Positions 1 through 64,000 of a stretch of DNA of 64,000 nt are shown in pieces. The notes beneath the pieces are model-generated. The model made no database searches and was not told the DNA's origin. It worked only from the letters and a program-made list of their open reading frames with translations. The first letter of the stretch is position 1. Each line of letters begins with the position of its first letter. Both the position numbers and the translations under genes were made by a program. Source of the stretch: a bacterium (GTDB lineage Archaea > Nanobdellota > Nanobdellia > Pacearchaeales > GW2011-AR1); the NCBI GenBank assembly GCA_036787775.1, contig DAIQOR010000001.1, positions 30,521-94,520 on the forward strand, read 5' to 3'.

Positions 1-25
1 TAAAATATCTTTTTTCTAAATTTAT

Positions 26-1180
26 ATGAAAATAGCCCACATAAATATGTTTTATCTTCCGACTTTTGGAGGGGTTGAAAAAGTGATGCAAGAGCTTGCA
101 GAACGTCAAGTAAAAGAGGGGCACGAAGTTCATGTCTATTGTTGTGATTCAGATAAATATAAAAGAATTGAGAAAAAAGAAGAAACAATAAACGGGGTGA
201 AAATACACCGGTTGCCCTACTGGATGAGGCTATCTTTAAACACATTTGTTTGGCCCTCTCTTTTATGGAGAGTAAAAGAAAAATTTGACATTTTACACAC
301 GCATGTGTCAGGCCACGATTATGTTTTATTTGCAGGAATCTTAGCAAAATTACAAAGTGCCAAACATGTTCACACAACGCATTGCCCCTGGACAGATTCA
401 TCATTTCGTCCAAAAATTTTAAGGCCTTTCATTTTTTTGAATGATTTATTTTTTAATAAATTGTCATTTAAATTAACAGATAAAATTTTTTCAATTACAC
501 CTTGGGAAGTTCCAATTTTAAAAAAATATTGCGAAGAAGAAAAAATAAAAGTTATTCCGAATGGCATGGATGAAATTCTTTTTAAAAAAATAAAAAATAA
601 TAATTTTAGAAAAAGAAACAAAATTACAGAAAAATATTTAGTTTTATTTTTTGGAAGATTAAATCCCACAAAAGGTCCAGAAAAGTTAGTACAGGTAGCA
701 ATTAATATTTCTAAAAAAAGAAAGGACATAGCTTTTGTGTGGGTCGGTCCAGATGAAGGCAAAGCAGAAGAAGTAAAAAGTTTAATTAAATCTCATAAAA
801 ATATGAAATATCTTGGGCCAATTCTGGGAAAGGAAAACATAGCCGAGATGTATCAATCCGCAAATGTTTATGTTCTTCCGAGTTACAGGGAAGGGTTACC
901 TTTAACATTATTCGAAGCGATGGCCTCTGGGCTCCCAATAGTTGCTTCTCCAGTAAATGGAATTCCTTATGAAATGAAAGAACCAGATAATGGATTTTTT
1001 GCTGAATACGGAAATCTTAAAGAACTCGAAAAAAATATTTTAAAAATTTTAGATAACCCCCAATTAGCAAAAAAAATATCCACAAAAAACATCCAAAAAT
1101 CTAAGCAATATTCTTGGGATTTAATTTCAAAAAATTACTTAAATGAATATAAAAACTTAAAAACGAAATTAAAGAGGTAA
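26..1180 (+). CDS. Glycosyltransferase family 4 (GT-B, retaining)
   Basis: C-terminal GT4 signature EGLPLTLFEAMASGLPIVAS (E-x7-E motif), 384 aa; first gene of glycosylation locus. Confidence 0.75.
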   Translation: MKIAHINMFYLPTFGGVEKVMQELAERQVKEGHEVHVYCCDSDKYKRIEKKEETINGVKIHRLPYWMRLSLNTFVWPSLLWRVKEKFDILHTHVSGHDYVLFAGILAKLQSAKHVHTTHCPWTDSSFRPKILRPFIFLNDLFFNKLSFKLTDKIFSITPWEVPILKKYCEEEKIKVIPNGMDEILFKKIKNNNFRKRNKITEKYLVLFFGRLNPTKGPEKLVQVAINISKKRKDIAFVWVGPDEGKAEEVKSLIKSHKNMKYLGPILGKENIAEMYQSANVYVLPSYREGLPLTLFEAMASGLPIVASPVNGIPYEMKEPDNGFFAEYGNLKELEKNILKILDNPQLAKKISTKNIQKSKQYSWDLISKNYLNEYKNLKTKLKR

Positions 1181-1184
1181 CTCT

Positions 1185-2726
1185 ATGAAAATAACGCTAA
1201 TTTCTACTTCCACTTTTCCCTCAGACCAAGGAATAAGAACAATCTCTGCAGTTTTGAAAAGAGAAAGTCATGAAGTAAAAATAATCTTCATGACTTTAGG
1301 CGAAGACTATTCCAGAAACTATTACGAAAAAGAATTATTACAACTTGAGAGATTATGCACGGGGAGCGATTTAATTGGGATAAATGCTTTTGCTTCGACA
1401 TCCGAAAGGGCAAAAAAAATAATAAAATTTCTAAAAAGCAAAATTCCAATTCCAATTATTTATGGAGGAGTACATCCAACACTTTTTCCAGAGAAATGCA
1501 TCGAGTTTGCAGATATGGTCTGCGTAGGAGAAGGGGAGGAAGCAATTATAGAATTAGTTAATGCTCTTGAAAAAGGAAAATCCATAAGTGAAATAAAAAA
1601 TATTTGGTCCAAAGAAAAAAGGGGGAAAATAATAACAAATACAGTTAGGAATTTATTGGATGAAATTGACAAATTACCTCTTCCAGATTATGATTTAGAA
1701 GATCATTATATCCTAAAAAATCAATCAATAAGGAAATTTAAAGAATCAGATTTAGTTGGACAAGTTTTATTTTTAACCGGAAGAGGTTGTCCTTATGGAT
1801 GCGATTATTGTAGCAATAGTTGTTTCAATGAACTTTACAAAGGAAAAAGAAAAAAAATACTCAGATTACATTCACCAAAATATATTATCGAAGGAATTTT
1901 ATATTTCAAAAAAAAGTTCAAGACATTAGGGTATTTTGATATTCGGGATGATACTTTTTCCATGAGACCCTTAGAAAACATAAAAGAATTTTGTAAACTT
2001 TACAAAGAAAGGGTAAACATGAGATTCAAATGTTTAGGAGACCCACACACTATCGACGACGAAAAAATAAAATTATTAGTAGATACAGGATGTACAGATA
2101 TAATCATTGGAATTCAAGGAAGTGAAAAAACAAACAAAGAAATTTATCATAGGAATCAAACAGATAGCGATGTTTTAAGGTCGGCAAAAATTTTACACAA
2201 ATATAAAGATAAGCTTGCAGTGATGTATGATATTATTGCATGTAACCCCTATGATAAGCCAGAATACATTTTAGATTTAATTGATTTAGTAAGAAAAATT
2301 CCCAAACCTTATTTTTTATCCGTCAATAATTTGGTTTTTTTCCCCGGTTCAGCTTTGTATAATCGTGCAAAAAGAGATGGATTGATAAAAACAGAAAAAG
2401 ATGCAGCATACCAATTAAATTATTGGGATAGAGCAAAGCACATAAAATTAAAAGGTAATAATGTTTATCTAAATTTAATTTTGAATTTAATGAGAGGAGC
2501 TGCTAAAGAAAATAGAATTGGTTTTTTACCTAATTTTTTGATGGATTGGGCATTGAAACCAGAAAGGGTTAAGTATCATCTTAAGCACCCAGCATTTTCA
2601 TATTTAGTTCTTTCAATTATTGAAATATATGATAATTTAAGAGAAAGAATATTAAAACCAATTTTTAGAGCTTTACCATTAAGTTTCAAAATATGGCATG
2701 ATAAAGTTAGATACCATTTCAAATAA
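1185..2726 (+). CDS. Cobalamin(B12)-binding domain radical SAM protein
   Basis: N-terminal B12-binding-like Rossmann segment followed by radical SAM CxxxCxxC (GCPYGCDYCSNS); 513 aa. Confidence 0.7.
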   Translation: MKITLISTSTFPSDQGIRTISAVLKRESHEVKIIFMTLGEDYSRNYYEKELLQLERLCTGSDLIGINAFASTSERAKKIIKFLKSKIPIPIIYGGVHPTLFPEKCIEFADMVCVGEGEEAIIELVNALEKGKSISEIKNIWSKEKRGKIITNTVRNLLDEIDKLPLPDYDLEDHYILKNQSIRKFKESDLVGQVLFLTGRGCPYGCDYCSNSCFNELYKGKRKKILRLHSPKYIIEGILYFKKKFKTLGYFDIRDDTFSMRPLENIKEFCKLYKERVNMRFKCLGDPHTIDDEKIKLLVDTGCTDIIIGIQGSEKTNKEIYHRNQTDSDVLRSAKILHKYKDKLAVMYDIIACNPYDKPEYILDLIDLVRKIPKPYFLSVNNLVFFPGSALYNRAKRDGLIKTEKDAAYQLNYWDRAKHIKLKGNNVYLNLILNLMRGAAKENRIGFLPNFLMDWALKPERVKYHLKHPAFSYLVLSIIEIYDNLRERILKPIFRALPLSFKIWHDKVRYHFK

Positions 2727-3417
2727 TTCTTTCAAAATATTCAGTCACATCCTCAACACCTGCCCAATGAAACCCTGCCTGCCTCAATTTACAAGCTAAA
2801 CAAAATCCACAATGTTTTTCCTTTCCAACATAACAACTAAAAGTTTTTTTAAAATCAACACCTAATTTTTTACCTATCAAAATAATATCTTCTTTATCTT
2901 TTTTTATCAGCGGAGCTTTTATTTCAAAATTCCCCGAACAACCAATCTTCGCAAGGCGATTTATTTCTCGAACAAATTCTTTTGTTGTGTCTGGATAACT
3001 TTCATCACCTTCGCATTTGAATCCCACAAAAATATCACAGTTTTCCTTATTTTTCACAAATCTCGATTCCGCAAGTGCAAGAGCATAAGTCAAAAAAATC
3101 GTGTTCCGACAAGGCACATAATATTTTTCCGATTCCTCTTTTGTGTCCTTCAAATCTTTTTTACTAAGTTTTTTTATTTCACCTTCTTTATTAATTAATG
3201 AACCCGAGATTTCTCCCAACCAATCCAATTTTATCTCTTCAAATTCAGCCCCAAGATTTTCAGCACAACTTTTTGAACATTTTCTCTCTGAATCCAAGGA
3301 TTTTTGTCCATAATTAAAAAAAAGCACCAAAAGCTCATAACCCGCGTTTTTCGCGAAATAAGCGGTTGTAACGCTATCAATTCCTCCCGAGCACAGAATT
3401 ATTGCCTTCTTCTTCAT
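2719..3417 (-). CDS. queC: 7-cyano-7-deazaguanine synthase QueC (PP-loop ATPase)
   Basis: N-terminal PP-loop ILCSGGIDSVTTAYF and C-terminal Zn-site C-x7-C-x2-C-x2-C (SCYVGKEKHCGFCLAC). Confidence 0.7.
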   Translation of the reverse strand: MKKKAIILCSGGIDSVTTAYFAKNAGYELLVLFFNYGQKSLDSERKCSKSCAENLGAEFEEIKLDWLGEISGSLINKEGEIKKLSKKDLKDTKEESEKYYVPCRNTIFLTYALALAESRFVKNKENCDIFVGFKCEGDESYPDTTKEFVREINRLAKIGCSGNFEIKAPLIKKDKEDIILIGKKLGVDFKKTFSCYVGKEKHCGFCLACKLRQAGFHWAGVEDVTEYFERII

Positions 3418-3466
3418 AGTATTTCATCTCGGCAAACTTTATAAGTTTTAATTATTCTCCCTCTCT

Positions 3467-3661
3467 ATGAAAAAGAAAGCAAGTGAACTAACAAAAGGTG
3501 ATAAAATAAATTTAGCGAATAAGTCTTTTGTAATAAAAGAGTTCGAACTTTCTGAAATCGGAAAACACGGCAAGCGAAAATGTCGTATTGAAGCAGAATC
3601 CGAACAAGGCGAAAAGATAACAATTATCCGTCCGGAAGACTATCCAGTAGAGACCCTATGA
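3467..3661 (+). CDS. eIF-5A-like mini-protein (N-terminal SH3-like domain only; hypusine-loop-like GKHGK)
   Basis: 64 aa; TKGDKINL...SEIGKHGKRKCRIEAE closely parallels the aIF5A in this window (SKTGKHGHAKCRIEAM); stop TGA overlaps start of downstream GT2 (ATGA). Confidence 0.5.
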   Translation: MKKKASELTKGDKINLANKSFVIKEFELSEIGKHGKRKCRIEAESEQGEKITIIRPEDYPVETL

Positions 3662-4563
3662 TTAATATTATAATCACTTCCTACAACGAACCCAAAGCAA
3701 CCCTTCGGGCGGTAAAAACATTTTTAGACCAAAAAATTAAAGAAGATTTCAAAATAATTGTGGTAGACCCTTTCCAAGAAACAGAAGATTTTCTTAAAAA
3801 AAATATTAAAGATAAACGAGTAAACTTTTTTTTAGATCCGGGAGAGGGAAAAAGTTACGCACTAAATTTGTTATTCCAAGAAAATTTTTCTGAAAATAAA
3901 AACGATTTATTTATTCTAACTGATGGAGATGTTTACGTCTCAGAAAATTCCTTAAATGAAATAATAAAAGCATTCAAGGCTAAAGAAGTCGGATGTGTTG
4001 CAGGAAAACCCACAACTCTAGACTCAAAAAAAACAAAATATGGTTTCTGGTCTCACTTCGCGTTTGAAGGAATCCATCAAGCAAGAAAAAAATTATCCGA
4101 AAATAAAAAATTCTTTGAATGCTCGGGATATTTATTTGCCATAAGAAATTCAGTCCTATTTGACTTTCCTTTGGAATCTTCCGAAGATTCAATAATCCCT
4201 TATTTATTTTGGGAAAAAGGTTACAAAATAAAATATGTTCCAGAAGCAGAAGTTTATGTGAAAAATCCAGACAATTGGAAAGATTGGTTAAATCAAAAAG
4301 TAAGGAACATTAAAGGTCACGAAAATTTAAACAAAATCGCTCCCAACATGCCACGAACTAAATCTCTATTTAACGAAATAAAACATGGATGGAATTTTTT
4401 ATTTTTTTATCCAAAGAACATCCAAGAATTATTCTGGACAATTCAATTATACTTCGCAAGGTTATACCTTTATTTCAAAGCCTTCAAAGAATTAAGATTA
4501 AACAAAAAATATTCCGATGGTTGGAGAGAAACCGAAATAAATTCCACAAAACCTTTAGATTAA
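3658..4563 (+). CDS. Glycosyltransferase family 2 (GT-A)
   Basis: IIITSYNEP N-terminus, DxD-like TDGDVYV, 301 aa. Confidence 0.7.
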   Translation: MINIIITSYNEPKATLRAVKTFLDQKIKEDFKIIVVDPFQETEDFLKKNIKDKRVNFFLDPGEGKSYALNLLFQENFSENKNDLFILTDGDVYVSENSLNEIIKAFKAKEVGCVAGKPTTLDSKKTKYGFWSHFAFEGIHQARKKLSENKKFFECSGYLFAIRNSVLFDFPLESSEDSIIPYLFWEKGYKIKYVPEAEVYVKNPDNWKDWLNQKVRNIKGHENLNKIAPNMPRTKSLFNEIKHGWNFLFFYPKNIQELFWTIQLYFARLYLYFKAFKELRLNKKYSDGWRETEINSTKPLD

Positions 4564-4962
4564 TTTTTTTAGCGCTTTTTTTAACTCTTCAACTGACTCA
4601 AAAATTTTCATAGAACCAATTAAAATTGCGCTCAAATATTCAATTGCATTTTCAACCGGCTCGTCAGTTTTTATTCCAAAAGTAGGCACGCCTTTCGCAT
4701 AAGCATAACCAATCTCCCAAGCAGTTCCAGCACCAACATGAAGCCCGTCAAGATTTGCCAAAACGAAATCACAATTTTCAAAACCTTTAATTATATCTCC
4801 TTCGAAAATTTTTTTTACATCTTGAACCTCGCTATATAATCCAACATCTCTATGGGGCAAAAAAGTTTCAAAACCCAAAGATTCGCACAATTCAGCAAGA
4901 ACTTCCAATCGTTCTCTTTCTGTCTTGTTCGTCAATTTTCCCGCAATATACACTTTCTTCAT
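4555..4962 (-). CDS. Nucleoside 2-deoxyribosyltransferase-like protein (PF05014-like)
   Basis: MKKVYIAGKL... and DGLHVGAGTAWEIGYAYAKGVP motif typical of NDT-like Rossmann family; 135 aa. Confidence 0.55.
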   Translation of the reverse strand: MKKVYIAGKLTNKTERERLEVLAELCESLGFETFLPHRDVGLYSEVQDVKKIFEGDIIKGFENCDFVLANLDGLHVGAGTAWEIGYAYAKGVPTFGIKTDEPVENAIEYLSAILIGSMKIFESVEELKKALKKLI

Positions 4963-4995
4963 AAACCTTATATAACGAACCCCGTTTTAAAGTTT

Positions 4996-6357
4996 ATGAA
5001 GCTTGTAATAATTAAATTAGGCGCATTAGGAGATGTAGTCCGAACGCTCCCTTTAGCAAAAGCGCTAAAACAAAAATATCCCGAGGCAGAATTAACCTGG
5101 ATAACAAATCCAAATGCAATCACAATTTTGGAAAATAATCCCCATATAGATAAAATTTATTCTTCAAATGAAGAAATTTCAGAAACATTTGATAAATTAT
5201 ATAATTTTGATATTGATGATGAAGCAACAAATTTATCATCCAATATTGAATCAAAAGAAAAGTTCGGATTTTACAATTCAGACGGATTTGTTTCAGCTTT
5301 TAATTTAGGTGCAGAATATTACCTAAACACACTTTTTGATGATGAACTAAAAAAGGAAAATAAAAAAACTTATCAAGAGATGATGTTTATGGTTGCCGAA
5401 ATTCCTTATAATCAAGAACACGAGACAATTTATTTGACCAAGGAAGAAATAAAATATGGAAAAAAATTTATTCAAGAAAATAAACTTTTTGAAAAGAAAA
5501 TAATCGGAATAAATATTGGAGCTTCCTCAAGGTGGCCATCAAAAAAATTACATGAAGAAAATTTAAAAGAATTAATAAAAAAATTATCTAAACACGAAAA
5601 TCACATAATTCTTTTAGGAGGTCCAAACGAAGTTGAATATCTTGAAACAATTCATAAAGAATTTCAAGAGTTTCCAAATATAATCAAAAATAATCCTTCA
5701 AATTCTCTAAAAGAATTTACCTCAATAATCAATATCTGCGACGAATTAATTTGTGGAGATACTTTAGCACTACATCTTTCAATCGCGCTAAAAAAACCAA
5801 CAATTGGATTATTTTTCTGTACATCTCATTCCGAAGTTGAAGATTATAATCTACTTAAAAAAATAATTTCTCCAAAATTTGATGAATTTTTTCCAGAGAA
5901 GATGGATCAATATGATGAAGAGTTAGTAAAAAGTATTTCCTGCGAGATGATTTTAAATTCATTAAATAAACCTGTTAAAGTAGCAAATGCCATGATAAAA
6001 AATGGAGACAAATTTTTAGTAATCAAAAGAAAAGATGAAGAAATTCATGCAGGGAAATGGATGTTTCCTGGAGGAGTTTTAGAAGATAATGAAAATTTTG
6101 AAGAAGCATTAAAAAGAGAAATAAAAGAAGAAGTTGGTTTAGAAATAAATCAAATAATAAAAGAAATATCAAATTATAAATACCTTCGACCTGACGGAAA
6201 AATTACCCTTGGAAAAAGTTATTTAGTTAATACAGAAGATTTTAATGTTGAAACTAATGGAGAAGTCGAAGATTTTAAATGGGTGACTTTAGAAGAATTC
6301 GAAAAATTAGATTCAATAGAAGGTTTGGCGGAAGAATTATTAGATACTTTTGAATAA
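4996..6357 (+). CDS. GT9 (heptosyltransferase-like) glycosyltransferase fused to C-terminal Nudix hydrolase domain
   Basis: Start moved to internal ATG (MKLVIIKLGALGDVVRTLP = GT9 N-terminal signature); C-terminal Nudix box GGVLEDNENFEEALKREIKEEVGLE (GX5EX7REUXEEXGU). ORF-track start 4852 overlaps the convergent gene. Confidence 0.65.
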   Translation: MKLVIIKLGALGDVVRTLPLAKALKQKYPEAELTWITNPNAITILENNPHIDKIYSSNEEISETFDKLYNFDIDDEATNLSSNIESKEKFGFYNSDGFVSAFNLGAEYYLNTLFDDELKKENKKTYQEMMFMVAEIPYNQEHETIYLTKEEIKYGKKFIQENKLFEKKIIGINIGASSRWPSKKLHEENLKELIKKLSKHENHIILLGGPNEVEYLETIHKEFQEFPNIIKNNPSNSLKEFTSIINICDELICGDTLALHLSIALKKPTIGLFFCTSHSEVEDYNLLKKIISPKFDEFFPEKMDQYDEELVKSISCEMILNSLNKPVKVANAMIKNGDKFLVIKRKDEEIHAGKWMFPGGVLEDNENFEEALKREIKEEVGLEINQIIKEISNYKYLRPDGKITLGKSYLVNTEDFNVETNGEVEDFKWVTLEEFEKLDSIEGLAEELLDTFE

Positions 6358-6391
6358 AAACAAATAAAAACGCTTTTTGGCTAAATTTATT

Positions 6392-7924
6392 ATGGACGAA
6401 ACTCAGAAAGAATTAGAAAATAGAAAAAAGAAAATTCTAAACAAAATTATTCCCTTCATGAAGGAACCACTAAATCTTGCTTTAGTTACAGTTTTATTAT
6501 TCGCATTTGTCTTAAGATTATATTATTTCATAAAAGTAGGAAACCAGCCTCTTTGGTGGGATGAACTTTGTTATGGAAGTTTAGCAAAAAATTTTATAAC
6601 ACACACGTGGGATAGCACAACCTTAATCTTAGGAGAAACGGCAATAAGGCCAGTCCTTTTTCCCTTACTTTGGTCAATTCTTTTAAGAGTCGGAATTCCA
6701 GAAGGAGGAGTAAGATTTTTTTTAGAGTTTATTCCTTCAATTCTTTCTGTATTTTTTGTTTATCTAATTGGCAAAGAAACATTTAATAAAAGGGTAGGGA
6801 TTATATCCGCATTTATTTTTTCAGTTTTATGGATACACTTATTTTATACAGTTAGATTATTAACACATGCCCCCGCACTAGTATTTTTATTTTCCAGCAT
6901 ATATTTGTTTATGAAAGCTACGGAAACAAAATTTAATTTCAATCTTTTCACCATATCATTAATCCTTCTTTCTCTCAGCACATTAATGAGATATCCAAAG
7001 GGAATAATTTTCTTTGTGTATTTATTTATGTTGGTAATAGATAAAAAATTACTATTAAAAAATTTCAAATTTTGGAAAGCGGGCATTTTAGGAATCTCTC
7101 CAATGATCGTGTTTTTTATTTATAATTTTGTAAAATACCAAAATATATTTCCTGCCCTTTTAGGAGGAGGATATCTGGATAAAGGGGGATCCCCCCTTAT
7201 TAAACCGATTGCGTTTAATCTTTTAAATTTTATTCCAGTTTATCTTAAAACAACTTTCTTTATATTTTTCTTAATTGGTTTATTGTTAATTTTATTTGAA
7301 TTAATCACAGGATACAATTTAATACCAAAGATAAAAAAACTGAAAAATAGTCTAATTTTAATTTTAATTTTAATTTTAATTTATTCATTTTTCATATTTT
7401 ATATGCGAGCTGCTGAAGATAGATGGTTATTTCCAACAATTTTACCATTAGCAATTATAACTTCTTTAGGAATTGATTTTGTCTATAATCAAATAAAAAA
7501 ATATAACAAACAAATAGCAGTCTTATGCGTGATTCTTATTTTAGGATTTGGAGCTTATTCGCAATTAACTTTTGCAGATTCGCTGATAAAAGGAAAGCAA
7601 GAAAGTTACCTTCAGATGAGACAGGCATTCGAATGGATAGGTTCTAACACCCCTGAAGATTCAATCATAGCCGGTTTAGGGATAGAACCTTATACTGTTT
7701 ACTATGCAAAAAGAGATTATATCAATCTCCCCCAGAATTATTCGGAAGTTGGAGTGGCTTTGGAGGCAGATTATCTTGTAGCACATCTTTTTGCGGGAAA
7801 TCCTCCAAAATATTTAAGTGAATATCTTTCTGAAAATCAAGATATTTGGCAGCCCTTAAATGCCTGGTTTTTAGATGAAGCAAAAACTCAACCAGCAGTT
7901 ATTTTATATAAAAAGGTTCAATAG
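6392..7924 (+). CDS. GT-C fold membrane glycosyltransferase (ArnT/PMT-like, GT39/GT83-like)
   Basis: About 12 predicted TM helices, first-loop WWDE acidic motif; ORF track starts at TTG 6377, first ATG at 6392. Confidence 0.55.
   Translation: MDETQKELENRKKKILNKIIPFMKEPLNLALVTVLLFAFVLRLYYFIKVGNQPLWWDELCYGSLAKNFITHTWDSTTLILGETAIRPVLFPLLWSILLRVGIPEGGVRFFLEFIPSILSVFFVYLIGKETFNKRVGIISAFIFSVLWIHLFYTVRLLTHAPALVFLFSSIYLFMKATETKFNFNLFTISLILLSLSTLMRYPKGIIFFVYLFMLVIDKKLLLKNFKFWKAGILGISPMIVFFIYNFVKYQNIFPALLGGGYLDKGGSPLIKPIAFNLLNFIPVYLKTTFFIFFLIGLLLILFELITGYNLIPKIKKLKNSLILILILILIYSFFIFYMRAAEDRWLFPTILPLAIITSLGIDFVYNQIKKYNKQIAVLCVILILGFGAYSQLTFADSLIKGKQESYLQMRQAFEWIGSNTPEDSIIAGLGIEPYTVYYAKRDYINLPQNYSEVGVALEADYLVAHLFAGNPPKYLSEYLSENQDIWQPLNAWFLDEAKTQPAVILYKKVQ
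7354..7383 (+). repeat. Tandem hexanucleotide (aatttt)x4-5 inside GT-C gene, encoding (LI)n
   Basis: aattttaattttaattttaattttaattta read directly; in-frame. Confidence 0.8.
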
Positions 7925-7983
7925 GAAAAATATATTCTTTAGAGAACATAAATCTTTATTAATGAAGCTCATATTTTTCAAAT

Positions 7984-9036
7984 ATGAAAGTCTTGATAAC
8001 TGGCGGAGCAGGATTTATAGGAACTAACGCAGCAGAATTTTATGCTTCAAGAGGGGATGAAGTAGTTCTTTTTGATAATTTAAGTAGGAGAGGAAGCGAA
8101 GCAAATTTATCTTATTTAGAAAAAAGTTTAGGAGATAAAATAAATTTCATAGAAGGAGATATTAGAAATAGGTGGGACATTGAACGAGCTATTTGTAATA
8201 ACCGAGATACGGATTTGATTTTACATTTAGCTGCACAAGTCGCGGTAACAACTTCTGTAAATGACCCACGAGAGGATTTTGATATTAATGCTTTAGGAAC
8301 TTTTAATGTTTTGGAAGCCATGAGAAGTTTAAAAAATAAGTGCGGAGCAAGTCCCATTTTTATTTACGCCTCCACAAATAAAGTTTATGGGGGTATGGAA
8401 GATGTCGGAATAATCGAAAAAGATGGGAGATACACATATGAAAATTTACCAGAAGGAATTAACGAAGAAAGAGGTTTGGATTTTCATAGCCCTTATGGAT
8501 GTTCTAAGGGAACAGGTGATCAGTATGTAAGAGATTACTCTAGGATTTATTGTTTAGATACAATTGTAATGAGGCAATCTTGTATTTATGGAGAAAGACA
8601 ATTCGGGGTTGAAGATCAAGGTTGGTTGGCTTGGTTTACAATTGCACAAGCTTTAGGAAAACCAATAACTGTTTATGGGGACGGAAAGCAAGTACGAGAC
8701 GTTTTATGGGTTAATGATTTAATTGATGCTTACGAAAAAGCAAGACAGAATATAGAAAAAACTAAAGGACAAATATATAATCTTGGAGGGGGCCATAAAA
8801 ATCAACTTTCCTTATTAGAATCTTTTAGTTTACTTAAATCTTTATCTGGAAAAGATATTCCTTTAAAGTATGAAGGATGGAGGCCGGGGGACCAGAAAGT
8901 TTGTTTTATGGATATTTCTAAAGCAGAAAACGATTTTAAATGGAAACCCACAATCTCTCCTTCAGAAGGAATGAAAAAATTATATGATTGGGTGAATTCA
9001 AACAAATCCGAGATAGAAAAATATTTCCCAAATTAA
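7984..9036 (+). CDS. NAD-dependent sugar epimerase/dehydratase (extended SDR; CDP-paratose-2-epimerase / UDP-Glc-4-epimerase-like)
   Basis: VLITGGAGFIGTNAAEF Rossmann, YASTNKVYG and catalytic YxxxK-type region (SPYGCSKGTGDQYV). Confidence 0.7.
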   Translation: MKVLITGGAGFIGTNAAEFYASRGDEVVLFDNLSRRGSEANLSYLEKSLGDKINFIEGDIRNRWDIERAICNNRDTDLILHLAAQVAVTTSVNDPREDFDINALGTFNVLEAMRSLKNKCGASPIFIYASTNKVYGGMEDVGIIEKDGRYTYENLPEGINEERGLDFHSPYGCSKGTGDQYVRDYSRIYCLDTIVMRQSCIYGERQFGVEDQGWLAWFTIAQALGKPITVYGDGKQVRDVLWVNDLIDAYEKARQNIEKTKGQIYNLGGGHKNQLSLLESFSLLKSLSGKDIPLKYEGWRPGDQKVCFMDISKAENDFKWKPTISPSEGMKKLYDWVNSNKSEIEKYFPN

Positions 9037-9037
9037 A

Positions 9038-10171
9038 ATGAAAATAATTCTTTTTTATGAGTTTCTTTCTGAACAAGGGGGTCTAGAGCGAGAGATAATT
9101 AATCACGCAACCTTTCTAAAAGAGGAAGGGTATGAGGTTTTAATTTTAACTTGTCATAAAAGTAAAGATATAGAAAAACTTTTACCCTTCGGAGACTTAA
9201 AAATTGAACAAATATCCTCGGTAAAAACTCCTTTTCAAACAATCAATCTCGCCTTATGTTTTTTAGGTTTTAATAAAATTAAAGAATTTAATCCAGATTT
9301 ATTTCTCAGTTATAGTTTTCCATGCAATTTTCTTTTAAGAAAAAAAAGACAGAAAAAAATAAATTATGTGAACCATTTTCCGCATTATCTTTATCTGAAA
9401 GGAAAAGAAAAGTTAGAATGGGCAAATTCTTTTGATAGAAAAGTTTCACTTGTCTTGGAATTTTTTCTGGGAAGATGGTTAAGAAAGAGAGACAAAGAAT
9501 TATTGAAAGAAAATAAATTATTATTTGTAAATAGCGTATTCACTAAGAAAAAAATAGATGAAATTTATCAAGTAAATTCTATTGTGAGTTATCCACCTAT
9601 AGATCCAAGAATAAAGCCAGTAAAATCAAATCTTCAAGAAAAATTTATTTTCTCTTGTGGAAGAATTATTCCCGATAAAAAATATGAGTGGTTAATTGAA
9701 TCTTGCTCTAAGATGAAAAATAAATTGCCCCTTTATCTTGCAGGCCAAGGAGATAAAAATTATATAGGTTCATTAAAAAATTTAGCTAAGAAATATAATG
9801 TTAGATTAAAATTTTTAGGCAAGTTGGATACGATGAAAATAATAAAATATTATTCTTCTGCAGAAGTTTTCGCTTTTTCGACCCCTGGAGAAGATTTTGG
9901 ATTAGTGCCTGCAGAAAGTTTAACTTGCGGAACTCCTTGTGTTGTGTGGGAAGATTCTTCAGGACCAACAGAACAAATTGTTGAAGGAATTAACGGATTT
10001 TTAGCAAAACCATATGATTTACAAAGTTTTGCAAATAAGTTGGATTTAGTCTTAGATAATAAATTTAAAGAAAAAAATAAAAAGAAAATTTTGGATTCTT
10101 CAAAAAAATTTTCGGCAGAAGAAGTAAAGAAAAGTTTTATTAAGGAGGTAAATTTAATTTTTAAAAGATAA
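9038..10171 (+). CDS. Glycosyltransferase family 4
   Basis: C-terminal GEDFGLVPAESLTCGTPCVV GT4 motif; 377 aa. Confidence 0.7.
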   Translation: MKIILFYEFLSEQGGLEREIINHATFLKEEGYEVLILTCHKSKDIEKLLPFGDLKIEQISSVKTPFQTINLALCFLGFNKIKEFNPDLFLSYSFPCNFLLRKKRQKKINYVNHFPHYLYLKGKEKLEWANSFDRKVSLVLEFFLGRWLRKRDKELLKENKLLFVNSVFTKKKIDEIYQVNSIVSYPPIDPRIKPVKSNLQEKFIFSCGRIIPDKKYEWLIESCSKMKNKLPLYLAGQGDKNYIGSLKNLAKKYNVRLKFLGKLDTMKIIKYYSSAEVFAFSTPGEDFGLVPAESLTCGTPCVVWEDSSGPTEQIVEGINGFLAKPYDLQSFANKLDLVLDNKFKEKNKKKILDSSKKFSAEEVKKSFIKEVNLIFKR

Positions 10172-10173
10172 AA

Positions 10174-11184
10174 ATGGAAGAATTAAAAAAATTTTATTCT
10201 GGAAAAAAGGTTCTTGTAACGGGGGGGGCAGGATGTATTGGAAGTTGTTTAGTTGAAAAATTAGATGAATTTGGGGCACAAATATCAATCTTAGATAATA
10301 TGATGAGGGGTCAGGAAGCCGTTAGAAATTTAGAAGGAGTATTAAATTCTACAAGTACTCCTCCAAAGATATTTATCAAAGATATCACAGATGTTTTCCA
10401 AGTAAAGAATATTTTTAAAAAAGAAAATGGGTTTGATATTGTATTCCATTTAGCAGCATTACCTAGCCACAGACTTGCTTTAGAAGATCCAAGAGCTTAC
10501 ATAGAAACAGATGTAATGGGAACCACAAACATTTTGGAGGTTGCGAGATTATCAAAAACTCCAACGGTAGTTTTTGCTTCGTCAAACAAAGTTTATGGAA
10601 AGCAAACGCCCCCATTTAGGGAAGATAAGCCTTGTTTACCAGAAGGTCCTTATGCTTTAGCAAAGTTTCAATCAGAACAAATATGTCAAATGTATTCTAC
10701 TTATTGGGGGTTAAATACTCCTGTCGTAAGATTCCATCATGTTCTTGGACCACGAACTCAACCAGATAGAGAAATTTCTATTTTTACGGAACAAATAATT
10801 AAAGGAGAGACTCCAAAAGTTCATGGGGTTTATGAAGGAGAGATATTTATTTCCTGCGCAGCAGATTACACAGATGTTAATGATGCTGTTGAAGGAGCTT
10901 TAAGAGCTGGAATGATTAAAGGATTTGATACATTTAATTTAGCTACTGGAAAAGTTACAACTGTTGAGGATATTGCAAAAAAGATTATGGTCAAATTAGG
11001 AAAAGATATCCCAATAGAATATAAAAAAATGTTATCTCACGAAACTTTAGTTCATTTATCAGATATTTCAAAAGCAGAAAAGATTCTTGGATGGACTCCA
11101 AAAAGAACGGTTGATGAATCAGTAAGAGATTATGTTGATTGGAGATTAAAATTTGGTAAAAGGCCAGACGCCTTTTATAAATAA
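10174..11184 (+). CDS. NAD-dependent nucleotide-sugar epimerase/dehydratase (extended SDR)
   Basis: VLVTGGAGCIGSCLVEKL Rossmann, ASSNKVYG, YALAK catalytic motif. Confidence 0.7.
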   Translation: MEELKKFYSGKKVLVTGGAGCIGSCLVEKLDEFGAQISILDNMMRGQEAVRNLEGVLNSTSTPPKIFIKDITDVFQVKNIFKKENGFDIVFHLAALPSHRLALEDPRAYIETDVMGTTNILEVARLSKTPTVVFASSNKVYGKQTPPFREDKPCLPEGPYALAKFQSEQICQMYSTYWGLNTPVVRFHHVLGPRTQPDREISIFTEQIIKGETPKVHGVYEGEIFISCAADYTDVNDAVEGALRAGMIKGFDTFNLATGKVTTVEDIAKKIMVKLGKDIPIEYKKMLSHETLVHLSDISKAEKILGWTPKRTVDESVRDYVDWRLKFGKRPDAFYK

Positions 11185-11189
11185 TTAAT

Positions 11190-12581
11190 TTAAACAAAAT
11201 CTATTGTCAAAGCCATTCTTATATCTTCAAAGAACGTTTTTTCTTTAAAACTTTTTTTAAGTCTTTTTAAAATAAAATTAGGATTAAGATAAACTTTTCG
11301 GTAAAATTTTCTAAAATATTTTTCAATTAAAGGCCAAGATAAATTTTCATGATTATAAATTGATGAAGGCGTTGAATAAAATTTAAATTTTTCCCAGTCA
11401 TGCGTTTTAATCAAATTTTTTTTATCCAATTCATTAAACATTTCTGTGGCAGGTAAAGGAATTGTAATACTTATTTTTGCCAGATCCAAATTAAGTTCTT
11501 TTGCAAAATCAATTGTTTGTTGCATTGTTTCTTTAGTTTCTCCCGGAAGTCCAATCATAAAAAATCCCGCAACTTCCAGTTTTGCCTTTTTAGCCAATTT
11601 TACTGAATTTCTAACTTGCTCTAAAGTTATACCTTTTTTAATATTATTCAAAATTTGTTGGTTTCCAGATTCAATTCCAAAATAAACTCGATAACATCCA
11701 GCTCTTTTCATTTTGTCTAATAATTCGAAGTCAACTCTATCCACTCTTATTCCTGTGATTGTACTCCATGCAAGCTTATTCTTTTTTTCAATCAGCAAAT
11801 CACAAATTTTTTTAGCCCGAGTCATATCTGTGGTAAATCCATCATCTGTGAGATGAACTTCTTTAAAACCCATTTTTTCTATCTTGCTAAACTCTTGTGC
11901 CACTCTTTCAGGAGATTTTACTCTAAACGTTCGTCCAAAACAACTTTTATTACAATAGATGCATCCATAAACACAACCTCTGGAAGTTTCAAGCCAGGCC
12001 ACAGGGTTATTTTTTGCAATTGCCGACGGGACTTTATACTTTTGAATTTCATAGAGGAAATGAGCTGGAAAAGGTAATTCATCTAAATCTTTAATAAAAT
12101 CCGCCCGTTTATTTATTTTGATCTCATTCTTGACCCTATATCCAACCCCTTTAATAAAATTTAATTTTTTCCCTTCAACAAGTTCTTGAATCACAAAATC
12201 TCCTTCCCCAATCACAACGATATCTAAAATTGTTTCCTCTAAAACTTTTTCTGGAAAAGAAGAACAATGGGGCCCCCCGCCAACAAGAATTATTTTTTCA
12301 TTAAAATTTTTAACAATCTTTGCAACCCGATTAGCTTCATTAATTAAAGGTGTAACAAAACTAATTCCCACATAATCTGGATTAAATTCTTCTAATAATT
12401 TTGAAAATTTTTTTTCATCATAAAGATTAAAATCAAAAATTTTCACTTGATGTTTTTTTTCAGTTAAACTTCCAGCAATACAGGCAAGACCTAAAGGAGG
12501 TGTGGAAGGAGCAATCCCTTTCAAACTGGTCTTTTCATAAATTTTTTCAAAAGGAAGATTAACTAAAATTATTTTTTTCAT
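11190..12581 (-). CDS. Cobalamin(B12)-binding domain radical SAM protein
   Basis: N-terminal B12-binding-like domain; CxxxCxxC = GCVYGCIYCNKS; 463 aa; paralogous in architecture to 1185..2726. Confidence 0.7.
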   Translation of the reverse strand: MKKIILVNLPFEKIYEKTSLKGIAPSTPPLGLACIAGSLTEKKHQVKIFDFNLYDEKKFSKLLEEFNPDYVGISFVTPLINEANRVAKIVKNFNEKIILVGGGPHCSSFPEKVLEETILDIVVIGEGDFVIQELVEGKKLNFIKGVGYRVKNEIKINKRADFIKDLDELPFPAHFLYEIQKYKVPSAIAKNNPVAWLETSRGCVYGCIYCNKSCFGRTFRVKSPERVAQEFSKIEKMGFKEVHLTDDGFTTDMTRAKKICDLLIEKKNKLAWSTITGIRVDRVDFELLDKMKRAGCYRVYFGIESGNQQILNNIKKGITLEQVRNSVKLAKKAKLEVAGFFMIGLPGETKETMQQTIDFAKELNLDLAKISITIPLPATEMFNELDKKNLIKTHDWEKFKFYSTPSSIYNHENLSWPLIEKYFRKFYRKVYLNPNFILKRLKKSFKEKTFFEDIRMALTIDFV

Positions 12582-13291
12582 TTTTTAATAAAACCGAGCC
12601 GGTGTTTGAAAATTAACCACAACATTCCTAATCCTATTACAAATGTTTTTTTGAAATCTCCCGTAGCTGAAGAAACTCCGACTCTTCTAAGATATCTAAC
12701 AGGAATTTCAATAAATTTAATATTATTTCGGATAACTTGCAACATCATATCTGGATTAAATTCCATCCCAGTAATTGTAAATTTATTTTTAATTTTCTCA
12801 TAAGCTTTCCGATTAATTAATCTATAAGTGCATCCAACATCTGAAAGAAAATTAGTTCCAAACATAAATTCAACCATTTTTGCAACAGCAAAATTTCCCC
12901 ACTTCAAAAACCACCCCATGTTTGCGCCACGACCAATCATAATCGAAGTTGTCCGAGTTCCAAAAACCACGTCAAAATTATCTGAATAAGCCAAAAATTT
13001 CACCACATCATTTGGGTCAAAAGTTCCATCTGGTTCGGACATAATTATCAAATCTCCAGAAGATTCGTACAACGCTCTACGATACCCCCAACCGAACCCT
13101 TGTTTTTTTTCCAAAAAATATTTCGCATTCGTTTTCAAAATCTCTTCTTTCGTGCCTTCACGAGCGTTGTTATCCACAGCAATCACTTCGTCAACATAAC
13201 CTGTTTTAAACAACCCATCAATAAATTCCCTTATGGAATCTTTTTCATTATACGTCGAAAAAACAACCGAAACCTTTTTTCCTTTCCACAT
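12578..13291 (-). CDS. GT2 polyprenyl-phosphate glycosyltransferase (Dpm1/AglD/AglJ-like)
   Basis: VSVVFSTYNEKDSI, VIAVDNNAREGT, 237 aa soluble GT-A typical of dolichol-phosphate sugar synthases. Confidence 0.65.
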   Translation of the reverse strand: MWKGKKVSVVFSTYNEKDSIREFIDGLFKTGYVDEVIAVDNNAREGTKEEILKTNAKYFLEKKQGFGWGYRRALYESSGDLIIMSEPDGTFDPNDVVKFLAYSDNFDVVFGTRTTSIMIGRGANMGWFLKWGNFAVAKMVEFMFGTNFLSDVGCTYRLINRKAYEKIKNKFTITGMEFNPDMMLQVIRNNIKFIEIPVRYLRRVGVSSATGDFKKTFVIGLGMLWLIFKHRLGFIKK

Positions 13292-13313
13292 AAATTATCA
13301 GAACTTTTTAGTT

Positions 13314-14999
13314 TTAAATAGTTAATTGTTCAAGGTTATAGATATAAAATTCCCCAATTTTCACCTCTGGTTCAAATCCCTCAACAGGATAATATTTTAC
13401 AACATATTTAGATTTTTCTAAAGCTTCCTCTTTTGGAATTGGTTCAACTATTCCAGAATAAATTCCGTTTGGCCAAAAAAATGAATCATTCATTTCAGAG
13501 TTTTCAAAACTTTTTTTAAAATATTCAAATAGATATTTTGAAGAAAAATTTAATAAAGGTTTATCATGATCATTAATATAAAATTTTCCCCCAAAATAAT
13601 ATCCAATTGCTTTGGGGCAAATAACAACATCCTCTTCTTGAGTGTGTTCTTGAAGATAAATTCCAACTTCTTTTATATGTGATTCATACATCACATTTTT
13701 TGTAATGAAATAACCAGAATAACTTAAACTCAATAAAACTAAAATTAAAATTAAAGTAGTCCTTCTTTTTCGTTTATCAATAAATAAAACTCCCATAAAA
13801 GGGATTGAAGCAAAAATATTCATTAAAAAATCTGGAAAATTTGTGGCTTTTATTAATCCTGCACTATTGTAAATTGTTGGTTGGGGATTTAATATTAATA
13901 ATAAAATAATTGAGATTAGAAAACAAATAATTACTATCACAATTTCTTTTTTATCCATGTTTATTTTTTTCAAATTTGAATAAATAAACATCCCAATTAA
14001 AATGAATATTGCAGGCAAAATTGTTGCAAAATAACGAGGATATCCAAAAGCTGGACGAGGAACAAGAAAAAAGAAAATTAAAATAACTAAAGAATAAATT
14101 AATAAAATATTAACGAGGTTACTTTTTCTTTTCAAAAAATAAAAGAAGCTCCAACACATCAAAATTACTACCGGAAAGGTCAAAAGCCGAATAAACTGGG
14201 CAATATTCAAAAAGAAACTTCCAAGATAAATTCCAAGGGTTGAAAATTGAGAACCACCAATATTCGCATTATGAATTAAAAATGAAAAGAAATTTCCAGG
14301 CTCAATAAAAATACTATAAATTCCCCAAATAATCACAAACGAAAAAAAAGAAATAAGCCCAATTTTAAAATAATCATAAAAATCCTTCTTAAACTCCTTA
14401 TTAAAAAAATAATATATTCCAATTCCCACATAAATTAAAAAAGCCATTGGATATCTATTTCCAATACTAAAAAGTAAGAAAAAATAAGATAAATAAAAAT
14501 GAAATTTTTTGTGTTCCTGATGATATCTGAGAATTGAGTAAATAAATCCGAAGGTAAAAAACATAGAAAGAATATCGATATCAATAATCACCGAGGAGGA
14601 AAAAACATAATAATTAATCATAAAAAAAGCACAAGAGATTAATCCAATCCACTTTCCTTTTTCTTCACCAATTATTTTATAACAAAATAAATAAATTAAA
14701 AAGGCAGTTAAAATAACAAAAATAAAATTTAGACTTCGAAGGATAATTTCACTCTCGCCAAATCTCATAAGTAAGGATAAAGTCATAATGTAAGTCGGAG
14801 GATGCCACAAAGCAAGTTCTAAAGGCTGTTGTTCTGAATGATAAAACAAAGGATGGCCTGTTTCTATTAATGCAATTGCCGGATTAACAAAATCTGCTTC
14901 CTCCCCCGTAATCTCATTATTTAGAGAAACCACTCGAAAACCAATGCCCAGTAAAATTAAAACTAAACAAAAAATAATTAACAACTTTTTAATATTCAT
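13314..14999 (-). CDS. GT-C fold membrane glycosyltransferase (ArnT/PMT-like) with C-terminal extracytoplasmic domain
   Basis: Many TM helices then about 130-aa soluble tail; 561 aa; adjacent to Dpm1-like GT2 (donor/consumer pairing). Confidence 0.5.
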   Translation of the reverse strand: MNIKKLLIIFCLVLILLGIGFRVVSLNNEITGEEADFVNPAIALIETGHPLFYHSEQQPLELALWHPPTYIMTLSLLMRFGESEIILRSLNFIFVILTAFLIYLFCYKIIGEEKGKWIGLISCAFFMINYYVFSSSVIIDIDILSMFFTFGFIYSILRYHQEHKKFHFYLSYFFLLFSIGNRYPMAFLIYVGIGIYYFFNKEFKKDFYDYFKIGLISFFSFVIIWGIYSIFIEPGNFFSFLIHNANIGGSQFSTLGIYLGSFFLNIAQFIRLLTFPVVILMCWSFFYFLKRKSNLVNILLIYSLVILIFFFLVPRPAFGYPRYFATILPAIFILIGMFIYSNLKKINMDKKEIVIVIICFLISIILLLILNPQPTIYNSAGLIKATNFPDFLMNIFASIPFMGVLFIDKRKRRTTLILILVLLSLSYSGYFITKNVMYESHIKEVGIYLQEHTQEEDVVICPKAIGYYFGGKFYINDHDKPLLNFSSKYLFEYFKKSFENSEMNDSFFWPNGIYSGIVEPIPKEEALEKSKYVVKYYPVEGFEPEVKIGEFYIYNLEQLTI

Positions 15000-15526
15000 T
15001 TTAAAATTTCAATTTCAAACAAAGCTTCTGAACAAGGAAGAATCCAACAAAAAAATCGCTCATAGATTTCCGGATTTAAATTTATTAAAGGATTCATAAA
15101 AATGTTTAAAAATGGAAATGCTAATCTCGTAAAATTTAATTTTTTACTTATTTCTTTAATAAATATTAATTCCTTTGGCTTTTCATAATTTTTGTTGAAT
15201 TTTTGATAATAATCAAAAGTAAAGTATGAAAAGAAAGTTTTGTGAGTAGCGTCTCGATAAGTCACGCCACAACTAAAATGGGGGACACGAATTATCCACT
15301 TAGCATTATCTTTAGAAATTCTCTTCATTTCAAGCAATGTTCTTTCAAAGTCATTTACATGTTCTAAAAAATGCGACGTATAAATCTCATCAAATTCATT
15401 TGCTTTAAATGGCCACGGAAATTTATTTGTATCAAAAACAACATCAACTCCTTTTTGGTCAACGAAATCCAAATTTACATAGCCTTCTTTTATATCTTCC
15501 CCACAGCCCAAATTAAGTTTTTTCAT
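14996..15526 (-). CDS. Class I SAM-dependent methyltransferase (Methyltransf_11-like)
   Basis: LNLGCGEDIKEGYVNLD motif I, 176 aa. Confidence 0.65.
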   Translation of the reverse strand: MKKLNLGCGEDIKEGYVNLDFVDQKGVDVVFDTNKFPWPFKANEFDEIYTSHFLEHVNDFERTLLEMKRISKDNAKWIIRVPHFSCGVTYRDATHKTFFSYFTFDYYQKFNKNYEKPKELIFIKEISKKLNFTRLAFPFLNIFMNPLINLNPEIYERFFCWILPCSEALFEIEILK

Positions 15527-16311
15527 TTTTTATTTACCAATTTATCGCCAATTATTAAAATGAATTTTACAGGTTTTAAAAGTTCTGCGAAAGGAGAATA
15601 TATTAGTCTCAATCTCACTGCCCCCAAAAGCATCTGAAGAGGAGTTCTTGAAGAAAGAATCTTGGACCCTTTATCATCATCCTCCCATTTTGTCGGAATC
15701 TCTTTAATTTTAAATTTATTATTTTTGCAAACAAAAAGCAAATTTATGTCAAACGCCCATTCGGTCAAAACTAATAACGGATGAATTTTTTCTATAACTT
15801 CTCTTTTGAACATTTTTGCCCCACATTGAGTATCCTTTTGTTTAACCAGCCCCATGCTCCGAACAGCAAAATTAAACACCCTGCTCCGAACATACTTTCC
15901 TGTAGAACGAATAACTTCCGAGCCATTTATCCATCTCGAGGCAATAGTCCCGTCGACCCCTTCAATGTGAATTATTAAGTCATAAAAAGCTTCTGGAGCG
16001 GTCGACATATCCGTGTCGACAAACCCAATTAAATCATTATCTCGCTTCAGAGCGTCCTTAAAACCCTCTGTAATTGCAAATCCCTTACCTCCTTGCTCAA
16101 ATTCTAAAAATCTTATCTCTTTGTACGTCTTTTTATATTCTCTAACAACATCCAAGGTCTTATCTGTGCAAGCATTCAAAACAACGAGAATCTCAAAATC
16201 AGTAATTTCTTTAATTTTCTTCTTCTCTTGAAAAAATTCAGAATAAGCTTCCAAAGTTCTACCTATCCGAAACTCTTCGTTATATGCTGGCATAATAATA
16301 CTAATTTTCAT
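15523..16311 (-). CDS. GT2 polyprenyl-phosphate glycosyltransferase (Dpm1-like)
   Basis: ISIIMPAYNEE, VVLNACTDKT, FVDTDMST DxD-like; 262 aa. Confidence 0.65.
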   Translation of the reverse strand: MKISIIMPAYNEEFRIGRTLEAYSEFFQEKKKIKEITDFEILVVLNACTDKTLDVVREYKKTYKEIRFLEFEQGGKGFAITEGFKDALKRDNDLIGFVDTDMSTAPEAFYDLIIHIEGVDGTIASRWINGSEVIRSTGKYVRSRVFNFAVRSMGLVKQKDTQCGAKMFKREVIEKIHPLLVLTEWAFDINLLFVCKNNKFKIKEIPTKWEDDDKGSKILSSRTPLQMLLGAVRLRLIYSPFAELLKPVKFILIIGDKLVNKK

Positions 16312-16315
16312 CCAA

Positions 16316-17542
16316 TTACCTTAATTTCACGAACAAGAAACTGAATATAAACATTATGGTATTAGAGAACATAAAAGCCAAAGTGTATTCTAACACGTTA
16401 CTATGGAAGAAAGAAAGAAGAACAATCTCAATCACCAAGAATATCACAAGGAATTTGCTATATCTCAAATTGTTTGTTGATAGCCCATAGACAAGAACGA
16501 GGTTACTCAAAGATAAAAGACTAAATGCAATTCCAGAATAAACCAGATAAGGTGCCATTTCAAGGTATTGGGCTCCATACAAAATTTTAATTATTAATTC
16601 CGGCAAAAGATAATAAAATAGGGCTACAATAAAACAAACGAAAGAGATAATTAAAAAAGATTTCTTAAAAATATTTAATGAATTTTTATTGTCGTCACTT
16701 TTTTCAGAAGTTAAAGGGAACATTACCTTATTTATTGCCGCAGTTCCGAAAAAGATTATTTTTCCTAACATCGATAAAACTGCATATTGACCAGCAATCT
16801 CTGGAGAAAAAAATCTTTTTGCCAAAAGAATATCTAAACTAAAAATTAAAAGTATGACGGCCATTGTGACAAAATAAGGAACGCTCTGAAAGTAAATTCC
16901 CTTAAATTCTGTCGCTTTTTCGTCTTTATGTAAAACATCTTTATTTGAATAAATAGCAAATATTAAACTTGCCAAAGTTCCCAAAACGGCCCCAATCATC
17001 GCCCCAAAAACTTTGAATCCAAATAGCACGAAAGAAATAGCAAAAAATAATTTTAAAGTGGATTCAATTATCATGTTTCCTCCCAACGCCCCAAATTTTT
17101 TACGTCCCTGCAAAACACCTCTTGCGACGGGATTAGAAAATGTTACGAAAATTAAAAGGTTGGTAACAAAAATTAACCAAAAACTTATTCTTAAATAAAT
17201 TGAAAGAGGTATTGCAATAAGTGCAAGGATTAAAAAAAGAATTCCTGAGATAGAAACGGATTTTTTCAAAGATTTTTTCAATAAATATTTTATTTCGCCA
17301 ATTTTATTTTTAGCATTTAGATTAGAAGTCAATTTGGTGATAAGATTTTGAATCGCTTCAGCAGGAATAGTATAAATATAAACGAGAGACATTAGCACGG
17401 CAAGCACACCATAACATTCAGGCCCCAACATTCGCCCCATTGCAAAATGAAACAAAAAATTCAAAACATTGTAAATGTTCATAGTAATTAATAATACAAT
17501 AGTCCCTTTTCCTAATTCTCCAAAAAAAGATTTCCCAGTCAT
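16316..17542 (-). CDS. Oligosaccharide flippase (MOP superfamily; Wzx/AglR-like polysaccharide biosynthesis protein)
   Basis: 408 aa, about 12 TM, position immediately upstream of GlcNAc-1-P transferase and aglB. Confidence 0.55.
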   Translation of the reverse strand: MTGKSFFGELGKGTIVLLITMNIYNVLNFLFHFAMGRMLGPECYGVLAVLMSLVYIYTIPAEAIQNLITKLTSNLNAKNKIGEIKYLLKKSLKKSVSISGILFLILALIAIPLSIYLRISFWLIFVTNLLIFVTFSNPVARGVLQGRKKFGALGGNMIIESTLKLFFAISFVLFGFKVFGAMIGAVLGTLASLIFAIYSNKDVLHKDEKATEFKGIYFQSVPYFVTMAVILLIFSLDILLAKRFFSPEIAGQYAVLSMLGKIIFFGTAAINKVMFPLTSEKSDDNKNSLNIFKKSFLIISFVCFIVALFYYLLPELIIKILYGAQYLEMAPYLVYSGIAFSLLSLSNLVLVYGLSTNNLRYSKFLVIFLVIEIVLLSFFHSNVLEYTLAFMFSNTIMFIFSFLFVKLR

Positions 17543-17543
17543 T

Positions 17544-18548
17544 TTAACCAGCGTAAATTCCCCCGAAAAGCATTAATCCGACGAGAATAATAATTATTTG
17601 GAACAAATTAACTATATAAACAACTTCTTTTTCATAAACTTTTCCACTCTTTTTAATTTTCTTCAAAACATAAATTGCAATATGTTCTAATCCATAAAAC
17701 TTTTCGTAAGGAACATCCAAAGTTCCGTCTTCTTGAACTTTCCCAAAACTCTGTTTCCTAAGTTTACCTCTTAATTTTAAACCAGTCTCAAGAATATACG
17801 GAATAAAAAAGAACACTGCTATTTTTTCCACATTTCCTAAAATAGCCATGCAAGCAATCAAAGCACCGACGGAATATGTCAAAACATCTCCAGGGAAAAT
17901 TTTTGCAGGGTATTTGTTAAAAACATAAAAAGCCAACAAACAAAAAATCATCACAAGCCCAATTAATGCCAACCAACTATTTCCAGCAATATAATTAACA
18001 AAAGATAGAGCCCCCAATAAAATTATTCCTTGACTTGTTTCAATTCCATTATAGCCTGCAATAAAATTAAATGTTGAAGATGCTCCAACAACTCCAAGAG
18101 GAATTAAAATCAAAGGATACCATAAACCAAACTCGATTCCTATCATACTCGATTCCCCCGCATTTATTACCATCAAGGGTATTGCTGCGAAAATCAAAAG
18201 TAAAATTCTAAATCTTGCTGAAAGCCCACCCTTAACCCATCCAAAAATGTCGTCGACAAATCCAATAAATCCCGCAAGAAAAACAGTCATAAGCAAAGCA
18301 AATATTTGAGTCGTATAAATATCTGTTTTCAAAATAAATGTTTTCAAAGCAATGTAAAGTAATACTCCAAATAAAAATCCAAATAAAACAATTATTCCTC
18401 CAGAACCAGAAACATTTTTCGGATGCCCTTTTTTATTCATATCTTCCCAAATTAATCCAATGTTTTTTGCCTTCTTAATCCACAAAGGTGTAAAAAATAA
18501 AGTAACAAGAAAACTAAATATCAATGAGATTATAAGTAATGATTCCAT
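17544..18548 (-). CDS. UDP-GlcNAc:dolichyl-phosphate GlcNAc-1-phosphate transferase (MraY/WecA/AglH family)
   Basis: Polytopic; conserved FIGFVDDIFG aspartate motif of MraY/WecA family; start set to ATG at 18546-18548 directly abutting aglB stop. Confidence 0.7.
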   Translation of the reverse strand: MESLLIISLIFSFLVTLFFTPLWIKKAKNIGLIWEDMNKKGHPKNVSGSGGIIVLFGFLFGVLLYIALKTFILKTDIYTTQIFALLMTVFLAGFIGFVDDIFGWVKGGLSARFRILLLIFAAIPLMVINAGESSMIGIEFGLWYPLILIPLGVVGASSTFNFIAGYNGIETSQGIILLGALSFVNYIAGNSWLALIGLVMIFCLLAFYVFNKYPAKIFPGDVLTYSVGALIACMAILGNVEKIAVFFFIPYILETGLKLRGKLRKQSFGKVQEDGTLDVPYEKFYGLEHIAIYVLKKIKKSGKVYEKEVVYIVNLFQIIIILVGLMLFGGIYAG

Positions 18549-18549
18549 T

Positions 18550-21306
18550 TTAGAATTTCCAAGGAACATATTTAGATGAGTCTCTATCAAGATATTTCTC
18601 TTTTGTTTTTTCATCCACGGAAAATCCTTCAGGATATTCAATTTCCCAAATTTTTATTGGGCCCCTAATTCCTTGGTAATAAACAAATTCTGGAAGATTC
18701 ATTCCTTGGCTCCTCAAACTAGAAATAATTAAATCTGATTCAACATGAGCAATTTTAAAATTTGGAAAATTATTGAAAGGGTCATTCAAAATATATTTCT
18801 GAACAAGCATACCCCTCATTAATCTTGGGCTTAAGAAAAGAGCCATTCCAATAGGATTTGTTTGCACATTTTGCCCATTAGAACTTATTGAAGGAAAAAT
18901 AAAAATTGTTGCATTTATGCCGGACTTGAAATCATAAAAACCATCATTTGTTGAAACATACCTAACATTCACTTTGTGTTGAACTCCGTTATAAACCATT
19001 ATGACATATGGTTGAAGAGCAGATAACTTTCCATTTTCGTCTTTTTTAGAAGGAACAATTGCTGCTCCGATGCCAGTATTTCCTGAAGGAAGAAAAATTT
19101 CCTTTCCATTTTCTTCAATAATTAAATCTTCATCCAAAGCAATTCCTCCAGAATACACATAAGTAGTTTCTTCTTTTGTTTCATAAGTTTGTTTTTCATC
19201 CAATCCCATTACTCCTATCCAAGAAACTCTATCAAAATCCTCATCAGAACCGATGCTAGAAAAAGCCCCATATTTTCCAATATCTGAAGAGTCAATTAAA
19301 AAATAATTTGCATCATGAGTATACAAAAATTCCAAAGCATCTTTTTGATTGTCTCCTGTCAGAACTAATCTACCCATCCAATAATTCCAGAAAGAAATAG
19401 CATTCCCTCCATCCAAAACTGTTGCCCTTTTACCAATACTTTGCACCCAATATCCATAATCCCACCAGTGCCCAAAAACAGATTCTTGAGGCGTCTCAGT
19501 TCTAACCCAATCCATCGCCTTTTGCCATTGCTGAGTATAACCCGAAGGAATCATATTATATGATTGAGCCTTTATTTGTCCGTAATATGTCCAGAAAATA
19601 AAAATACTCAATAAAATAATTGTAATTGCAAGGATTCCCAAAATTAATCTCTTTGTCTCATTCTTTTCCTTGAAAAAACTTTCCACACTTTCATAATTCA
19701 AATAAGCCAAAAAAATCGGAGCAATAGGTCCCAAAACCATAATCAATCGAACTGCACCTCTTGCACTAAAAATAGAAATTAATAAAACAACAAGTAAAAA
19801 AATATACTCAAATCTTATTTTTTTCAATAATTTTTTATCTTCTTTATTATATCTCAAATAAATCTTTGTTGCCAAATAGAAAAATAATAAAACTGCTCCA
19901 TAATAAACAAATTTACTTATAAAATTCTCTCCATTAAAAATACTTGAACCAGAATATCTTGAGAAAATCATTCCCAACAACACCAACGCAAAAGAACCAG
20001 TTAAAATCCAAGCATCTTTTTTCTTAAGTCTTTTCAACATTTTTTTAAATAGAGCAATTGAACCAATAACAAATGCCCAGAACATTAAAGCGATTCCTCC
20101 AACATGCGGACCAAAACTTGCTTCCCATTCTATAAAGTAAGGTTGCCTATTTTCTGCAACAGTTGTGTTCCATCTTCCAGTAACTGGTTTAAATATTTGC
20201 TGATGGATTGCCTTTGCTTTATCCATAACAAAAGAAGTGTCTACAAAGACTGTTGCAAAAATAATCACTAAAAGAATGGTGAAAATTAAAGAGATAATTT
20301 GTTTTGGAAGTTTTATCTTTTTTAATGTTTCATTTTTTGAAATTTTTGTATTCCATATTAAAAAGTGAATTACCATTATGATTAAAACCAGGAATGCAAT
20401 TCCCATATCAAGCGAAGTTATCATATTTTTTAATTTCATATATGGTTGAATGATAAGAGTTAGAATTGTTGAAATAAGAATCCATATAATATAGACTGTG
20501 TATTGATTTAAGTCAACCTTATTCAAGATGAATGCAATTAAGACGGATATCGCTAAAGGAATATAAATAAACATTACTCCTCCCCAAATCGCTCCCATAA
20601 GGGATGTTGAAATTCCAGTCAACACCCCAAAAAGAACCGCGAATTTAATCTTTTCACTTTTCCATGCTTTTAAAAATAAATAAAATGTTAAGAACATAAA
20701 GAAAAATGCCGCAGATTCTTTTTCAGGAATTCCAGCAATTGTTCGAGATAAAAATACGGGAGTAACAATCATAAAAAAAGTCGAGATTAAAGCAATAATA
20801 TTCGCCTTAGTTTTGCTCTTAGGACTTTTTCTAACAAAAACTTCTCTAACAAAAAGGAAGAAAGAAATTATTGTCAAAGCAAACATAATCACAGGAAACA
20901 ATGCAGCAGAAAATTCAATATTATTTGCAGAATAAAAAAGATTTGTAATTGAGTAAGTCCAAACAATCATTTTTGGGAGAAGCATGGTTTCTTTTGCTGT
21001 TTCAAAACCAAGAGGGGTATTTCTCATCATGTCTATTTTAGCTACAGAACCATTGTCAATAATTTCCCCTGCATATCGTGTAAATAACCATGGATCTAAA
21101 TCTGGTCCGAGTGTCCAATTATTTGTTGTAAAATCCCACAAACCGGGAAATCCGCCGTGATCCTGCATGGGCAAAGTACGAATATAAATTCCCAAAACTA
21201 AAGCAACAATCAACAATCCAATAACCCAAACTTGCTTCTTCTTTAGAAAATCTAAAACCTTCGCTTTTCTTTTTTCCAAATCCTCGAATGTATTTTCTGT
21301 TTCCAT
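18550..21306 (-). CDS. aglB: Archaeal oligosaccharyltransferase AglB (STT3)
   Basis: 918 aa, N-terminal multi-TM domain, diagnostic WWDYGYW motif (HWWDYGYWVQ), C-terminal periplasmic domain. Confidence 0.9.
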   Translation of the reverse strand: METENTFEDLEKRKAKVLDFLKKKQVWVIGLLIVALVLGIYIRTLPMQDHGGFPGLWDFTTNNWTLGPDLDPWLFTRYAGEIIDNGSVAKIDMMRNTPLGFETAKETMLLPKMIVWTYSITNLFYSANNIEFSAALFPVIMFALTIISFFLFVREVFVRKSPKSKTKANIIALISTFFMIVTPVFLSRTIAGIPEKESAAFFFMFLTFYLFLKAWKSEKIKFAVLFGVLTGISTSLMGAIWGGVMFIYIPLAISVLIAFILNKVDLNQYTVYIIWILISTILTLIIQPYMKLKNMITSLDMGIAFLVLIIMVIHFLIWNTKISKNETLKKIKLPKQIISLIFTILLVIIFATVFVDTSFVMDKAKAIHQQIFKPVTGRWNTTVAENRQPYFIEWEASFGPHVGGIALMFWAFVIGSIALFKKMLKRLKKKDAWILTGSFALVLLGMIFSRYSGSSIFNGENFISKFVYYGAVLLFFYLATKIYLRYNKEDKKLLKKIRFEYIFLLVVLLISIFSARGAVRLIMVLGPIAPIFLAYLNYESVESFFKEKNETKRLILGILAITIILLSIFIFWTYYGQIKAQSYNMIPSGYTQQWQKAMDWVRTETPQESVFGHWWDYGYWVQSIGKRATVLDGGNAISFWNYWMGRLVLTGDNQKDALEFLYTHDANYFLIDSSDIGKYGAFSSIGSDEDFDRVSWIGVMGLDEKQTYETKEETTYVYSGGIALDEDLIIEENGKEIFLPSGNTGIGAAIVPSKKDENGKLSALQPYVIMVYNGVQHKVNVRYVSTNDGFYDFKSGINATIFIFPSISSNGQNVQTNPIGMALFLSPRLMRGMLVQKYILNDPFNNFPNFKIAHVESDLIISSLRSQGMNLPEFVYYQGIRGPIKIWEIEYPEGFSVDEKTKEKYLDRDSSKYVPWKF

Positions 21307-21438
21307 TTAATTTAACAATTCATCAGCGTTAAGATCTTTCATAACCATTTCCTTTCCACAATAAGGGCAAGGCTTGTCTCTTCTCTCGACTTCAGAATCA
21401 AATTTATAATTGCAATTTTTACAAACAAATTTCACCAT
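21307..21438 (-). CDS. Small zinc-ribbon protein (43 aa, CxxC...CxxC), not in ORF track
   Basis: Manual translation: MVKFVCKNCNYKFDSEVERRDKPCPYCGKEMVMKDLNADELLN; stop directly abuts aglB start codon (same strand, upstream). Confidence 0.5.
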   Translation of the reverse strand: MVKFVCKNCNYKFDSEVERRDKPCPYCGKEMVMKDLNADELLN

Positions 21439-21475
21439 AGTTTATGTAAATAATATCGATATATAAAGATTTCTT

Positions 21476-22324
21476 TTAAAAAATAAGTGGTGTTAAATAA
21501 ACCTCAATCACCGCAGCAAGGATTAAAATTACCACCGCTATAAACAATAACACAAATGCATTCTCCAAAACCCTCACAAATTTCTTATTTTTAACGCCGT
21601 GTCGAATAACTCCTACCCCAAATATTCCTCCAGCCAAAGCAGTCACAAAATATGCTGTAATTTCCGGAAATCCATGAATCATATATCTTCCAATTCCAAT
21701 AGGAATTTCTCCCAGAGAATAATTTGTAAAAATTCCTATCGCAGCCGCAATCACACTCGCGTTCCAAATTAAAATAAAAATCGCCCCGGCACCAAATATC
21801 AGCGAAAAAATTAAAGTAAAAATCATCACATAAACATTATTTTCCAAAATTGAAAGGAATCTCATTTCTTTACTTGCTCCTCCTGTTATCCCACCAGAGG
21901 TATATTGTGAAACACAACCCTCAACATTTCCAGGACTATTTATTTGACAATAAGTTCCAATCTGAAAGTTCAATAAATTCGAATCTTGCAAAACAATATT
22001 CCAAAACGAAAAAGCAATTATAAATCCAAGGAACAACCACATCAAAGCATAAATCGCATCCTTGTGCATATTCCAAACACTAAAAAATCCCTCGACGAGT
22101 TCGTCTTCTTTTTCTTCCTGTCTAATTAAATAATACATATATGGAAGTGTGAACATTATACAAAAAGCAATCACAATCATTCCTGAAGCTTTTGACAATT
22201 CAGGGTCCGAAGAAAAAAACCAATGCACCAACAACAAAGAAAGCGAAGCATAAACCAGCCCCACAAAAAGCATTTTCCAAGGTCCTTTCTCACTCTCTTT
22301 TGGATTAATTATCATCTCTAACAT
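21476..22324 (-). CDS. DUF95 / SpoIIM-family integral membrane protein
   Basis: C-terminal IHGFPEITAYFVTALAGG resembles the HGifEipAi...aG motif of PF01944; 282 aa with insertion containing Cys/Gly-rich loop. Confidence 0.45.
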   Translation of the reverse strand: MLEMIINPKESEKGPWKMLFVGLVYASLSLLLVHWFFSSDPELSKASGMIVIAFCIMFTLPYMYYLIRQEEKEDELVEGFFSVWNMHKDAIYALMWLFLGFIIAFSFWNIVLQDSNLLNFQIGTYCQINSPGNVEGCVSQYTSGGITGGASKEMRFLSILENNVYVMIFTLIFSLIFGAGAIFILIWNASVIAAAIGIFTNYSLGEIPIGIGRYMIHGFPEITAYFVTALAGGIFGVGVIRHGVKNKKFVRVLENAFVLLFIAVVILILAAVIEVYLTPLIF

Positions 22325-22383
22325 ATTTAAAGAAGAAGAAAAGGATTTTTAAACATTTGTTAACTTATGAACTTGAGGTGTAT

Positions 22384-23205
22384 ATGAAATCATTTTTACA
22401 AAAAAGAAAACAATTTAATTTAATTGCCAGAGATATAAAATCAATTAAAATTCAAGGTGCAAGAAATGTCGCGAAGTCTGCGTTGAAAGCTTATCACTTA
22501 ATTCCGACGGAGAGGTCAAAAAAGAAACTTCTAAAACTTCGTCCGACAGAACCGATGCTTCAAAATGTTTTGGAAAAAGCAACAACCCAACCTTACAAAA
22601 AAGTTTTAGCTCATTTTGACGAAGCTCAAGAAAAAATAAACAAAAATGTTTTCCAATTAATAAATAATCACAACGTTCTTTTCACACACTGTCATTCCAC
22701 AAATGTTATCAACGCTTTAATTTATTCAAAAAAGAAAGGAAAAAAATTCGAAGTTTACAACACCGAAACAAGACCATTATTTCAAGGAAGAAGAACAGCA
22801 AAAGAATTGAAAAGAAATAAAATTAAAGTAACTATGTTTGTAGATTCTGCCCTAGGAATTGCTTTAAGCAAAGAACAGGGAACAAAAAAAGTAAATAAAA
22901 TTTTTCTCGGAGCTGACGCACTAACAAAAAAAGGAGTAATTAATAAGGTGGGTTCAGAAGTAATTGCACAAATCGCAAAAAATCAAAACATTCCATTTTA
23001 TATCGTCGCTGATTCTTGGAAATACACAAACAAAGATTTATCAATTGAACAAAGAGAATTAAATGAAGTTTGGGATAAAGCACTAGAGCACATCAAAATA
23101 AAAAATCCTGCATTCGAATTTGTCGATAAAAAATATATTACTGGAATTGTAACAGAATTAGGAATTATGAAATATGGGGAATTTGTTAAAAAAATAAAAA
23201 GTTAA
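22384..23205 (+). CDS. eIF-2B alpha/beta/delta family protein (candidate ribose-1,5-bisphosphate isomerase)
   Basis: IF-2B fold motifs FTHCHSTNV, IFLGADALTKKGVINKVGS, YIVADSWKY; ORF track starts at TTG 22357, first ATG 22384. Confidence 0.6.
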   Translation: MKSFLQKRKQFNLIARDIKSIKIQGARNVAKSALKAYHLIPTERSKKKLLKLRPTEPMLQNVLEKATTQPYKKVLAHFDEAQEKINKNVFQLINNHNVLFTHCHSTNVINALIYSKKKGKKFEVYNTETRPLFQGRRTAKELKRNKIKVTMFVDSALGIALSKEQGTKKVNKIFLGADALTKKGVINKVGSEVIAQIAKNQNIPFYIVADSWKYTNKDLSIEQRELNEVWDKALEHIKIKNPAFEFVDKKYITGIVTELGIMKYGEFVKKIKS

Positions 23206-23705
23206 CAACACCCACACTCTTCATCTTCGCAAGTACAATCTTCATCTTCACAGCATTTCTCTTCTTTTCCTTCACACTTACAATTTCCACCACAAGCATG
23301 ACCCCCGTTTTCCATTCCTTGAGCATCCATAACTGCTTTCGTCAATTCTTGATTAATATCTTCCATCGCGTTATCCAATTCAATTCTCGCTTTTCCCAAT
23401 CTCCTGAGTTGTTCTTGAATTAATGCCTTTGTTTCATCGATACTTTTCTTAACTAAATTTTTTTCTCCGACATCCACCAACAAATCCTCAGAAATTAATT
23501 TCGCTTTCGCAAAGATCCCTCGACCAATCGGCGCCATAATTTCCTTCCCTTTAGCACCTTTCAATTCATCAAGTCCTAAATTCAAAGAACTCAACTCAAC
23601 AGTCCCTTTCTCCACTGCCTCAAGCTGTTGCTGAATTTGCTGAATCTGTTGCTCAAACATCTGAAACTTTATCATAAGTTCTTGGTTCATTTCCATAATA
23701 TTCAC
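23202..23705 (-). CDS. pfdA: Prefoldin alpha subunit with Cys-rich acidic C-terminal tail
   Basis: Coiled coil - beta hairpin (KEIMAPIGRGIFAKAKLISEDLLVDVG) - coiled coil; tail HACGGNCKCEGKEEKCCEDEDCTCEDEECGCC. Confidence 0.65.
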   Translation of the reverse strand: MNIMEMNQELMIKFQMFEQQIQQIQQQLEAVEKGTVELSSLNLGLDELKGAKGKEIMAPIGRGIFAKAKLISEDLLVDVGEKNLVKKSIDETKALIQEQLRRLGKARIELDNAMEDINQELTKAVMDAQGMENGGHACGGNCKCEGKEEKCCEDEDCTCEDEECGCC

Positions 23706-23732
23706 AAAATTAGTTTACTTTTAAAACTTCCG

Positions 23733-24137
23733 TTAAGCAACATTCAAAACTTTTCTCAGAATAATACTCGAAGCAATCGCCCCGCCGAAATACCACCAGA
23801 ACCAACTTGCAAGCACTTCGGTATAAATTCCCCTTATCCAAGCGAACACGAGAATCAATGGAATAAAAGTATACAACATCGGTTTCATCGAATGTTTCAT
23901 CATCTCCATCGAGCAAGTCATCATTTCTTTCTGAATCTCGCCCTGCTTCTTCAAATCTCCCTTCGCATCTTTAATCTTAATCTGACACGCCTTCTGCACA
24001 GCCTTCAATTCCTTAAGTCTCTTCTGATCCGTAAACTTCTTCGTAACCAGCGTCATAAAAAGCGTAATCAAAAATGCAACTAAAACAACACTCACTTTCG
24101 CATTAACAATCATCCATTCTTTTATTATTTCCAACAT
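23733..24137 (-). CDS. DUF106 family membrane protein (archaeal YidC/Oxa1/EMC3-like insertase candidate)
   Basis: TM1 - basic coiled coil - TM2 - TM3 topology in 134 aa; immediately upstream of secY. Confidence 0.5.
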   Translation of the reverse strand: MLEIIKEWMIVNAKVSVVLVAFLITLFMTLVTKKFTDQKRLKELKAVQKACQIKIKDAKGDLKKQGEIQKEMMTCSMEMMKHSMKPMLYTFIPLILVFAWIRGIYTEVLASWFWWYFGGAIASSIILRKVLNVA

Positions 24138-24233
24138 AAAATAAAAAAGAAAAAATAGTTTTTAAGAGTTTAGTTTTATTCATCCCCCATTTTTCTTCTT
24201 AATTTTCCCAAATTTTAGATTAAAGAATCAAAA

Positions 24234-25688
24234 TTAACCACCCATGAATTTCTTCATAGCAGGATTCATATCTTCTGCGTGTTTCTGTGCAATGCTCTGA
24301 TAGAACTGGAACATAATCATAATTACCAACAGCATCGCTGTTCCTGCAACCAAAGCACCCATCATGTTTGTTATCGACGCCAAGAAACCAATTGCCGCAC
24401 CACCCATAACTGTCAAAGGCATAATGTATCTATCTAAAATACTTTCTAAAATTCTAATGTCTTGTCTGAAACCTGCAACTTGCAATCCCGAAGCCGCAAT
24501 TTTCTGAGCCTGCGCTTTTGAATCCATCCCGGAAGTTTTAACCCAGAACACCGAAAAAATAGCACAGAAAATAATAAAGAAAAGCATGTGAGTAATTCCT
24601 TGAATTAAATAAATCCATAAAAATCCTCCCCGGATTAATAATTCTAAAATATTAGTTGAACCTAACCAAAACGCCATTCCCGAAACTGCTTGCCCGTCGA
24701 CAAAGTGTCCAAAGAAAGTAAAGTAAGAAGCAATTTTCGCACTGCCAGCACAAACCGCGCCTTCAACAGCATTATCTAAACAAGGTGCCGCAACATTTTC
24801 AATAAGCCCACCGAACAATTGCATATTTGCCAAAAGTGCCGAAACTAAAATAACTGGAATAACTGAAGCATAAAAGAAAGACAACGGCCACTTAATTGAG
24901 TAACCTCTTATTCTTCCAAAAGATAAAGGAATTTCAACTTTCAAAGATTGTGCCCAAACAACAGCCAAGAAAATAACAATTGTAGCAAGAATTGCCGCCG
25001 CCGCCGAAACAAATTCAATAGGATATTTATTTATCACCGACTGAATTAAAACTAAAATTTTCCCCGAGCAAGCGGTGTTCTTAAAATCTAACAAACAATT
25101 TCTTCCCTGAGTATCAACAAACTGCAACGCGCTCGTAATAATTCTCCACGAAACTCCCGCACCAATAAATAAACTAACTCCTGAACCGAAACCCCATTTT
25201 TCAGAAAGTTCGTTCATATAAAAAATCGCCAGTCCTCCAAGAATCAACTGACCAATAACTATCCAAGTAAAACCTGGCAACGCTTGAAGACCCTGCATCA
25301 AAACATAAATCATCGCCTCGAACACAATAAAAAAGAAAGTTAATAATTTCTGAAGTCCCCCGAAAAACTTTTTACCCTCGGCAGTGGTGGTGTCAATATT
25401 AATAATTCCAGAACCCGACAGCAACTGCAAAATAATCGAAGCCATTACGATTGGACCAATACCTAAAGAAATTATTGAACCAAAATCTGTTCCAAGAATA
25501 ATCGCAAGATATTCAAACCGACTCAAAGCATTCGCCGACAAACCGAAAAGCGAAACATTCGCCAAAATAAAAAACGCTCCCAACACAATTAAAGTCCATT
25601 TCAACTTCGTGTTAAAGTCAAGTTTTTTCTCACTAGGACTCTTCACTTCCGGAATGTAATTAAATAAATCTCTCAAAGCCATTTTCAA
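24234..25688 (-). CDS. secY: Preprotein translocase subunit SecY
   Basis: 484 aa, 10 TM, archaeal SecY N-terminus MKMALRDLFNYIPEV...; follows L15 in ribosomal cluster. Confidence 0.9.
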   Translation of the reverse strand: MKMALRDLFNYIPEVKSPSEKKLDFNTKLKWTLIVLGAFFILANVSLFGLSANALSRFEYLAIILGTDFGSIISLGIGPIVMASIILQLLSGSGIINIDTTTAEGKKFFGGLQKLLTFFFIVFEAMIYVLMQGLQALPGFTWIVIGQLILGGLAIFYMNELSEKWGFGSGVSLFIGAGVSWRIITSALQFVDTQGRNCLLDFKNTACSGKILVLIQSVINKYPIEFVSAAAAILATIVIFLAVVWAQSLKVEIPLSFGRIRGYSIKWPLSFFYASVIPVILVSALLANMQLFGGLIENVAAPCLDNAVEGAVCAGSAKIASYFTFFGHFVDGQAVSGMAFWLGSTNILELLIRGGFLWIYLIQGITHMLFFIIFCAIFSVFWVKTSGMDSKAQAQKIAASGLQVAGFRQDIRILESILDRYIMPLTVMGGAAIGFLASITNMMGALVAGTAMLLVIMIMFQFYQSIAQKHAEDMNPAMKKFMGG

Positions 25689-25728
25689 TAATTAAAAATA
25701 AGAACGAGTATTTTTAAAGGTTGTTAGT

Positions 25729-26223
25729 TTAAATTCTCCATCCATAAGCAGAATATAAAATAGCTTGAGGTTCGTAAACAAGCCATTCCCTCAATTTTTT
25801 TCCAATCAAAGTTCTTCCTTCCTGATCTTCCGTGTGACCATCAATAACATGATACAATTCATGCTCTAAACTGCAAACACTAGAATTTTTATTGAATTTT
25901 ATCAAATGTGTTTTATTTCCAATTTTTTTGGCTCCATTCCCTCGCTTATTAAACTCTCCTTCTTCAAGGTTATACGTTTCCAAAAATTCTTTCCACTTGT
26001 CAGGCGTATAAAAATAAATTTCAATTTCTAAATCTTTTTCTGCTTTCAAATCCTCTCGGATTCTTTGAGTTTCCGCTATTAATTCAGTTTGACTCCTTAT
26101 TTTTGGAGAACTTTTTGCACAATCTGTAGCAATACTCTTGAGAGTTTTTACATAACATTTTGGACTAGCCAAAATAATTGCCGTAGCAATTCCCCCATAA
26201 ATACATTTTCTAAGTGATACCAT
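25729..26223 (-). CDS. Hypothetical HExxH zincin-like protein
   Basis: SLEHELYHVIDGH (HExxH) near C-terminus, hydrophobic N-terminus; inserted between secY and rpl15. Confidence 0.35.
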   Translation of the reverse strand: MVSLRKCIYGGIATAIILASPKCYVKTLKSIATDCAKSSPKIRSQTELIAETQRIREDLKAEKDLEIEIYFYTPDKWKEFLETYNLEEGEFNKRGNGAKKIGNKTHLIKFNKNSSVCSLEHELYHVIDGHTEDQEGRTLIGKKLREWLVYEPQAILYSAYGWRI

Positions 26224-26290
26224 GCCTTTACCGCAACTTTTTACTTATTTAAATCTTTCTATATGTAACTATTTTTTAGAGATAACAGAA

Positions 26291-27721
26291 TTATATTTCA
26301 ACTGCATTCCTATCCACTTTTTTCCTTACAACACCATTTTCATCTTTACAAACTTCGCAACCATGAGAAGTATATTTATGAAGTAATGGACAATTGCCTG
26401 GTCCAGAAACGTCCTTTATTGCAAAAGTTTCTTGATGATAACAACAAGAAAATCCTTTTTCACATTCATTAATTGAAAGATAATCATAAGCTTCTTCAAT
26501 AGGTTCTCCAAGAGCAATATAATCGCCCCTTAACAATTTTCTATAGTAGTATCTTACATTCGGTAAGAAAGTTGAATCTCCTGTAAGAACCAATTTATTT
26601 CCTTCTGGAGTATTAACTTCTATGCTCCCCCCAGTTTCTCCAGATTTTTTTTTCTGAGTAAAAAGAGAATTATACTTTGGTTTTGCTCCAAGCACCCCAA
26701 TCCCAAATATTTGCAGTCCTGCATTTGCGGGATCATTCGGATTTTCATAATAAGCATAAATATTAGAAGTCATTCCATCACTAAACGCTCCTCCATTCTC
26801 AATCCTTAATTCAGCTCTAATTTCTTGCCCATCCACATTTCGAGCATCCACATTAACATATTCAGTTACCCCTCCTTTCAAAGGTCTGAATGAAAAATAT
26901 TTCTGATTAGGAATTCTCAAACTATTTTGAAATTCAACTAAAGGGCATTCCAAATCTTCTACTTCGCATCCACTAACAACTGATAAATCTCCTAATGAAA
27001 CATATGTCCCTTCATGTTTTTTTCCATCAAAAAATAAATTAACTCTTTCATTAAAACTTGTAACATCTATTCCCTGTTGAATTTTTTCATATTTTCCTTC
27101 AAAATTTACAACTTCTCGAGGAGCAATATAAACTTGCCCAGATGAGTCAACTCGCACATTCCCATTAATTGGTTCCGCACATTTTTCACAAGTAATTAAC
27201 TGATTAAATAATTCCCCTCCTGCTTGAGGAATGTTTGCAAGTTCCAACGCAACTTCATTTATTGATTGTCCTTTTTCCACAATTACTTGAACTGAAGGTT
27301 TCTTATCTTTTTCATAAACTAATCTCGCACCTTTTGGAACAAAAACTTTTTCTCCCTCAATTACACAAATAGAAGTTTTAGAAGAGACATAATTTGCTTT
27401 AACCACATTAAAACTTTCATCTAATATAAAATTGTTCTCTTCAACACTTATTCCCTCAAAGTTATTTCCAGAAATATCTGAAATTCCATCCGTATTAGCA
27501 AATTCTCCAACTACTGATATCTGGTAATTTCCCCCTTGCTCTGCAATTTTTTCTCCTTCAAAAACATTAATCGTTTCTATATTATTTATCACTCCCGGTT
27601 CAATCCTGATTTTCTCAAGAGAGAATGTTTCGGCCATAACTAAATTGCAAGTCAAGGACAAAAAAAACATTCCAATAATTAGACAAATAATTTTTCTTTT
27701 CATTTTCCGACAAAAATCCAT
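26291..27721 (-). CDS. Secreted hypothetical protein with C-terminal Cys-rich module
   Basis: N-terminal signal/TM (IICLIIGMFFLSLTCNLVMA), 476 aa, C-terminal CEKGFSCCYHQ...GNCPLLHKYTSHGCEVC. Confidence 0.4.
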   Translation of the reverse strand: MDFCRKMKRKIICLIIGMFFLSLTCNLVMAETFSLEKIRIEPGVINNIETINVFEGEKIAEQGGNYQISVVGEFANTDGISDISGNNFEGISVEENNFILDESFNVVKANYVSSKTSICVIEGEKVFVPKGARLVYEKDKKPSVQVIVEKGQSINEVALELANIPQAGGELFNQLITCEKCAEPINGNVRVDSSGQVYIAPREVVNFEGKYEKIQQGIDVTSFNERVNLFFDGKKHEGTYVSLGDLSVVSGCEVEDLECPLVEFQNSLRIPNQKYFSFRPLKGGVTEYVNVDARNVDGQEIRAELRIENGGAFSDGMTSNIYAYYENPNDPANAGLQIFGIGVLGAKPKYNSLFTQKKKSGETGGSIEVNTPEGNKLVLTGDSTFLPNVRYYYRKLLRGDYIALGEPIEEAYDYLSINECEKGFSCCYHQETFAIKDVSGPGNCPLLHKYTSHGCEVCKDENGVVRKKVDRNAVEI

Positions 27722-28413
27722 TTAAATTCTGATTTGGAATCTTCTAAAACAAAAACAATTTCTTCATCATCCTCAAAATTTTCCATATTAAAATCATTTT
27801 CTTCTAATAATTCATTCGAACAAGTCAAGCAATGTCCATACTCATTTGTTGTATCAATCGAAACAATGTTTTCGATAACTTCATACATTTTTCCCATCTT
27901 AATATCAACTTCTGAAGAATATGCTTCTTTTAAATTTGAGGAGGATTCACTACCAATTTTTTTAACGTTTAAATCATAATTTAATTCAGTGGAAACTTTC
28001 AAGTTTTCTATTTCAACATTCACCGAGGGTTGTCGTGAGCTAATTTCTAAATTTTCAAAATTTTCAAAATCTCCGATACAAAGAGAAAAACTTTCCAAAA
28101 TATAATTCGAGATCTCTCCTCCCAAATCTATTTTTGAAGGCAAAAGATTCTGATCTCCAGAATAATAATATGGGAGGCCTTCAGAATTTAAATTTTGTGT
28201 GGAAGGATTTTTTTGCTCACCAAATTCATACATTCCAATTAAACTCGCTTCATCAAAGCAATCTTGAACAAATTCTCTAACACCCTCGACATCTGGTGTA
28301 TAAATTCTATCTTCATTAGATGATTCCCCTCGCAACAAAAAATATCCTCCAACAGCCCCAACTATCACAACAGCAATTATAATAAAAATTGTAACCTGTC
28401 CACTCTTTTTCAT
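27700..28413 (-). CDS. Membrane-anchored hypothetical protein (N-terminal TM, acidic ectodomain)
   Basis: MKKSGQVTIFIIIAVVIVGAVGGYFLL anchor; 22-nt overlap with downstream gene suggests co-transcription. Confidence 0.4.
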   Translation of the reverse strand: MKKSGQVTIFIIIAVVIVGAVGGYFLLRGESSNEDRIYTPDVEGVREFVQDCFDEASLIGMYEFGEQKNPSTQNLNSEGLPYYYSGDQNLLPSKIDLGGEISNYILESFSLCIGDFENFENLEISSRQPSVNVEIENLKVSTELNYDLNVKKIGSESSSNLKEAYSSEVDIKMGKMYEVIENIVSIDTTNEYGHCLTCSNELLEENDFNMENFEDDEEIVFVLEDSKSEFKWIFVGK

Positions 28414-28443
28414 AAATTAAATTAGAATTCACACTATATAAAA

Positions 28444-28953
28444 TTATTTCTTCTTTCTAGCGTGTTTTGGATTTATCACGACGGGAGTTTCAATCACAAA
28501 TTTTTCTTTAACAATTATTTCTCCACCAACTTTCTTTATCTTTTCCATCGCAGATTCAGAAGCTTCAAAAGCAGTTATAAAGAATTTATTTTTAACTTCT
28601 CCAACTCCAAGAATCTTAAAAGAACTCAAATTAATTTCATATTTCTCTCCAACTTTTTTAGCAACGCCTTTCTTAACCAACTTCGCTAAATTCAATTCAA
28701 TAGTTCCAACATTTATTCTATCTCTTTTATCTCTTCTTGTTCCTTTACTTGTGATTCCTTGTTTTCCAAAATATCCATGTCCATATAATTTTGTAACTAA
28801 AGTTTTCTTCTGGTCTGCTCTCTTTCCTGTTCCAGCCATTCCAACTCCACCTTTATGTCCAGACTTTCGCTTGTTCTTTCTCGAACCACTTCCATGAGTT
28901 CCCATATTTTTTCCGTGGAATCTCTTAACTTTTTTTCTCTTCTTAATTTTCAT
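28444..28953 (-). CDS. rpl15: Ribosomal protein uL15
   Basis: Gly/Lys-rich N-term GHKGGVGMAGTGKR, position before secY. Confidence 0.85.
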   Translation of the reverse strand: MKIKKRKKVKRFHGKNMGTHGSGSRKNKRKSGHKGGVGMAGTGKRADQKKTLVTKLYGHGYFGKQGITSKGTRRDKRDRINVGTIELNLAKLVKKGVAKKVGEKYEINLSSFKILGVGEVKNKFFITAFEASESAMEKIKKVGGEIIVKEKFVIETPVVINPKHARKKK

Positions 28954-29315
28954 TATAACATTCTCCTCACTAATTCATTTATTTTATTTTTATTATCTCC
29001 TAAAACTCCTTTTCCAACTCCGAAATGTTTCTTTGTCTCCATTCCCCCTCGAGCAGGATGCAAACCGAAAAAAGGTTTCAACTTTCCATCTTTGTCTTTC
29101 TTTCCTCTTTTTTCGACGAGTTCTTTGTAAGTTTCTTTATCAATTTCTCCGTAAGCAATAAAATCTTTTACGCTTTTTATCATTCCTATTTGTTCAGGGG
29201 TTGGTTTTTCAAAAACAACACAAGCATATTTTTTTCTAAGTCTAAGTCTAAATAAAGTCTCAACGATTTCCTTCTTCAATCCTACTTGACCTCTAATTCG
29301 TATTGCGCAAATCAT
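28953..29315 (-). CDS. rpl30: Ribosomal protein uL30
   Basis: MICAIRIRGQVGL... typical L30/L7e. Confidence 0.85.
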   Translation of the reverse strand: MICAIRIRGQVGLKKEIVETLFRLRLRKKYACVVFEKPTPEQIGMIKSVKDFIAYGEIDKETYKELVEKRGKKDKDGKLKPFFGLHPARGGMETKKHFGVGKGVLGDNKNKINELVRRML

Positions 29316-30148
29316 TTTTTGCCTCCTGATTTAATCTTGTCAGAATCTTTATTTCTCATAGTTGTTTTTTCAAGAGCGTCCATACAAGCTTTAATTAAAT
29401 TGAAAGTAGTTCTTTGCTTTCCAAAAGTTTTACTATAAACATCTTTGATTCCAGCAAGTTTCAAAACTTTTTTCATTTCTCTCGCAACAACTAATCCTGT
29501 TCCCTGTGGAGCTGGAATTAAAGTAACTCTAACACTCCCTGCTTTTCCAGTAACTTCAAATGGAACAGTATGCAATTCTGAACAATCACAATCAAAAGCC
29601 GCGCATCCTCGTTTAACTTTTATCAAATTCAATTTAGCTTTTCGAGTAGCTTTATCTCTTGCTGGCAAAGTTTCTTTAGATTTTCCAACGCCAATACCTA
29701 CGTGCCCATTTTCGTCACCAACAACAGCCATAGTCGAGAAAGTCAAAACATTTCCTTCTTTAGTTTTTCTCTGAGTCTGTCTCCAAGCCCGTCTCTTTCC
29801 ACCACCAAATTTACCTTTAGCTTGACCAATTGATAATAAATCTGCTTTAATAGTTATTAAAGAATCAGAAATTTCTGGTTCAAGAATTCTCATTTTATTA
29901 TCTAAAATATAATCAATGTCCTTAATTTTTCCATCCTTAACATCCTGTCCCAACTTTGTCTTAACTTTCCATCCCGAAACAATTTCCTCTCGAGTGAATT
30001 CTCCTCTTCGATGTCTTCGCTCTTTGTCTCTCTTTTCTTCAAAAGATTCTTCCGCAACCTTTTCCCCGTCTTCAAGAATTTCCTCCGGAATTTCAGCTAG
30101 GTCGTCTTCTTCAATAATTTCCTTTACCATTTTTTCCTTTGCAACCAT
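29312..30148 (-). CDS. rps5: Ribosomal protein uS5 (with acidic N-terminal extension)
   Basis: S5 dsRBD and C-terminal domains (GRRRAWRQT..., VGIGVGKSKE); 278 aa. Confidence 0.85.
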   Translation of the reverse strand: MVAKEKMVKEIIEEDDLAEIPEEILEDGEKVAEESFEEKRDKERRHRRGEFTREEIVSGWKVKTKLGQDVKDGKIKDIDYILDNKMRILEPEISDSLITIKADLLSIGQAKGKFGGGKRRAWRQTQRKTKEGNVLTFSTMAVVGDENGHVGIGVGKSKETLPARDKATRKAKLNLIKVKRGCAAFDCDCSELHTVPFEVTGKAGSVRVTLIPAPQGTGLVVAREMKKVLKLAGIKDVYSKTFGKQRTTFNLIKACMDALEKTTMRNKDSDKIKSGGKK

Positions 30149-30636
30149 TATATTTTCTCCAAGTTTTGTTTAATTGTATTGAATGGAATTTTGTTCTTTA
30201 AATGTTCTCCTTTTATTCGATTTTCTTCTGGAAAACATTCTTCTTTGCAGCTTACATCAATACCGGCGTCAATCAAACCTTTCAAAAACGCGAACACTTT
30301 TGTTTTGTGCAAAGTTTGAATCATTCCGAAATCCACGATAGGACTTTCTTTCTTTTCTTTAAGAAGAATTTTTCCTGCTAAAAATCCAGTTAAATACGAC
30401 GCTGAAACAGATTTCAAACTTCCTTTAGCTTTTTCTGGCCAACCATGTTTCAATAACATCTTTGAACTAAAAGTAAATTCAACTTTATCTTGAGCTTCAT
30501 GACTCAAAACATATTGTGCAGTAGAATATTTGTTAGTTCTTCTAAAAACAAGTCTTGGCCTCTCACTTTTCAAAATTTTCAACCTTCTAAGATAATTAGT
30601 CTTACATTCCCTTCGTCTTCTTTTTACTAATCTCAT
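30148..30636 (-). CDS. rpl18: Ribosomal protein uL18
   Basis: MRLVKRRRRECKTNYLRRLKIL... Confidence 0.85.
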   Translation of the reverse strand: MRLVKRRRRECKTNYLRRLKILKSERPRLVFRRTNKYSTAQYVLSHEAQDKVEFTFSSKMLLKHGWPEKAKGSLKSVSASYLTGFLAGKILLKEKKESPIVDFGMIQTLHKTKVFAFLKGLIDAGIDVSCKEECFPEENRIKGEHLKNKIPFNTIKQNLEKI

Positions 30637-31040
30637 TTGCTTAATCCTCCAATATAATCTTTCAAATTAGCCTTGCTTTTAAACTTCCTGTTTCTAATTC
30701 TCTTACGAATTTCAGTAGATTCTTCCGGAGAAATATTTCCCTGCTTTTTCATTTCAGCAGTATAACTTCTCAATTTTCTTGTCATAATAACATATTCTTG
30801 TTTTCTTTTATTTACTTTTTTCTTAATCTTACCGGTTCCTCTCTTTCTTTTTCTTTTAACAACTTTCTTCCGACCCTTCGGTTCTTTGATTATAATTGCT
30901 CCTTCTGCAGTCAAATCTCGAATATCTTGTTTAGTGATAGCTTCCTTTATTTCGTCAAGTCTCGACTTTAAAAAAACAATTTTCTCTCTTCCAACATCTA
31001 ATGTCCGAGCAGCCAAGGATTTTTTCTTTCCTAAATTCAT
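30633..31040 (-). CDS. rpl19e: Ribosomal protein eL19
   Basis: KSLAARTLDVGREKIVF... L19e signature. Confidence 0.85.
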   Translation of the reverse strand: MNLGKKKSLAARTLDVGREKIVFLKSRLDEIKEAITKQDIRDLTAEGAIIIKEPKGRKKVVKRKRKRGTGKIKKKVNKRKQEYVIMTRKLRSYTAEMKKQGNISPEESTEIRKRIRNRKFKSKANLKDYIGGLSK

Positions 31041-31429
31041 TTTACATTCTCCTTCAAATTTATTTTTTCTAAAAATTTATCGGGATTAATATTATATAAT
31101 TGAATTTTACTTTCTTTTGCTTTCTTCACAATTTCAATTCTTTTCTTATTTCCAACTTTTGCAACAACTCCGATTTGATTTGCTTTTATTTTCAATAAAT
31201 CTTGAATATTCTTAATCATAACTCTCTCCTTGTCCTTTAATTTGTCTCGAACAGCTTTATCACTTCTATAACCAATACTCACACTTACTGGATGCCCTCT
31301 AATCTTTTCCCTCATCTTGTTATCTCTTCCAGTCGGCTTTTTCCATTTCTGCTTTTTCTTTCTTCCTCGTCCCAACTTTGAATGTTTATGCCAAACGTGC
31401 CTCAAAAATTGTTTAATTTTTCTAACCAT
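31037..31429 (-). CDS. rpl32e: Ribosomal protein eL32
   Basis: WHKHSKLGRGRKKKQKWKKPTGRDNKMR L32e signature. Confidence 0.85.
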   Translation of the reverse strand: MVRKIKQFLRHVWHKHSKLGRGRKKKQKWKKPTGRDNKMREKIRGHPVSVSIGYRSDKAVRDKLKDKERVMIKNIQDLLKIKANQIGVVAKVGNKKRIEIVKKAKESKIQLYNINPDKFLEKINLKENVK

Positions 31430-31972
31430 TTACATTTCCTTCCCCGCTTTATTTGTGATATAAATTCCATCTTGGAAAATTCTTTTATCTCTTCCAGTAA
31501 TTCGAGTAACTTTTTCCAAATTTGCCGAAGCTTGCCCAGCAAGTTCTTTATTTACGGAAGTTATGGTAATTATCTCTTTATTCATTTTTATGTCCACTCC
31601 CGACGGCATTCTCACTGATCTAGGAACTTTTTCTCCTAAAAAGTTTTTAACAATTGCCTGATTTCCTTTAAACTCAACTGTAAACGGAAAATGACTATGA
31701 CAAATTTTTAAAGTGTATTCAAATTTTTCCTGAACACCTTTAATCATATTATTAATGTGTGCAAAAATTGAATTCATCATTTTTTTCTCTGCTTTGGTAG
31801 ATCTTTTATTTCCAAAAATAAGTTTATTTCCTTTCTTTTCAAAACTCAATCGAGCCACATTAAATCTTTTTTTCAATTCACCTTGAGGACCTTTAATTGT
31901 CAACAAGCCTTCATCAATAGTCGCTTCAATTCCCGAAGGAATTTCAATTTCTTGGAATAATTCCTTTTTCAT
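31430..31972 (-). CDS. rpl6: Ribosomal protein uL6
   Basis: Two-domain L6; start set to internal ATG (MKKELFQ) 1 nt overlapping rps8 stop; ORF-track start 31996 overlaps rps8. Confidence 0.8.
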   Translation of the reverse strand: MKKELFQEIEIPSGIEATIDEGLLTIKGPQGELKKRFNVARLSFEKKGNKLIFGNKRSTKAEKKMMNSIFAHINNMIKGVQEKFEYTLKICHSHFPFTVEFKGNQAIVKNFLGEKVPRSVRMPSGVDIKMNKEIITITSVNKELAGQASANLEKVTRITGRDKRIFQDGIYITNKAGKEM

Positions 31973-32352
31973 TAGTAAAAGTACGCAATTAAGCATCCTC
32001 CAATATTTTCTTCTTGAGCTTCTTCGTGAGTCATCAAACCTTTGTTTGTCGAAACAATCACTGTTCCCAAATCTCTTGCTGGCAAATATCTTCTTCGGTA
32101 TTTTTCAATTTGAGATTTATCAACGGTGAATCGAGGTTTTATTGCCTTACATTCAAACAAATCGCCCATTGTAACTTCCACAGATTTTCCTTTAGCATCA
32201 ATCTTATATCGAATTACCGCGCCTTTCTGTTTCATGATTTTCAAAATCTCAATTAATAAGTTGGAAATTATGTTTACCTTAACCGTTTCTTTCCCTGCCT
32301 TCTTGGCATTCCGTATCATATTCAAAGCATCTGCAACTATATCGTGTGACAT
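31972..32352 (-). CDS. rps8: Ribosomal protein uS8
   Basis: MSHDIVADALNMIRNA... Confidence 0.85.
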   Translation of the reverse strand: MSHDIVADALNMIRNAKKAGKETVKVNIISNLLIEILKIMKQKGAVIRYKIDAKGKSVEVTMGDLFECKAIKPRFTVDKSQIEKYRRRYLPARDLGTVIVSTNKGLMTHEEAQEENIGGCLIAYFY

Positions 32353-32375
32353 TTTATTTTTCTCCGTTTTCCATT

Positions 32376-32606
32376 TTAACTATATTTTTGAAAGCCGATT
32401 TCAACTGCAACTTCTCTGAAGCAGTGTCGACATAAATTTAATCCGTATGATTTTATGTGAGCGCCGAATCTTCCGCACCTTTCACATTTTTTTGCAGCAA
32501 TTCCAGTTTTTCTATCTTTTGGTTTGTTATGTTTCAAAAACTTTGCCTTAATCGCTGGTTTAGCATTAAGCTGTTTCAAAAACTTTCTCCAATCGCTTGC
32601 AGTCAT
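32376..32606 (-). CDS. rps14: Ribosomal protein uS14 (zinc-binding type)
   Basis: CERCGRFGAHIKSYGLNLCRHCFRE C4 zinc motif. Confidence 0.85.
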   Translation of the reverse strand: MTASDWRKFLKQLNAKPAIKAKFLKHNKPKDRKTGIAAKKCERCGRFGAHIKSYGLNLCRHCFREVAVEIGFQKYS

Positions 32607-33163
32607 TTTTTAATAAACTTCGTACCGAAGTTTTCCTCCATGAATTTAATAATTTCTTCTCTAGAGATTATTTGCTTTTTAGGAATTCTTCCTTTCTTAA
32701 TTTTTCTTAATCTAACTCTTCTTCCAGCTCTCTTGAAAACAACTGTAACATCAAAACCTCGAATACCAATTTCTCTTTGATATTCTATTCCAGGAATTTC
32801 AATATATTCTTTAATTCCAAAAGAGAAATTATTTTCACTAATTTGTTTTGCTTTCAAAACATTATCAATTGTAACCAACATTTTTTTCAAAAATTCATTA
32901 ATGTCTTTTCGAATTGTAACCACTGCTCCAATTTCAAGACCAGGTCTAACATTTAAAGTTGGAATTCTTCTTTTCGACTTCATCTTCGACGGATTTCTAT
33001 CAGGAACAAGTAATTTCAAAAGTTGAAAACCTTTTTGTAAATCCTCTCCAATTCCCCCTACGCTCAAAACAACTTTCTCTATTCTTATTTCTCTCATCGA
33101 ATTTTCCTTATCCATTTTCATTTTGTTTTTTTCCATTTTACTTTTCTCAATTTTTTTAGTCAT
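32603..33163 (-). CDS. rpl5: Ribosomal protein uL5
   Basis: EIRIEKVVLSVGGIGEDL... L5 signature. Confidence 0.85.
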   Translation of the reverse strand: MTKKIEKSKMEKNKMKMDKENSMREIRIEKVVLSVGGIGEDLQKGFQLLKLLVPDRNPSKMKSKRRIPTLNVRPGLEIGAVVTIRKDINEFLKKMLVTIDNVLKAKQISENNFSFGIKEYIEIPGIEYQREIGIRGFDVTVVFKRAGRRVRLRKIKKGRIPKKQIISREEIIKFMEENFGTKFIKK

Positions 33164-33810
33164 TCTAACACCATCAATTGTTTAATTAAAATATTAACAT
33201 CTTCTTTATCAATCTTCAGTTTAGCCATTTTTCTGTCGACTTTAATTTTATCAATTATTCCCTCCGCTCCAGCATATTTACCCTCGAATGCAAGAACCTT
33301 AGATTTTTCTTTCAAAGGCAAACATTTCTCAATTTTTTTATCTTTCAAATTTACTAAAACTGAATCTCCAACATTACATTTTATGTCCGATAAAAAATTT
33401 CTACCATCACTCAAATTTATCTGAACTTTCTTTCCTCTTAAAGTTTTCTTATCTACAATTTTTGCAACTTTAGTATTGATTTCATTTTCTTTAATTTCAA
33501 CCATTTCAAATTTTCCCTGTTTAGATAATTCTAATCTGTAAGCTTTCTTCGACGGGACTAAAAATAAAGTATCAAAAAGTAACATTGCAGTTCTGTCTTC
33601 TTTTACTAATCTATTATTTAATAAAATAGTTTCACTATGAATTGCCCTTTTCACTTCTTTTCTATTTTGAACAACTTTCAAAATATCCCTCAACACAATT
33701 AAAAGTGGAATACCTTTTTCATCGTTTGAACCTGGCTTAACTACAAATGTTGTACCTTTTCTTTGCAAAGGCCATTTCCGAGATATTTCTTGTCTTTTTA
33801 AGTGAGCCAT
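33160..33810 (-). CDS. rps4e: Ribosomal protein eS4
   Basis: MAHLKRQEISRKWPLQRKGTTFVVKP... S4e. Confidence 0.85.
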   Translation of the reverse strand: MAHLKRQEISRKWPLQRKGTTFVVKPGSNDEKGIPLLIVLRDILKVVQNRKEVKRAIHSETILLNNRLVKEDRTAMLLFDTLFLVPSKKAYRLELSKQGKFEMVEIKENEINTKVAKIVDKKTLRGKKVQINLSDGRNFLSDIKCNVGDSVLVNLKDKKIEKCLPLKEKSKVLAFEGKYAGAEGIIDKIKVDRKMAKLKIDKEDVNILIKQLMVLE

Positions 33811-34247
33811 TATTTCTTGTCCTCCTTATTTTCAGGTTTAACTTCCTTTTTAGGAGTTTCCTTTTTCACTTCTGTTTTCAATTTCTTCGCTCTCTTTTTA
33901 TCATCCAAATACAATTCAATTATTTGTAAATTTGAAGCCTTCAAAGGAACATTAACTTTCGAACCATCCATTTTTTTTATTTGCATTCCTTCAACATAAA
34001 TTTTCGCAAGTTTAGTTTTTACTTCAATAACCTTTCCTTGTTTATTTTTGAATTTTCCTCTCATAATTTTAACCTTGTCACCTTTTCTAACAGAGATAGT
34101 TCTCTTTCCATGTTTTGCTCTCAAATCTTTAGACAAATTAGAACCCAAAGTTTTTCTTTTCAAATGTAACGGAGCCTTCGCTAAATACTTCCTCTGTTTC
34201 CGAGGCTGTTTACTTGCTTTCCATGCTGTTGAAAATTCTTTTTTCAT
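33810..34247 (-). CDS. rpl24: Ribosomal protein uL24 (KOW)
   Basis: KOW motif VRKGDKVKIMRGKFKNKQGKVIEV; start set to internal ATG (MKKEFSTAW) just downstream of rpl14 stop. Confidence 0.8.
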   Translation of the reverse strand: MKKEFSTAWKASKQPRKQRKYLAKAPLHLKRKTLGSNLSKDLRAKHGKRTISVRKGDKVKIMRGKFKNKQGKVIEVKTKLAKIYVEGMQIKKMDGSKVNVPLKASNLQIIELYLDDKKRAKKLKTEVKKETPKKEVKPENKEDKK

Positions 34248-34248
34248 T

Positions 34249-34650
34249 TTAATATACAATTGAAGCAATTTTCGCCACTGTTGGCCATCGCTCCATTACC
34301 TCCCTTGCAATTGGTCCCTTGATTTGAGTCCCTTTTGGGTTACCTTTTTCATCTTTGAGTATTGCTACCGCGTTATCCTCAAACATAACTCTTTCTCCAC
34401 TTAATCTTCTATATGATTTTTTTTGTCGCACAATCACTGCATCAAAAACTTTACCTTTCATATCAGGAATCCCTTTTCGAACACTAACCTTAACCCAGTC
34501 TCCGATTTTTCCACAAACCTGCCGACCTTTCTTTGCCTTAGATCTTTTAACTGAAACTAATCGAACAATCTTCGCACCACTATTGTCTGCCGCAACAAGT
34601 CTTGCCCCAAGATTCAACCCAGGTGTTGTTCTCGCCGAAACTGCTTTCAT
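34249..34650 (-). CDS. rpl14: Ribosomal protein uL14
   Basis: GARLVAADNSGAKIVRLVSV... Confidence 0.85.
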   Translation of the reverse strand: MKAVSARTTPGLNLGARLVAADNSGAKIVRLVSVKRSKAKKGRQVCGKIGDWVKVSVRKGIPDMKGKVFDAVIVRQKKSYRRLSGERVMFEDNAVAILKDEKGNPKGTQIKGPIAREVMERWPTVAKIASIVY

Positions 34651-35000
34651 TCTTTCTTTTCTCCAATTTTATTTATTACGACAAAATGTATAATCTTACT
34701 TAATGGACGACATTCTTGAATTTTTACAGAATCTCCGATATTAATTTGTTTTTCCATACAATCTGGAAGTCGAGCGTGAATCTTTGTTCGAGATTTGGCA
34801 TATCGTTCATATTTTCTTATGTAAATCATTCTTTCAAATTCAATTGTAATTCGTTTATGAAACTTTCTAATAACTTTACCCTCGAAAGTTCTACCTCGAA
34901 CTTTTAAGTTCCCATGAATATGACAATTTCTATCGTTACATTCAGTTCCAACTAAGTTTTCCACTTTGCCTTCTGTTTGTTTCTTTGTTTTTTCTTTCAT
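34647..35000 (-). CDS. rps17: Ribosomal protein uS17
   Basis: GRTFEGKVIRKFHKRITIEFERMIYIRKYERYAKSRTKIHA. Confidence 0.85.
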   Translation of the reverse strand: MKEKTKKQTEGKVENLVGTECNDRNCHIHGNLKVRGRTFEGKVIRKFHKRITIEFERMIYIRKYERYAKSRTKIHARLPDCMEKQINIGDSVKIQECRPLSKIIHFVVINKIGEKKE

Positions 35001-35034
35001 TTTGTTTTTTCTGTGTATGCTCTTTTTCCGCGGT

Positions 35035-35334
35035 TCACTCTTCGATCGATTCCTCGTCGAATCCGTGTTTGATCAGAAGAGATTTTATTCTCTTCGTGTG
35101 ATCCCCTTGTATTTCGATTATGTCGTTCTTGTCAGTTCCTCCGCAAGCCAACTCATTTTTCAGAGCCTTTGCGATTTTCTTGACATCGACGCCTTTGTCG
35201 AATCCACTAACAACAGTAACGATTTTTCCATATCGTTTTTTGTCCGTTGTTATCTTTATCCTCTGTGAACTTTTCACAATCTGTTCACACACACAAGCTT
35301 GACTCGGCAAGCCACATTTTGGACATATTTCCAT
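35035..35334 (-). CDS. Translation initiation factor SUI1 (aIF1) with N-terminal Zn-ribbon
   Basis: MEICPKCGLPSQACVCE then SUI1 fold (KIVTVVSGFDK...ELACGGT). Confidence 0.75.
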   Translation of the reverse strand: MEICPKCGLPSQACVCEQIVKSSQRIKITTDKKRYGKIVTVVSGFDKGVDVKKIAKALKNELACGGTDKNDIIEIQGDHTKRIKSLLIKHGFDEESIEE

Positions 35335-35336
35335 GT

Positions 35337-35534
35337 TTATTTGTTGTTCAACACCTCCTTATCTTCTAAGGTGTTGATTGTATGTATTCTTGCAATTATT
35401 TTTTTGATTTCTTTTATCCTCGAACTTCCACCCTTTCCAGTGTTTCCTTTCGACTTAATTAATTCCATTTTTAATTCCTTTAACTTCTTTTCCCTTTCTG
35501 CTTTATTTATTTTTTTTATTTCAGTTACTTTCAT
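35337..35534 (-). CDS. rpl29: Ribosomal protein uL29
   Basis: 65 aa, EKKLKELKMELIKSK helical L29. Confidence 0.8.
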   Translation of the reverse strand: MKVTEIKKINKAEREKKLKELKMELIKSKGNTGKGGSSRIKEIKKIIARIHTINTLEDKEVLNNK

Positions 35535-36202
35535 TTTTTACTTTTCCTTTTAATTTTTTTAAGCAATTCTTCTGGAGCATCCATATTCAATTTCATTTGT
35601 GCAAGCATCTCGTCGTTAACTTCAATTTTATCAATAAGTTTAACATGAGGGGATAATATGCTAACTTTGATTCCAACAGTTCCAGGTTTTGTTTCTGCTC
35701 GTGCTTGAGCTCTATCAACCAATTTTGCCGGCTCACCAGTTTTTTTCAAATAACCTTGAGCGAATCTCCAAGACTTAGCTCTCGCCCCCGGAAGTTTTCC
35801 ACCTAATCTAATTTCAACTCCCATCGCGCCAGCCTTCATAATCTTTTGAAGAGTTTTGTAAGCAATAACCTTGAACTTCATTGGACCAAATCTTTCTAAT
35901 CCTAAAGCAATTTCATCAGCCATAACTTGGGAATCAAATTCCGGTTCAAGAATTTCATAAATCTCTACATGAGGATTTTCCAATTTAAAATTTGCTTTCA
36001 ACATTTGAGTTAACTCGTTAATTTTTTCTCCGCCTCGTCCAATAACCAAACCCGGTTTATGAGTTGAAATTATTACCTTCTCACCGACGGGAGTGTATTC
36101 AATTTTTACCCGACTAACTTTACCCTTTCCTAAATTTTCTTTGATAGCATTTTTAACTGCGAATTCTTCTTTCTTCAAATCAACAGTTTTTCTTTCTTCC
36201 AT
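35531..36202 (-). CDS. rps3: Ribosomal protein uS3
   Basis: KH domain LVIGRGGEKINELT, 223 aa. Confidence 0.85.
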   Translation of the reverse strand: MEERKTVDLKKEEFAVKNAIKENLGKGKVSRVKIEYTPVGEKVIISTHKPGLVIGRGGEKINELTQMLKANFKLENPHVEIYEILEPEFDSQVMADEIALGLERFGPMKFKVIAYKTLQKIMKAGAMGVEIRLGGKLPGARAKSWRFAQGYLKKTGEPAKLVDRAQARAETKPGTVGIKVSILSPHVKLIDKIEVNDEMLAQMKLNMDAPEELLKKIKRKSKK

Positions 36203-36259
36203 TAAAAATAACCTCCCTGCAATTTTTTAATGTATGAAAATCTTTGATTTAATTCCATT

Positions 36260-36886
36260 TTATTTCTTTTTCTCCATTTTTTTATTAACTATTTTCTTTT
36301 TATCTTTTTTAGGTTTAATCATTTTCTTGTCCATAACTTTCAATCGAATATGAGTTCTTTTTCTTTTTATTCCGCCTTTTCCAAAAGGTCTTTGTGCACG
36401 ATTTGCCGAAGCCTCGACGATAACTGGATTTTCCAAACCGTTCATAACTGCGTTTCCCTTCAATCCTTTCAATAAAACGATAAAATGTTCAGAAGCTCTT
36501 TTCGGGAATCTTCCCGACATCATTCCTTTTCCTTTTCGATGAGGAATTTCGCCTTTCATCGGAACAGCTTTTTTCTTAACAATAACTTGCTCCAAATCTG
36601 AGATAGCAGTTTCAATACTTTTATATTTAAGAAATTTACAAATCGCCATAGCATATTTAGTAGAAACATGAACACTCTGAGCATTAATTAAAGCGTGATC
36701 TTTCTTAACAATTTCTTTTTTGATAATCGGTTTTTTCTTTTCTTCTTTAACTTCAGCATTTTCAATTTTTTCTTCTTTAATTTCTTTCTTCAACGGAGCT
36801 TTCTCAACTTTTTGTTTCGCACTATTTTCTAAAGCTGTACCAACTTTTTTCATTTTCTGTTCTGGGTTATAATTTTTTTCTGTCAT
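36260..36886 (-). CDS. rpl22: Ribosomal protein uL22 with N- and C-terminal Lys/Glu-rich extensions
   Basis: Core AICKFLKYKSIETAISDLEQV...; 208 aa versus typical about 150. Confidence 0.8.
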   Translation of the reverse strand: MTEKNYNPEQKMKKVGTALENSAKQKVEKAPLKKEIKEEKIENAEVKEEKKKPIIKKEIVKKDHALINAQSVHVSTKYAMAICKFLKYKSIETAISDLEQVIVKKKAVPMKGEIPHRKGKGMMSGRFPKRASEHFIVLLKGLKGNAVMNGLENPVIVEASANRAQRPFGKGGIKRKRTHIRLKVMDKKMIKPKKDKKKIVNKKMEKKK

Positions 36887-36888
36887 TT

Positions 36889-37290
36889 TTATTTCTTTGA
36901 TTTAGCACGAGAACCTTTCGTCGCACCAACTCCTGATTTACTATGAATAATTCTTGCCCTCGTCGGAGCGAATTCTCCGAATTTATGACCAAGCATTTCT
37001 CCAACAATTTCTACCGGAACAAATTTATTTCCGTTGTAAATTTGAAATTTCATTCCGACCATTTGTGGAACAACAACTAAATCTCTTTTATGAGTTCGAA
37101 TTACTTTCTTACCTTTAGAAAATTTATCATTTGCTCTGCTCACGAAATTTTCTATCTCTTGGAAATTTCTTAAAATTGTTCTCCGATTTCTTGCAGGAAT
37201 AATTTTTGCAAATTCACGAATACTCATTTCTTGTAATTCCTCGATGGTCTTCCCTTTAAATTTGAATTCTTTTTTCTTGTATTCTTCCAT
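36889..37290 (-). CDS. rps19: Ribosomal protein uS19
   Basis: KFVPVEIVGEMLGHKFGEFAPTR. Confidence 0.85.
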   Translation of the reverse strand: MEEYKKKEFKFKGKTIEELQEMSIREFAKIIPARNRRTILRNFQEIENFVSRANDKFSKGKKVIRTHKRDLVVVPQMVGMKFQIYNGNKFVPVEIVGEMLGHKFGEFAPTRARIIHSKSGVGATKGSRAKSKK

Positions 37291-37291
37291 T

Positions 37292-37987
37292 TTATCGTTT
37301 CTTTCCTGTTCTCTTCGGCCTGATTAATCCAACCTTCGCACCAGGAGGAGCATTCCTCTTAGCAATCTTACTCTTAGGATTCTTACCTCTACCACTTCCG
37401 AAAGGATGGTCGATGGCATTCATCTTAATTGCGGATGTTCTTGGCCATAATTTATTTTTGGACTTTTTAATATAAAATTGTTTTCCTGCTTTAAGTAGTG
37501 GCTTCTCAAATTTCCCTTCTCCAGCACAAACACCAATAATAGCTCGACAAGTACCATTAAATTTCTTTTCTTTTTTCGAAGGCATCATAACAAAGATACT
37601 TTCTCCAACAACTTTGTTCAAAACAGCAAAACTTCCCCCACTCTTTATGAATTTTCCTCCATCGAAAGGTCGAGATTCAATGCAATAAATTTTAGTCTTA
37701 ACTGGAATTTCGTTCAACTTCATAATGTTCCCGTTTTTTATTTCTTTCCCTAATTTTATTGTCTCCCCCTCATACATGTTCTTGAAAGCAGGAATGTAAA
37801 AAATTTCAGTTCCAGATTGCACTTTAGCAAGAGGAGTTGAATGTCCGCCAGAACTCAAAAGCTTAAGCACGTTCATTTCATCTCCAAGTATTCGTGGAAT
37901 TTGAGACTTATGTTTGAAAGCACTTTTTTTAACTTTGTAAGTAGTTGTTCCTCTTCCTCGTCGCTGTTGAATAATTCTCTTTCCCAT
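37292..37987 (-). CDS. rpl2: Ribosomal protein uL2
   Basis: MNAIDHPFGSGRGKNPKSK...; 231 aa. Confidence 0.85.
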   Translation of the reverse strand: MGKRIIQQRRGRGTTTYKVKKSAFKHKSQIPRILGDEMNVLKLLSSGGHSTPLAKVQSGTEIFYIPAFKNMYEGETIKLGKEIKNGNIMKLNEIPVKTKIYCIESRPFDGGKFIKSGGSFAVLNKVVGESIFVMMPSKKEKKFNGTCRAIIGVCAGEGKFEKPLLKAGKQFYIKKSKNKLWPRTSAIKMNAIDHPFGSGRGKNPKSKIAKRNAPPGAKVGLIRPKRTGKKR

Positions 37988-38229
37988 TATATTAACCCTA
38001 ATTTCGTAGCCACGTCAATAGCTGGAAATTCCTTTTTTAATTTAACGTAAACATATTTTTTATTATCCCTAACCAAAGTTCTAAGTTTTTCAATTTTAAT
38101 TTTAAATAAATCTTCAATTTCGTTTTTTATGTCTGTTTTATTTTGTCGTCTATCTAAAACAAAAGTTAAAATATTTTGAGACTCTATCATCATTACAGCT
38201 TTTTCAGTTACGATTGGTTTCATGTTCAT
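37987..38229 (-). CDS. rpl23: Ribosomal protein uL23
   Basis: 80 aa, IVTEKAVMMIESQNILTFVLDRRQNKTDIKNEIE. Confidence 0.8.
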   Translation of the reverse strand: MNMKPIVTEKAVMMIESQNILTFVLDRRQNKTDIKNEIEDLFKIKIEKLRTLVRDNKKYVYVKLKKEFPAIDVATKLGLI

Positions 38230-39026
38230 TTTAATTTCGCCCCCAATTCATTTATTGCATTTTCAGTATAAACTGTCAATCTTCCTAATCCACCATTAGC
38301 CAAATCAACAACGCTCAATTTATCTGAATGAACAATTTCAAAAGAGCCAGATTTTAATTTTTCTTCTTTACCGACGACAATCAAAAGTCCAGCATTAGAT
38401 TTATATTTTCTTCCTCGCAACTTTCCGATTCCTGCTCGAACACTTCTTTTCTTTTCAATAGCTGCGAATAAATCTTTTCCAATAATTTGTTTAATACTTT
38501 CAATAAGTTGCTTAGCTTTTAATCCAGTTAATTTTGAATCCACAATAAATGGAACATTAGTAATTTTAGTTTCATTTAATCGAGCATACCTTTTTGAAAT
38601 TAATTTTCCCTCGGCAGTCGCACTCAAAGCCGAAATAATTGCAATTTTCAATTCTTTTTTATTAATTTTATTTGTGTTAATCATAGAAATTACTTTTGGA
38701 GGATGAGCCCTTCGACCGCCTCGAGTGTTTGGAACTGTCGCACCAACCCAATTAAATTGCGAACCTTTTCTCGATAAAGCTTTTCGAGGAATTCTTGACA
38801 TTCCACGACCATACTGACTTTTCCAAACATGTCTATGATGTTTAATTTTTCCCGAGGCTGAAGCCTGATTTCCTGCAACTGGCGACGGAGCGTAAGGCTG
38901 TATTTGTTTTTTAGCTTCAATAACTTTAGCAACAATATCTTCTCGGATTTTACCAGAAAGAACCTTTGGCTTTTCAATCTCCTTTCCTTTCTGCCCTTTC
39001 AAATCATAAACTTTAATTTTTACCAT
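38226..39026 (-). CDS. rpl4: Ribosomal protein uL4
   Basis: 266 aa, GRGMSRIPRKALSRKGSQFNWVGATVPNTRGGRRAHPPK. Confidence 0.85.
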   Translation of the reverse strand: MVKIKVYDLKGQKGKEIEKPKVLSGKIREDIVAKVIEAKKQIQPYAPSPVAGNQASASGKIKHHRHVWKSQYGRGMSRIPRKALSRKGSQFNWVGATVPNTRGGRRAHPPKVISMINTNKINKKELKIAIISALSATAEGKLISKRYARLNETKITNVPFIVDSKLTGLKAKQLIESIKQIIGKDLFAAIEKKRSVRAGIGKLRGRKYKSNAGLLIVVGKEEKLKSGSFEIVHSDKLSVVDLANGGLGRLTVYTENAINELGAKLK

Positions 39027-39970
39027 TATGCTTTAACTCCTAATAATTCGTAATTTTTCTTTTTAGTTCTTTTAGTTTCTCTCAAAGGAGAAGTAATTAA
39101 CAATTGTCTTTTTGCAACACCTTGAATCGAACCTTTAACAATCATATAATTTGTTTTAACTTCCCCGAAATGTTTCAAAATAGGAATTTGTCCCTCGGAT
39201 TTTCCCATATCGATTATTTTATTGTTGTAAATAACTCTGGTAAACATTCCAAGCTGTCCAGCCATTGGAACTCTAAAAGTTACACGAGCAGGATGCCACG
39301 GACCAAGACTACCAGGCCGTCTAACTCCCTTCTCTGACTTGTGTGCCTTAAGATTAATCCCAAATCTTCTTACAGGACCTTGGAAACCCTTTCCTCTTGT
39401 CAAACCTCTCAAATCAACCAATTCGTCTTTAGCAAAAACATTTGTAACGGAAATTTCTTTATCCAAATTTTCTTTAATAAAATTAAGTTTCTCTTCAATA
39501 GTTCCTTTCAGTCCCAATTCAGATAAATCTGGCTTCTTCCTAAATCCAGTTTGTTTTGCAACAGAATAACAAATAACTCTCAAATCATCATATTCATCTG
39601 ATTTAACATCCTCAATTTTTTTCGAATAAGTTTTCGGAACTTTCACCTTTCTTTTTAATTCCTTGTCAAGTTTTCCCGCGAGAACTTCTTTAGCAACTTT
39701 TCCATCTTTATAGAATCTAACTGAAAAAATCTTCATAGAAGGGCACTCAAGAACGGTAGCAGGGATAATTATTTTTTTACCTTTAGTCATGGAGTTAGCA
39801 GAATTATCCAAAACCTCAACAGAAACCATTCCAGCTTTATAACAAATAAACCCTTTCAAATTTTTTCCAGATTTTATTGCATCCCAGTTCACACTCGGTA
39901 AATGTTTTTCTGCACGTTTACGCGGCCAAAACTGTAAACTTCCTTTTCTTGGTGATTTTCTTGATGGCAT
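39026..39970 (-). CDS. rpl3: Ribosomal protein uL3
   Basis: 314 aa, first gene of cluster; GFQGPVRRFG, W..ARVTFRVPMAGQLG. Confidence 0.85.
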   Translation of the reverse strand: MPSRKSPRKGSLQFWPRKRAEKHLPSVNWDAIKSGKNLKGFICYKAGMVSVEVLDNSANSMTKGKKIIIPATVLECPSMKIFSVRFYKDGKVAKEVLAGKLDKELKRKVKVPKTYSKKIEDVKSDEYDDLRVICYSVAKQTGFRKKPDLSELGLKGTIEEKLNFIKENLDKEISVTNVFAKDELVDLRGLTRGKGFQGPVRRFGINLKAHKSEKGVRRPGSLGPWHPARVTFRVPMAGQLGMFTRVIYNNKIIDMGKSEGQIPILKHFGEVKTNYMIVKGSIQGVAKRQLLITSPLRETKRTKKKNYELLGVKA

Positions 39971-40071
39971 AGTTAATATTTGCGGATATCATTTTAGCCC
40001 TGGAATATGGTATGAAGAAAAAATCGGTTTATAAATTGTTCGGTAGTAATCTAACTCTAAATTTCAGAACT

Positions 40072-40770
40072 CTAAGCCTCAAAAGGAATTTCTTGAATCG
40101 TCTCTTTATCATCAATTTTAGCTTCTCGAACAATCTTTCCTTTTCTTTTAGTCATTTCACGAATCTTAGCAAAATCTTTCTCGTCAGTTTTTGGAATAAC
40201 CATTTCGCTAATAAAATAATGATGAACAATCTCTGCCTTCTTGAAATCCGGCCTCTCAAAAACAAAACTCTGTCCCAACTTAGCATCAGCAGTAATTAAT
40301 TTACAAAAATCTGCTTTAGGATTTTCCCCGTCTTTTCCAGGCTTCCCTGATTTCGGTGCCTTCGGCTTAATTTTCAATTTGTCTTCTCCAACATCAAAAG
40401 TCAAAGCAAAAAAAGTTTTCGGAAATTCGTCAAGCAATTTGATAATCTCGTTCCCACTCATTTCTTTATCAATCAAATATCTTTTAACACCCTGAAATTG
40501 TTTAATCTCTTTAAAATCAATTTTGTCTTTCAAATCCGAGGTCGAAACAATCGCTCCAGTAATATTAGTTTTATCGCTTCCTAATTTCTCCGCCATGTTC
40601 CTAACCAACTCATTAGAAAATTCCGAAGAAGTAACGATTGTAAATTTTCCTTTCGATTGTTTAGCATTAATCACGGCCCTGTCCCGAAACTCCCCTTTAC
40701 TAAATTTGGTGAATTGCGCGTGCACAGAATCGTCAATAACACCTTCAACAATTTTTTTTATGAAATTCAT
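40072..40770 (-). CDS. Hypothetical protein (232 aa), upstream of rpl3
   Basis: No recognisable motif by eye. Confidence 0.3.
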   Translation of the reverse strand: MNFIKKIVEGVIDDSVHAQFTKFSKGEFRDRAVINAKQSKGKFTIVTSSEFSNELVRNMAEKLGSDKTNITGAIVSTSDLKDKIDFKEIKQFQGVKRYLIDKEMSGNEIIKLLDEFPKTFFALTFDVGEDKLKIKPKAPKSGKPGKDGENPKADFCKLITADAKLGQSFVFERPDFKKAEIVHHYFISEMVIPKTDEKDFAKIREMTKRKGKIVREAKIDDKETIQEIPFEA

Positions 40771-40850
40771 AATTTCATTTATTCAATTTTACTTATAAAT
40801 CTTTCTTACAAAACTTTATAAATTTCGATAACTACTTTTCATAAGTGAAA

Positions 40851-41888
40851 ATGGATCAAACATCTTTTAAACAAGTTATGTCGGCAGTGATAATCCTCGG
40901 GTTAGCCACGCTTTCATTTTTTATTATAAGACCAATTCTTCTCGCAATGGTTTATGGAGTAATTCTCGCGTTTGTTTTTATGCCAATATATAATTTTATT
41001 TTCAAAAGAACAAAGATGGAAAATTTCTCGGCGATATTTATTTGCGTAACTTTAATTTTAATTATTTTTCTATCTCTTTGGTTTTTTACCCCAATAGTTC
41101 TTAGTCAGTCGTTAAAATTTTATTCAGCGTCGCAACAAGTAAATTTTATTGAACCTCTGCAAAAAATATTTCCTTCTTTTTTTGCGTCGGAGGAATTCTC
41201 TGCCGAGGTTGGTTCAATTTTAAATTCGTTTGTAGTAAAATCCACAAATTCTCTGGTTAATTCTTTTGCAAATGTAATATTGAACTTTCCAACAATCTGT
41301 TTACAATTATTGGTTGTTTTCGTCACTTTCTTTTTTGTATTACGAGATAAAGAAAAATTAATTGATTACATAAAAAGTTTACTCCCCTACTCAAAAGAGG
41401 TAGAAAATAAAATTTTCCACTATACCAAGGGAATAACTTTCTCAGTTCTTTACGGACAAGTTGTAGTTGGAATATTGCAAGGAGTATTAGTTGGTATAGC
41501 ATTTTTTGTATTTGGAGTGTCAAACGCTTTACTTCTAACCCTCCTCGCAACTTTGGCAGGTATTTTTCCAATTATTGGAACAGCGATAGTTTGGATTCCT
41601 GTCGTAATTTTCCTTTTCCTCGCCGGAGATAGTTTTTCTGCGACAGGAGTAATAATTGTAGGACTAATTTCCTCGAATATTGACAACATCCTAAGACCGA
41701 TGATTGTATCAAAAAGAGTCAATATTTCTTCAGCGGTAATTATGATAGGAATGATTGGCGGTTTCTTCTTATTCGGAATCTTAGGTTTTATTTTAGGTCC
41801 GTTAATATTAGCATATCTTCTAATAATCTTGGAAATTTATCGGGACAAAAAATCTCCAGGAATTTTCATTAATGAAGAGGTGAAGTAA
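40851..41888 (+). CDS. AI-2E family transporter (UPF0118/PerM-like permease)
   Basis: 8 TM architecture and N-terminal pattern typical of PF01594; ORF track begins at GTG 40845, first ATG 40851. Confidence 0.55.
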   Translation: MDQTSFKQVMSAVIILGLATLSFFIIRPILLAMVYGVILAFVFMPIYNFIFKRTKMENFSAIFICVTLILIIFLSLWFFTPIVLSQSLKFYSASQQVNFIEPLQKIFPSFFASEEFSAEVGSILNSFVVKSTNSLVNSFANVILNFPTICLQLLVVFVTFFFVLRDKEKLIDYIKSLLPYSKEVENKIFHYTKGITFSVLYGQVVVGILQGVLVGIAFFVFGVSNALLLTLLATLAGIFPIIGTAIVWIPVVIFLFLAGDSFSATGVIIVGLISSNIDNILRPMIVSKRVNISSAVIMIGMIGGFFLFGILGFILGPLILAYLLIILEIYRDKKSPGIFINEEVK

Positions 41889-41894
41889 TTCTAA

Positions 41895-43370
41895 ATGAAG
41901 CTAAAAGTAAAACTATGGAGGTGGTCGGCAGGAGTTCCAGTAGCTATGCTCAATAGCAAAATAGCCCAGGAAATGGGCGTTCACGCGACAGATAGGATTT
42001 CAATAAAAACCTTTGAAAAAAATTCTATGGAATTTTCCACAGTGGTAGACACGATTGGAGTCTTTGTAAAAAAGAATGAACTCGCAATCTCTTTTGAGAT
42101 AAAAGAAATTTTAGGATTAAGAGAAGGACAAATCGTGGACGTGAACATCGCAGAAACTCCAAGAAGTTTAATTTTCATTAAAGAAAAATTAGATAAAAAA
42201 GAACTTTCCAAAAAAAAGATTTTTGAAATAATTGAAGACATTGTAAATAATTCTTTATCCGAAGCTGAAGTCGCACTTTTTATTTCTGCAATGCACATAC
42301 ATGGAATGAATTTTAAAGAAATAACTTATTTAATTGAGGCAATTTTAAATTCAGGGCAAATGATAAGTTGGGGCAAAAAATTAATTGCGGATAAACATTG
42401 TATTGGAGGAGTTGCAGGAAATCGGACAACGCCAATAGTTGTTTCAATTTGTGCGGCGGCTGGCTTAACAATTCCAAAAACTTCTTCAAGAGCAATAACG
42501 AGTGCTGCCGGAACCGCGGATGTAATGGAAGTAGCGGCCAAAGTAAATTTTAACATGAAAGAAATTAAATCAATAGTAAAAAAAACAAATGCTTGCATCG
42601 TCTGGTGCGGAGGATTAGGAATGGTTCCAGCAGATTCAAAAATAATTAAAATTGAAAAACAACTTAAGATAGACCCAAAAGCACAACTTTTAGCATCGAT
42701 AATGTCCAAAAAACTTTCAGTTGGAAGTAATCATATTTTGATTGATATACCCTACGGAAAAAGTGCCAAATTCGATAAGAAAAAAGCTTTGGAATTAAAA
42801 AAAGATTTTGAGAAGTTAGCAAAATATTTTAAGAAAAAAATGAAAGTTGTTTTAACGGATGGTTCTCAACCAATCGGAAATGGAATTGGCCCACGATTAG
42901 AATTAATTGATGTGATTAAAGTTTTAAATCCAGAAGAAAGCGGACCTTTAGATTTAGAAGAAAAGTCAATTTTTCTCTCCGGACAACTTTTAGAATTAAC
43001 TGGAAAAGCAAAGAAAGGAAAAGGAGAAGAATTGGCGAGGAAGATTCTTGTTTCAGGAAAAGCTTTTGAAAAATTCAAACAAATCATCAAAGCCCAAAAT
43101 GGGAGTTTGAAATTAAAAGAGAACGGCAAATTCAAGAAAGATATATTTGCAAAAAAGAATATGATAATAAAATCCATTCACAATAAAAAAATTAATTCTC
43201 TCGCAAGAGTTGTAGGTTGTCCAGTGGACAAATTCTCTGGAATATATCTCTACAACCACGTTGGAGACAAAGTCAAGAAAGGAGAAAAGCTTCTCACAAT
43301 TTACTCAGAATCCAATGCAAGATTATTGGATGCGGTAAAGTTCTATAATGAAGTCAAGCCAATTAATTAA
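41895..43370 (+). CDS. AMP phosphorylase (thymidine phosphorylase family, archaeal DeoA-like)
   Basis: N-terminal extra domain followed by HCIGGVAGNRTTPIVVSICAAAGLTIPKTSSRAITSAAGTADVMEV (phosphate/ribose site of TP family); 491 aa. Confidence 0.75.
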   Translation: MKLKVKLWRWSAGVPVAMLNSKIAQEMGVHATDRISIKTFEKNSMEFSTVVDTIGVFVKKNELAISFEIKEILGLREGQIVDVNIAETPRSLIFIKEKLDKKELSKKKIFEIIEDIVNNSLSEAEVALFISAMHIHGMNFKEITYLIEAILNSGQMISWGKKLIADKHCIGGVAGNRTTPIVVSICAAAGLTIPKTSSRAITSAAGTADVMEVAAKVNFNMKEIKSIVKKTNACIVWCGGLGMVPADSKIIKIEKQLKIDPKAQLLASIMSKKLSVGSNHILIDIPYGKSAKFDKKKALELKKDFEKLAKYFKKKMKVVLTDGSQPIGNGIGPRLELIDVIKVLNPEESGPLDLEEKSIFLSGQLLELTGKAKKGKGEELARKILVSGKAFEKFKQIIKAQNGSLKLKENGKFKKDIFAKKNMIIKSIHNKKINSLARVVGCPVDKFSGIYLYNHVGDKVKKGEKLLTIYSESNARLLDAVKFYNEVKPIN

Positions 43371-43414
43371 TTCAACACAACTAATTTTTTAAATGAGTGA
43401 TTTTATAATTAAAT

Positions 43415-43684
43415 ATGGAAGAGAGTAATCCAATAAGAAAACTTGTAATTTATTTTAAAAAAAATCTGGAGAAAGGATATACCGAGGAATCTCTGAAAGT
43501 GGCTTTAATGAATCAAGGATATTCAAGGACAATGATAGAGCGAGCGGCTGAACAACTTCACCAAGACCTCGCGAGGACAGCACCAATTCTAAAAGACAAA
43601 CCAATAATCAAACACTACATCATCGACGAAAACGACCAACCAATAACAATTAAGAAACCTTTTTGGAAAAAAGTTTTTGGATAA
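43415..43684 (+). CDS. Hypothetical small protein (89 aa)
   Basis: ORF only. Confidence 0.3.
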   Translation: MEESNPIRKLVIYFKKNLEKGYTEESLKVALMNQGYSRTMIERAAEQLHQDLARTAPILKDKPIIKHYIIDENDQPITIKKPFWKKVFG

Positions 43685-43758
43685 AACGCCCTGTTTTTAG
43701 TTGAATTATAGATGATAACGGCGTTTTTAAAAGCTTCTTTTTTTAAACAATTCAATCA

Positions 43759-44502
43759 TTATCTTTGTTTCTCTATGGGTTTCCAATCTCTCGAACTATA
43801 TTCAAGTATTCCCTCGAGTAGTTTTTGCCTAACATATGCAATTATTCCATGAGATTTAATTCCCCTATCTTGTTTTGTATTTGGTATCTCTCTAAGTTTA
43901 TCTAAGAATTTAGAATACTCTGGAAGAACCACCGATTTTATCTCTGCAAGAATATCTCTGGTTGCTTCTCCATGATGTTTCTCATTCAAATATTTTTTTA
44001 AATCTGTAGTTTTATTATTTAATGTAAGAGTATACCATATACTTTCACGCATTACTGGATTTTTCACCTCACTTAATATCTTTCTAAGCAATATTCTATC
44101 AATTATTATATCCGCATAATCTTTACAATTATTTTCTCTTTGGTATATTCCAATAAGAGAAGTTTCTTTTTGTGTGTATGGAAAATCTGGCGATTTAAGT
44201 AATTCCTGCGTGAATGCTTGATACTCTGGTGAAGATTCCCATTTAGTTCTATATCCTTCATCATCATGATAAAAAGCATTTAACCCATCTAAATCAATAT
44301 TTCTTTTCAGTGCATCTTCTTTATGTTTTTCAACAATAGCTAATACGCTCTCTAATGGTTTATCTGTTTCAATTTTTCCACTATAATCTATTTTTTTTAA
44401 AATTAGGGCTTGAGCTTCTCTTGCTCCCCAAGCATCTTTACGATTCATCCATTCATAAATATCTGCTGAAAGATGTTTGTATGTTTCATCCTCATTTGTC
44501 AT
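43759..44502 (-). CDS. Hypothetical protein (247 aa), downstream gene of two-gene operon
   Basis: ATGA overlap with upstream 137-aa gene; no recognisable motif. Confidence 0.35.
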   Translation of the reverse strand: MTNEDETYKHLSADIYEWMNRKDAWGAREAQALILKKIDYSGKIETDKPLESVLAIVEKHKEDALKRNIDLDGLNAFYHDDEGYRTKWESSPEYQAFTQELLKSPDFPYTQKETSLIGIYQRENNCKDYADIIIDRILLRKILSEVKNPVMRESIWYTLTLNNKTTDLKKYLNEKHHGEATRDILAEIKSVVLPEYSKFLDKLREIPNTKQDRGIKSHGIIAYVRQKLLEGILEYSSRDWKPIEKQR

Positions 44503-44912
44503 TTTTGTTTTTCCTCCTGTGCTCTTACATATCCCCCACTACCACGTCCTTCCCAAAATTGACTTTTATAGAAATATTCGACAGATTCATCTGCCCCTTC
44601 AGGCATAAATGGTACGCTAAGGGGAAGATATTCTCTCTTATATCCTGCCTTGAATCCTTGAAAGTAAGGATCAGAAATCAATACTTGAAAATCCTCTTCC
44701 AAAACACTACCCTTTAGCCCTGAACATGAATAAATTATACATGGGGGTAATCCTGCTTCAAAACAGATTCTTTCCAGTTCAAAATTAGCGGGACCAATCT
44801 CCTTATCATAGCTGAATCGCTCTGCTACAACTCTCTTTCCAATTTCAATATCTTCTTTCAATATTTCTGTTATTTCTTTTGTCATTTTCTTGTTTTTTAT
44901 TTTTATTGTCAA
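44499..44912 (-). CDS. Hypothetical protein (137 aa), upstream gene of two-gene operon
   Basis: Translationally coupled to 43759..44502. Confidence 0.35.
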   Translation of the reverse strand: MTIKIKNKKMTKEITEILKEDIEIGKRVVAERFSYDKEIGPANFELERICFEAGLPPCIIYSCSGLKGSVLEEDFQVLISDPYFQGFKAGYKREYLPLSVPFMPEGADESVEYFYKSQFWEGRGSGGYVRAQEEKQK

Positions 44913-45044
44913 GTTAAATTAACTAATGGCTAATTTGTATTAACTTGTTAATAGTATCAGTTATGGATGGTATTTAATATATTGTGGTGGTTATTACCAC
45001 CAATAAAGTAAAGATTTTTATAGTCAATTTTGTTATGTTTTTGT

Positions 45045-45788
45045 ATGCATGAAGAATTGTTTGGAGAGCTTGGATTGAGTTTAAATGAAGCAAAAGTTTA
45101 CGAAGCCTTATTGCAAATTGGAGAATCATCTGTACAAACTATTTCACTGAAATCAAAAGTTCACAGAAGAAATGTTTATGATTCCTTGAGCAAACTAATG
45201 GAAAAGGGACTTGCTTCAGAGGTGTTTATTAAAGGAGAGAAAAATTTCAAGGCGACAAACCCTGATAGATTGCTGGATTTATTAAAAGAAAAAGAGGAAA
45301 AGATAAGTAAAGTTCTTCCTGATTTAAAATCAAAATATGAATCTGTTGAAGAGAAAGAAGAAGCATATCTTTATAGAGGCATTGAAGGATTCAAGAATTA
45401 TCTTAAGGCAATTCTAGAGACAAAGGAAATAGTTTATTTTATAGGGGCAAAAGCTTTTTGGCTTGATGAGAGATTGCAATATTTTATGCCTCATTTTGAA
45501 AAAGAAAGAAAGAAATTAGGAATAAAATTTATGCATCTATTTGATTACGAGATTAAAAAAGAAAAACTAAAAATATTAAAAATGGTTGGTAAACCTTATA
45601 GATTCTTGCCAAAAGAATACTCTTCCAATACTGCTATTGATATTTTTGGTCCATATGTTGTAACATTTGTAGGAGTAAAACCGGGACAACTTCAAGAAGA
45701 GCCATTAATGTTTGTAATGAAAAGCAGAAAACTTGCTGATGGATACAGAAAGTTTTTTCAATTTATGTGGGATAATTGTAAGGAATGA
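45045..45788 (+). CDS. TrmB-family transcriptional regulator
   Basis: N-terminal wHTH LGLSLNEAKVYEALLQIGESSVQTISLKSKVHRRNVYDSLSKLMEKGLA plus C-terminal TrmB-like domain; first ATG used (ORF-track TTG 45030). Confidence 0.65.
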   Translation: MHEELFGELGLSLNEAKVYEALLQIGESSVQTISLKSKVHRRNVYDSLSKLMEKGLASEVFIKGEKNFKATNPDRLLDLLKEKEEKISKVLPDLKSKYESVEEKEEAYLYRGIEGFKNYLKAILETKEIVYFIGAKAFWLDERLQYFMPHFEKERKKLGIKFMHLFDYEIKKEKLKILKMVGKPYRFLPKEYSSNTAIDIFGPYVVTFVGVKPGQLQEEPLMFVMKSRKLADGYRKFFQFMWDNCKE

Positions 45789-45796
45789 ATTTTTAC

Positions 45797-46279
45797 TCAA
45801 TCAAGCCCATACATCTTCTCAAATTCCCCTCTTATCTTTGTTATTTCTTCAAGGGTTATTGTATTAATCTTATTTTTTATTTCCAGAATAAATTCTCTAA
45901 GTTTTGTAATGTCAACATCTACTTTTTTATTCTTCAGGTAATATTGATTATCTATTCTCAAATCTTTATCTTTAGATAATATTTTTGTGAAGCCCTTAGG
46001 AACAATTCCTCTTCCTTCAAGAAATCCACAAACTCCAATTGTGCAGTCATGTATCTCACATTTAATTCCTAACTTTTGAAGAAGAGCATAAATCACAAAA
46101 TACTCGCAGTAATATTTTGTTGTTGCCAGCCACATATTTGACTTGCCTTTTATATCCTGTAAAATCATCAAGGTTTCTTCAGAACTTTTGATATAATCAT
46201 TTGCCAAATTTTCATTGGGTTTGACAATTTTTATCCCGTTCTTTTGTTGACAGCACCACTTTAATTTTTCAGCATCCAT
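45797..46279 (-). CDS. HEPN-domain protein (putative toxin partner of MNT)
   Basis: Helical 160-aa protein immediately downstream of and overlapping (19 nt) a minimal nucleotidyltransferase gene; canonical Rx4-6H not evident. Confidence 0.45.
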   Translation of the reverse strand: MDAEKLKWCCQQKNGIKIVKPNENLANDYIKSSEETLMILQDIKGKSNMWLATTKYYCEYFVIYALLQKLGIKCEIHDCTIGVCGFLEGRGIVPKGFTKILSKDKDLRIDNQYYLKNKKVDVDITKLREFILEIKNKINTITLEEITKIRGEFEKMYGLD

Positions 46280-46818
46280 TTTATAATTTCTTCAGAGTTC
46301 TGAACTATTAAATGTTTATTTATTATTTCTTCTTTTAGAGTTTCGCTTATGTCCGATAAGCTCTTTAAATTGATAATATGAAATTTAACTCCAAACTTTT
46401 TTTCAAATTCTTTTACACTTTTTGAGCTTATCTTACCCTCAAGAATAACATCAATATCATTTGCCTTTTTTGTTCCTTCTACTGAAGATCCAAAAATTAA
46501 GATTTTTCCCGAAGCTTCTCCAAGAAAATAAACTATCTCCTTCATCAGCAAATCCTTATGGATTACTTTAGCTAATCTTTCTTTCTCAATCCAAGTGAGA
46601 TAAACAATTATGCTTGGATTTTTTAATTGGAGTTTATACATGGTCATTCTACCCTTGATTTGCTTGGTAACTAATCCCTGCTTTTCAAACTCATTAAGAT
46701 ATTTTCTAACTGTTGCATGAGGTTTATTTAACTCTCGAGATATTTCAGCCAAATGCTTAGATTCTTTCTGATAAAGCAATGGTTCTAAAAATGACCATTT
46801 GGATATATTCTTGACCAT
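46261..46818 (-). CDS. wHTH-fused minimal nucleotidyltransferase (MNT/MntA-like antitoxin)
   Basis: N-terminal HTH (HLAEISRELNKPHATVRKYL) + NTase motif ILIFGSSVEGTKKANDIDVIL (GS...DxD). Confidence 0.6.
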   Translation of the reverse strand: MVKNISKWSFLEPLLYQKESKHLAEISRELNKPHATVRKYLNEFEKQGLVTKQIKGRMTMYKLQLKNPSIIVYLTWIEKERLAKVIHKDLLMKEIVYFLGEASGKILIFGSSVEGTKKANDIDVILEGKISSKSVKEFEKKFGVKFHIINLKSLSDISETLKEEIINKHLIVQNSEEIIKWMLKN

Positions 46819-47065
46819 ATTGTTATAATTGTAATAATAGTTTTTAAATGCTTTGTTTTTGAAAAAAACGTACTAGAGTAGAGGCGTACAATAGAAAGTT
46901 CGACGCCCTCATCGCCCCCGCCAGTCTCACAACCTTATTTTGATTTCTCAAATTTACTTCAACTTTTAGATATTGCATAAAATCAGATAGCTCGGTCGAA
47001 CTAATAAAAATAATCTTGGAATTTTGTTAAGACTCTTGGAGTAATTGGATTTACAATCCAATAAA

Positions 47066-47145
47066 CGCCCCCGGCAGGAGTCGAACCTGCGAGCCACAAG
47101 GGCCCGGATCTCAAGTCCGGTGCAATACCGTTATGCGACGGAGGC
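47066..47145 (-). tRNA. tRNA-Ser (anticodon UGA), class II with long variable arm, G73 discriminator, no encoded CCA
   Basis: Folded by hand: acceptor GCCUCCG/CGGGGGC, anticodon stem CCGGA/UCCGG with loop CUUGAGA, variable hairpin GCC-CUUGU-GGC, T-arm GCAGG-UUCGACU-CCUGC. Confidence 0.75.
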
Positions 47146-47167
47146 GTAATTACTAAATAAATCTAAT

Positions 47168-47177
47168 ACTTTTAAAT
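47168..47177 (-). promoter_or_regulatory. Candidate TATA box (TTTAAAAG) about 27 nt upstream of tRNA-Ser
   Basis: AT-rich box at archaeal promoter spacing; weak in AT-rich background. Confidence 0.3.
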
Positions 47178-47235
47178 CTAACTTTTTTAAAACAATCACA
47201 ACAATTCTTAAAAAACATCTCAAATAATAAACTTC

Positions 47236-47538
47236 ATGCCAGAGTTAAGATATGGAGAAACTTATAACGCAAACATAACTCGAAGAAGAGAAAGAAAAGA
47301 TGTTAGTTCAAATAGAAAAATACTTTACATAGGTTCAATACAGAAAAAGAGAATGCATTTACGCTGGGGCTATTATACTTATTTTCATCAAGGAAAACCT
47401 GTCCTAAGAAAATTTAACAGTCAAAAATATAATTTTTCCAAAGAAGAGCAATTAATTATAAAAGAATCTCGTTCGGTTTCAACAAATAGATATGAAAAAG
47501 AATATCTCGAAAATATTTTACTAAAACACGGATTTTAA
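47236..47538 (+). CDS. Hypothetical basic protein (100 aa)
   Basis: ORF only. Confidence 0.3.
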   Translation: MPELRYGETYNANITRRRERKDVSSNRKILYIGSIQKKRMHLRWGYYTYFHQGKPVLRKFNSQKYNFSKEEQLIIKESRSVSTNRYEKEYLENILLKHGF

Positions 47539-47592
47539 TCCTTTTTAAAACAACACAACAATTTTTAAAAACTTCAATTTCTTAAATTCAGC

Positions 47593-48198
47593 ATGTCAAA
47601 AAAGATACCTATAATAATAGAAGATGCTGTAAGATATTCTTTAATTGATGACCATTTTTCTTGTGAAGTTTCAAAACGTCCTTTCCAATACAGAAAAGGA
47701 GAAATAGGATTAATTGATCCCGAGATTGTAGATTTTTATTCCAATCTCAAAGAAAATCTAAGAAAGTGCAAACCATCAAGAAAATCAATTTTTAACTTAG
47801 CAGGATTTCCTTCTTCCCACCAAGTAGTTCATAGAATGGAATGGGGATTAGGTTCAATTTTTTATCATTCTTCCCCCGATAAAATTCCAATCCTCGTCTA
47901 TGAAGAATCTTTTCCAAGGGGTTTGAGAACTTTAAGTTATTTATTAATAAATTTAAGAGAAGGGGAATTCAGAGATTTAACAGATTCTGAAAAAAGAAAA
48001 AATTCAAAATTAATTCAGGCACTAAAAACGTGGGAATATCATCACGATGGAGTTCAGGATTTAGCAATGGAAAATGCTCGAGCAGAAATATCTGAAGCAG
48101 AAATTTCAGTCAGAAAAGATTTATTGGAATCTTTCAAAAGATTTGAGGAAAATAGATGGCTTTCTTTTGAGCATGGAAAAAAAATAATAGTGGATTAA
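47593..48198 (+). CDS. Hypothetical protein (201 aa)
   Basis: ORF only. Confidence 0.3.
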   Translation: MSKKIPIIIEDAVRYSLIDDHFSCEVSKRPFQYRKGEIGLIDPEIVDFYSNLKENLRKCKPSRKSIFNLAGFPSSHQVVHRMEWGLGSIFYHSSPDKIPILVYEESFPRGLRTLSYLLINLREGEFRDLTDSEKRKNSKLIQALKTWEYHHDGVQDLAMENARAEISEAEISVRKDLLESFKRFEENRWLSFEHGKKIIVD

Positions 48199-50135
48199 CG
48201 CTTTCCAAAACAATCCAAAACCCGAGTATCGGGGCTCAACAATTCAACTTTATCATCTTTACTCCTAAGTCCACGATAAACTTTTTGTAACAATTCTCTT
48301 CGTGCTTTATCTTTGTAAAAACTCCAATAATGCTGTGGCTTTGTCTTCATCAAAATTTTCCAAAACGCATCCTGCACATTCGGATTAGGATATTTCGTAA
48401 ACACAATACTATTACACTGCTCACCCGGAAAATCCATACCCCGCGACGCCCGAGTCGAAAACAAAACAGTACGATTTCCCGACTTAAATTCCTCAATAAG
48501 ATTTCCCGTTTTATCTTCCGATTGAATTTCCCTCAGTTTCTCACGACTCATTAATTTATTCAATTTAAATTCCCTAATCTCATCCTGCGTCGGCAAATCA
48601 ATAAACGCATTAACATGAACCAACGTCGGACGCTTCGCAACTTCAACGCACTCATTCAAGGTCTTCAAGTAATCTTCCCGAGTAAAATTCCCACTCGAAA
48701 AATTCGCATACTTACAATCCATCTCCGAACCAACTTTTTTAACAATTATATTTCCCTGATCCTGTGTTTCAGCTTCAATCATTTTAAATTTAGTCAATCC
48801 AAAAATATTCCTCAAGACCTCCTCTGAATGAATCGTCCCCGACATCAAAACAATAACTTTATTTTTATCAACCATATCCTTAAATCTTTTTTCAAGATTA
48901 GTTGTAACAATGCTAGCAATCAAATTATTTTCACGCTTCTCAAAAGTCACATAAGAATCCGCAAAAAATCCCTCAAAAATTCGAGCAGTTTCAATAACCT
49001 CTGCCAGATAATTCTCGTCGTCAATTTCAAATAAATTATCTTTCGCCTTCAAAATTTTTTGCAACAAATCAAAAATACTCGTAGTTTTCAAAGGGAGAAT
49101 TTCATTATTGTCCAAGGATTTCTGAATCCTTTCGTCTCTTTTTATTTGCTTCAAATATTCCTGCAATTCGTCCACAACCTCGTAAGTTTCCTTACTAACT
49201 CCCAAAACATGAATCAAAGAATTCTGTAGTCTATCAATATTCAAAGTTCGCTGATTCGAAAAACTATCCAAAAACTCGTCGCACTCGTCGATAATCTCCA
49301 CCTCCGTAAGTGGTTTTCTTCCCAACGCAGATTCAAGTTTATATTTCATAGAATTAAAAACAATTATATCCGAATCAATAAACGAATGAAATTGGTCATA
49401 AAAAGCACAACCTTTTTTTCTCTGATAAAACACAAAATTCGCCCCACCCATTCCAACATAAGTTTTTTTCTTTGTTTCCTCAAAACCTTTTCCCAAATCA
49501 AATTTCTCTGGAAGCACCGGACACCAATAAGGACAAACGCTCGCCACAGGAATTCTTTTCACGTCGCTGATTTCATCATAATTTCTCATATCCACATTTT
49601 TATTTTGCTTCAAATAACTTTTCAAACGATTCCAATTTTTCTCTCTTATTTCAATTTTACACGGAATATTTTGATTGTTCGCAGAAATGTCGTCGCCAAT
49701 CATACTCATCACCTCATCTTTTTTGTCCGCAAAAATATCACTTAAGCGAGAATTAATTTCTTTCTTAAAGACCGGCACAGCATTTTTATTATCTTCTAGG
49801 AATTTACACTTGTGATTGCCTCTCCCAGTTATGACGCTAATATTTAACTTACTTCCGTCGTCCTTCAACAAATATTTACTATCTTCACTTCCATAATCTT
49901 TTTTATATTGTTCTTGCAAATTTCTTATGGGCACCACTACAGAGGTTTTTCCCAACTTCCGCCCAATGTTCAAAGCAATCGCACTTTTTCCAGTTCCACA
50001 AACTCCGTGAATAAAAATTATTTTTTCTCCTTCTTTAATCGCGTCTAAAACTTCTTTCACAACTTCCTCCTGAGATTTCCCACTAGAAAAAACAAGCGGC
50101 TTCAAAAATTCGTTATCTTTATATAAATTCCACAT
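48195..50135 (-). CDS. XPD/Rad3-family (DinG-like) SF2 DNA helicase with putative FeS-cluster cysteines
   Basis: Walker A HGVCGTGKS; Cys cluster (HKCKF, IPCKIE, VCPYWCP); DEAH-like IIDECDEF; VLMSGTI (XPD motif III-like); C-terminal STRASRGMDFPGEQCNSIVFTKYPNP (Helicase_C_2). Confidence 0.55.
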   Translation of the reverse strand: MWNLYKDNEFLKPLVFSSGKSQEEVVKEVLDAIKEGEKIIFIHGVCGTGKSAIALNIGRKLGKTSVVVPIRNLQEQYKKDYGSEDSKYLLKDDGSKLNISVITGRGNHKCKFLEDNKNAVPVFKKEINSRLSDIFADKKDEVMSMIGDDISANNQNIPCKIEIREKNWNRLKSYLKQNKNVDMRNYDEISDVKRIPVASVCPYWCPVLPEKFDLGKGFEETKKKTYVGMGGANFVFYQRKKGCAFYDQFHSFIDSDIIVFNSMKYKLESALGRKPLTEVEIIDECDEFLDSFSNQRTLNIDRLQNSLIHVLGVSKETYEVVDELQEYLKQIKRDERIQKSLDNNEILPLKTTSIFDLLQKILKAKDNLFEIDDENYLAEVIETARIFEGFFADSYVTFEKRENNLIASIVTTNLEKRFKDMVDKNKVIVLMSGTIHSEEVLRNIFGLTKFKMIEAETQDQGNIIVKKVGSEMDCKYANFSSGNFTREDYLKTLNECVEVAKRPTLVHVNAFIDLPTQDEIREFKLNKLMSREKLREIQSEDKTGNLIEEFKSGNRTVLFSTRASRGMDFPGEQCNSIVFTKYPNPNVQDAFWKILMKTKPQHYWSFYKDKARRELLQKVYRGLRSKDDKVELLSPDTRVLDCFGKR

Positions 50136-50260
50136 CTTTTCAATTAGAACACGAACTCCAAAATTTCTTCAGTTATAAAGATTTTGTAATTAATTTTCTA
50201 AAAATTTTAAACCCCAGTTAGAACTATAGAAGCAAGAACTTGGGCACTCATCAAATCAAT

Positions 50261-50545
50261 TTAACCAAAGAGTGCACCAAGTCCTTCAGCAGCAGCAGCT
50301 TTAGGCTCTTCTTTTGGCTTTTCTTCTTTCTTAACTTCTTTAGCAACTCCAACAGGAGCAGCCACAGCCAAACTAGCGCTTTCTAATTCGCTAGCGATAT
50401 CAACGCCTTTCAAACTAGCAATAAGAGACTTAATCTTCGATTCGTCTATCTCAGCACCAGCAGCCGCAAGCACACTTTTCAAACTAGCTTCATTAATCGC
50501 TTTTTCAAGCTTATGCAACAATAGTGCAGCGTATACGTTTTCCAT
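50261..50545 (-). CDS. rpl12: Ribosomal stalk protein P1 (aP1/L12e)
   Basis: Ala-rich hinge, C-terminal EEPKAAAAEGLGALFG. Confidence 0.85.
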   Translation of the reverse strand: MENVYAALLLHKLEKAINEASLKSVLAAAGAEIDESKIKSLIASLKGVDIASELESASLAVAAPVGVAKEVKKEEKPKEEPKAAAAEGLGALFG

Positions 50546-50597
50546 TTATTTTTCCTCTCCTGATTTTATTACAAGAGTATGATTATTATTTTCCATT

Positions 50598-51488
50598 TTA
50601 TCCAAACAGACTAGCAAGACCCGCACCCGCGTCCGCTTTCGGTTCCCCCTTTACTTTTTGCTTAACTTCTTCTTTCACAACAACAGCCTCGGCAACTGGT
50701 TCAGGTTCCCCAGTCCAAATTCTGTTAACCTTTGTTCCATGAGCGTTTGCCTTACCAAGCAAGTGTTTGATTGTGTCCTTCGAAGCATAACCAACATTCA
50801 CCGCGAAAGGCAAAGCTTTCCCATAAGCCGACTTCAAATTTGCAACGGCCTCTTCAGGATTAATTTTAATATTCATATAGAATTTACCTTCTTTAGTATC
50901 AAATGAACTCAAGGGAGTAAATCCAATAGAGAAAGGTTTAATGTCCAACTTTGCCATCAAGTCCGAAGCTTTCTGGGAAATTTTCGCGCCCTCTTTAACA
51001 ATAACTTTTGATTTTGCAATATTAATTTTTCCCTTCTCGATTTTTATTTCAATTCCCAAAGCTCCCAACTCACTAATTGCAGGACCAGGAACTAAATCAG
51101 TAGGACCCTCGGAAACTTCAATATCGTAAGGAGCAATTTGCCCCGGCTTAGCCTTTGCAGGAATTTTACTTTTCAATAATTCTCCAGCCAAATCAAAACT
51201 ATCCAAGTCAGAAAATAAAATCGCACTGTCTGCTTTAATCTGATCTTTCAATTTCTCAAATTCTTTAGTTCCAGATTCATCAATCGCCCTAAAAATTAAA
51301 TTCTTTTTTGGAACTTTAACAATTGCCTTTCCTCTTAATTTTTTACCAATTTCCTGAAACTGCGACGCTGGAAGGTCTTTTATAGAAGCAATTAAAATTG
51401 TAGCTTTACTTTTTATCAAATTTTTCAAAACTTTTACTGAATTAATTTTTCTTTCTGGAATATCTTTTACAACTTTTTTAGTGTTCAT
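50598..51488 (-). CDS. rplP0: Ribosomal protein uL10 (P0)
   Basis: 296 aa, C-terminal GAGLASLFG stalk motif. Confidence 0.85.
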   Translation of the reverse strand: MNTKKVVKDIPERKINSVKVLKNLIKSKATILIASIKDLPASQFQEIGKKLRGKAIVKVPKKNLIFRAIDESGTKEFEKLKDQIKADSAILFSDLDSFDLAGELLKSKIPAKAKPGQIAPYDIEVSEGPTDLVPGPAISELGALGIEIKIEKGKINIAKSKVIVKEGAKISQKASDLMAKLDIKPFSIGFTPLSSFDTKEGKFYMNIKINPEEAVANLKSAYGKALPFAVNVGYASKDTIKHLLGKANAHGTKVNRIWTGEPEPVAEAVVVKEEVKQKVKGEPKADAGAGLASLFG

Positions 51489-52114
51489 TTTAATATAATC
51501 TTTTGAGGTTTAGTCATAGTGAATTTCAATTCAATGTTCTTGATATTCTCTTTTTCTCGAGGAAGAACTTTCACAAGATTATTATAAACAGCCAGAACAT
51601 TTTCAATAATTTCAGAATCTTTCATGCTCTGTTTTGCAATCGCAACTTTAATACTCGGCTCCTTAACTTTAATTTTAATATTAGTAGCAATCTTAGTTTT
51701 CAATTCTTCAATAGTTTTATCATCGACATTAATTATAATTCCTAATTGTGGCGACGGCATTTTTCCAGCGGGACCCAAAATCTTACCGAAAGTTGTCGCA
51801 ACCTTCGGCATCACACTTGCCTGTGCAATAAAGAAATCAAATTTCCTAACAAATTTTTTAATAACTTTTTTATCATTATATTTCTTGAACTGGTCTGGAG
51901 TAATAGTCTCAATATCTTTACGAGCAACTTCCAAAAAAGCACCGATTACTTTCTTTTTCATTTTATGCGGAACAGTAATAAAAAGATTCAAAGGAGTTTT
52001 CTTAACATTAAATTTTTGCAAATTAATCATTAAGTCAACCGTCTGGTCAAACTTTCTTTCCTTGCCTTTTCGCAATTCATTCAAAGCGTTTTGTAATTCT
52101 TCTCTTAGTTCCAT
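51485..52114 (-). CDS. rpl1: Ribosomal protein uL1
   Basis: 209 aa, ...FGKILGPAGKMPSPQLGII... Confidence 0.85.
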   Translation of the reverse strand: MELREELQNALNELRKGKERKFDQTVDLMINLQKFNVKKTPLNLFITVPHKMKKKVIGAFLEVARKDIETITPDQFKKYNDKKVIKKFVRKFDFFIAQASVMPKVATTFGKILGPAGKMPSPQLGIIINVDDKTIEELKTKIATNIKIKVKEPSIKVAIAKQSMKDSEIIENVLAVYNNLVKVLPREKENIKNIELKFTMTKPQKIILK

Positions 52115-52413
52115 TTTATTTTAATCTCCCACATAACGCGCCACGAGCATAGATTTTATCTCGCAACGATGTGGTTCTATCGATTGATTTCTCAAGATGA
52201 GTTGGGTTTATAAAAGTTTGTTTTGGGTACATGGTTAAGTTAAAGGTTGTAAAATCAAAAAATGGAAAGGAATTTAAAGAATAAAAAACAAAATACTAAT
52301 ATGAAAAAGAGGTTGGTTTGTGAGAATAAGGTTTTTTATACAAAAATTAATAAATGCCGAAATATTAATAAATCTATAATTTCGTTGTATTTATACAATG
52401 GAGGAACTTTACT

Positions 52414-52653
52414 ATGAAATTAAGTCAGATAACTTTTAACGAAGAATCAAAACCAGATATTCTTGAACTTTTTGGAAAAACTATTGATGAAGAAGGTTAT
52501 ATTGTTGAAATTGAAAATGTTGAACAAAGAGTATTAACTCCAAAAGGAGAAGAGATACATATTTCTGAATGGGCCGGAGTTATGAAAGGTTCTGAAGCAT
52601 TTGTAAAATCAGATACATTTTCTTTAATGGAAATAGCAAAGAAAATAGAGTGA
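52414..52653 (+). CDS. Hypothetical small protein (79 aa)
   Basis: GGAGGA SD-like 8 nt upstream; stop overlaps GTG of next ORF. Confidence 0.3.
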   Translation: MKLSQITFNEESKPDILELFGKTIDEEGYIVEIENVEQRVLTPKGEEIHISEWAGVMKGSEAFVKSDTFSLMEIAKKIE

Positions 52654-53468
52654 TTATTCTTGACAAATTAAGAACTTTGTTTGAAGGAAAATTTGGAGAC
52701 CTTTTCGCTAATAATACAATAAAACTTTTTGATTTTTCTAAAAATATTAGTAATATATTAGAATTAAAAGATGGGCAAAAATTAAGTTTAGATGTTAGTA
52801 AAGCAACCCCTGAAGAAAAGAAACAAATTAAAAAAGAAATAATTGATGTAATTGTTCAGAATCAAGATGAAACATTCTTTTTAGATAAATCAGAACAAAA
52901 AACTAATCAAATAAAAAGAAACTTGCCAATTAACACCGACGAAGAATTATTAAAGTTTTATAAAGATAAATTAAATCCAGAGATGTTTAAATCATTAGAA
53001 ACATCGATGGTTGTTAGAAATTCTTGGAAAAAAGGAGAAGATATATCTGAATTAAAAAGAGATATTGCTTGGAAATATCCCTCTTTTGGAAATAATCTTT
53101 GTAATTTAGTTACAAGAAATTATTTTGAGGAATATTTTAAAGAATTATATGAGAAGATGTTAGAGCAAGATGATTTTAGCATTATTAATTATCAACAAGA
53201 GGTTGAGAGAATTGTTGAATCATTGCCTTATATGGTTTTTATTAATAGACATAAATCTTACGAAGAATTTAGTGGAGAAGTTAAATTTAAGATTGATAGG
53301 TTAAAAAAATATGGAACCGAGAAACTAAAAATACACGCACTTGGGAAAGATAATGTGGATAAATCATTAAAGATAATTGAGGAATACAAAAATGACGAAA
53401 CAATAACTATTGAAAAAAGAATAAATCACTCAAAAACTATCATCACCGCTATTTTTAGATTTAGGTAA
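52650..53468 (+). CDS. Hypothetical protein (272 aa; GTG start overlapping upstream stop)
   Basis: ORF only. Confidence 0.3.
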   Translation: MIILDKLRTLFEGKFGDLFANNTIKLFDFSKNISNILELKDGQKLSLDVSKATPEEKKQIKKEIIDVIVQNQDETFFLDKSEQKTNQIKRNLPINTDEELLKFYKDKLNPEMFKSLETSMVVRNSWKKGEDISELKRDIAWKYPSFGNNLCNLVTRNYFEEYFKELYEKMLEQDDFSIINYQQEVERIVESLPYMVFINRHKSYEEFSGEVKFKIDRLKKYGTEKLKIHALGKDNVDKSLKIIEEYKNDETITIEKRINHSKTIITAIFRFR

Positions 53469-53659
53469 ATTGATTAACTCCGATAATTTATTTTGGGAAT
53501 TTAATTTATCTTCTACATAGAAATTCCCTTTGTATCTTTTATTCGATTTGCTAACTTTTCTCCTCTAAGAAATCCACACGCGATTTCTGAGCCCCCACAT
53601 TTTTCTTAGTTTTTTAGCAAAGTTTAAAATATCTTAAATCTTAATTGAGGAAGAACAAA

Positions 53660-54280
53660 ATGAATCTAAAACAATTTTATTCAAAAAATAAGGTGATAAT
53701 CCTTATTAGTGCAGGTGTTTTAGGATTTTTTGTTTTGATTTTTCTTTCAATTATTGGAAGCATTTTGATTGTTTCAAATTCTCTTAATTACGAAGACACT
53801 AGCGAGAAATTTCCTGAAGAGATTTTTAAAACTTCTCCCAGCGAGAATAAAATAACCGCGCTCCCAACTTCTTCTCTCCAAAGAATAGAGGAAATTGTTG
53901 GAGATGTTGGGAGGTATGAGGTTATAGTTTTTGATTCAAGTGGAAATTTTGCAACGGAAGATTCAATACCTTATGAGATTATTGTTAATGGGGGATTCAG
54001 CCAATTTAATAATTGTTTTCAAGCAAAAGAAGAGTTATATGAAGTCATGAAAAATTTATATTCAGACGAGATGTTGAAGGGAAAAATTTCAAGAGTTTTA
54101 TTTACAGCCCCAAATTATTTAAGAGCAAGTGCTGGCTATGAAGATGTTAAAGATTTTACTTGGGATTATGGAATTTCAAATTATTGGAAAGTTACTTTAC
54201 AATATAAAAATTATGAAGATGAGTCTGGAACTTTGTCTAAAAGAACTTGGGGAAAGCAAATAGATTCAACCTGCGATTAA
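53660..54280 (+). CDS. Hypothetical membrane-anchored protein (N-terminal TM, about 206 aa)
   Basis: VIILISAGVLGFFVLIFLSIIGSILIV anchor; first ATG 53660 (ORF track TTG 53645), GAGGAAG SD-like upstream. Confidence 0.35.
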   Translation: MNLKQFYSKNKVIILISAGVLGFFVLIFLSIIGSILIVSNSLNYEDTSEKFPEEIFKTSPSENKITALPTSSLQRIEEIVGDVGRYEVIVFDSSGNFATEDSIPYEIIVNGGFSQFNNCFQAKEELYEVMKNLYSDEMLKGKISRVLFTAPNYLRASAGYEDVKDFTWDYGISNYWKVTLQYKNYEDESGTLSKRTWGKQIDSTCD

Positions 54281-54347
54281 TTCTTTTCCAAAAACACAAG
54301 CAATTTCCCACAACAATCCTTAAAAATAATCTTTTGTTCTTTCCATC

Positions 54348-54698
54348 ATGGAATTAATTTGTTTAATCTCTTCAGACACAGAAACATGGCCACAAATCTC
54401 TGGACTCATGACGCATGGAGTGTGGGACAAAGTCGTCCTTGTCGGAGACGAATCAGGAAAACAATTTCAACACGAAAGACCTTTTCAATTCATCCAAGTT
54501 GACACAACTAAAAAAATAAAAGAACTAAGAGAAGAATTCACGCAAAAACTAAAAGGCAAATTTGAAGGGATGGAAGTAGCCTGTTCAATCGCATCAGGCA
54601 CGGGAAAAGAGCACATGGCACTAATCTCGGCAATAATAAATCTCCCAATGGGAATCCGATTCGCCGCACTAACAAAAGAAGGAATTTTAGATTTGTAA
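54348..54698 (+). CDS. Hypothetical protein (116 aa)
   Basis: ORF only. Confidence 0.3.
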   Translation: MELICLISSDTETWPQISGLMTHGVWDKVVLVGDESGKQFQHERPFQFIQVDTTKKIKELREEFTQKLKGKFEGMEVACSIASGTGKEHMALISAIINLPMGIRFAALTKEGILDL

Positions 54699-54699
54699 G

Positions 54700-55014
54700 A
54701 TGGATATAAGTGAAATAGAAAGGAAAATAAAAGAGTTTAAAGCAAAAGGTCTTGAATGGAATGTGGGTTATTCAGAATGGAGAGGTGAATGAGGGAGAAT
54801 TATTTATTATATAGAAGAGCAAGTAAAATTACCTTCTGGAGAATGGATTAGTAAATATAAGATTAGAGAATATTTTGAAAAAAATAAATTAGAATTCGGA
54901 AATACAAAACAAATAGAGTATCTTTTAGCATTAGAATTTTTCGATTTAGTCGAATTTTTTCCTTCCAATTATCCTGCAGGATTAAGTGCGGAATATGTTG
55001 ATTTACTTAGTTAA
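54700..55014 (+). pseudogene. 105-codon reading frame interrupted by a single in-frame TGA at 54790-54792 (pseudogene or recoding candidate)
   Basis: ATG at 54700, 30 codons, TGA, then 74 further sense codons with no ATG and no stop until TAA at 55012; not in ORF track. Confidence 0.4.
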
Positions 55015-55987
55015 TCTTAATCTTCAATCCCTCTTTCCTCTTTCCCAAAACATAAGCTCGACTTCTTTCGTGCGAATCTAAAATTTTCAAACCAGTCTCT
55101 TTAGCCAACTTTTTAACAAACTCCAACATCTCTTTATCTGTGGGCATTTTATCATAACCCAATCTCTCCCGAGCAAACCCAACGGACATAAATCCTTTTA
55201 TTTCAACAAAAAGTGGTTTAGCTTTTCCAATCATCTCAGAATATTCTTTAACATGCTCATCATTCATATTCAAATCTCTAACAAGATTCATCCTAAATAC
55301 CGTTCGACACTTTAAACCAGACATAATTTTCAAACTCTCATTCAACTTCGCCCACGCATCCTTAAACTCGCTTCTATGAAATTCGTTATACAATTTCTCA
55401 TTCGGAGCATTAACAGAAATATACAACTGCGTCGGCAACTGATTCTTCTTCACCAACTCTTTCAACTTCTCAGGATAAAGCCCATTAGTAACCAAAAAAG
55501 AAGTCTTCCCTCTTTTTCTCAGTTCCTCAATTAATCCTCCAATATTTTCATAAAGCGTCGGCTCACCACTCAAACTAATCGCAAACTGCATCGGCTCCTG
55601 TGCCTCCAAATATTTCTTCTGGTTCGCCCGACTCATCTGCTTTTTCTTACTTCGCGAATCAATCTTAAACCCTTTCAACAATTTTCTCTGTGCAAGAATA
55701 CAACCATCAATAATCTCCGACGGAGAATCCAACTTCCCTTTTAACTCACTTCCCAAAGTTAATTCAATCGCCCGCCAACAATGCACACATTTATTCGGAC
55801 ACCACATCACCGACGGCGTCATCTGACAGCAAAGATGCGATTTAATTCCATAAAATTTTTCTTTGTAACACACACCCTCATCCTTCAGCGACCTCTTCGT
55901 CCAACGACAAACCTGCACCGCCGAATGTTTTCCAACAATTTCATAATGTTGTTTTTTCAAAACTTTCTTAACTTTTTCAGGAATCAT
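55007..55987 (-). CDS. taw1: tRNA 4-demethylwyosine synthase Taw1 (TYW1-like radical SAM)
   Basis: CPNKCVHCWR radical-SAM cluster motif characteristic of TYW1/Taw1; second Cys cluster (CRWTK..CYKE..CCQ) upstream; 326 aa. Confidence 0.65.
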   Translation of the reverse strand: MIPEKVKKVLKKQHYEIVGKHSAVQVCRWTKRSLKDEGVCYKEKFYGIKSHLCCQMTPSVMWCPNKCVHCWRAIELTLGSELKGKLDSPSEIIDGCILAQRKLLKGFKIDSRSKKKQMSRANQKKYLEAQEPMQFAISLSGEPTLYENIGGLIEELRKRGKTSFLVTNGLYPEKLKELVKKNQLPTQLYISVNAPNEKLYNEFHRSEFKDAWAKLNESLKIMSGLKCRTVFRMNLVRDLNMNDEHVKEYSEMIGKAKPLFVEIKGFMSVGFARERLGYDKMPTDKEMLEFVKKLAKETGLKILDSHERSRAYVLGKRKEGLKIKIN

Positions 55988-56020
55988 AAAAATAAAATAA
56001 TCAAGAACTAATTTAAACCT

Positions 56021-57448
56021 TTAGAAAAAACTCAAAGCCCAAAACACCATCAACACCAACAACAAAAACAAAAACAAATAAGTCATAAACCCAAATACTT
56101 TCTTAGCAAATTTTTCTTTTCCTGTAATTCCCCAAATTGTTAAATAGAAGAACCTTCCTCCGTCGAAAATTCCAACAGGCAACATATTAACCAAAGCAAC
56201 ACTCACACTAATCAAAACAACCCACCAAAGCAAATTATAAATAAACAAACCAACATTCCCAATCTTAGATTGATAATAAACATTACTATCTTTGAAAGAA
56301 GCCATAAGCATGTAAAGTTTCCCTGCAATGCCTGTTCTTGTTTTGTCCGAAAATCCAACTCCTAACCACGCGTAACCTTCCTCGCCAGGATGCTCGGTCA
56401 ATTCAATTTGATATTCCAAATTTTTCTCCCCATCAAAAGTAATTATCTCAACAACATCTCCAGGAGATTTCTGTTCCAACTCATATTTCAAACTTTCAAT
56501 TCCAGTCATAGCAACTCCGTCAATGCTCAATATTGCTCCCTCCAGATTATTTCTCAACGCAGGCGAATCATAAAATAGCATCATATACTCCTCGCTGTTT
56601 TGCCCTTTCAAGAAATCCGTCTCGGCAACAAAATAAAATCCAGAAACTCCAATCTCATTCAAACCTCCATTCATCAAAGCCATCGCTTCAGAATAAGAAG
56701 GATTATCTAACGGAATTCCATTCACCATTGAAATATCTCCAACGCCCACAACTGCATAAGGATAAGTATCAAACACAACACCTGCAGGAGCAAAAGCCAT
56801 AGAAAAGAAAAGCCACAACGTCGCGAAACCAATTATTGCAGTAATCACATTAGCAAAAGTCCCAGCAGACAAAACCGCCAACTGACCAAACTTACTTTTC
56901 TTCGCCATCTGCTCTTCATCTAATTCAACAAAAGCCGCTAAGAACACAGGAAGGAAAAAAGGAAAAAATCCAAAACCAGTTTTCTTTATTCTAACTTTAT
57001 TATAAGCCGCAAAAATTCCGTGAGCAAACTCGTGAGTAATCGCAATCACAGCCAAGATTACAATCCAATAGAAAAAATAAAACGGCGGCAAAAAATTCAA
57101 GTGAAACATTTGCGGAAGATAAGGAATCAACGGCATAATCGGCGGAACTTTCACCGCACTAACCACGTCGGGTCTAAATAAATAAATTTTAATAATTGTG
57201 TAGAAAAAATAAATCATCGTCGCCATAAGGCAATAACCAATTCCAATAGAAACATAACTAAAAAATTTCAAAGTTCGTTTGTATTTATTACCAATATAAT
57301 CAATTAATTTTATTCCCCAACTCGTTTTATACAAAAGCAACCAGCCCTCTTTCTTAATATTCTGCTTACCTCGATATAAAAATATAGAAACGAAAATAGC
57401 AAAAGCTATTAGCAAACCTATGTCATAAAATATAAAACTCATTTTCAC
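56021..57448 (-). CDS. Site-2 protease (M50 family, RseP-like) with PDZ
   Basis: HExxH in TM (ITHEFAHGIF), C-terminal NLLPVGIFDGG (LDG motif), central PDZ-like segment. Confidence 0.75.
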   Translation of the reverse strand: MKMSFIFYDIGLLIAFAIFVSIFLYRGKQNIKKEGWLLLYKTSWGIKLIDYIGNKYKRTLKFFSYVSIGIGYCLMATMIYFFYTIIKIYLFRPDVVSAVKVPPIMPLIPYLPQMFHLNFLPPFYFFYWIVILAVIAITHEFAHGIFAAYNKVRIKKTGFGFFPFFLPVFLAAFVELDEEQMAKKSKFGQLAVLSAGTFANVITAIIGFATLWLFFSMAFAPAGVVFDTYPYAVVGVGDISMVNGIPLDNPSYSEAMALMNGGLNEIGVSGFYFVAETDFLKGQNSEEYMMLFYDSPALRNNLEGAILSIDGVAMTGIESLKYELEQKSPGDVVEIITFDGEKNLEYQIELTEHPGEEGYAWLGVGFSDKTRTGIAGKLYMLMASFKDSNVYYQSKIGNVGLFIYNLLWWVVLISVSVALVNMLPVGIFDGGRFFYLTIWGITGKEKFAKKVFGFMTYLFLFLLLVLMVFWALSFF

Positions 57449-57613
57449 CTATTTTTTCTTCAAGGGTCTAAACGCCTTCTTTCCACATTTTCGGCATTTA
57501 ACTTTTCCTTCAAGAATTTTAAGCGGACGCGATCTAATTTTACTCCGACAATTTTTACAAACGAAAACATTCTTAAACATTCTGTTTATTGCTTCTTGTA
57601 TTCTGGTTGACAT
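57449..57613 (-). CDS. rpl40e: Ribosomal protein eL40 (L40e), 54 aa, not in ORF track
   Basis: Manual translation MSTRIQEAINRMFKNVFVCKNCRSKIRSRPLKILEGKVKCRKCGKKAFRPLKKK; C4 zinc ribbon. Confidence 0.75.
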   Translation of the reverse strand: MSTRIQEAINRMFKNVFVCKNCRSKIRSRPLKILEGKVKCRKCGKKAFRPLKKK

Positions 57614-57652
57614 AATTAGATTAGAAAAAATTATCTTTTAAACCTTTCTCTC

Positions 57653-58045
57653 TTACAATCTTCGCTTAACAATCTTAGTTCCTTCAACATCCCAATATTC
57701 GCAATTTCCACTTTCTTCAAGAGTATCAAAAACTTCTTGCTCCGGAACTAAAATCTCCAAAGTCTCGAAAGTTTCTAAATCCATAACATTCGCTCTCCCT
57801 TCAGTTTTAGAAAGAACTTGGCCTTTTCTCTTATCAACAATTGGAACTTCCAACCTATCGTGCCCAGGAATAACAAAAACTTTTTTAGAACCACTTATCA
57901 ACGGCATAGCCTCGATTCGGCACTTCGCGTGACCATGTTTTCCAGTCTTAGAAACATCCATACTTTTCACAACACAAGGTGTTCCATCAACAATAATATT
58001 TGTGCCCACCTTTGCATCTGTCGCGCTGATAATTTTTAAAACCAT
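57653..58045 (-). CDS. eif5a: Translation initiation factor 5A (aIF-5A)
   Basis: Hypusine loop SKTGKHGHAKCRIE; start set to internal ATG (MVLKIISATDAK). Confidence 0.85.
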   Translation of the reverse strand: MVLKIISATDAKVGTNIIVDGTPCVVKSMDVSKTGKHGHAKCRIEAMPLISGSKKVFVIPGHDRLEVPIVDKRKGQVLSKTEGRANVMDLETFETLEILVPEQEVFDTLEESGNCEYWDVEGTKIVKRRL

Positions 58046-58102
58046 ATATTCTTTAAAAAAGATATGTTTATAAAAGTTTTTGATTACAATTTTGGATAAC
58101 AA

Positions 58103-58774
58103 ATGGCACTAAATAAAAAAGATTTCATTGAAATAGAATTCACAGCGAGGGTAAGAGACACTCAAGAAGTTTTCGATTCAAATATAAAGAAAGATTTAGA
58201 GAACTCAAATTTAGAAACAGACACAAAACCTTTCATTTTTGCATTAGGGGAAAACATGTTTCTAAAAGGTGTAGAAGATTTTTTACTCGGAAAAGAAATT
58301 GGAAAATATAAAATTGACTTGGAACCAGAACAAGCTTTCGGAAAAAGGGATTCAAGATTAGTTCAAATTGTTCCAATGAAAGTTTTCAGACAACAAAATG
58401 TTCGACCAATTCAAGGTGCAATGTTCAACTTCGACGGCAGAATCGCAAAAATACTCTCGGTTTCAGGTGGAAGAGTAATAGTGGACTTCAATAACCCCGT
58501 ATCAGGAAAAGCTGTAACATATGAAGTAAATGTTTTAAGAAAAATAGAAGACCTCAACGAAAAAATAAAATCTTTCATTCAATTCATTTTCCGAAGAGAC
58601 CTAAAATTCGAATTAAAAGAAAAAGAACTAATTCTTGAAGTAGAAAAAGAAATGAGACAATTTGTAGAACTATTCGCGGAAAAATTCAAAGACATATTTG
58701 GAGTTACTATGACTGTAAAAGAAGTTGGAAAAGAAATCAATGAAATTTCCAAAGAAGTTAATTTACCACAATAA
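58103..58774 (+). CDS. FKBP-type peptidyl-prolyl cis-trans isomerase (long archaeal type)
   Basis: FKBP core (DFIEIEFTARV...VFDSN...FIFALGENMFLKGVEDFLLGKEIG, VIVDFNNPVSGKAVTYEVNV) plus C-terminal helical domain. Confidence 0.65.
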   Translation: MALNKKDFIEIEFTARVRDTQEVFDSNIKKDLENSNLETDTKPFIFALGENMFLKGVEDFLLGKEIGKYKIDLEPEQAFGKRDSRLVQIVPMKVFRQQNVRPIQGAMFNFDGRIAKILSVSGGRVIVDFNNPVSGKAVTYEVNVLRKIEDLNEKIKSFIQFIFRRDLKFELKEKELILEVEKEMRQFVELFAEKFKDIFGVTMTVKEVGKEINEISKEVNLPQ

Positions 58775-58870
58775 TCCTTTATTCAAATTGGAACAATTTG
58801 AAGAAACGAAGTTTCGAGTATTATTATGTATCATAATAATCCTTAAAAAGAAAGATGGAGTATTTTTATA

Positions 58871-59992
58871 ATGAATGAGATGTATAGTCAAAGTGGTGAA
58901 GATTCTATGAGAGAATATGATTCAGATGTTTCATCGGACGTTAAAGCAATTGATAGAGAACTTGAAGAACTTCTAAAAAAACAATCCGCAAAAATAAAAG
59001 TTGTAGGTGTTGGTGGAGGAGGAAATAATTCTTTAGGAAGAATGAGGGAGATAGGAATAAAAGGCGGAGAGTTAATCGCAGTAAACACCGACGCCCAAGA
59101 TTTACTTTATACAAACGCGGACCAGAAAATTTTAATCGGAAAAGAATTAACTTCAGGTTTAGGTGCAGGAAGTAATCCCTCTGTAGGTAGAGAGGCAGCA
59201 AAAGAATCAGCTTCTGAAATAAAAAAGAAATTAAACGGAGCCGACATGGTTTTCATAACTTGTGGTTTAGGTGGAGGAACAGGTACAGGAGCCGCGCCAG
59301 AAATAGCAAAGATAGCAAAAAAACAAGGAGCATTAACAATCGGAGTCGTAACATTACCTTTCACAATTGAAGGAAGAAAAAGAATCGAAAACGCAATGGA
59401 AGGTTTAGAAAGAATGGAAGCAAACGTCGACACTTTAATTGTAATTCCCAACGACAAATTATTGGAACTTGCACCAGAATTACCTCTGCACACAGCTTTC
59501 AAAATATCTGACGAGATTTTAACAAACGCAGTAAAAGGAGTCACAGAATTGGTAACAACTCCAGGTTTAGTAAACTTAGATTTTGCAGACATAAGAGCAG
59601 TAATGGTCGACGGAGGAGTTTCTTTAATTGGAATGGGCGAGTCAGATACCGCGAACCGAGCTTTGGACGCAGTAGAAAAAGCAATAGACAATCCTTTATT
59701 AGACGTCGACATTTCAGGAGCAACAGGCGCGTTAGTAAATATTATCGGCGGAGCCGACATGAGCCTTGACGAATGTAAAGTTGTAATGGAAACCGTAGGA
59801 AACAGATTAAGCCCGAACGCAAAAATGATTTGGGGAGCAAAAATTTCTCCAGATATGGAAAAATCAATCAGAGTTTTATTAATTGTTACTGGAGTTAAAA
59901 GTTCTCAAATCCTCGGACACGGAGAATCAATGAAAGACATAAAACATCGCGAAATCGAGGACGAATTGGGAATTGAATTTTTTGAACAATGA
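58871..59992 (+). CDS. ftsZ: Cell division GTPase FtsZ
   Basis: Tubulin signature GVGGGGNN and GLGGGTGTGAAP; 373 aa. Confidence 0.9.
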   Translation: MNEMYSQSGEDSMREYDSDVSSDVKAIDRELEELLKKQSAKIKVVGVGGGGNNSLGRMREIGIKGGELIAVNTDAQDLLYTNADQKILIGKELTSGLGAGSNPSVGREAAKESASEIKKKLNGADMVFITCGLGGGTGTGAAPEIAKIAKKQGALTIGVVTLPFTIEGRKRIENAMEGLERMEANVDTLIVIPNDKLLELAPELPLHTAFKISDEILTNAVKGVTELVTTPGLVNLDFADIRAVMVDGGVSLIGMGESDTANRALDAVEKAIDNPLLDVDISGATGALVNIIGGADMSLDECKVVMETVGNRLSPNAKMIWGAKISPDMEKSIRVLLIVTGVKSSQILGHGESMKDIKHREIEDELGIEFFEQ

Positions 59993-60441
59993 GAATTGAA
60001 AAACAAAATGATTTAGAATTTTTAATAGCATTAGATAATAAATTAATGAAATCAGAATCAGTGAGGGCACCTCAACCGAACATGTCTTCGAGAGTTGTTG
60101 ATAGAATAATTAAATTTAGAGATTATAGAAGAGATGTAGAAATTACAAATGATGAACTCCAAAGAGTTTTCGAAGTTGTTAGACGGAACAATGAATTAAT
60201 TCTCTATCCTCACCACAATAGATTTATGTTTAATCCAATGTATAGTGTTGGAGAAATACTAAACACACTTCCAGGAATGCCCGTCGAAACTGAGACAAGA
60301 TTATCTATTCACGCAAATCAACTTCCACAAGAATATAATTTTAAAAGAATGTCAGAACAATTTATGAATCCAGAAAATTTAAGGAGAGCAGAATTTGCAG
60401 GAATTAAGATTGAGAATAGAGAATCCAAATATTCTTATTAA
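59989..60441 (+). CDS. Hypothetical protein translationally coupled to ftsZ (150 aa)
   Basis: 4-nt ATGA overlap with ftsZ stop. Confidence 0.35.
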   Translation: MRIEKQNDLEFLIALDNKLMKSESVRAPQPNMSSRVVDRIIKFRDYRRDVEITNDELQRVFEVVRRNNELILYPHHNRFMFNPMYSVGEILNTLPGMPVETETRLSIHANQLPQEYNFKRMSEQFMNPENLRRAEFAGIKIENRESKYSY

Positions 60442-60477
60442 CAAATATTTTAAAAACCCCTCATCCATATTAATTCT

Positions 60478-60654
60478 ATGAAAGTTTGGACGTCAACAAA
60501 ATCATTTTTAGTAAAATGCAAAAGAGTGTGGCACATTTTGAAAAAGCCGTCGAGAAAAGAATTTGAGCAAATTACAAAAGTCTCAGCAATCGGAATTTTA
60601 CTTTTGGGTGCCTTCGGTTTCTTAATTTCAATAATTATGAAGATGTTCTTCTAA
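60478..60654 (+). CDS. secE: Protein translocase subunit SecE (Sec61 gamma), 58 aa, not in ORF track
   Basis: Manual translation MKVWTSTKSFLVKCKRVWHILKKPSRKEFEQITKVSAIGILLLGAFGFLISIIMKMFF; amphipathic N-term + single C-terminal TM. Confidence 0.7.
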   Translation: MKVWTSTKSFLVKCKRVWHILKKPSRKEFEQITKVSAIGILLLGAFGFLISIIMKMFF

Positions 60655-61004
60655 GAAGTTTTATATTTATCTAAAATATCTTTAAATGATTCTCTCGTCA
60701 TATATTCTCGTAATGCATTTATAATGGGAAGGATTAATTCCTTTTGGGGAAATTCCTTTCTTTCCATCAAATAAACTATTTCTTCCAAGTCTTCATCAAA
60801 GTTTGGTCCGTGAATGTCCACACTTGCACAAGGAGAAAGTGTATAACCCAACCCGCCTATATCTTCCTGTCGGTAAATATCCCCCATAATTTTTCTCAAA
60901 AGATTTCTTTTTTTAACAACTTCTTTTCGATTCCAGTTTGTAAGCACGCCTAATTCGTCAACAACCAATTTCAAAACAATAGCGCCATTACTAACCATCT
61001 TCAT
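60651..61004 (-). CDS. Hypothetical protein (117 aa)
   Basis: ORF only; convergent 4-nt overlap with secE. Confidence 0.3.
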   Translation of the reverse strand: MKMVSNGAIVLKLVVDELGVLTNWNRKEVVKKRNLLRKIMGDIYRQEDIGGLGYTLSPCASVDIHGPNFDEDLEEIVYLMERKEFPQKELILPIINALREYMTRESFKDILDKYKTS

Positions 61005-61114
61005 TCGAAATAAAACTAATTTATATAATTTTAGATGTTTTCAGATAATTTTATAAACCATCAATTTTAAATAATACTATCTACTTCTTAGATTTTAAGG
61101 GTAGAGCGAACAAG

Positions 61115-61576
61115 ATGATATTTATCATAAAAGTAATAACAAACAAAGAAGAGCGAGCAGTCGACATGATCAGCGAGAGAGCTCAGAAAAAAGGAATAAA
61201 TATTTTTTCAGTTTCACGACCGCACGGACTTCGAGGATACATTCTTTTAGAAGCTGAAGACCGAGACTCGGCAGAAGAAGCAGTTTTCAATTTACCTTAC
61301 ATCAAAGGAATTATCGGAAAGACAATCGCCTACGAAGAAGTTAAAAACATGCTCGAACCTTCTGTTGCTGCAATCTCAATCAAGGAAGGTGACATCGTAG
61401 AATTAATCGCCGAACCTTTTAAAAAGGAGAAAGCAAAAGTAGTAAGAATAGACAAACAAAAAGAAGAAGTTGTTGTGTCTTTATTAGGAGCAGTTGTTCC
61501 ATTACCAGTAACGGTAAAAATCGACAATGTTAAAGTAATCCGAAGAGATGAATTAGGAGACGAAAATGATAATTAA
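61115..61576 (+). CDS. nusG: Transcription elongation factor Spt5 (NusG) NGN+KOW
   Basis: NGN domain then KOW (IKEGDIVELIAEPFKKEKAKVVRI). Confidence 0.8.
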   Translation: MIFIIKVITNKEERAVDMISERAQKKGINIFSVSRPHGLRGYILLEAEDRDSAEEAVFNLPYIKGIIGKTIAYEEVKNMLEPSVAAISIKEGDIVELIAEPFKKEKAKVVRIDKQKEEVVVSLLGAVVPLPVTVKIDNVKVIRRDELGDENDN

Positions 61577-62207
61577 AATTTTAGCAGACGGTGGAAACAT
61601 GGCGCCAGGGCCAGCATTAAGTCAAAAGTTGGGACCAGCAGGAATTCCAATACCGCAAGTTATTCAAAGAGTTAACGAAGCAACAAAAAATTTCAAGGGA
61701 ATGAAAGTTCCAATAGAATTAGATGTAAACCCGTCGACAAAAACATTCGAAGTAAGAGTTTTCTCCCCACCAGTTTCGGAATTAGTAAAAAGCGAATTAA
61801 AAATTACCAAAGGTTCTGGAAGGCAAGGAACTTTTTATGTAGGCAACGCATCAATTGAACAAGTAATATCAGTAGCAAGAATAAAATTACCAAATTTACT
61901 TTGCAACAATTTGAAAACAGCAGTAAAGAACGTCGCTGGAACTTGTCAAAGTTTAGGAGTTTTAGTTGAAAATAAACCTGCGAAAGAAATTGAAGAAGAA
62001 ATAGATTCAGGAAAATACGATAAACAAATAAACGAAGAGATTACAGAAACTCCAGAAGAAAAGAAAAAAGAATTAGAAGAATATTTCACAAAGATTAAAA
62101 CTCAACAGGACAACCTTCTTAAACAAGAACAAGTAGCTAAAAAAGTTGCGGACGAGAAGGCAAGTAAAAAAGCTGAAAAGGTTTCAGCACCTGCTCCAAA
62201 GAAATAG
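61566..62207 (+). CDS. rpl11: Ribosomal protein uL11 with about 70-aa Lys/Glu-rich C-terminal extension
   Basis: ILADGGNMAPGPALSQKLGPAGIPIPQV... L11 N-domain; 213 aa. Confidence 0.85.
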   Translation: MIIKILADGGNMAPGPALSQKLGPAGIPIPQVIQRVNEATKNFKGMKVPIELDVNPSTKTFEVRVFSPPVSELVKSELKITKGSGRQGTFYVGNASIEQVISVARIKLPNLLCNNLKTAVKNVAGTCQSLGVLVENKPAKEIEEEIDSGKYDKQINEEITETPEEKKKELEEYFTKIKTQQDNLLKQEQVAKKVADEKASKKAEKVSAPAPKK

Positions 62208-62217
62208 TTTTATAAAT
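62208..62217 (+). promoter_or_regulatory. Candidate TATA box TTTTATAAAT about 28 nt upstream of tRNA-Pro
   Basis: Position and sequence consistent with archaeal TATA/BRE spacing. Confidence 0.4.
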
Positions 62218-62240
62218 TACTATTGCTCTCTTTTTCATAA

Positions 62241-62313
62241 GGGGATATGGGGTAGCCTGGTAGCCTTTCAGGTTTGGGACCTGACGACCCCGGTTCAAAT
62301 CCGGGTATCCCCA
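62241..62313 (+). tRNA. tRNA-Pro (anticodon UGG)
   Basis: Hand fold: acceptor GGGGAUA/UAUCCCC, D-loop AGCCUGGUA, anticodon stem UCAGG/CCUGA loop UUUGGGA, T-arm CCGGUUCAAAUCCGG; no encoded CCA. Confidence 0.75.
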
Positions 62314-62329
62314 CTTTACATTCGAGAAA

Positions 62330-62548
62330 ATGACAACAAAAACAAAAAAAGCAAAAGCATCAGGAAGATTTGGAGCAAGATACGGTGGAACAGTAAGAGC
62401 AAGATTATCTAAAGTAGAAGAAAAACAAAGAGTAAAACAAAAATGTCCGTTCTGCGAAAGACCTGGAGCAAAAAGAGTTTCAAAAGGAATTTGGGAATGT
62501 TCAAAATGTAATAAAAAATTCGCCTCGAGCGTTTACCATCTAGATTAA
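62330..62548 (+). CDS. rpl37ae: Ribosomal protein eL43 (L37ae), C4 zinc finger
   Basis: CPFCERPGAKRVSKGIWECSKCNKKFA. Confidence 0.85.
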   Translation: MTTKTKKAKASGRFGARYGGTVRARLSKVEEKQRVKQKCPFCERPGAKRVSKGIWECSKCNKKFASSVYHLD

Positions 62549-62549
62549 A

Positions 62550-62687
62550 ATGACAAAATATAAATGTTTCAAATGTGGAAAGCCAATCAAGAACACTGAT
62601 TTGGACAAAAGATTCGTCTGCCCTTTTTGTGGTAGTAAAATTTTCTACAAACCACGAACAAAAGTAAAAATATTAAAGGCAGAGTAA
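62550..62687 (+). CDS. rpoP: DNA-directed RNA polymerase subunit Rpo12 (RpoP), 45 aa, not in ORF track
   Basis: Manual translation MTKYKCFKCGKPIKNTDLDKRFVCPFCGSKIFYKPRTKVKILKAE; CxxC-x15-CxxC; conserved L37ae-RpoP-PfdB neighbourhood. Confidence 0.7.
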   Translation: MTKYKCFKCGKPIKNTDLDKRFVCPFCGSKIFYKPRTKVKILKAE

Positions 62688-62688
62688 A

Positions 62689-63018
62689 ATGGATTCTAAC
62701 AATAATACTTTTCAAGAAATGCAAATGGTAGAACAAAGTTTGCAAAACATTCTTTACCAGAAGCAAGCTTTCCAAATGGAACTTTCTGAAACTGAATCAG
62801 CGTTGACAGAAATTGAAAAATCTGGCGACGAGGTTTTCAAAATTGTTGGACAATTAATGATTAAATCTGACAAAATAAAAATAAAAAAAGAATTAAAAGA
62901 CAAACAAAAAATTATTCAAACAAGATTAAACGCGATGGATTCTCAAGAAAAAACTCTAACTAAAGAGTTGGAAACTTTAAGAAACGAGATATTTAAATCT
63001 CAAACGAAGAAGAAATAA
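62689..63018 (+). CDS. pfdB: Prefoldin beta subunit
   Basis: 109 aa coiled coil - hairpin - coiled coil; conserved location after rpl37ae/rpoP. Confidence 0.7.
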   Translation: MDSNNNTFQEMQMVEQSLQNILYQKQAFQMELSETESALTEIEKSGDEVFKIVGQLMIKSDKIKIKKELKDKQKIIQTRLNAMDSQEKTLTKELETLRNEIFKSQTKKK

Positions 63019-63079
63019 TATTTTAATACATACAATCTAACCCCGAAATCTTTATAAATATACCACATTTAAATTTACC

Positions 63080-63475
63080 ATGGTTTTCGATAAAATAAAA
63101 AAGGCGTTCTCCGATAAAGGAGATAAAGAGTTCACCGAAGAGTACTTGGAGATTGATTTAGGGCACGAAGAAAAAAGCAAAAAAGTTCTTGTAAAATTAT
63201 TCACATTAAAACAATATGATGATGTTAACGAAATTCTTAGTGCTTTAAGAGAAGGTTACACTATCGCAATAGTAGATATTCAAAATTTAAGAAAAAGAGA
63301 TTCAATCGAATTAAAAAGAGCAATTTCTAAAATAAAGAAAACAGCCGACGCTCTTGAAGGAAACATCGCAGGATTCGGCGAGAACACAGTTATAATCACA
63401 CCTTCTTTCGCAAAGATTGAAAAACAAGCTGAAAGGCCTGCAAACGACAGCCGAGACAAGTTCAACACTTACTAA
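63080..63475 (+). CDS. sepF: SepF-like (DUF552) FtsZ-anchoring cell division protein
   Basis: C-terminal SepF-like segment ...DDVNEILSALREGYTIAIVDIQNL...NTVIITPSFAKI; 131 aa; 3 kb from ftsZ. Confidence 0.5.
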   Translation: MVFDKIKKAFSDKGDKEFTEEYLEIDLGHEEKSKKVLVKLFTLKQYDDVNEILSALREGYTIAIVDIQNLRKRDSIELKRAISKIKKTADALEGNIAGFGENTVIITPSFAKIEKQAERPANDSRDKFNTY

Positions 63476-63540
63476 ATTCTAAAAATGGCTTTGCGTATAA
63501 ATTCAGAAATATTTAAATAATCTAAAAATTTATATTAATC

Positions 63541-63732
63541 ATGGCAGAAGTAATCCTCAAAGTAAATGTTCCAGAAGAATTTAAAGAAAAGTTTGAATTA
63601 TCATTGGAGAAAGCTATGAAACAATTTGTTCGAGAACTTGAGTTTGCTATGGCTGACGAAATTTTATCCAAAAGCAAATTAACTGACGAACAAATTAGCA
63701 AGTTAACAGATGGATTAAAATCAAACATCTGA
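63541..63732 (+). CDS. Putative antitoxin (63 aa) upstream of PIN gene
   Basis: Small helical acidic protein 5 nt upstream of PIN-domain ORF. Confidence 0.3.
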   Translation: MAEVILKVNVPEEFKEKFELSLEKAMKQFVRELEFAMADEILSKSKLTDEQISKLTDGLKSNI

Positions 63733-63737
63733 GAAAC

Positions 63738-64000
63738 ATGACAAATAATTCAAAATCATTAATTTTAGATGCGAATATTATTTTTTCCTTCTTTAAAAAA
63801 GATTCAATGAGAAGACAATTAATCAAGAAATTACTAAGGGATAATTATAAATTACTTTCTCCTGATTTTGTTTTAGAAGAAATACTAAATAACAAAGAGA
63901 AAATTAAAAAATTCTCACAAATATCTGAACCAGAATTTGCATTTTTATTTTACTTATTAAATAAAGAAATAATTACTCTCCCAAAATCTTCATATTCTAA
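63738..64000 (+). CDS. PIN-domain (VapC-like) protein, partial (runs off window end)
   Basis: N-terminal LILDANIIFSFF with conserved Asp typical of PIN. Confidence 0.45.
   Translation, partial: MTNNSKSLILDANIIFSFFKKDSMRRQLIKKLLRDNYKLLSPDFVLEEILNNKEKIKKFSQISEPEFAFLFYLLNKEIITLPKSSYS

Follow-up and report, generated by a model that had tools for sequence, protein, structure and literature searches.

What does a glycosyltransferase of the GT9 family gain from carrying a Nudix hydrolase in the same polypeptide? The question is raised by a gene at positions 4996–6357 of the window (the whole 64-kb stretch of archaeal DNA analysed here). The reading that we favour is that of a truly bifunctional protein in a surface-glycan pathway of DPANN archaea, in which a predicted heptosyltransferase is accompanied by an accessory, pathway-dedicated Nudix domain that would most likely hydrolyse the NDP-heptose donor; to this reading we assign a probability of about 0.4. 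Its parts differ in strength: we are confident of the architecture and of the heptose-pathway context, and only tentative in naming NDP-heptose as the specific substrate of the Nudix half.

The gene lies inside a longer open reading frame, 4852–6357 (+). Around its start are the following features:

4996–6357 (+): complete GT9-Nudix gene, 453 aa plus stop (PF01075 and PF00293)
4852–4995 (+): spurious 5' extension of the open frame, outside the gene, with no equivalent extension in any homologue
4968–4975 (no strand): TATA-like palindrome TTATATAA, inside the 33-bp divergent intergenic region
4555–4962 (-): divergent neighbour, a nucleoside 2-deoxyribosyltransferase-like (NDT-like) protein of 135 aa (PF05014, E 1.4e-16; PDB 7m5h, E 3e-8)

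The original prediction took the start at 4852 for a probable artefact, and homologues, annotation and gene overlap agree on the ATG at 4996, from which the product begins MKLVIIKLGALGDVV. All 30 aligned homologues start at the equivalent MK(I/L) position, the start is conserved among fused homologues of 453–470 aa, NCBI annotates an identical 453-aa protein (MBS3076212.1, Candidatus Pacearchaeota archaeon, identical to the window protein P0001), and the stretch 4852–4962 overlaps the divergent gene. The centre of palindrome TTATATAA, as read from the sequence, is about 24 nt 5' of the ATG which, given archaeal promoter geometry, suggests a leaderless or near-leaderless transcript. A frameshift or stop between the two halves, which would have undone the prediction, was looked for and is absent from 4996–6357 (+), and 15 contigs of independent origin encode the identical 453-aa protein.

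Within the gene, the two domains and their key residues map as follows:

4996–5961 (+): GT9 GT-B glycosyltransferase domain, residues 1–322 (PF01075, AF2/Foldseek, family profile)
5032–5034 (+): codon of Asp13, invariant, aligned with Asp13 of E. coli WaaC
5542–5544 (+): codon of Lys183, invariant, aligned with WaaC Lys192
5758–5760 (+): codon of Asp255 in the motif GDTLALH, invariant, aligned with the VDTGLSH motif of WaaC
5962–6354 (+): Nudix hydrolase domain, residues 323–453 (PF00293, PF14815, AF2 secondary structure)
6073–6141 (+): Nudix box, residues 360–382, GVLEDNENFEEALKREIKEEVGL, read from the sequence

Both domains score above their Pfam cutoffs, as anticipated for the fusion: PF01075 (Glyco_transf_9) covers residues 128–292 (E 1.6e-18, 67.3 bits against a cutoff of 22), PF00293 (NUDIX) covers residues 329–440 (E 5.5e-19, 69 bits against 21.1), and PF14815 (NUDIX_4) reaches 42 bits against 35. 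The AF2 model of the whole protein (pLDDT 91.3, pTM 0.72) shows in its N-terminal half the two Rossmann-like lobes of a GT-B fold, as in solved GT9 enzymes, and Foldseek matches of this half range from 1e-16 to 1e-12, including 3tov (E 1.2e-16), WaaF (1psw, 7.9e-15) and WaaC (6dfe/2h1h, 1e-13), all three of which are also matched by the GT9 family profile. Residues 1–322 are thus a predicted GT9-type GT-B transferase that keeps the equivalents of WaaC Asp13, the proposed catalytic base, of Lys192, which binds the donor phosphates, and of the VDTG aspartate. Scores for the LPS heptosyltransferase equivalogs stay below cutoff (TIGR02193, 72.9 against 185.3 bits; TIGR02195, 48.1 against 134.6; TIGR02201, 63.5 against 170.2).

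The Nudix half begins after a linker of about three residues past the last GT9 helix (AF2 helix 316–323, strand 327–336). Its box, described as textbook in the original prediction, fits GX5EX7REUXEEXGU exactly, through G360, E366, R374, E375, E378, E379, G381 and L382. The first six of these residues are invariant in 30 fused homologues, and equally so in 25 fused, split or stand-alone members of the clade; six more positions besides the box do not vary across the clade either. The two halves are conserved to the same degree (example pairs 53/57%, 50/52% and 56/56% identity). By Foldseek the domain has the alpha/beta/alpha Nudix fold, with target TM-scores of 0.68–0.85 against NudI (6dt3), NudG (2rrk/3gwy), BdRppH (3ees) and a MutT-like protein (4dyw). 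Its nearest solved relatives are NudI (the best, 7.8e-17), MutT, NudG and BdRppH, while ADPRase (1q33) reaches only 8e-7; geranyl diphosphate phosphohydrolase and NUDX1 are also among the PDB matches. Residues 323–453 are thus predicted to be a Nudix hydrolase of the MutT clade, minimal in size, whose catalytic box is intact. By sequence and fold the domain groups with the MutT/NudI/NudG NTP pyrophosphohydrolases, apart from the ADP-sugar pyrophosphatases.

A more specific function was not assigned by the NCBIfam equivalogs, since both halves miss every cutoff in that search. For the Nudix half this applies to MutT (TIGR00586, 48.1 against 97.9; NF008044, 54.9 against 148 bits), to NudI (NF012016, 41 against 95 bits), though NudI is the best solved relative, and to the ADP-sugar/ADP-ribose families (NudE NF008736, 20.8 against 169; NadM-Nudix NF003787, 24.8 against 449). 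A defence role was also considered. The PADLOC model PDC-S07 gives the Nudix half 80.2 bits, but E. coli MutT scores 130.7 bits on the same model, which therefore cannot separate defence proteins from ordinary MutT-like Nudix enzymes and is uninformative as to anti-phage defence; no further defence genes were found near the GT9-Nudix gene.

The gene sits in a glycosylation island of about 21 kb that contains an AglB/STT3 oligosaccharyltransferase, a GPT and a Wzx-like flippase. Two further glycosyltransferase genes lie on the same strand:

3658–4563 (+): GT2, 301 aa, conserved 5' gene of the same cassette (PF00535, synteny)
6377–7924 (+): PMT_2-type GT-C membrane glycosyltransferase, 515 aa, 3' gene (PF13231)

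The PMT_2-type gene is probably in the same operon; its place is conserved in relatives, where it follows either directly or behind heptose genes that have been inserted. For two SDR epimerase/dehydratases downstream, the NCBIfam equivalogs gave no specific function.

Conserved QueC and NDT-like neighbours are encoded on the strand opposite GT9-Nudix, with or without the Nudix. The NDT-like gene is kept beside GT9 in nearly all DPANN loci, and both are gone from more distant GT9 loci that retain the heptose genes (L079, L088). A functional link to these neighbours was down-weighted on account of their strand, their independence of the Nudix and these losses.

Does the fusion recur? The original prediction had called it unusual and knew of no characterised example. 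Our literature search likewise found no publication on a GT9-Nudix fusion; the word unusual, however, has to be qualified, as the fusion recurs in DPANN archaea and is one of several made by this GT9 clade. Fused forms make up 52 of the 120 nearest protein clusters (90% identity), and these 52, all the clusters longer than 430 aa, retain both domains and an intact box. GT9 and Nudix are fused in some lineages and are adjacent, translationally coupled genes in others; in the split arrangement (L009, L010/11, L023, L046, L054, L055, L074) the Nudix gene is spaced -22 to +31 nt from GT9 and has both an ATG of its own and an RBS-like GGAG. Fused or coupled, the Nudix stays directly 3' of GT9 down to 40% GT9 identity. 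Most lineages, on the other hand, have GT9 alone: about three quarters of the orthologous GT9 genes are without a Nudix, which is thus dispensable for the transfer reaction. Neither the Nudix nor the cassette accompanies any of the bacterial GT9 relatives at 30–40% identity (Omnitrophota, Elusimicrobiota and others). A neighbour-joining tree of the GT9 domain interleaves fused with unfused forms, but is too star-like for fusion and fission events to be counted.

Sister fusions of the same clade join GT9 to an adenylyltransferase (P0148), to a GmhB-like HAD protein (P0271), and also to a GT2 or a methyltransferase. One protein, P0052, is a triple fusion of GT9, rfaE_dom_II (176.1 bits) and Nudix in a single chain. 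GT9-Nudix is one of several fusions of this clade to whichever operon gene comes next.

Genes for an HldE-like kinase/adenylyltransferase and a GmhB-like phosphatase lie directly 3' of GT9-Nudix in relatives. Immediately downstream are, in locus L007, an HldE-like gene (426 bits) and a GmhB-like gene (170.9 bits, cutoff 178) and, in L005, rfaE_dom_I (242 bits) and rfaE_dom_II (169.6 bits, cutoff 181.5). The Nudix is placed between GT9 and the heptose genes, or after the inserted adenylyltransferase in P0052. It is present in 7 of 11 loci with adjacent heptose genes and in 3 of 22 without (Fisher p=0.006, ignoring phylogeny). In divergent Woesearchaeota HepK, GmhB, HepAT and GT9 are contiguous (L079). 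Nudix and GmhB phosphatase occur together in L007, L010, L055 and L074, which rules out that the one stands in for the other. The link to an ADP- or NDP-sugar donor that had been suggested at the outset thus gains comparative support from the adjacent HldE- and GmhB-like genes, the triple fusion and the coupled Nudix gene 3' of GT9. The sugar is only predicted, from the below-cutoff resemblance of genes in other genomes to HldE and GmhB. In the window itself, tblastn with HldE-like, GmhB-like, GSU2086-family and HAD-IIB queries found no heptose-activation gene within 64 kb, so that the donor pathway is elsewhere in the genome or absent. The original prediction noted neither this nor that most orthologous GT9 genes are without a Nudix. 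The adenylyltransferases of the heptose loci lack the GRSTT motif, the hallmark of NTP-promiscuous heptose nucleotidyltransferases (PMC11573728).

Mechanistically, the GT9 half would transfer heptose from NDP-heptose to a lipid-linked or protein-linked glycan of the surrounding AglB/STT3 island. The Nudix half, in the least certain step, would cleave the NDP-heptose donor, or mis-made or surplus NDP-heptose, to NMP and heptose-1-phosphate. Placed at the transferase, it may throttle or clean the donor pool, as the cluster-encoded Gmm/WcaH does for GDP-mannose or AspP for ADP-glucose. The proofreading or recycling of the donor put forward in the original prediction is likewise conjectural. Several points count against our reading. 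A hydrolase that destroys the donor next to the transferase using it drives a futile cycle, except where the hydrolysis is selective or regulated. The NudI/MutT/NudG grouping, the far lower scores of ADP-sugar enzymes, the equivalog cutoffs missed by both halves, the absence of the Nudix from about three quarters of GT9 orthologues, that of any heptose-activation gene from the window and the below-cutoff basis for the sugar count here as well.

If the GT9 readily fuses to whatever is downstream, the Nudix could instead be a captured housekeeping sanitiser, a (d)NTP pyrophosphohydrolase of the usual MutT/NudI-like kind whose chemistry has nothing to do with the transferase. Its best relatives are indeed NudI, MutT and NudG, the GT9 clade also fuses to GT2 or methyltransferase, most GT9 loci are without the Nudix, and a Woesearchaeote has a 44%-identical stand-alone Nudix in unrelated surroundings (L012/L013). 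We nevertheless consider capture unlikely: the position directly after GT9 is constant down to 40% GT9 identity, on the near side of the heptose genes or, in P0052, behind the inserted adenylyltransferase, the Nudix is enriched at loci with heptose genes, and the remaining fusion partners are all pathway enzymes. The very short linker, which keeps both active domains together, would also suit removal of the transferase product: the Nudix would split the released NDP (ADP) into NMP and Pi and so locally relieve product inhibition. Inhibition by the NDP product is common among GT-B transferases, and some MutT-clade enzymes accept nucleoside diphosphates. Such product removal is rather improbable, however, as most GT9 orthologues function without a Nudix, and as central metabolism already turns over the plentiful ADP of the cytosol, which leaves little gain from local hydrolysis.

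A different substrate altogether, either a polyprenyl-diphosphate-linked intermediate or an NTP or NDP feeding the NDT-like N-glycosidase neighbour, seems to us very unlikely. Relatives of NudI and NUDX1 are reported as prenyl-diphosphate hydrolases, two such matches were noted above, the GPT and STT3 of the island imply lipid-diphosphate intermediates, and the NDT-like gene is an invariant divergent neighbour; but this gene is present regardless of the Nudix and lost at the two distant loci that keep the heptose genes, and nothing specific links the Nudix to lipids. More far-fetched still is a nucleotide-derived small-molecule route that makes no glycan, in which the Nudix would convert NTP or NDP to NMP, the NDT-like protein would release the base, or QueC would contribute a 7-deazapurine, and GT9 would heptosylate the base or nucleotide with ADP-heptose; the bacterial heptose-adenine antibiotics offer an analogue of such a heptosyl-nucleobase metabolite. 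As for a sequencing frameshift, or a Nudix that is decaying or purely regulatory, the split versions in other lineages might hint at it, but the chance is negligible: the 15 contigs from several independent sources, the 52 in-frame fused clusters and the split versions with their own ATG rule out an assembly or frameshift artefact, and the catalytic box residues are all invariant, so that the idea is effectively refuted.

The preferred reading, a predicted heptosyltransferase with a pathway-dedicated Nudix, would matter for archaeal heptose. NDP-heptose biosynthetic enzymes were recently shown in archaea, where the purpose of heptose 'remains elusive' (PMC11573728), and heptose is present in at least one archaeal N-glycan (PMC11407970). 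The cassette is a concrete candidate consumer of archaeal NDP-heptose: its GT9 transferase is found widely across Pacearchaeota, Woesearchaeota and Nanoarchaeota and, in relatives, is physically linked to HldE/GmhB-like genes. Whether fused or coupled, GT9 and Nudix form a Rosetta-stone case, from which one would expect some Nudix hydrolase to be devoted to the metabolism of heptose nucleotides; we know of none described. Should the Nudix act at the transferase to edit or throttle its donor, Leloir glycosyltransferases would have a new principle of control. That the Nudix is the first cis-acting donor-editing module on such an enzyme is doubtful, yet likelier than the small-molecule route. The domain could also serve as a tool to degrade ADP-heptose, useful in view of the innate-immune agonist activity of this compound. 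Were it a MutT-like sanitiser and no more, the finding would shrink to an annotation curiosity.

Among known systems, the precedent for the fusion is NadM-Nudix (NMN adenylyltransferase/ADP-ribose pyrophosphatase; 2qjt, 2r5w), in which a PF01467-type nucleotidyltransferase is joined to a Nudix whose nucleotide substrate belongs to the same area of metabolism. The adenylyltransferase-Nudix portion of P0052 is similar in layout, though its nucleotidyltransferase is RfaE-domain-II-like (176 bits) instead of a NadM. A nucleotidyltransferase domain is absent from the window protein, which scores only 19–25 bits on NadM-Nudix equivalogs. With E. coli NudI, MutT and NudG the Nudix half shares the minimal fold of about 130 aa, the canonical box and the preceding GxWxFPGG motif, but it is coupled covalently or translationally to a glycosyltransferase and misses their equivalog cutoffs. 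Gmm/WcaH (NudD, of the colanic-acid cluster) and AspP/NudF are Nudix enzymes, encoded inside a polysaccharide pathway or acting upon one, that destroy the nucleotide-sugar donor of that pathway and so limit flux. Nudix cleavage of nucleotide sugars has been reviewed (PMC7729866). The analogy is functional only, as the window Nudix belongs to neither family by sequence: the box of Gmm is modified and its cut falls at sugar C1, the ADP-sugar pyrophosphatases have extra N-terminal dimerisation elements, and neither is fused to a transferase.

Closest to the GT9 half are WaaC (HepI) and WaaF (HepII) of CAZy family GT9 and the uncharacterised 3tov of Veillonella parvula, with which it shares the GT-B fold, PF01075 and an N-terminal K-x-G-x-x-GD and, with WaaC, the aligned residues described above (window Asp13, Lys183 and Asp255). 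A further parallel is that ADP-heptose genes (HldE/GmhB-like) adjoin the GT9 gene in relatives. The window protein is, however, only 14–17% identical to the solved enzymes and well short of the HepI/II/III equivalog cutoffs (72.9 against 185.3 bits), and differs in its archaeal host without LPS or Kdo-lipid A acceptor, its AglB/STT3 island and its extra C-terminal Nudix. Set beside these systems, GT9-Nudix is an as yet uncharacterised variation on enzymes of known kinds.

The open frame listed at 4852..6357 (+) contains an internal ATG at 4996, from which a product beginning MKLVIIKLGALGDVV extends for 453 aa with no frameshift or stop separating the GT9 and Nudix halves. The original prediction had considered the 4852 start probably spurious, and rightly so: all 30 of the homologues compared start at the equivalent MK(I/L), NCBI gives 453 aa, and positions 4852-4962 fall within the divergent gene 4555-4962 (-). 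The continuity of the two halves, on which the proposed fusion depended, holds both in the window and in the identical protein found on 15 contigs from several sources (NCBI entry MBS3076212.1, also identical over 453 aa, is titled 'NUDIX domain-containing protein [Candidatus Pacearchaeota archaeon]'). A TATA-like TTATATAA occupies 4968-4975, approximately 24 nt 5' of the ATG, a spacing that would be compatible with leaderless archaeal transcription.

The two-domain architecture first read from the sequence was recovered by Pfam, with PF01075 Glyco_transf_9 (E 1.6e-18, 67.3 bits) and PF00293 NUDIX (E 5.5e-19, 69 bits) both far over their gathering scores; the MutT-type model PF14815 also matches the Nudix half. 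The Nudix box, described earlier as textbook, indeed fits the consensus GX5EX7REUXEEXGU exactly at residues 360-382 (GVLEDNENFEEALKREIKEEVGL). An AlphaFold2 model built with a 30-sequence alignment (mean pLDDT 91.3, pTM 0.72) places the final GT9 helix at 316-323 and the first Nudix strand at 327-336, so that the linker is minimal, only about 3 residues. Foldseek searches against the PDB matched the N-terminal 322 residues to Veillonella GT9 3tov (E 1.2e-16), E. coli WaaF 1psw and WaaC 6dfe/2h1h, and the C-terminal ~130 residues to small Nudix enzymes (NudI 6dt3, NudG 2rrk/3gwy, BdRppH 3ees and MutT-like proteins). Neither half reached an NCBIfam equivalog cutoff (HepI 72.9 bits, cutoff 185.3; MutT 48.1, cutoff 97.9; NudI 41, cutoff 95; NudE 20.8, cutoff 169).

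In the profile of GT9-only orthologues, D13, K183 and D255 are invariant and align with WaaC Asp13, Lys192 and the VDTGLSH Asp, residues whose roles in WaaC are described in the literature. Invariant across the Nudix clade are G360, E366, R374, E375, E378 and E379, together with R345, W355, F357 and a C-terminal Glu. Between homologues the Nudix half is as conserved as the GT9 half, and therefore both are under purifying selection.

The search for the same fusion in other genomes proved productive: among the 120 closest 90%-identity clusters, 52 have both domains in one chain, with lengths of 440-499 aa and a single outlier at 645 aa. In the remaining 68, which share the same 54-61% identity across the GT9 part, GT9 stands alone in a protein of ~330 aa. 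Every organism-named cluster among the 120 belongs to DPANN archaea. The family is narrow, as only two full-length fused representatives remain at 50% clustering among 1.84 billion proteins. Fused and unfused forms interleave in a rough NJ tree. GTDB species representatives were scanned and the loci then mapped by tblastn and checked for ORFs; they fall into three classes:

In-frame fusions: the window, L001, L005-8, L014-17
Separate adjoining GT9 and Nudix genes: L009, L010/11, L023, L046, L054, L055, L074
Cassette without Nudix: ~25 further DPANN loci

At split loci the Nudix gene starts at an ATG of its own, with an RBS-like GGAG, and -22 to +31 nt separate it from GT9. This fused, split or absent distribution is a classic Rosetta-stone pattern, indicating that GT9 and Nudix are functionally coupled and that the Nudix domain is accessory. 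Among bacterial GT9 relatives at 30-40% identity, neither Nudix nor cassette was found.

The cassette order is QueC (-), a 64-aa IF5A-like ORF, GT2, a nucleoside-2-deoxyribosyltransferase-like gene (-), GT9 with or without Nudix, an optional insert and a PMT_2-type GT-C; in the window, PMT_2, SDR, GT4 and another SDR follow GT9-Nudix directly. Two neighbours are small:

3467-3661 (+): 64-aa ORF, weakly similar to the IF5A N-terminal domain, overlapping the GT2 start (3658)
4555-4962 (-): nucleoside 2-deoxyribosyltransferase-like gene, 135 aa (PF05014; PDB 7m5h, E 3e-8)

The former is conserved in position at more than 30 loci (44-67% identity) and is therefore a real small gene. The latter keeps the GTAWEIG motif holding the catalytic Glu of its family, and lies divergently beside GT9, whether or not Nudix is present, at nearly all of the DPANN loci examined.

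GT9-Nudix sits at the edge of a ~21-kb glycosylation island, of which 11190-21306 (-) is the part with the STT3/AglB-like gene. The following were singled out:

18553-21306 (-): STT3/AglB-like oligosaccharyltransferase, 918 aa
17547-18641 (-): GPT, a PF00953 polyprenyl-phosphate sugar-1-P transferase
16319-17542 (-): further island segment
1185-2726 (+): B12-binding radical-SAM enzyme
11190-12581 (-): B12-binding radical-SAM enzyme

Genes for a Wzx-like flippase, an AglJ-like GT2, a second PMT_2 GT-C and a small methyltransferase belong to the island as well, and an HpnJ-like enzyme is among its B12-radical-SAM proteins. The two B12-binding radical-SAM genes suggest that the glycan or lipid undergoes C-methylation or some other radical chemistry; in relatives, three to four of them surround the cassette. 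Elsewhere, short ORFs form a long, closely packed series over 26291-39970 (-), where GC skew is strongly negative, and the series has the look of a large conserved operon.

No heptose-activation genes lie within the 64-kb window. In relatives, the optional insert supplies them:

L007: HldE-like kinase/adenylyltransferase (NF008454, 426 bits), GSU2086-family protein, GmhB-like phosphatase (170.9 bits, cutoff 178)
L005: HAD-IIB phosphatase, rfaE_dom_I (242 bits), rfaE_dom_II (169.6 bits, cutoff 181.5)
L010, L055, L074: PfkB-cupin fusion, GmhB-like gene, adenylyltransferase

Heptose genes adjoin 7 of 11 Nudix-bearing loci versus 3 of 22 others (Fisher p=0.006, uncorrected for relatedness), and in the divergent Woesearchaeota locus L079 HepK, GmhB, HepAT and GT9 are contiguous. 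One 645-aa relative (P0052) joins GT9, rfaE_dom_II (176.1 bits) and Nudix in a single chain. Members of the GT9 clade also carry C-terminal fusions to a heptose-1-P adenylyltransferase-like domain (P0148), a GmhB-like HAD phosphatase (P0271), GT2 (P0166, P0186) or a class-I methyltransferase (P0205), and the clade seems prone to fuse with its downstream operon partner. The link to the heptose-nucleotide pathway is robust; the identity of the sugar is inferred, because most similarity scores fall just below curated cutoffs. The GRSTT motif, reported to mark NTP-promiscuous heptose nucleotidyltransferases (PMC11573728), is absent from the local adenylyltransferases, which favours ADP-heptose. 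The archaeal heptose gene sets also lack a SIS-type GmhA isomerase. Its place is taken by a GSU2086-family protein (NF052581, 320 bits) or by a 321-aa Rossmann protein of deoxyhypusine-synthase/ArgZ type, and at some loci the PfkB kinase carries a fused cupin that weakly resembles mannose-6-P isomerase. These proteins (L007:12852-13868; L010:3286-4602 and 5687-6652) are candidates for an alternative sedoheptulose-7-P isomerase.

Judged from sequence, GT9-Nudix is a conserved, predicted bifunctional protein with intact catalytic residues within a heptose-linked glycan cassette. The GT9 half would use ADP-heptose as donor to add heptose to a surface glycan, lipid-linked or protein-linked; a Thermoplasma N-glycan is known to contain heptose (PMC11407970). 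For the Nudix half, the least certain part, we favour the NDP-heptose donor as substrate, its hydrolysis serving to control or clean up the pool: NDP-heptose is the sole nucleoside-diphosphate-X intrinsic to the operon chemistry, and the Nudix domain is accessory and lies between GT9 and the activation genes. Cluster-encoded Nudix enzymes that act on GDP-mannose and ADP-glucose are precedents. Nucleotide-sugar cleavage by Nudix enzymes has been reviewed (PMC7729866).

Against donor hydrolysis, the Nudix half is MutT/NudI-like rather than ADP-sugar-pyrophosphatase-like, a resemblance that a housekeeping NTP sanitiser fused to GT9 by accident would share; the recurrent coupling of the two genes speaks against accident, and we regard this alternative as unlikely, if the most serious. 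A donor hydrolase tethered to its transferase also risks a futile cycle. To removal of the transferase's ADP product we give a rather small chance, below that of the sanitiser. Action on another diphosphate substrate is less probable still. That the fusion is an artefact, or the Nudix half an inactive remnant, is very improbable given the 15 contigs and the invariant Nudix residues.

The fused Nudix domain also has stand-alone counterparts at 43-44% identity (L012:1425-1835 and P0141). They occur in a Woesearchaeote in an unrelated context, with a giant surface protein and an RlaP-like gene alongside, and also in a CPR bacterium (Nealsonbacteria), so that the clade is not confined to the GT9 cassette. 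A match to the phage-defence candidate model PADLOC PDLC04899 (PDC-S07) is uninformative: E. coli MutT scores 130.7 bits on this model, above every Nudix protein examined here, so such hits are no evidence of defence function.

Taken globally, GT9-Nudix nominates the heptose-consuming enzyme of DPANN archaea and predicts that heptose-nucleotide metabolism has a Nudix hydrolase of its own, both directly testable. No paper on a GT9-Nudix fusion or on DPANN heptosyltransferases turned up in full-text searches, in agreement with the initial impression that no such fusion had been characterised; automated annotations already list both domains. GT9-Nudix is thus an uncharacterised variant joining two well-known kinds of enzyme.

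Follow-up and report, generated by a model that had tools for sequence, protein, structure and literature searches.

A conserved Cys4 zinc-ribbon microprotein gene directly upstream of aglB in Pacearchaeota-like DPANN archaea, and its tentative link to the oligosaccharyltransferase

What is the very short reading frame that ends exactly where aglB, the gene of an oligosaccharyltransferase, begins, and does its product have anything to do with AglB? The frame lies in a stretch of 64,000 nucleotides (hereafter the window; G+C 32%) and had been predicted from the sequence as an unannotated minus-strand zinc-ribbon ORF, with its stop codon immediately 5′ of the aglB ATG on the same strand. In this work, we refer to this 43-aa Cys4 microprotein upstream of aglB as ZR. 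Its coordinates, its ATG, its length of 43 aa and its translation, MVKFVCKNCNYKFDSEVERRDKPCPYCGKEMVMKDLNADELLN, were all reproduced exactly, and the junction indeed reads TAA and then ATG. The features at the core of the locus are:

21307-21438, minus strand: ZR coding sequence, 43 aa, from ORF and translation, with ATG start and TAA stop; CxxC pairs C6/C9 and C24/C27, then a short acidic C-terminal helix
21304-21309, minus strand: TAAATG junction, where the ZR stop TAA (21309-21307) abuts the aglB ATG (21306-21304) with a 0-nt spacer
18550-21306, minus strand: aglB, STT3-family oligosaccharyltransferase, 918 aa (Pfam STT3 E 2.4e-13; TIGR04154 E 3.4e-25)

The term "unannotated" did not survive comparison with public data. 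The identical 43-aa protein has already been called as a gene, with no name, on at least 25 contigs from NCBI, JGI, ENA and Logan assemblies, so the term is true only of the earlier ORF track. Short frames with two CxxC pairs number six in the window, compared with a mean of 0.25 after shuffling, and the other five include L37ae, RpoP, L40e and an S14-like protein (L37ae and RpoP confirmed by scan, L40e and S14 named from their sequences). L37ae and RpoP are both shorter than 75 aa, and RpoP too falls under a 60-aa ORF cut-off. RpoP, which served as a control outside the aglB unit, is located as follows:

62550-62687, plus strand: RpoP, 45 aa, with basic tail IFYKPRTKVKILKAE, directly after L37ae (62330-62548)

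The distribution of ZR was examined by an AglB-based scan with one genome per GTDB species, which yielded 80 loci with AglB identities of 42–66%. Together with L001, 81 loci were examined, of which five had too little upstream sequence, leaving 76 assessable. ZR homologues were located by a motif scan and then by a family HMM, which recognizes the ZR of the window at E 7.8e-20. Conservation upstream of aglB in related archaea, the check that the original prediction had proposed, was evident: in 47 of the 76 assessable species-level genomes, aglB is preceded on its strand by a gene for a ZR homologue of 42–51 aa. Where present, there is one homologue per locus, always upstream on the AglB strand, within about 400 nt of AglB in 46 loci and about 800 nt away in L047. 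The related genomes are recorded as Pacearchaeota, Woesearchaeota or Nanoarchaeota MAGs, and no member of the family has so far turned up outside Pacearchaeota-like DPANN archaea. A profile search of a 5.8-billion-protein set recovered 255 ZR clusters, with lengths of 44–67 aa among the best 120 of the 255, and an exhaustive phmmer search returned, in the best 150 of 220 matches, approximately 100 small relatives along with unrelated multi-ribbon proteins. No ZR-AglB fusion occurs among those best 120 of 255 clusters or best 150 of 220 phmmer matches.

The four cysteines C6, C9, C24 and C27, together with A38, are invariant in alignments of 42 and 68 sequences; Met1 is fully conserved in one of the two and almost so in the other, and in the set of 68 Pro25, Tyr26, Glu33 and Glu35 vary little or not at all. 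For the closest ZR pairs, dN/dS (Nei-Gojobori) is 0.04–0.17, pN is lower than pS in 1080 of 1081 pairs, and the entropy at third codon positions is 1.34 bits versus 0.90 and 0.86 bits at the other two. ZR is under purifying selection as a protein-coding gene. The contrary outcome named in the original prediction, namely an unconserved frame with synonymous-like drift, was looked for and did not occur, as these dN/dS values indicate. An alternative in which the region acts as a structured RNA or riboswitch, and not as a gene, was rejected, given this protein-type selection pattern and a search of Rfam that gave no match at E≤1 within 20800-21900. The ZR frame is a genuine conserved protein-coding gene. 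In one locus (L012, 2861-2990), the homologue is interrupted by two frameshifts, each in a poly-A run, and this copy is either a decaying gene or the product of homopolymer assembly errors in the MAG.

The zinc-ribbon claim made for the frame was upheld by alignments, AlphaFold2 and Foldseek, in which the two Cys pairs form the invariant core of a Cys4 zinc-ribbon or rubredoxin-like fold. The protein is predicted to fold into a minimal rubredoxin-like Cys4 knuckle, after which comes an acidic amphipathic helix at the C-terminus. For a typical 48-aa homologue, AlphaFold2 (pLDDT 85) gives three strands and a C-terminal helix at residues 35–46, and for the ZR of the window (pLDDT 71) strands at residues 2–6, 12–15 and 32–34 and a helix at 38–42. 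The inter-knuckle spacer spans 10–14 residues in the family. The window protein, whose spacer has 14 residues and whose tail is cut to 16, is an atypical member. Charge is unevenly distributed along the family, with a median of +2 in the ribbon half and −4 in the tail, and the overall charge is acidic. Read directly, the sequence has neither a signal peptide nor a hydrophobic segment, and ZR should therefore be cytoplasmic.

No Pfam or NCBIfam model reaches its cut-off on ZR. In Pfam, the window protein scores best with Zn_ribbon_8 (residues 4–32, 23.4 bits, E 6e-5, gathering cut-off 34.4), which matches 17 of 42 family members at E≤0.01. Weak matches across the family are most often to the HypA zinc domain (36 of 42), DUF7129 (33 of 42) and PF21349, the rubredoxin-like domain of rubrerythrin (25 of 42, best E 3e-8), with further weak matches to TFIIB, TFE and Spt4-type ribbons. 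Although ZR shares the CxxC...CPxCG layout of the Zn_ribbon_8/FmdB proteins (PF09723, TIGR02605), its 23.4 bits fall below the cut-off of 34.4, and FmdB-type proteins are themselves of unknown function. Foldseek returned generic Cys4 ribbons only, including rubredoxins, Rpb12, the MCM zinc site, L40e and reverse gyrase, all at E≥0.02.

ZR and aglB belong to a longer run of minus-strand genes. AglB of the window contains HWWDYGYW (the WWDYG motif) and scores 88.5 bits against TIGR04154, under its 450-bit cut-off. The neighbours on the same strand are:

24234-25688, minus strand: SecY, same-strand neighbour
23733-24137, minus strand: EMC3/DUF106-like protein, same-strand neighbour
23202-23705, minus strand: prefoldin (alpha-like), same-strand neighbour
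21476-22324, minus strand: SpoIIM-like membrane protein gene (Pfam PF01944 E 2.7e-15), the usual upstream neighbour of ZR
17544-18569, minus strand: GT4-family glycosyltransferase (AglH-like), 341 aa (Pfam PF00953 E 1.3e-29), downstream of aglB
16316-17542, minus strand: Wzx-like polysaccharide/oligosaccharide flippase (Polysacc_synt_3 E 3.2e-16), last gene of the same-strand run

The stop codon of the SpoIIM-like gene is 37 nt from the ZR ATG. At the other end of aglB, the start of the GT4 gene, whose coordinate was converted from a public gene call (L003 5870, 341 aa), overlaps the aglB 3′ end by 20 nt (18550-18569, public gene calls), suggesting that the operon continues downstream. The position of the flippase gene is repeated in homologous loci, and the block conserved in the clade comprises SecY, EMC3-like, prefoldin, IF-2B-like, SpoIIM, ZR, AglB, GT4 and flippase genes. 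The prefoldin-alpha-like ORF carries an unusual Cys/Glu-rich C-terminal tail, GGHACGGNCKCEGKEEKCCEDEDCTCEDEECGCC, metal-binding in look.

Two putative promoter elements lie between the SpoIIM-like gene and ZR:

21460-21467, minus strand: TATA-box-like TTTATATA, starting 29 nt upstream of the ZR ATG, putative
21468-21475, minus strand: BRE-like purine-rich AAGAAATC, immediately 5′ of the TATA-like element, putative

The combined element, AAGAAATC-TTTATATA, sits inside the 37-nt SpoIIM-ZR gap. When strict TTTAWAWA matches in 46 homologous loci were counted against random positions, a match was found to start between −45 and −26 of the ZR ATG in 24 of the 46 loci, versus 2% of random positions, and the mode of the TATA position across loci is −29, the same as in the window. 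Archaeal TATA boxes are centred approximately 26–27 nt before the transcription start site, and a TATA start at −29 thus implies a leaderless or very short-leader ZR mRNA. In the window, no TATA-like element is present in the 80 nt before the aglB ATG, which indicates that aglB is read from the ZR transcript. Judging from these putative elements, transcription in the window most likely yields a leaderless or short-leader mRNA in which ZR comes first and aglB follows. Co-transcription with ZR as first cistron, as originally predicted, is the natural reading of a putative BRE/TATA before ZR and none before aglB. That ZR is a real expressed gene co-transcribed with aglB in the window appears highly probable.

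The arrangement also bears on translation. In Haloferax volcanii and Escherichia coli, Huber et al. found that termination-reinitiation requires genes to overlap or to be separated by a very short spacer, and that gene pairs coupled in this way are enriched for subunits of heteromeric complexes (PMC10666635). In the window, ZR and aglB lie on the same strand with no promoter between them and with a spacer inside the limit for operon partners (about 4 nt or less, or an overlap). Among the 46 loci, the ZR-aglB spacer is at most 17 nt in 24 and ranges from −8 to +4 nt in 13 (TAAATG, TAAaATG, ATGA and TAATG forms). The spacers in 22 of the 46 are 30–384 nt long, mostly with a second BRE/TATA approximately 33–36 nt before aglB; therefore, coupling is not family-wide. 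ZR-aglB coupling, as predicted from these junctions, is a lineage-specific state and not a property of the whole family. Read-through of the ZR stop codon into a ZR-AglB fusion was considered and rejected, because the in-frame layout is peculiar to the window (spacers elsewhere include −8, −4, −1, 1, 2, 4, 8 and 11 nt); the lack of fused proteins among the matches listed also disfavours it.

Whether ZR follows AglB or simply its place in the genome can be judged from the loci in which the order has changed. ZR-centred sampling, with ZR and not AglB as the query, led through a narrowed family alignment to 11 loci, and AglB lies downstream in 13 of 14 informative ZR-centred loci. A SpoIIM-like gene is directly upstream in 31 of the 41 ZR-bearing loci with enough sequence. 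In the remaining ten, no SpoIIM-like gene immediately precedes ZR on its strand, and ZR still stands directly before AglB. Most of these ten have an unrelated gene upstream, such as a radical SAM or Lrp-like one; in L047 SpoIIM has been inverted, and L054 carries an additional inserted gene, with ZR kept before AglB in both. Two further rearrangements were noted: a SIS_2-domain gene is inserted between ZR and AglB in L094 (4137-4787), and in L103 (2447-5133) SpoIIM-ZR is followed by opposite-strand genes, one of them RfaE-like by eye, with no AglB downstream. Conversely, 29 of the 76 assessable loci (~38%) have no ZR within 3 kb of aglB. They include L009, which harbours the closest AglB relative (66% identity), and in 19 of the 29 SpoIIM directly precedes AglB. 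ZR thus appears dispensable or replaceable at aglB. In addition, the SecY-to-flippase region is syntenic in the clade, so the ZR-aglB adjacency may partly be inherited gene order.

Sequence divergence follows the upstream flank more than AglB. ZR distances show a partial r of 0.27 with the SpoIIM-like gene versus 0.14 with AglB, both weak, and co-evolution of ZR with AglB was rejected on the grounds that these correlations are weak and favour SpoIIM. A comparison of the window (18550-21306) with L079, L086, L095, L073, L098, L101 and L009 further revealed discordance between AglB and its flanks: the SpoIIM-like protein of the window is 70–74% identical to its L086/L095 counterparts and ZR is 67% identical, whereas AglB is only 42–44% identical. 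The window AglB is of a 'PMQDHGG' type (closest to L009, 66%), versus an 'IRTRNIPKLKD' type at the SpoIIM-related loci. This pattern suggests that the aglB cassette may have been exchanged at a fixed locus. The window thus combines SpoIIM, ZR and GT4 of one lineage with AglB of another type, and no specific co-evolution is visible.

If ZR touches AglB, the AglB N-terminus is a plausible site. The conserved basic cytoplasmic segment before TM1 is EKRKAKVLDFLKKK in the window, and its consensus, ERKEKxxxFLKK, is conserved equally with or without ZR. A basic segment at this position is also expected from the positive-inside rule. The median length of the AglB N-terminus is 74 where ZR is present and 76 where it is absent. 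An N-terminal extension of AglB (...DISKEI...AEKEEKIAKAVSEIP...) occurs in the ZR-less loci L019, L023, L060, L061, L064 and L072 and in the ZR-bearing L073, that is, in 1 of 46 ZR-bearing versus 6 of 30 ZR-less loci (Fisher p 0.013, not phylogeny-corrected). That the AEKEEKIAKAVSEIP extension is a remnant of a fused ZR was rejected, since the family HMM finds no similarity to ZR in it, L073 has both the extension and ZR, and the N-terminal lengths are equal with and without ZR. AglB of L015, L024, L048 and L069 has long N-terminal extensions made of tandem acidic 'DSKIE / EDSxI'-like repeats.

Based on these observations, a working model can be outlined. Transcription would begin from the BRE/TATA 29 nt upstream of the ZR ATG and give a leaderless or near-leaderless mRNA that covers ZR and aglB and probably extends to the GT4 and flippase genes. 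At the TAAATG junction, aglB translation would depend on termination-reinitiation after ZR, and the two proteins would be made in a fixed ratio from one mRNA. ZR would hold one metal ion, probably Zn, through its four cysteines, and might be caught as the AglB N-terminus emerges, most plausibly by pairing of its acidic helix with the basic ERKEKxxxFLKK segment, thereby aiding the biogenesis, stability or activity of AglB. Neighbourhood, coupling and charge complementarity are the basis for reading ZR as a metal-binding, non-essential cytoplasmic partner of AglB, a role we put forward tentatively, as one that may well prove wrong. The regulatory or assembly role at the oligosaccharyltransferase suggested in the original prediction is likewise plausible, with gene neighbourhood as its basis. 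For the statement as a whole, covering gene, operon, coupling and partner function, the chances seem somewhat short of even. In its boldest form, ZR would be a cytoplasmic accessory subunit dedicated to the oligosaccharyltransferase, the first of its kind in archaea, made by termination-reinitiation and clamping the nascent AglB N-terminus, which we regard as improbable. Archaeal AglB is regarded as a single-subunit enzyme, unlike the multi-subunit eukaryotic oligosaccharyltransferase; were ZR such a subunit, AglB of these DPANN archaea would not be single-subunit. The idea of a mini-subunit is shared with small oligosaccharyltransferase subunits of the Ost4 type, which are likewise very small and genetically tied to an STT3-family subunit. 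However, Ost4 is a single transmembrane helix without metal, ZR is predicted to be soluble and cytoplasmic, and there is no sequence or fold relationship between them.

Against the AglB-partner reading stand four others, two of which concern what kind of protein ZR is. Public names would make it RpoP (Rpo12) or a rubrerythrin, the latter in keeping with an iron rubredoxin-type electron carrier: P0069 (L010) is called "DNA-directed RNA polymerase subunit P" by NCBI PGAP, and several homologues are called "rubrerythrin" (JGI). RpoP/Rpo12/Rpb12 resembles ZR in size (~45–48 aa) and in its Cys4 ribbon, and Rpb12 chains and rubredoxins (TM ~0.55–0.6) are the top Foldseek matches of ZR. The M-x-K-[FYW]-V-C-x-x-C-[GN]-Y first knuckle and CP-x-CG second knuckle align to Pyrococcus furiosus rubredoxin, Pfam RUBY_RBDX matches 25 of 42 ZR members, and the family profile finds rubredoxin among PDB sequences through both knuckles only (E 8e-4). 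Yet RpoP differs from ZR in its basic C-terminal tail and its place beside L37ae, and precisely such a canonical RpoP is encoded separately in the same window. Its best NCBIfam RpoP score is 46.5 bits (E 2.2e-12) versus 15.6 bits for ZR, where model cut-offs are 63–103 bits (72–103 for the four models matched by ZR); with its acidic tail, and not being next to L37ae, ZR is therefore not RpoP. A full rubredoxin was rejected as well, because only profile residues 1–16 and 20–33 align, in two pieces. The aligned knuckles lie approximately 20 residues further apart in P. furiosus rubredoxin, whose loop and aromatic core are missing from ZR, while ZR has an added acidic helix; no structure match is better than E 0.02, and redox genes are absent nearby. 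Either identity is thus extremely unlikely. A role as a small nucleic-acid-binding regulator of the aglB, GT4 and flippase genes fits the basic ribbon half and the weak TFIIB, TFE and Spt4-type matches, and it has a precedent in H. volcanii, where deletion of HVO_0758 up-regulated six agl genes and an HVO_2753 mutant raised expression of glycan-biosynthesis genes (PMC10716476). Like ZR, these proteins are archaeal, shorter than 70 aa and cytoplasmic with CxxC/CPxCG knuckles, and theirs bind zinc (PMC10716476). However, there is no homology beyond the knuckles: HVO_2753 has four motifs versus two pairs and an acidic helix in ZR, the HVO_2753_ZBP model scores 13.8 bits on ZR (E 0.05) versus a cut-off of 33.2, and NF041909 is unmatched. 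The H. volcanii proteins also come from a different phylum and are not reported as aglB neighbours (PMC10716476). Given, in addition, an overall acidic charge with a strongly negative tail, and a tight 1:1 translational coupling to the target that would be unusual for a regulator, we consider this role quite improbable.

The other two readings concern the position of the gene. ZR may have a job unrelated to AglB, as a general zinc-finger protein or a partner of the SpoIIM-like protein, and stand before aglB by inherited gene order. Conservation of the whole SecY-to-flippase block is in line with this, as are the ZR distances, which track SpoIIM better than AglB, the swapping of AglB types at a locus where ZR and SpoIIM stay, the SpoIIM-ZR pair without AglB in L103, and the loss of ZR from 38% of loci with no visible change in AglB. 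The opposing evidence is that ten loci have lost the same-strand SpoIIM-ZR adjacency yet kept ZR-AglB, compared with one opposite case, and that ZR and aglB overlap or lie within 4 nt of each other in 13 loci, which would be unexpected for unrelated genes (PMC10666635). On balance, inherited order as the full explanation seems rather unlikely, and yet deserves serious consideration. Alternatively, the ORF might matter chiefly as part of the mRNA, a leader cistron recruiting ribosomes to aglB, with the peptide itself of little importance. The TATA at −29, implying a leaderless mRNA, would suit such a device, as would an aglB that follows without a spacer and lacks an obvious, suitably placed Shine-Dalgarno sequence. 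By contrast, the strong amino-acid conservation, with low dN/dS and invariant Cys and Ala residues, points to the peptide, and about half of the loci keep ZR despite a spacer of 40–380 nt and a second promoter. This selection pattern largely refutes the leader-cistron explanation, which is left with very little probability.

A 2024 review of archaeal N-glycosylation does not mention an accessory protein for AglB (PMC11407970), and in the full-text literature we found no paper tying AglB to a zinc ribbon or microprotein and none specific for Pacearchaeota. ZR represents a new family within the archaeal Cys4 zinc-finger microproteins, and its tie to aglB is suggestive, though incomplete. As such, it offers a concrete and cheap accessory-factor candidate for AglB across a whole order of DPANN archaea; if the neighbourhood reflects inherited synteny only, ZR would be one more uncharacterised archaeal zinc-finger microprotein. 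The family is also of value for annotation, since its more than 250 clusters bear contradictory names and are missed by any pipeline with a 60-aa cut-off. The automatic names in conflict within it are hypothetical protein, RpoP, rubrerythrin, DUF1610 RNA-binding, Nob1, biotin synthase-like and IspG.

Follow-up and report, generated by a model that had tools for sequence, protein, structure and literature searches.

The window, a stretch of 64,000 nucleotides, carries on its minus strand the gene for a prefoldin alpha subunit that ends in an acidic, cysteine-rich tail. This gene, the parts of its product and the further genes that bear on it are the following, with the evidence for each in parentheses.

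23202-23696, minus strand: pfdA coding sequence, prefoldin alpha subunit of 164 amino acids, TAA stop codon at 23202-23204 (open reading frame list, Pfam, homologues)
23316-23696, minus strand: canonical prefoldin-alpha core, residues 1-127, without any Cys (AF2 model, Foldseek, family profile)
23205-23315, minus strand: Cys-rich acidic C-terminal tail MENGGHACGGNCKCEGKEEKCCEDEDCTCEDEECGCC, residues 128-164, 37 amino acids (sequence counts, homologous tails, AF2)
23214-23231 and 23235-23252, no strand assigned: two copies of an 18-nt segment in the tail-coding DNA (repeat search: 89% identity, spacing 21)
23733-25682, minus strand: upstream co-oriented genes for SecY (24234-25682) and an EMC3/TMCO1-like (DUF106, YidC-like) insertase (23733-24137) (PF00344 on identical contigs; PF01956)
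62689-63018, plus strand: prefoldin beta subunit, the presumed partner, 109 amino acids, no Cys and no tail (PF01920, 3.2e-14, 53.2 bits against a cut-off of 27.6)

In a mechanical listing, the minus-strand open reading frame spans positions 23202 to 23705 and encodes 167 residues, but the ATG at 23696 is the likely start, yielding a protein of 164 amino acids, as the JGI and ENA gene calls agree and the N-terminal consensus of the homologues, MxxxQQELMxKFQMFEQQ, fits. Residues 18-129 of the 167-residue frame match PF02996 (5.1e-14, 52.7 bits against a cut-off of 23.2). The AF2 model of the core, with pLDDT values of 80-92, consists of a helix (residues 2-45), two beta hairpins (strands 52-58, 61-66, 71-75 and 81-85) and a second helix (86-127). 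Beta-class prefoldin subunits have a single hairpin and alpha-class subunits have two, placed between two long coiled-coil helices, and with four strands between two helices the modelled protein shows the alpha-class architecture. The top Foldseek matches are the alpha chains 2zdi_C (E 1.7e-6) and 1fxk_C (TM 0.84 on target), ahead of beta chains, and the family profile matches 1fxk_C at 3.8e-19. The protein is a prefoldin alpha subunit (PF02996; PfdA/GimC alpha), and the conserved fold that a first-pass annotation had placed ahead of the tail is borne out by the Pfam match, the model and the two structural matches. Note that the canonical archaeal subunits, GimC alpha of M. thermautotrophicus (1FXK chain C) and the P. 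horikoshii protein (2ZDI chain C), share fold and class with the window protein, which like canonical archaeal PfdA has a beta partner in its genome and lies in a context of protein-biogenesis genes. The two solved chains, however, stop a few residues past the C-terminal helix and have no Cys-rich segment, while the protein described here does. The core superposes on these solved chains, and the tail is a genuine extension past the prefoldin-alpha fold, the point that a proposed alignment with orthologues was to settle.

The insertase gene ends 36 nt before pfdA, and SecY, insertase and pfdA probably form one protein-biogenesis transcription unit. The gene order L15-SecY-EMC3-PfdA-<IF2B-SpoIIM-STT3 is kept at 16 of 18 loci with a tailed pfdA and at 57 of 62 tail-less loci; the related loci were covered with flanks of 4-6 kb on either side. 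No metal-related gene adjoins pfdA, the neighbours being SecY, the YidC-like insertase, an IF-2B-family protein, SpoIIM and STT3. Elsewhere in the window there are two radical-SAM genes, at 1185-2726 and 55007-55987, and the latter encodes a wyosine (Tyw1-like) enzyme. None of 80 loci belongs to a genome with two pfdA matches, and we rejected a specialised prefoldin alpha paralogue on the grounds that tailed and tail-less genes share one syntenic slot with a single match per genome. The gene encodes the sole prefoldin alpha, a syntenic housekeeping protein, of a Pacearchaeota-type archaeon (DPANN, Nanoarchaeota). A precursor of a RiPP or ranthipeptide (SCIFF-like), which a C-terminus rich in Cys, Asp and Glu could bring to mind, was likewise rejected, given a syntenic housekeeping pfdA, no adjacent radical-SAM maturase and the distance of the window's radical-SAM genes.

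The tail holds 10 Cys (27% of its 37 residues), arranged with three CxC and two CC motifs, and no aromatic residues. All 10 Cys fall within the last 32 residues, which also contain 9 Glu, 3 Asp, 3 Lys, 1 His and 6 Gly, so that 12 acidic residues stand against 3 Lys and the net charge is approximately -9. The tail sequence quoted in the first-pass annotation was exact and corresponds to residues 128-164, but its count of 13 Cys in about 32 residues was too high, the recount giving 10; its coordinates, 23202-23300, did cover the stop codon and the last 32 residues, but fell short of the full quoted tail at 23205-23315. Given the 1.05% Cys of the other 73 open reading frames of the window, the probability of finding at least 10 Cys in 30 residues is about 4e-13, and none of these other frames exceeds 5 Cys per 30 residues. 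In the AF2 model residues 130-164 have pLDDT values below 50 and are predicted to be disordered. The two copies of the 18-nt segment, 21 nt (7 codons) apart, encode C-E-D-E-D-C-T and C-E-D-E-E-C-G, and these copies record a local tandem duplication by which the tail gained a Cys pair. Tandem Repeats Finder returned no repeat in the tail DNA, as a two-copy array is too short.

Low-complexity 3' ends are a classic site of error, and the stop codon of pfdA overlaps the convergent gene by 4 nt; these are the only grounds for suspecting that a frameshift, a read-through or an assembly error has created a spurious Cys-rich extension. The identical 164-residue protein, however, is found with the same neighbours on 24 independently assembled contigs (JGI, ENA and Logan), among them contigs from the groundwater samples JGI 3300025073 and ENA ERZ909573, and the only differences among variants of the population cluster are the called start and one H-to-Y change, by which the single His of the window tail becomes Tyr in one variant. 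Moreover, dozens of proteins of only 50-70% identity carry homologous tails with conserved Cys columns, and tails can be read straight from the DNA of 18 species-representative genomes. The sequencing or frameshift error that had been named as the observation to dispose of the tail is thus excluded by the 24 contigs and by the Cys columns of the relatives. The tail is real, neither a frameshift nor an assembly error, and we regard the chance of an artefact as negligible.

Among the 120 best homologues, 74 have tails with at least 4 Cys (mean 34 residues, 20% Cys, 31% Glu plus Asp, 8% His), a count inflated by the preference of a tailed query for tailed matches; the less biased figure, obtained with core-peptide patterns, is 18 of 80 species-representative genomes. 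The tail is by both counts common in relatives, where the first-pass annotation had suggested looking for it. Its statement that canonical prefoldins have no such tail is correct for the solved archaeal alpha subunits, but does not hold in this archaeal clade. The homologous tails share the pattern (HxH)-CxC-x-CxC-x-CxC, and in spite of a mean column identity of 24% their alignment contains four invariant Cys columns and two more with at least 90% Cys. The cores, of about 125 residues, contain 4 Cys in total across all 120 homologues, and the contrast between invariant tail columns and nearly Cys-free cores indicates, at the level of sequence, that selection acts on the Cys residues of the tail. 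Of the 74 tails, 42 open with an HxH or HxHxH run, and the number of Cys per tail ranges between 4 and 10. The dominant spacing is CxC (193 of 417 Cys-Cys spacings in the 74 tails), while CxxC, typical of Zn-ribbon and Fe-S sites, is rare (22 of 417), and a site of either kind was rejected for this reason. Prenylation at a C-terminal CC or CxC motif, as in Rab GTPases, was rejected as well, as most homologous tails end in Lys, Glu or His.

The 80 species-representative genomes, all labelled Pace-, Woese- or Nanoarchaeota, comprise 18 with a tailed protein, some with His-only tails and 58 with none, and all of these states share one syntenic slot. His-only or mixed short tails are found in some lineages, for example at loci L042, L075, L028 and L033, and tail-less orthologues finish in a short charged end rich in Lys and Glu. 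On a crude tree of these species-level genomes we infer at least about 20 gains or losses of the tail, and from this number, together with the 58 genomes without it, it follows that the tail is dispensable over evolutionary time. It is a clade-wide but patchy feature, confined to the alpha subunit and evolutionarily labile.

The charged ends of the tail-less orthologues bring up a role independent of metal, in which the tail serves as an acidic, disordered 'entropic bristle' or as a pseudo-substrate, for solubility, for the selection of clients such as basic ribosomal or nucleic-acid-binding proteins, or for docking to the thermosome, and its Cys residues are incidental. The net charge and the predicted disorder of the tail are in line with this, as is its place at the tip where clients and chaperonin bind according to structural and truncation studies of archaeal prefoldin. 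It is nevertheless the Cys columns that are invariant while the acidic residues between them are free to vary, and a content of 20% Cys is costly and specific where proteins average about 1%. Charge also fails to explain why His and Cys interchange between lineages, and we consider an explanation of this type quite improbable.

The same position at the client-binding tip, now seen as a dense array of reactive thiols, could also suit a thiol buffer or a redox switch. Oxidants would be sensed by the Cys cluster, which may have Zn bound at rest, and metal release or disulfide formation would alter holdase activity in the manner of Hsp33; alternatively, the tail would act as a sacrificial antioxidant in an oxygen-exposed anaerobe. 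The sample names do suggest that the organisms are groundwater and sediment anaerobes, and Hsp33, a holdase governed by a C-terminal Zn-binding Cys cluster that contains a CxC, provides a precedent. In Hsp33, however, this cluster has exactly four Cys in the fixed arrangement CxC-x(27-32)-CxxC within a folded domain, whereas the PfdA tails are predicted to be disordered, hold 4-10 Cys in varying number where 2-4 would suffice for a switch, show the CxC...CxxC spacing nowhere and CxxC rarely, and give no match to the Hsp33 family of Pfam (PF01430). The His-only tails of some lineages are incapable of forming disulfides, and odd Cys counts, nearly as common as even ones (31 versus 43 tails), argue against obligate disulfide pairing. 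A redox function thus described seems to us unlikely.

The tail was found on the alpha subunit only. None of 120 homologues of the beta subunit has a Cys- or His-rich tail, and 117 of them have no Cys at all. In a six-frame translation of 683 kb, comprising the window and related loci, the acidic CxC motif occurred in long open reading frames exclusively at PfdA C-termini, and no free-standing Cys-rich acidic frame was seen. The FKBP/IF (SlyD-type) protein of the window (58103-58774) contains no Cys and no tail of this kind. A profile of 38 aligned tails retrieved no match at E <= 0.001 from 1.84 billion representatives, but this profile is short and compositionally biased and missed the prefoldins themselves, and against PDB sequences the profile and a single tail gave nothing or insignificant toxin matches (E >= 0.2). 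In the literature searched we found no description of a Cys-rich or metal-binding prefoldin tail.

These searches also bear on the idea that shared metal-thiolate clusters, or disulfides, let the tails cross-link hexamers with each other or with a partner (thermosome, ribosome or membrane insertase) and so build a higher-order scaffold. Going by the AF2 model, two flexible, multivalent tails per hexamer could link complexes, and archaeal prefoldin paralogues can form filaments, one of which, the filamentous gamma-prefoldin 6vy1, is among the structural matches. The filament-forming paralogue, however, needs no Cys tail, the 683 kb of related DNA revealed no partner whose Cys-rich segment could complement the tail, and the variable length and Cys number of the tails suit a sponge more than a defined interface. 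We give very little credence to such bridging.

We prefer to read the tail as a metal-binding, metallothionein-like module that is particular to this lineage and attached to a housekeeping co-chaperone, and by analogy with known systems we put the probability of this reading at about 0.6. The tail would form a thiolate module, complemented by carboxylate or imidazole groups, that binds several metal ions of soft or borderline character, the candidates being Zn(II), Ni(II), Cu(I), Fe(II), Co(II) and Cd(II). The dominance of CxC, the rarity of CxxC and the frequent HxH runs fit a set of metal ligands. The occurrence of His-only and mixed tails indicates that His and Cys substitute for each other, an interchange that, judging from the sequences, would be expected of metal ligands and of little else. 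As the tail begins at the end of helix 86-127, opposite the N-terminus of helix 2-45 in the model, it would hang from the distal tip of each alpha 'tentacle' of antiparallel coiled coil, and an alpha2-beta4 hexamer would then bear two tails beside the known client- and chaperonin-binding surface. The alpha2-beta4 assembly itself, the holdase activity and the hand-over to a group II chaperonin are assumed from family membership. An abundant co-chaperone may in this manner also serve to buffer or store metal in the cytosol, and possibly the tail donates metal to clients held at the tentacle tips. We infer the binding of metal, and likewise the identity of the metal and the number of ions, the geometry of the hexamer in this organism and any role in delivery. 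Counting against the metal-binding reading are the acidic spacers, the lack of an adjoining metal gene and of a match to a metallothionein family, the dispensability of the tail and its single His, replaced by Tyr in a variant.

A bolder version holds that prefoldin is a true metallochaperone. In these DPANN archaea, ultra-small and poor in genes, the tail would then be the chief buffer of cytosolic metal and would load Zn or another metal directly onto nascent metalloproteins that the tentacle tips hold, ahead of their transfer to the thermosome or in its course, with Zn-ribbon ribosomal proteins and RNA polymerase subunits as good candidate clients. If true, Archaea would have their first characterised metallothionein-like module, and prefoldin would for the first time be seen naturally coupled to metal insertion, but we advance this as a tentative and rather improbable proposal.

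Prefoldin is regarded as a plain ATP-independent holdase whose sole functional surface is formed by the hydrophobic tips of its coiled coils, six in number. The presence at such tips, on the alpha subunit alone, of a conserved Cys/His-rich module in a large clade of Pace-, Woese- and Nanoarchaeota suggests, by analogy, that here folding may be joined to metal handling. To our knowledge, DPANN archaea have few recognisable metal-trafficking genes and no known metallothionein, and metal binding by the tail, if confirmed, would give a first handle on metal homeostasis in these organisms. It would also mean that nature supplies a compact metal-binding tag fused to a scaffold that is well behaved and assembles by itself, a point of interest for work on prefoldin-based nanomaterials. 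Should the tail not bind metal, it is still a clean case of a low-complexity module rapidly gained, lost and duplicated under selection for Cys.

In composition the tail resembles metallothioneins. These typically have about 15-30% Cys in CxC, CC or CxxC motifs, and the window tail, with 27%, lies in this range. Like the vertebrate beta-domain and the fungal Cu-metallothioneins, it contains approximately 20-30% Cys, mostly in CxC pairs 3-5 residues apart, has no aromatic residues and no predicted fold in the absence of metal. The PfdA tail is, however, a segment fused to a core of 127 residues, while metallothioneins are small free-standing proteins, and its Cys residues are separated by Glu and Asp, atypical for metallothioneins, where Lys, Ser or Gly are found in these positions. 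A Pfam scan of 10 tails at E <= 10 yielded as its best hit Metallothio_5 (E = 0.27; 11.8 bits, where the cut-off is 25) and nothing for the window tail, placing it outside the Pfam metallothionein families. The resemblance to metallothioneins or metal-chaperone tails that the first-pass annotation had proposed therefore stands for composition, CxC motifs and disorder, but does not extend to membership of a metallothionein family, and on sequence grounds the tail is best described as an analogue of metallothioneins and not as a detectable homologue. The coupling of the chaperone to metal delivery or redox sensing, which the same annotation had suggested, is an argument by analogy. Modular metallothioneins grow by internal duplication of Cys-containing units (PMC9781358), and the 18-nt repeat of the PfdA tail is likewise an internal duplication of a Cys unit.

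Parallels in terms of the proposed function are found among folding helpers. Prefoldin is a co-chaperone that feeds the group II chaperonin, and the composition of the SlyD tail resembles the HxHxH run and the Cys pairs of many relatives of the window PfdA. General chaperones with His/Cys-rich, metal-binding C-terminal extensions include HspA and SlyD (PMC3856676, PMC3292732) as well as GroEL1 (PMC10170517, bioRxiv 10.1101/766162), and the precedent of the HspA, SlyD and mycobacterial GroEL1 tails supports the metal-binding reading of the PfdA tail. This class is defined by function and not by homology, and the window tail shares with it that it is a lineage-specific C-terminal extension, rich in potential ligands and predicted to be disordered (10 Cys; HxH in 42 of 74 relatives; pLDDT <50). 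The tail of SlyD takes up several Ni(II) or Zn(II) ions, a store of metal on which the maturation of metalloenzymes draws (PMC3292732, PMC3856676). SlyD of E. coli or H. pylori is, like PfdA, a general folding helper with a conserved fold ahead of a disordered tail in which His, Cys and acidic residues abound, and its tail too is present in some lineages and absent in others. The folds differ, an FKBP plus IF domain in SlyD and a coiled coil in prefoldin, and SlyD tails are dominated by His, whereas PfdA tails are dominated by Cys and Glu. The extension of H. pylori HspA is a Ni-binding segment that stores or sequesters this metal and that the bacterium can live without (PMC3856676). HspA, a GroES, is like PfdA a co-chaperone of a chaperonin system with a lineage-specific C-terminal extension, in its case rich in His and Cys, although the two proteins are unrelated and the HspA extension is limited to one genus with an exceptional demand for Ni, while the PfdA tail is patchily distributed over a large archaeal clade. 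With SlyD, HspA and GroEL1, bacteria have independently joined folding and metal handling, and if the PfdA tail does bind metal it would be a fourth, archaeal, example of this convergent 'chaperone plus metal sponge' design.

The prefoldin alpha gene pfdA and the Cys-rich end of its product, PfdA, lie at the following positions:

23202-23705, minus strand: pfdA open reading frame (ORF listing)
23205-23315, minus strand: Cys-rich tail MENGGHACGGNCKCEGKEEKCCEDEDCTCEDEECGCC, residues 128-164, the last 37 residues of PfdA

The start is most likely the ATG at 23696, which is called on identical public contigs and fits the N-terminal consensus of the homologues, giving a product of 164 aa. As evidenced by the Pfam search, the protein belongs to the prefoldin alpha family PF02996 (52.7 bits, cut-off 23.2), and the beta-class model PF01920 stayed under its own cut-off. 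An AlphaFold2 model based on 98 homologues predicts a helix (2-45), four strands in two hairpins (52-85) and a second helix (86-127), with a pLDDT of 80-92 over helices and strands and below 50 for residues 130-164. The top PDB matches in Foldseek are alpha chains, 2zdi_C of P. horikoshii prefoldin (E 1.7e-6) and 1fxk_C of M. thermautotrophicus GimC (TM 0.84, normalised to the target), bearing out the prefoldin-alpha fold that the first-pass annotation had placed ahead of the tail. As both solved subunits stop a few residues past the C-terminal helix, the tail is an extension beyond the fold, and with antiparallel helices it is predicted to emerge from the coiled coil at its distal tip.

The tail matches exactly the sequence quoted in that annotation, but contains 10 Cys rather than the 13 stated there, along with 9 Glu, 3 Asp, 3 Lys, 6 Gly, a single His and no aromatics. 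Because Cys accounts for 1.05% of residues in the window's 73 other ORFs, the chance of finding 10 in 30 residues is about 4e-13, and no other ORF of the window exceeds 5 Cys per 30 residues. Within the tail DNA, two 18-nt segments (23214-23231 and 23235-23252, 21 nt apart) that encode CEDEDCT and CEDEECG are 89% identical, which argues that local duplications of Cys-bearing units lengthen the tail. A frameshift or sequencing error as its source, the possibility named at the outset, is refuted: independent assemblies from JGI, ENA and Logan, groundwater metagenomes among them, contain 24 contigs on which exactly this 164-aa protein is called. Variation within the 90% cluster is confined to the called start codon and one tail change, His to Tyr at residue 133 of the related database protein P0122 (GGHACGG to GGYACGG); this variant, found on one 1.2-kb ENA contig, loses the sole tail His and keeps 10/10 Cys.

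All 24 contigs share the gene order S5-L30-L15-(three unknown genes)-SecY-EMC3/YidC-like-PfdA, followed by a convergent IF-2B-family gene, SpoIIM and STT3. The neighbouring genes of the window are:

22384-23205, plus strand: IF-2B-family gene, convergent to pfdA
24234-25682: SecY
25729-28413, minus strand: three ORFs of 164, 476 (14 Cys) and 237 aa between L15 and SecY
28444-28953: ribosomal protein L15
18550-21306: STT3/AglB oligosaccharyltransferase, 918 aa, within a glycosylation block
1185-2726: B12-binding radical-SAM protein, within the same block
2719-3417: QueC

The pfdA and IF-2B-family genes end on the same palindromic TTAA (23202-23205), and this 4-nt overlap of stop codons, common to all identical contigs (L001-L006), leaves no intergenic space for a terminator. 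In most related genomes little or nothing separates L15 from SecY. The three ORFs between them here begin with hydrophobic N-termini and match no Pfam family, and tblastn found no homologue of the 164-aa ORF in 80 related loci; the region appears to be an insertion specific to this lineage, coding for secreted or surface proteins, at the spc-operon/SecY junction. The 237-aa ORF begins with a stretch (MKKSGQVTIFIII...) similar to the class III (pilin-like) signal peptides of archaea. Note that a large cell-surface glycosylation gene block (26-21306, both strands) adjoins the pfdA neighbourhood, with Glycos_transf_4 and polysaccharide-synthesis family genes identified on identical contigs.

The tail recurs in relatives. 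Tails with at least 4 Cys are present in 74 of the top 120 homologues (50-73% identical to PfdA), a sample enriched for tailed matches because the query itself is tailed; they average 34 aa with 20% Cys, 20% Glu, 11% Asp, 11% Lys, 10% Gly and 8% His. A further eight carry a short tail with 1-3 Cys, in most cases alongside several His, and the remaining 38 stop about 6 residues past the helix. All 120 cores combined contain 4 Cys. A less biased scan, which took a single genome for each species and was seeded on core peptides, yielded 80 loci, almost all with the label Pacearchaeota, Woesearchaeota or Nanoarchaeota; 18 have tails of at least 4 Cys and 58 have no Cys. The claim that canonical prefoldins have no such tail thus holds for the solved alpha chains, but not for these related archaea. 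A few loci have His-only tails (L042, ...HTHLHSHEHKHED; L075, ...HEHHHGHSHEH) and L028 and L033 short mixed ones; the pfdA C-termini of L015, L042 and L075 carry His-only tails, e.g. NSHTHLHSHEHKHED and SSHEHHHGHSHEHSDEE, instead of the Cys-rich one.

EMC3 lies upstream of pfdA at 16/18 tailed and 57/62 tail-less loci, so that both forms are positional orthologues; this common syntenic slot rules out the tailed gene as a paralogue of the tail-less one. The tail state is clustered on a neighbour-joining tree of 193 core sequences, needing 20 parsimony changes where shuffled states need about 65; these 20 changes still imply many tail gains or losses. The closest relative, P0002, is also tailed, with the same ...CGCC ending, and the pair is placed among tail-less sequences. 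In a six-frame translation of 683 kb (window and related loci), the acidic CxC-rich pattern occurred in long ORFs only at PfdA C-termini.

Across 38 aligned tails the recurring core is (HxHxH)-[ED]-CxC-[GKE]-x(1-4)-[ED]-CxC-x(3-8)-CxC; Cys is invariant in four columns and at least 90% conserved in another two, at a mean column identity of 24%. The Cys positions are under selection and the intervening residues are not. Intervals between consecutive Cys are CxC in 193/417 cases and CxxC in only 22/417, and tails hold 4-10 Cys, the count being odd in 31 and even in 43. The window tail has the highest Cys content in the sample and is atypical in its single His and two CC doublets. His and Cys stand in for each other across lineages, the strongest sequence-level hint of metal ligands.

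These selected Cys positions, the His/Cys swap and the preference for CxC over CxxC, together with the lack of aromatics, predicted disorder, frequent odd Cys counts and the place of prefoldin in the cytosol of anaerobes, where disulfides are unlikely, argue for a metal-binding tail. A multi-ion type as in metallothionein, SlyD or HspA fits better than a disulfide knot, Zn ribbon, Fe-S site or acidic spacer. The same Cys might serve a redox switch of the Hsp33 type or a thiol buffer; the tail lacks the Hsp33 motif, and we regard this option as doubtful. A role of charge or disorder with incidental Cys would suit the acidic, flexible stretch, but is improbable against the invariant Cys columns, and metal-bridged assembly is slightly less probable still. 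We favour, at a probability of about 0.6 and by analogy, a metal buffer or reservoir borne by an abundant co-chaperone, which may donate metal to clients. The distal coiled-coil ends of archaeal prefoldin are its client- and chaperonin-binding surface, as reportedly established by the 1FXK structure and truncation studies, and each alpha2-beta4 hexamer would thus have two metal-loaded tails beside its bound clients. His runs ahead of Cys point to Ni, Zn or Co, and CxC clusters to Zn, Cd or Cu(I).

Further chaperone-related features of the window are:

58103-58774, plus strand: FKBP26-type PPIase (FKBP_C and IF domains, SlyD-like architecture)
62241-62314, plus strand: tRNA-Pro(TGG), upstream of the prefoldin beta gene
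62689-63018, plus strand: prefoldin beta gene (Pfam), product without Cys

Lying 39 kb from pfdA, the beta gene is not co-transcribed with it; a 100%-identical subunit in NCBI is labelled 'Candidatus Pacearchaeota archaeon'. In a set of 120 beta homologues from the same clade, 117 lack Cys altogether and not one carries a tail rich in Cys or His. The PPIase likewise has 0 Cys and no His/Cys tail, and the metal-ligand-rich tail is here on prefoldin alpha, not on the SlyD-type chaperone.

The proposed mechanism draws on bacterial chaperones with metal-binding C-terminal tails: HspA (GroES) binds Ni with its extension, which stores and sequesters the metal; SlyD has a tail that binds Ni and Zn and supplies hydrogenase maturation (PMC3856676, PMC3292732); and GroEL1 binds Cu through its His-rich tail (PMC10170517, bioRxiv 10.1101/766162). 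By this analogy the PfdA tail would act like metallothionein or SlyD, yet it belongs detectably to neither family. The metallothionein likeness first proposed stands in composition, CxC pattern, lack of aromatics and predicted disorder; it fails in that no Pfam metallothionein matches (best E = 0.27), that metallothioneins are free-standing whereas the tail is a fused segment, and that its spacers are acidic. The tail matched no PDB sequence, and the full-text literature searched held no description of a Cys-rich or metal-binding prefoldin tail. A metal-binding tail on a chaperone is a principle already known; undescribed in that literature is such a tail on a prefoldin, in Archaea, acidic and CxC-rich, and spread across a large clade.
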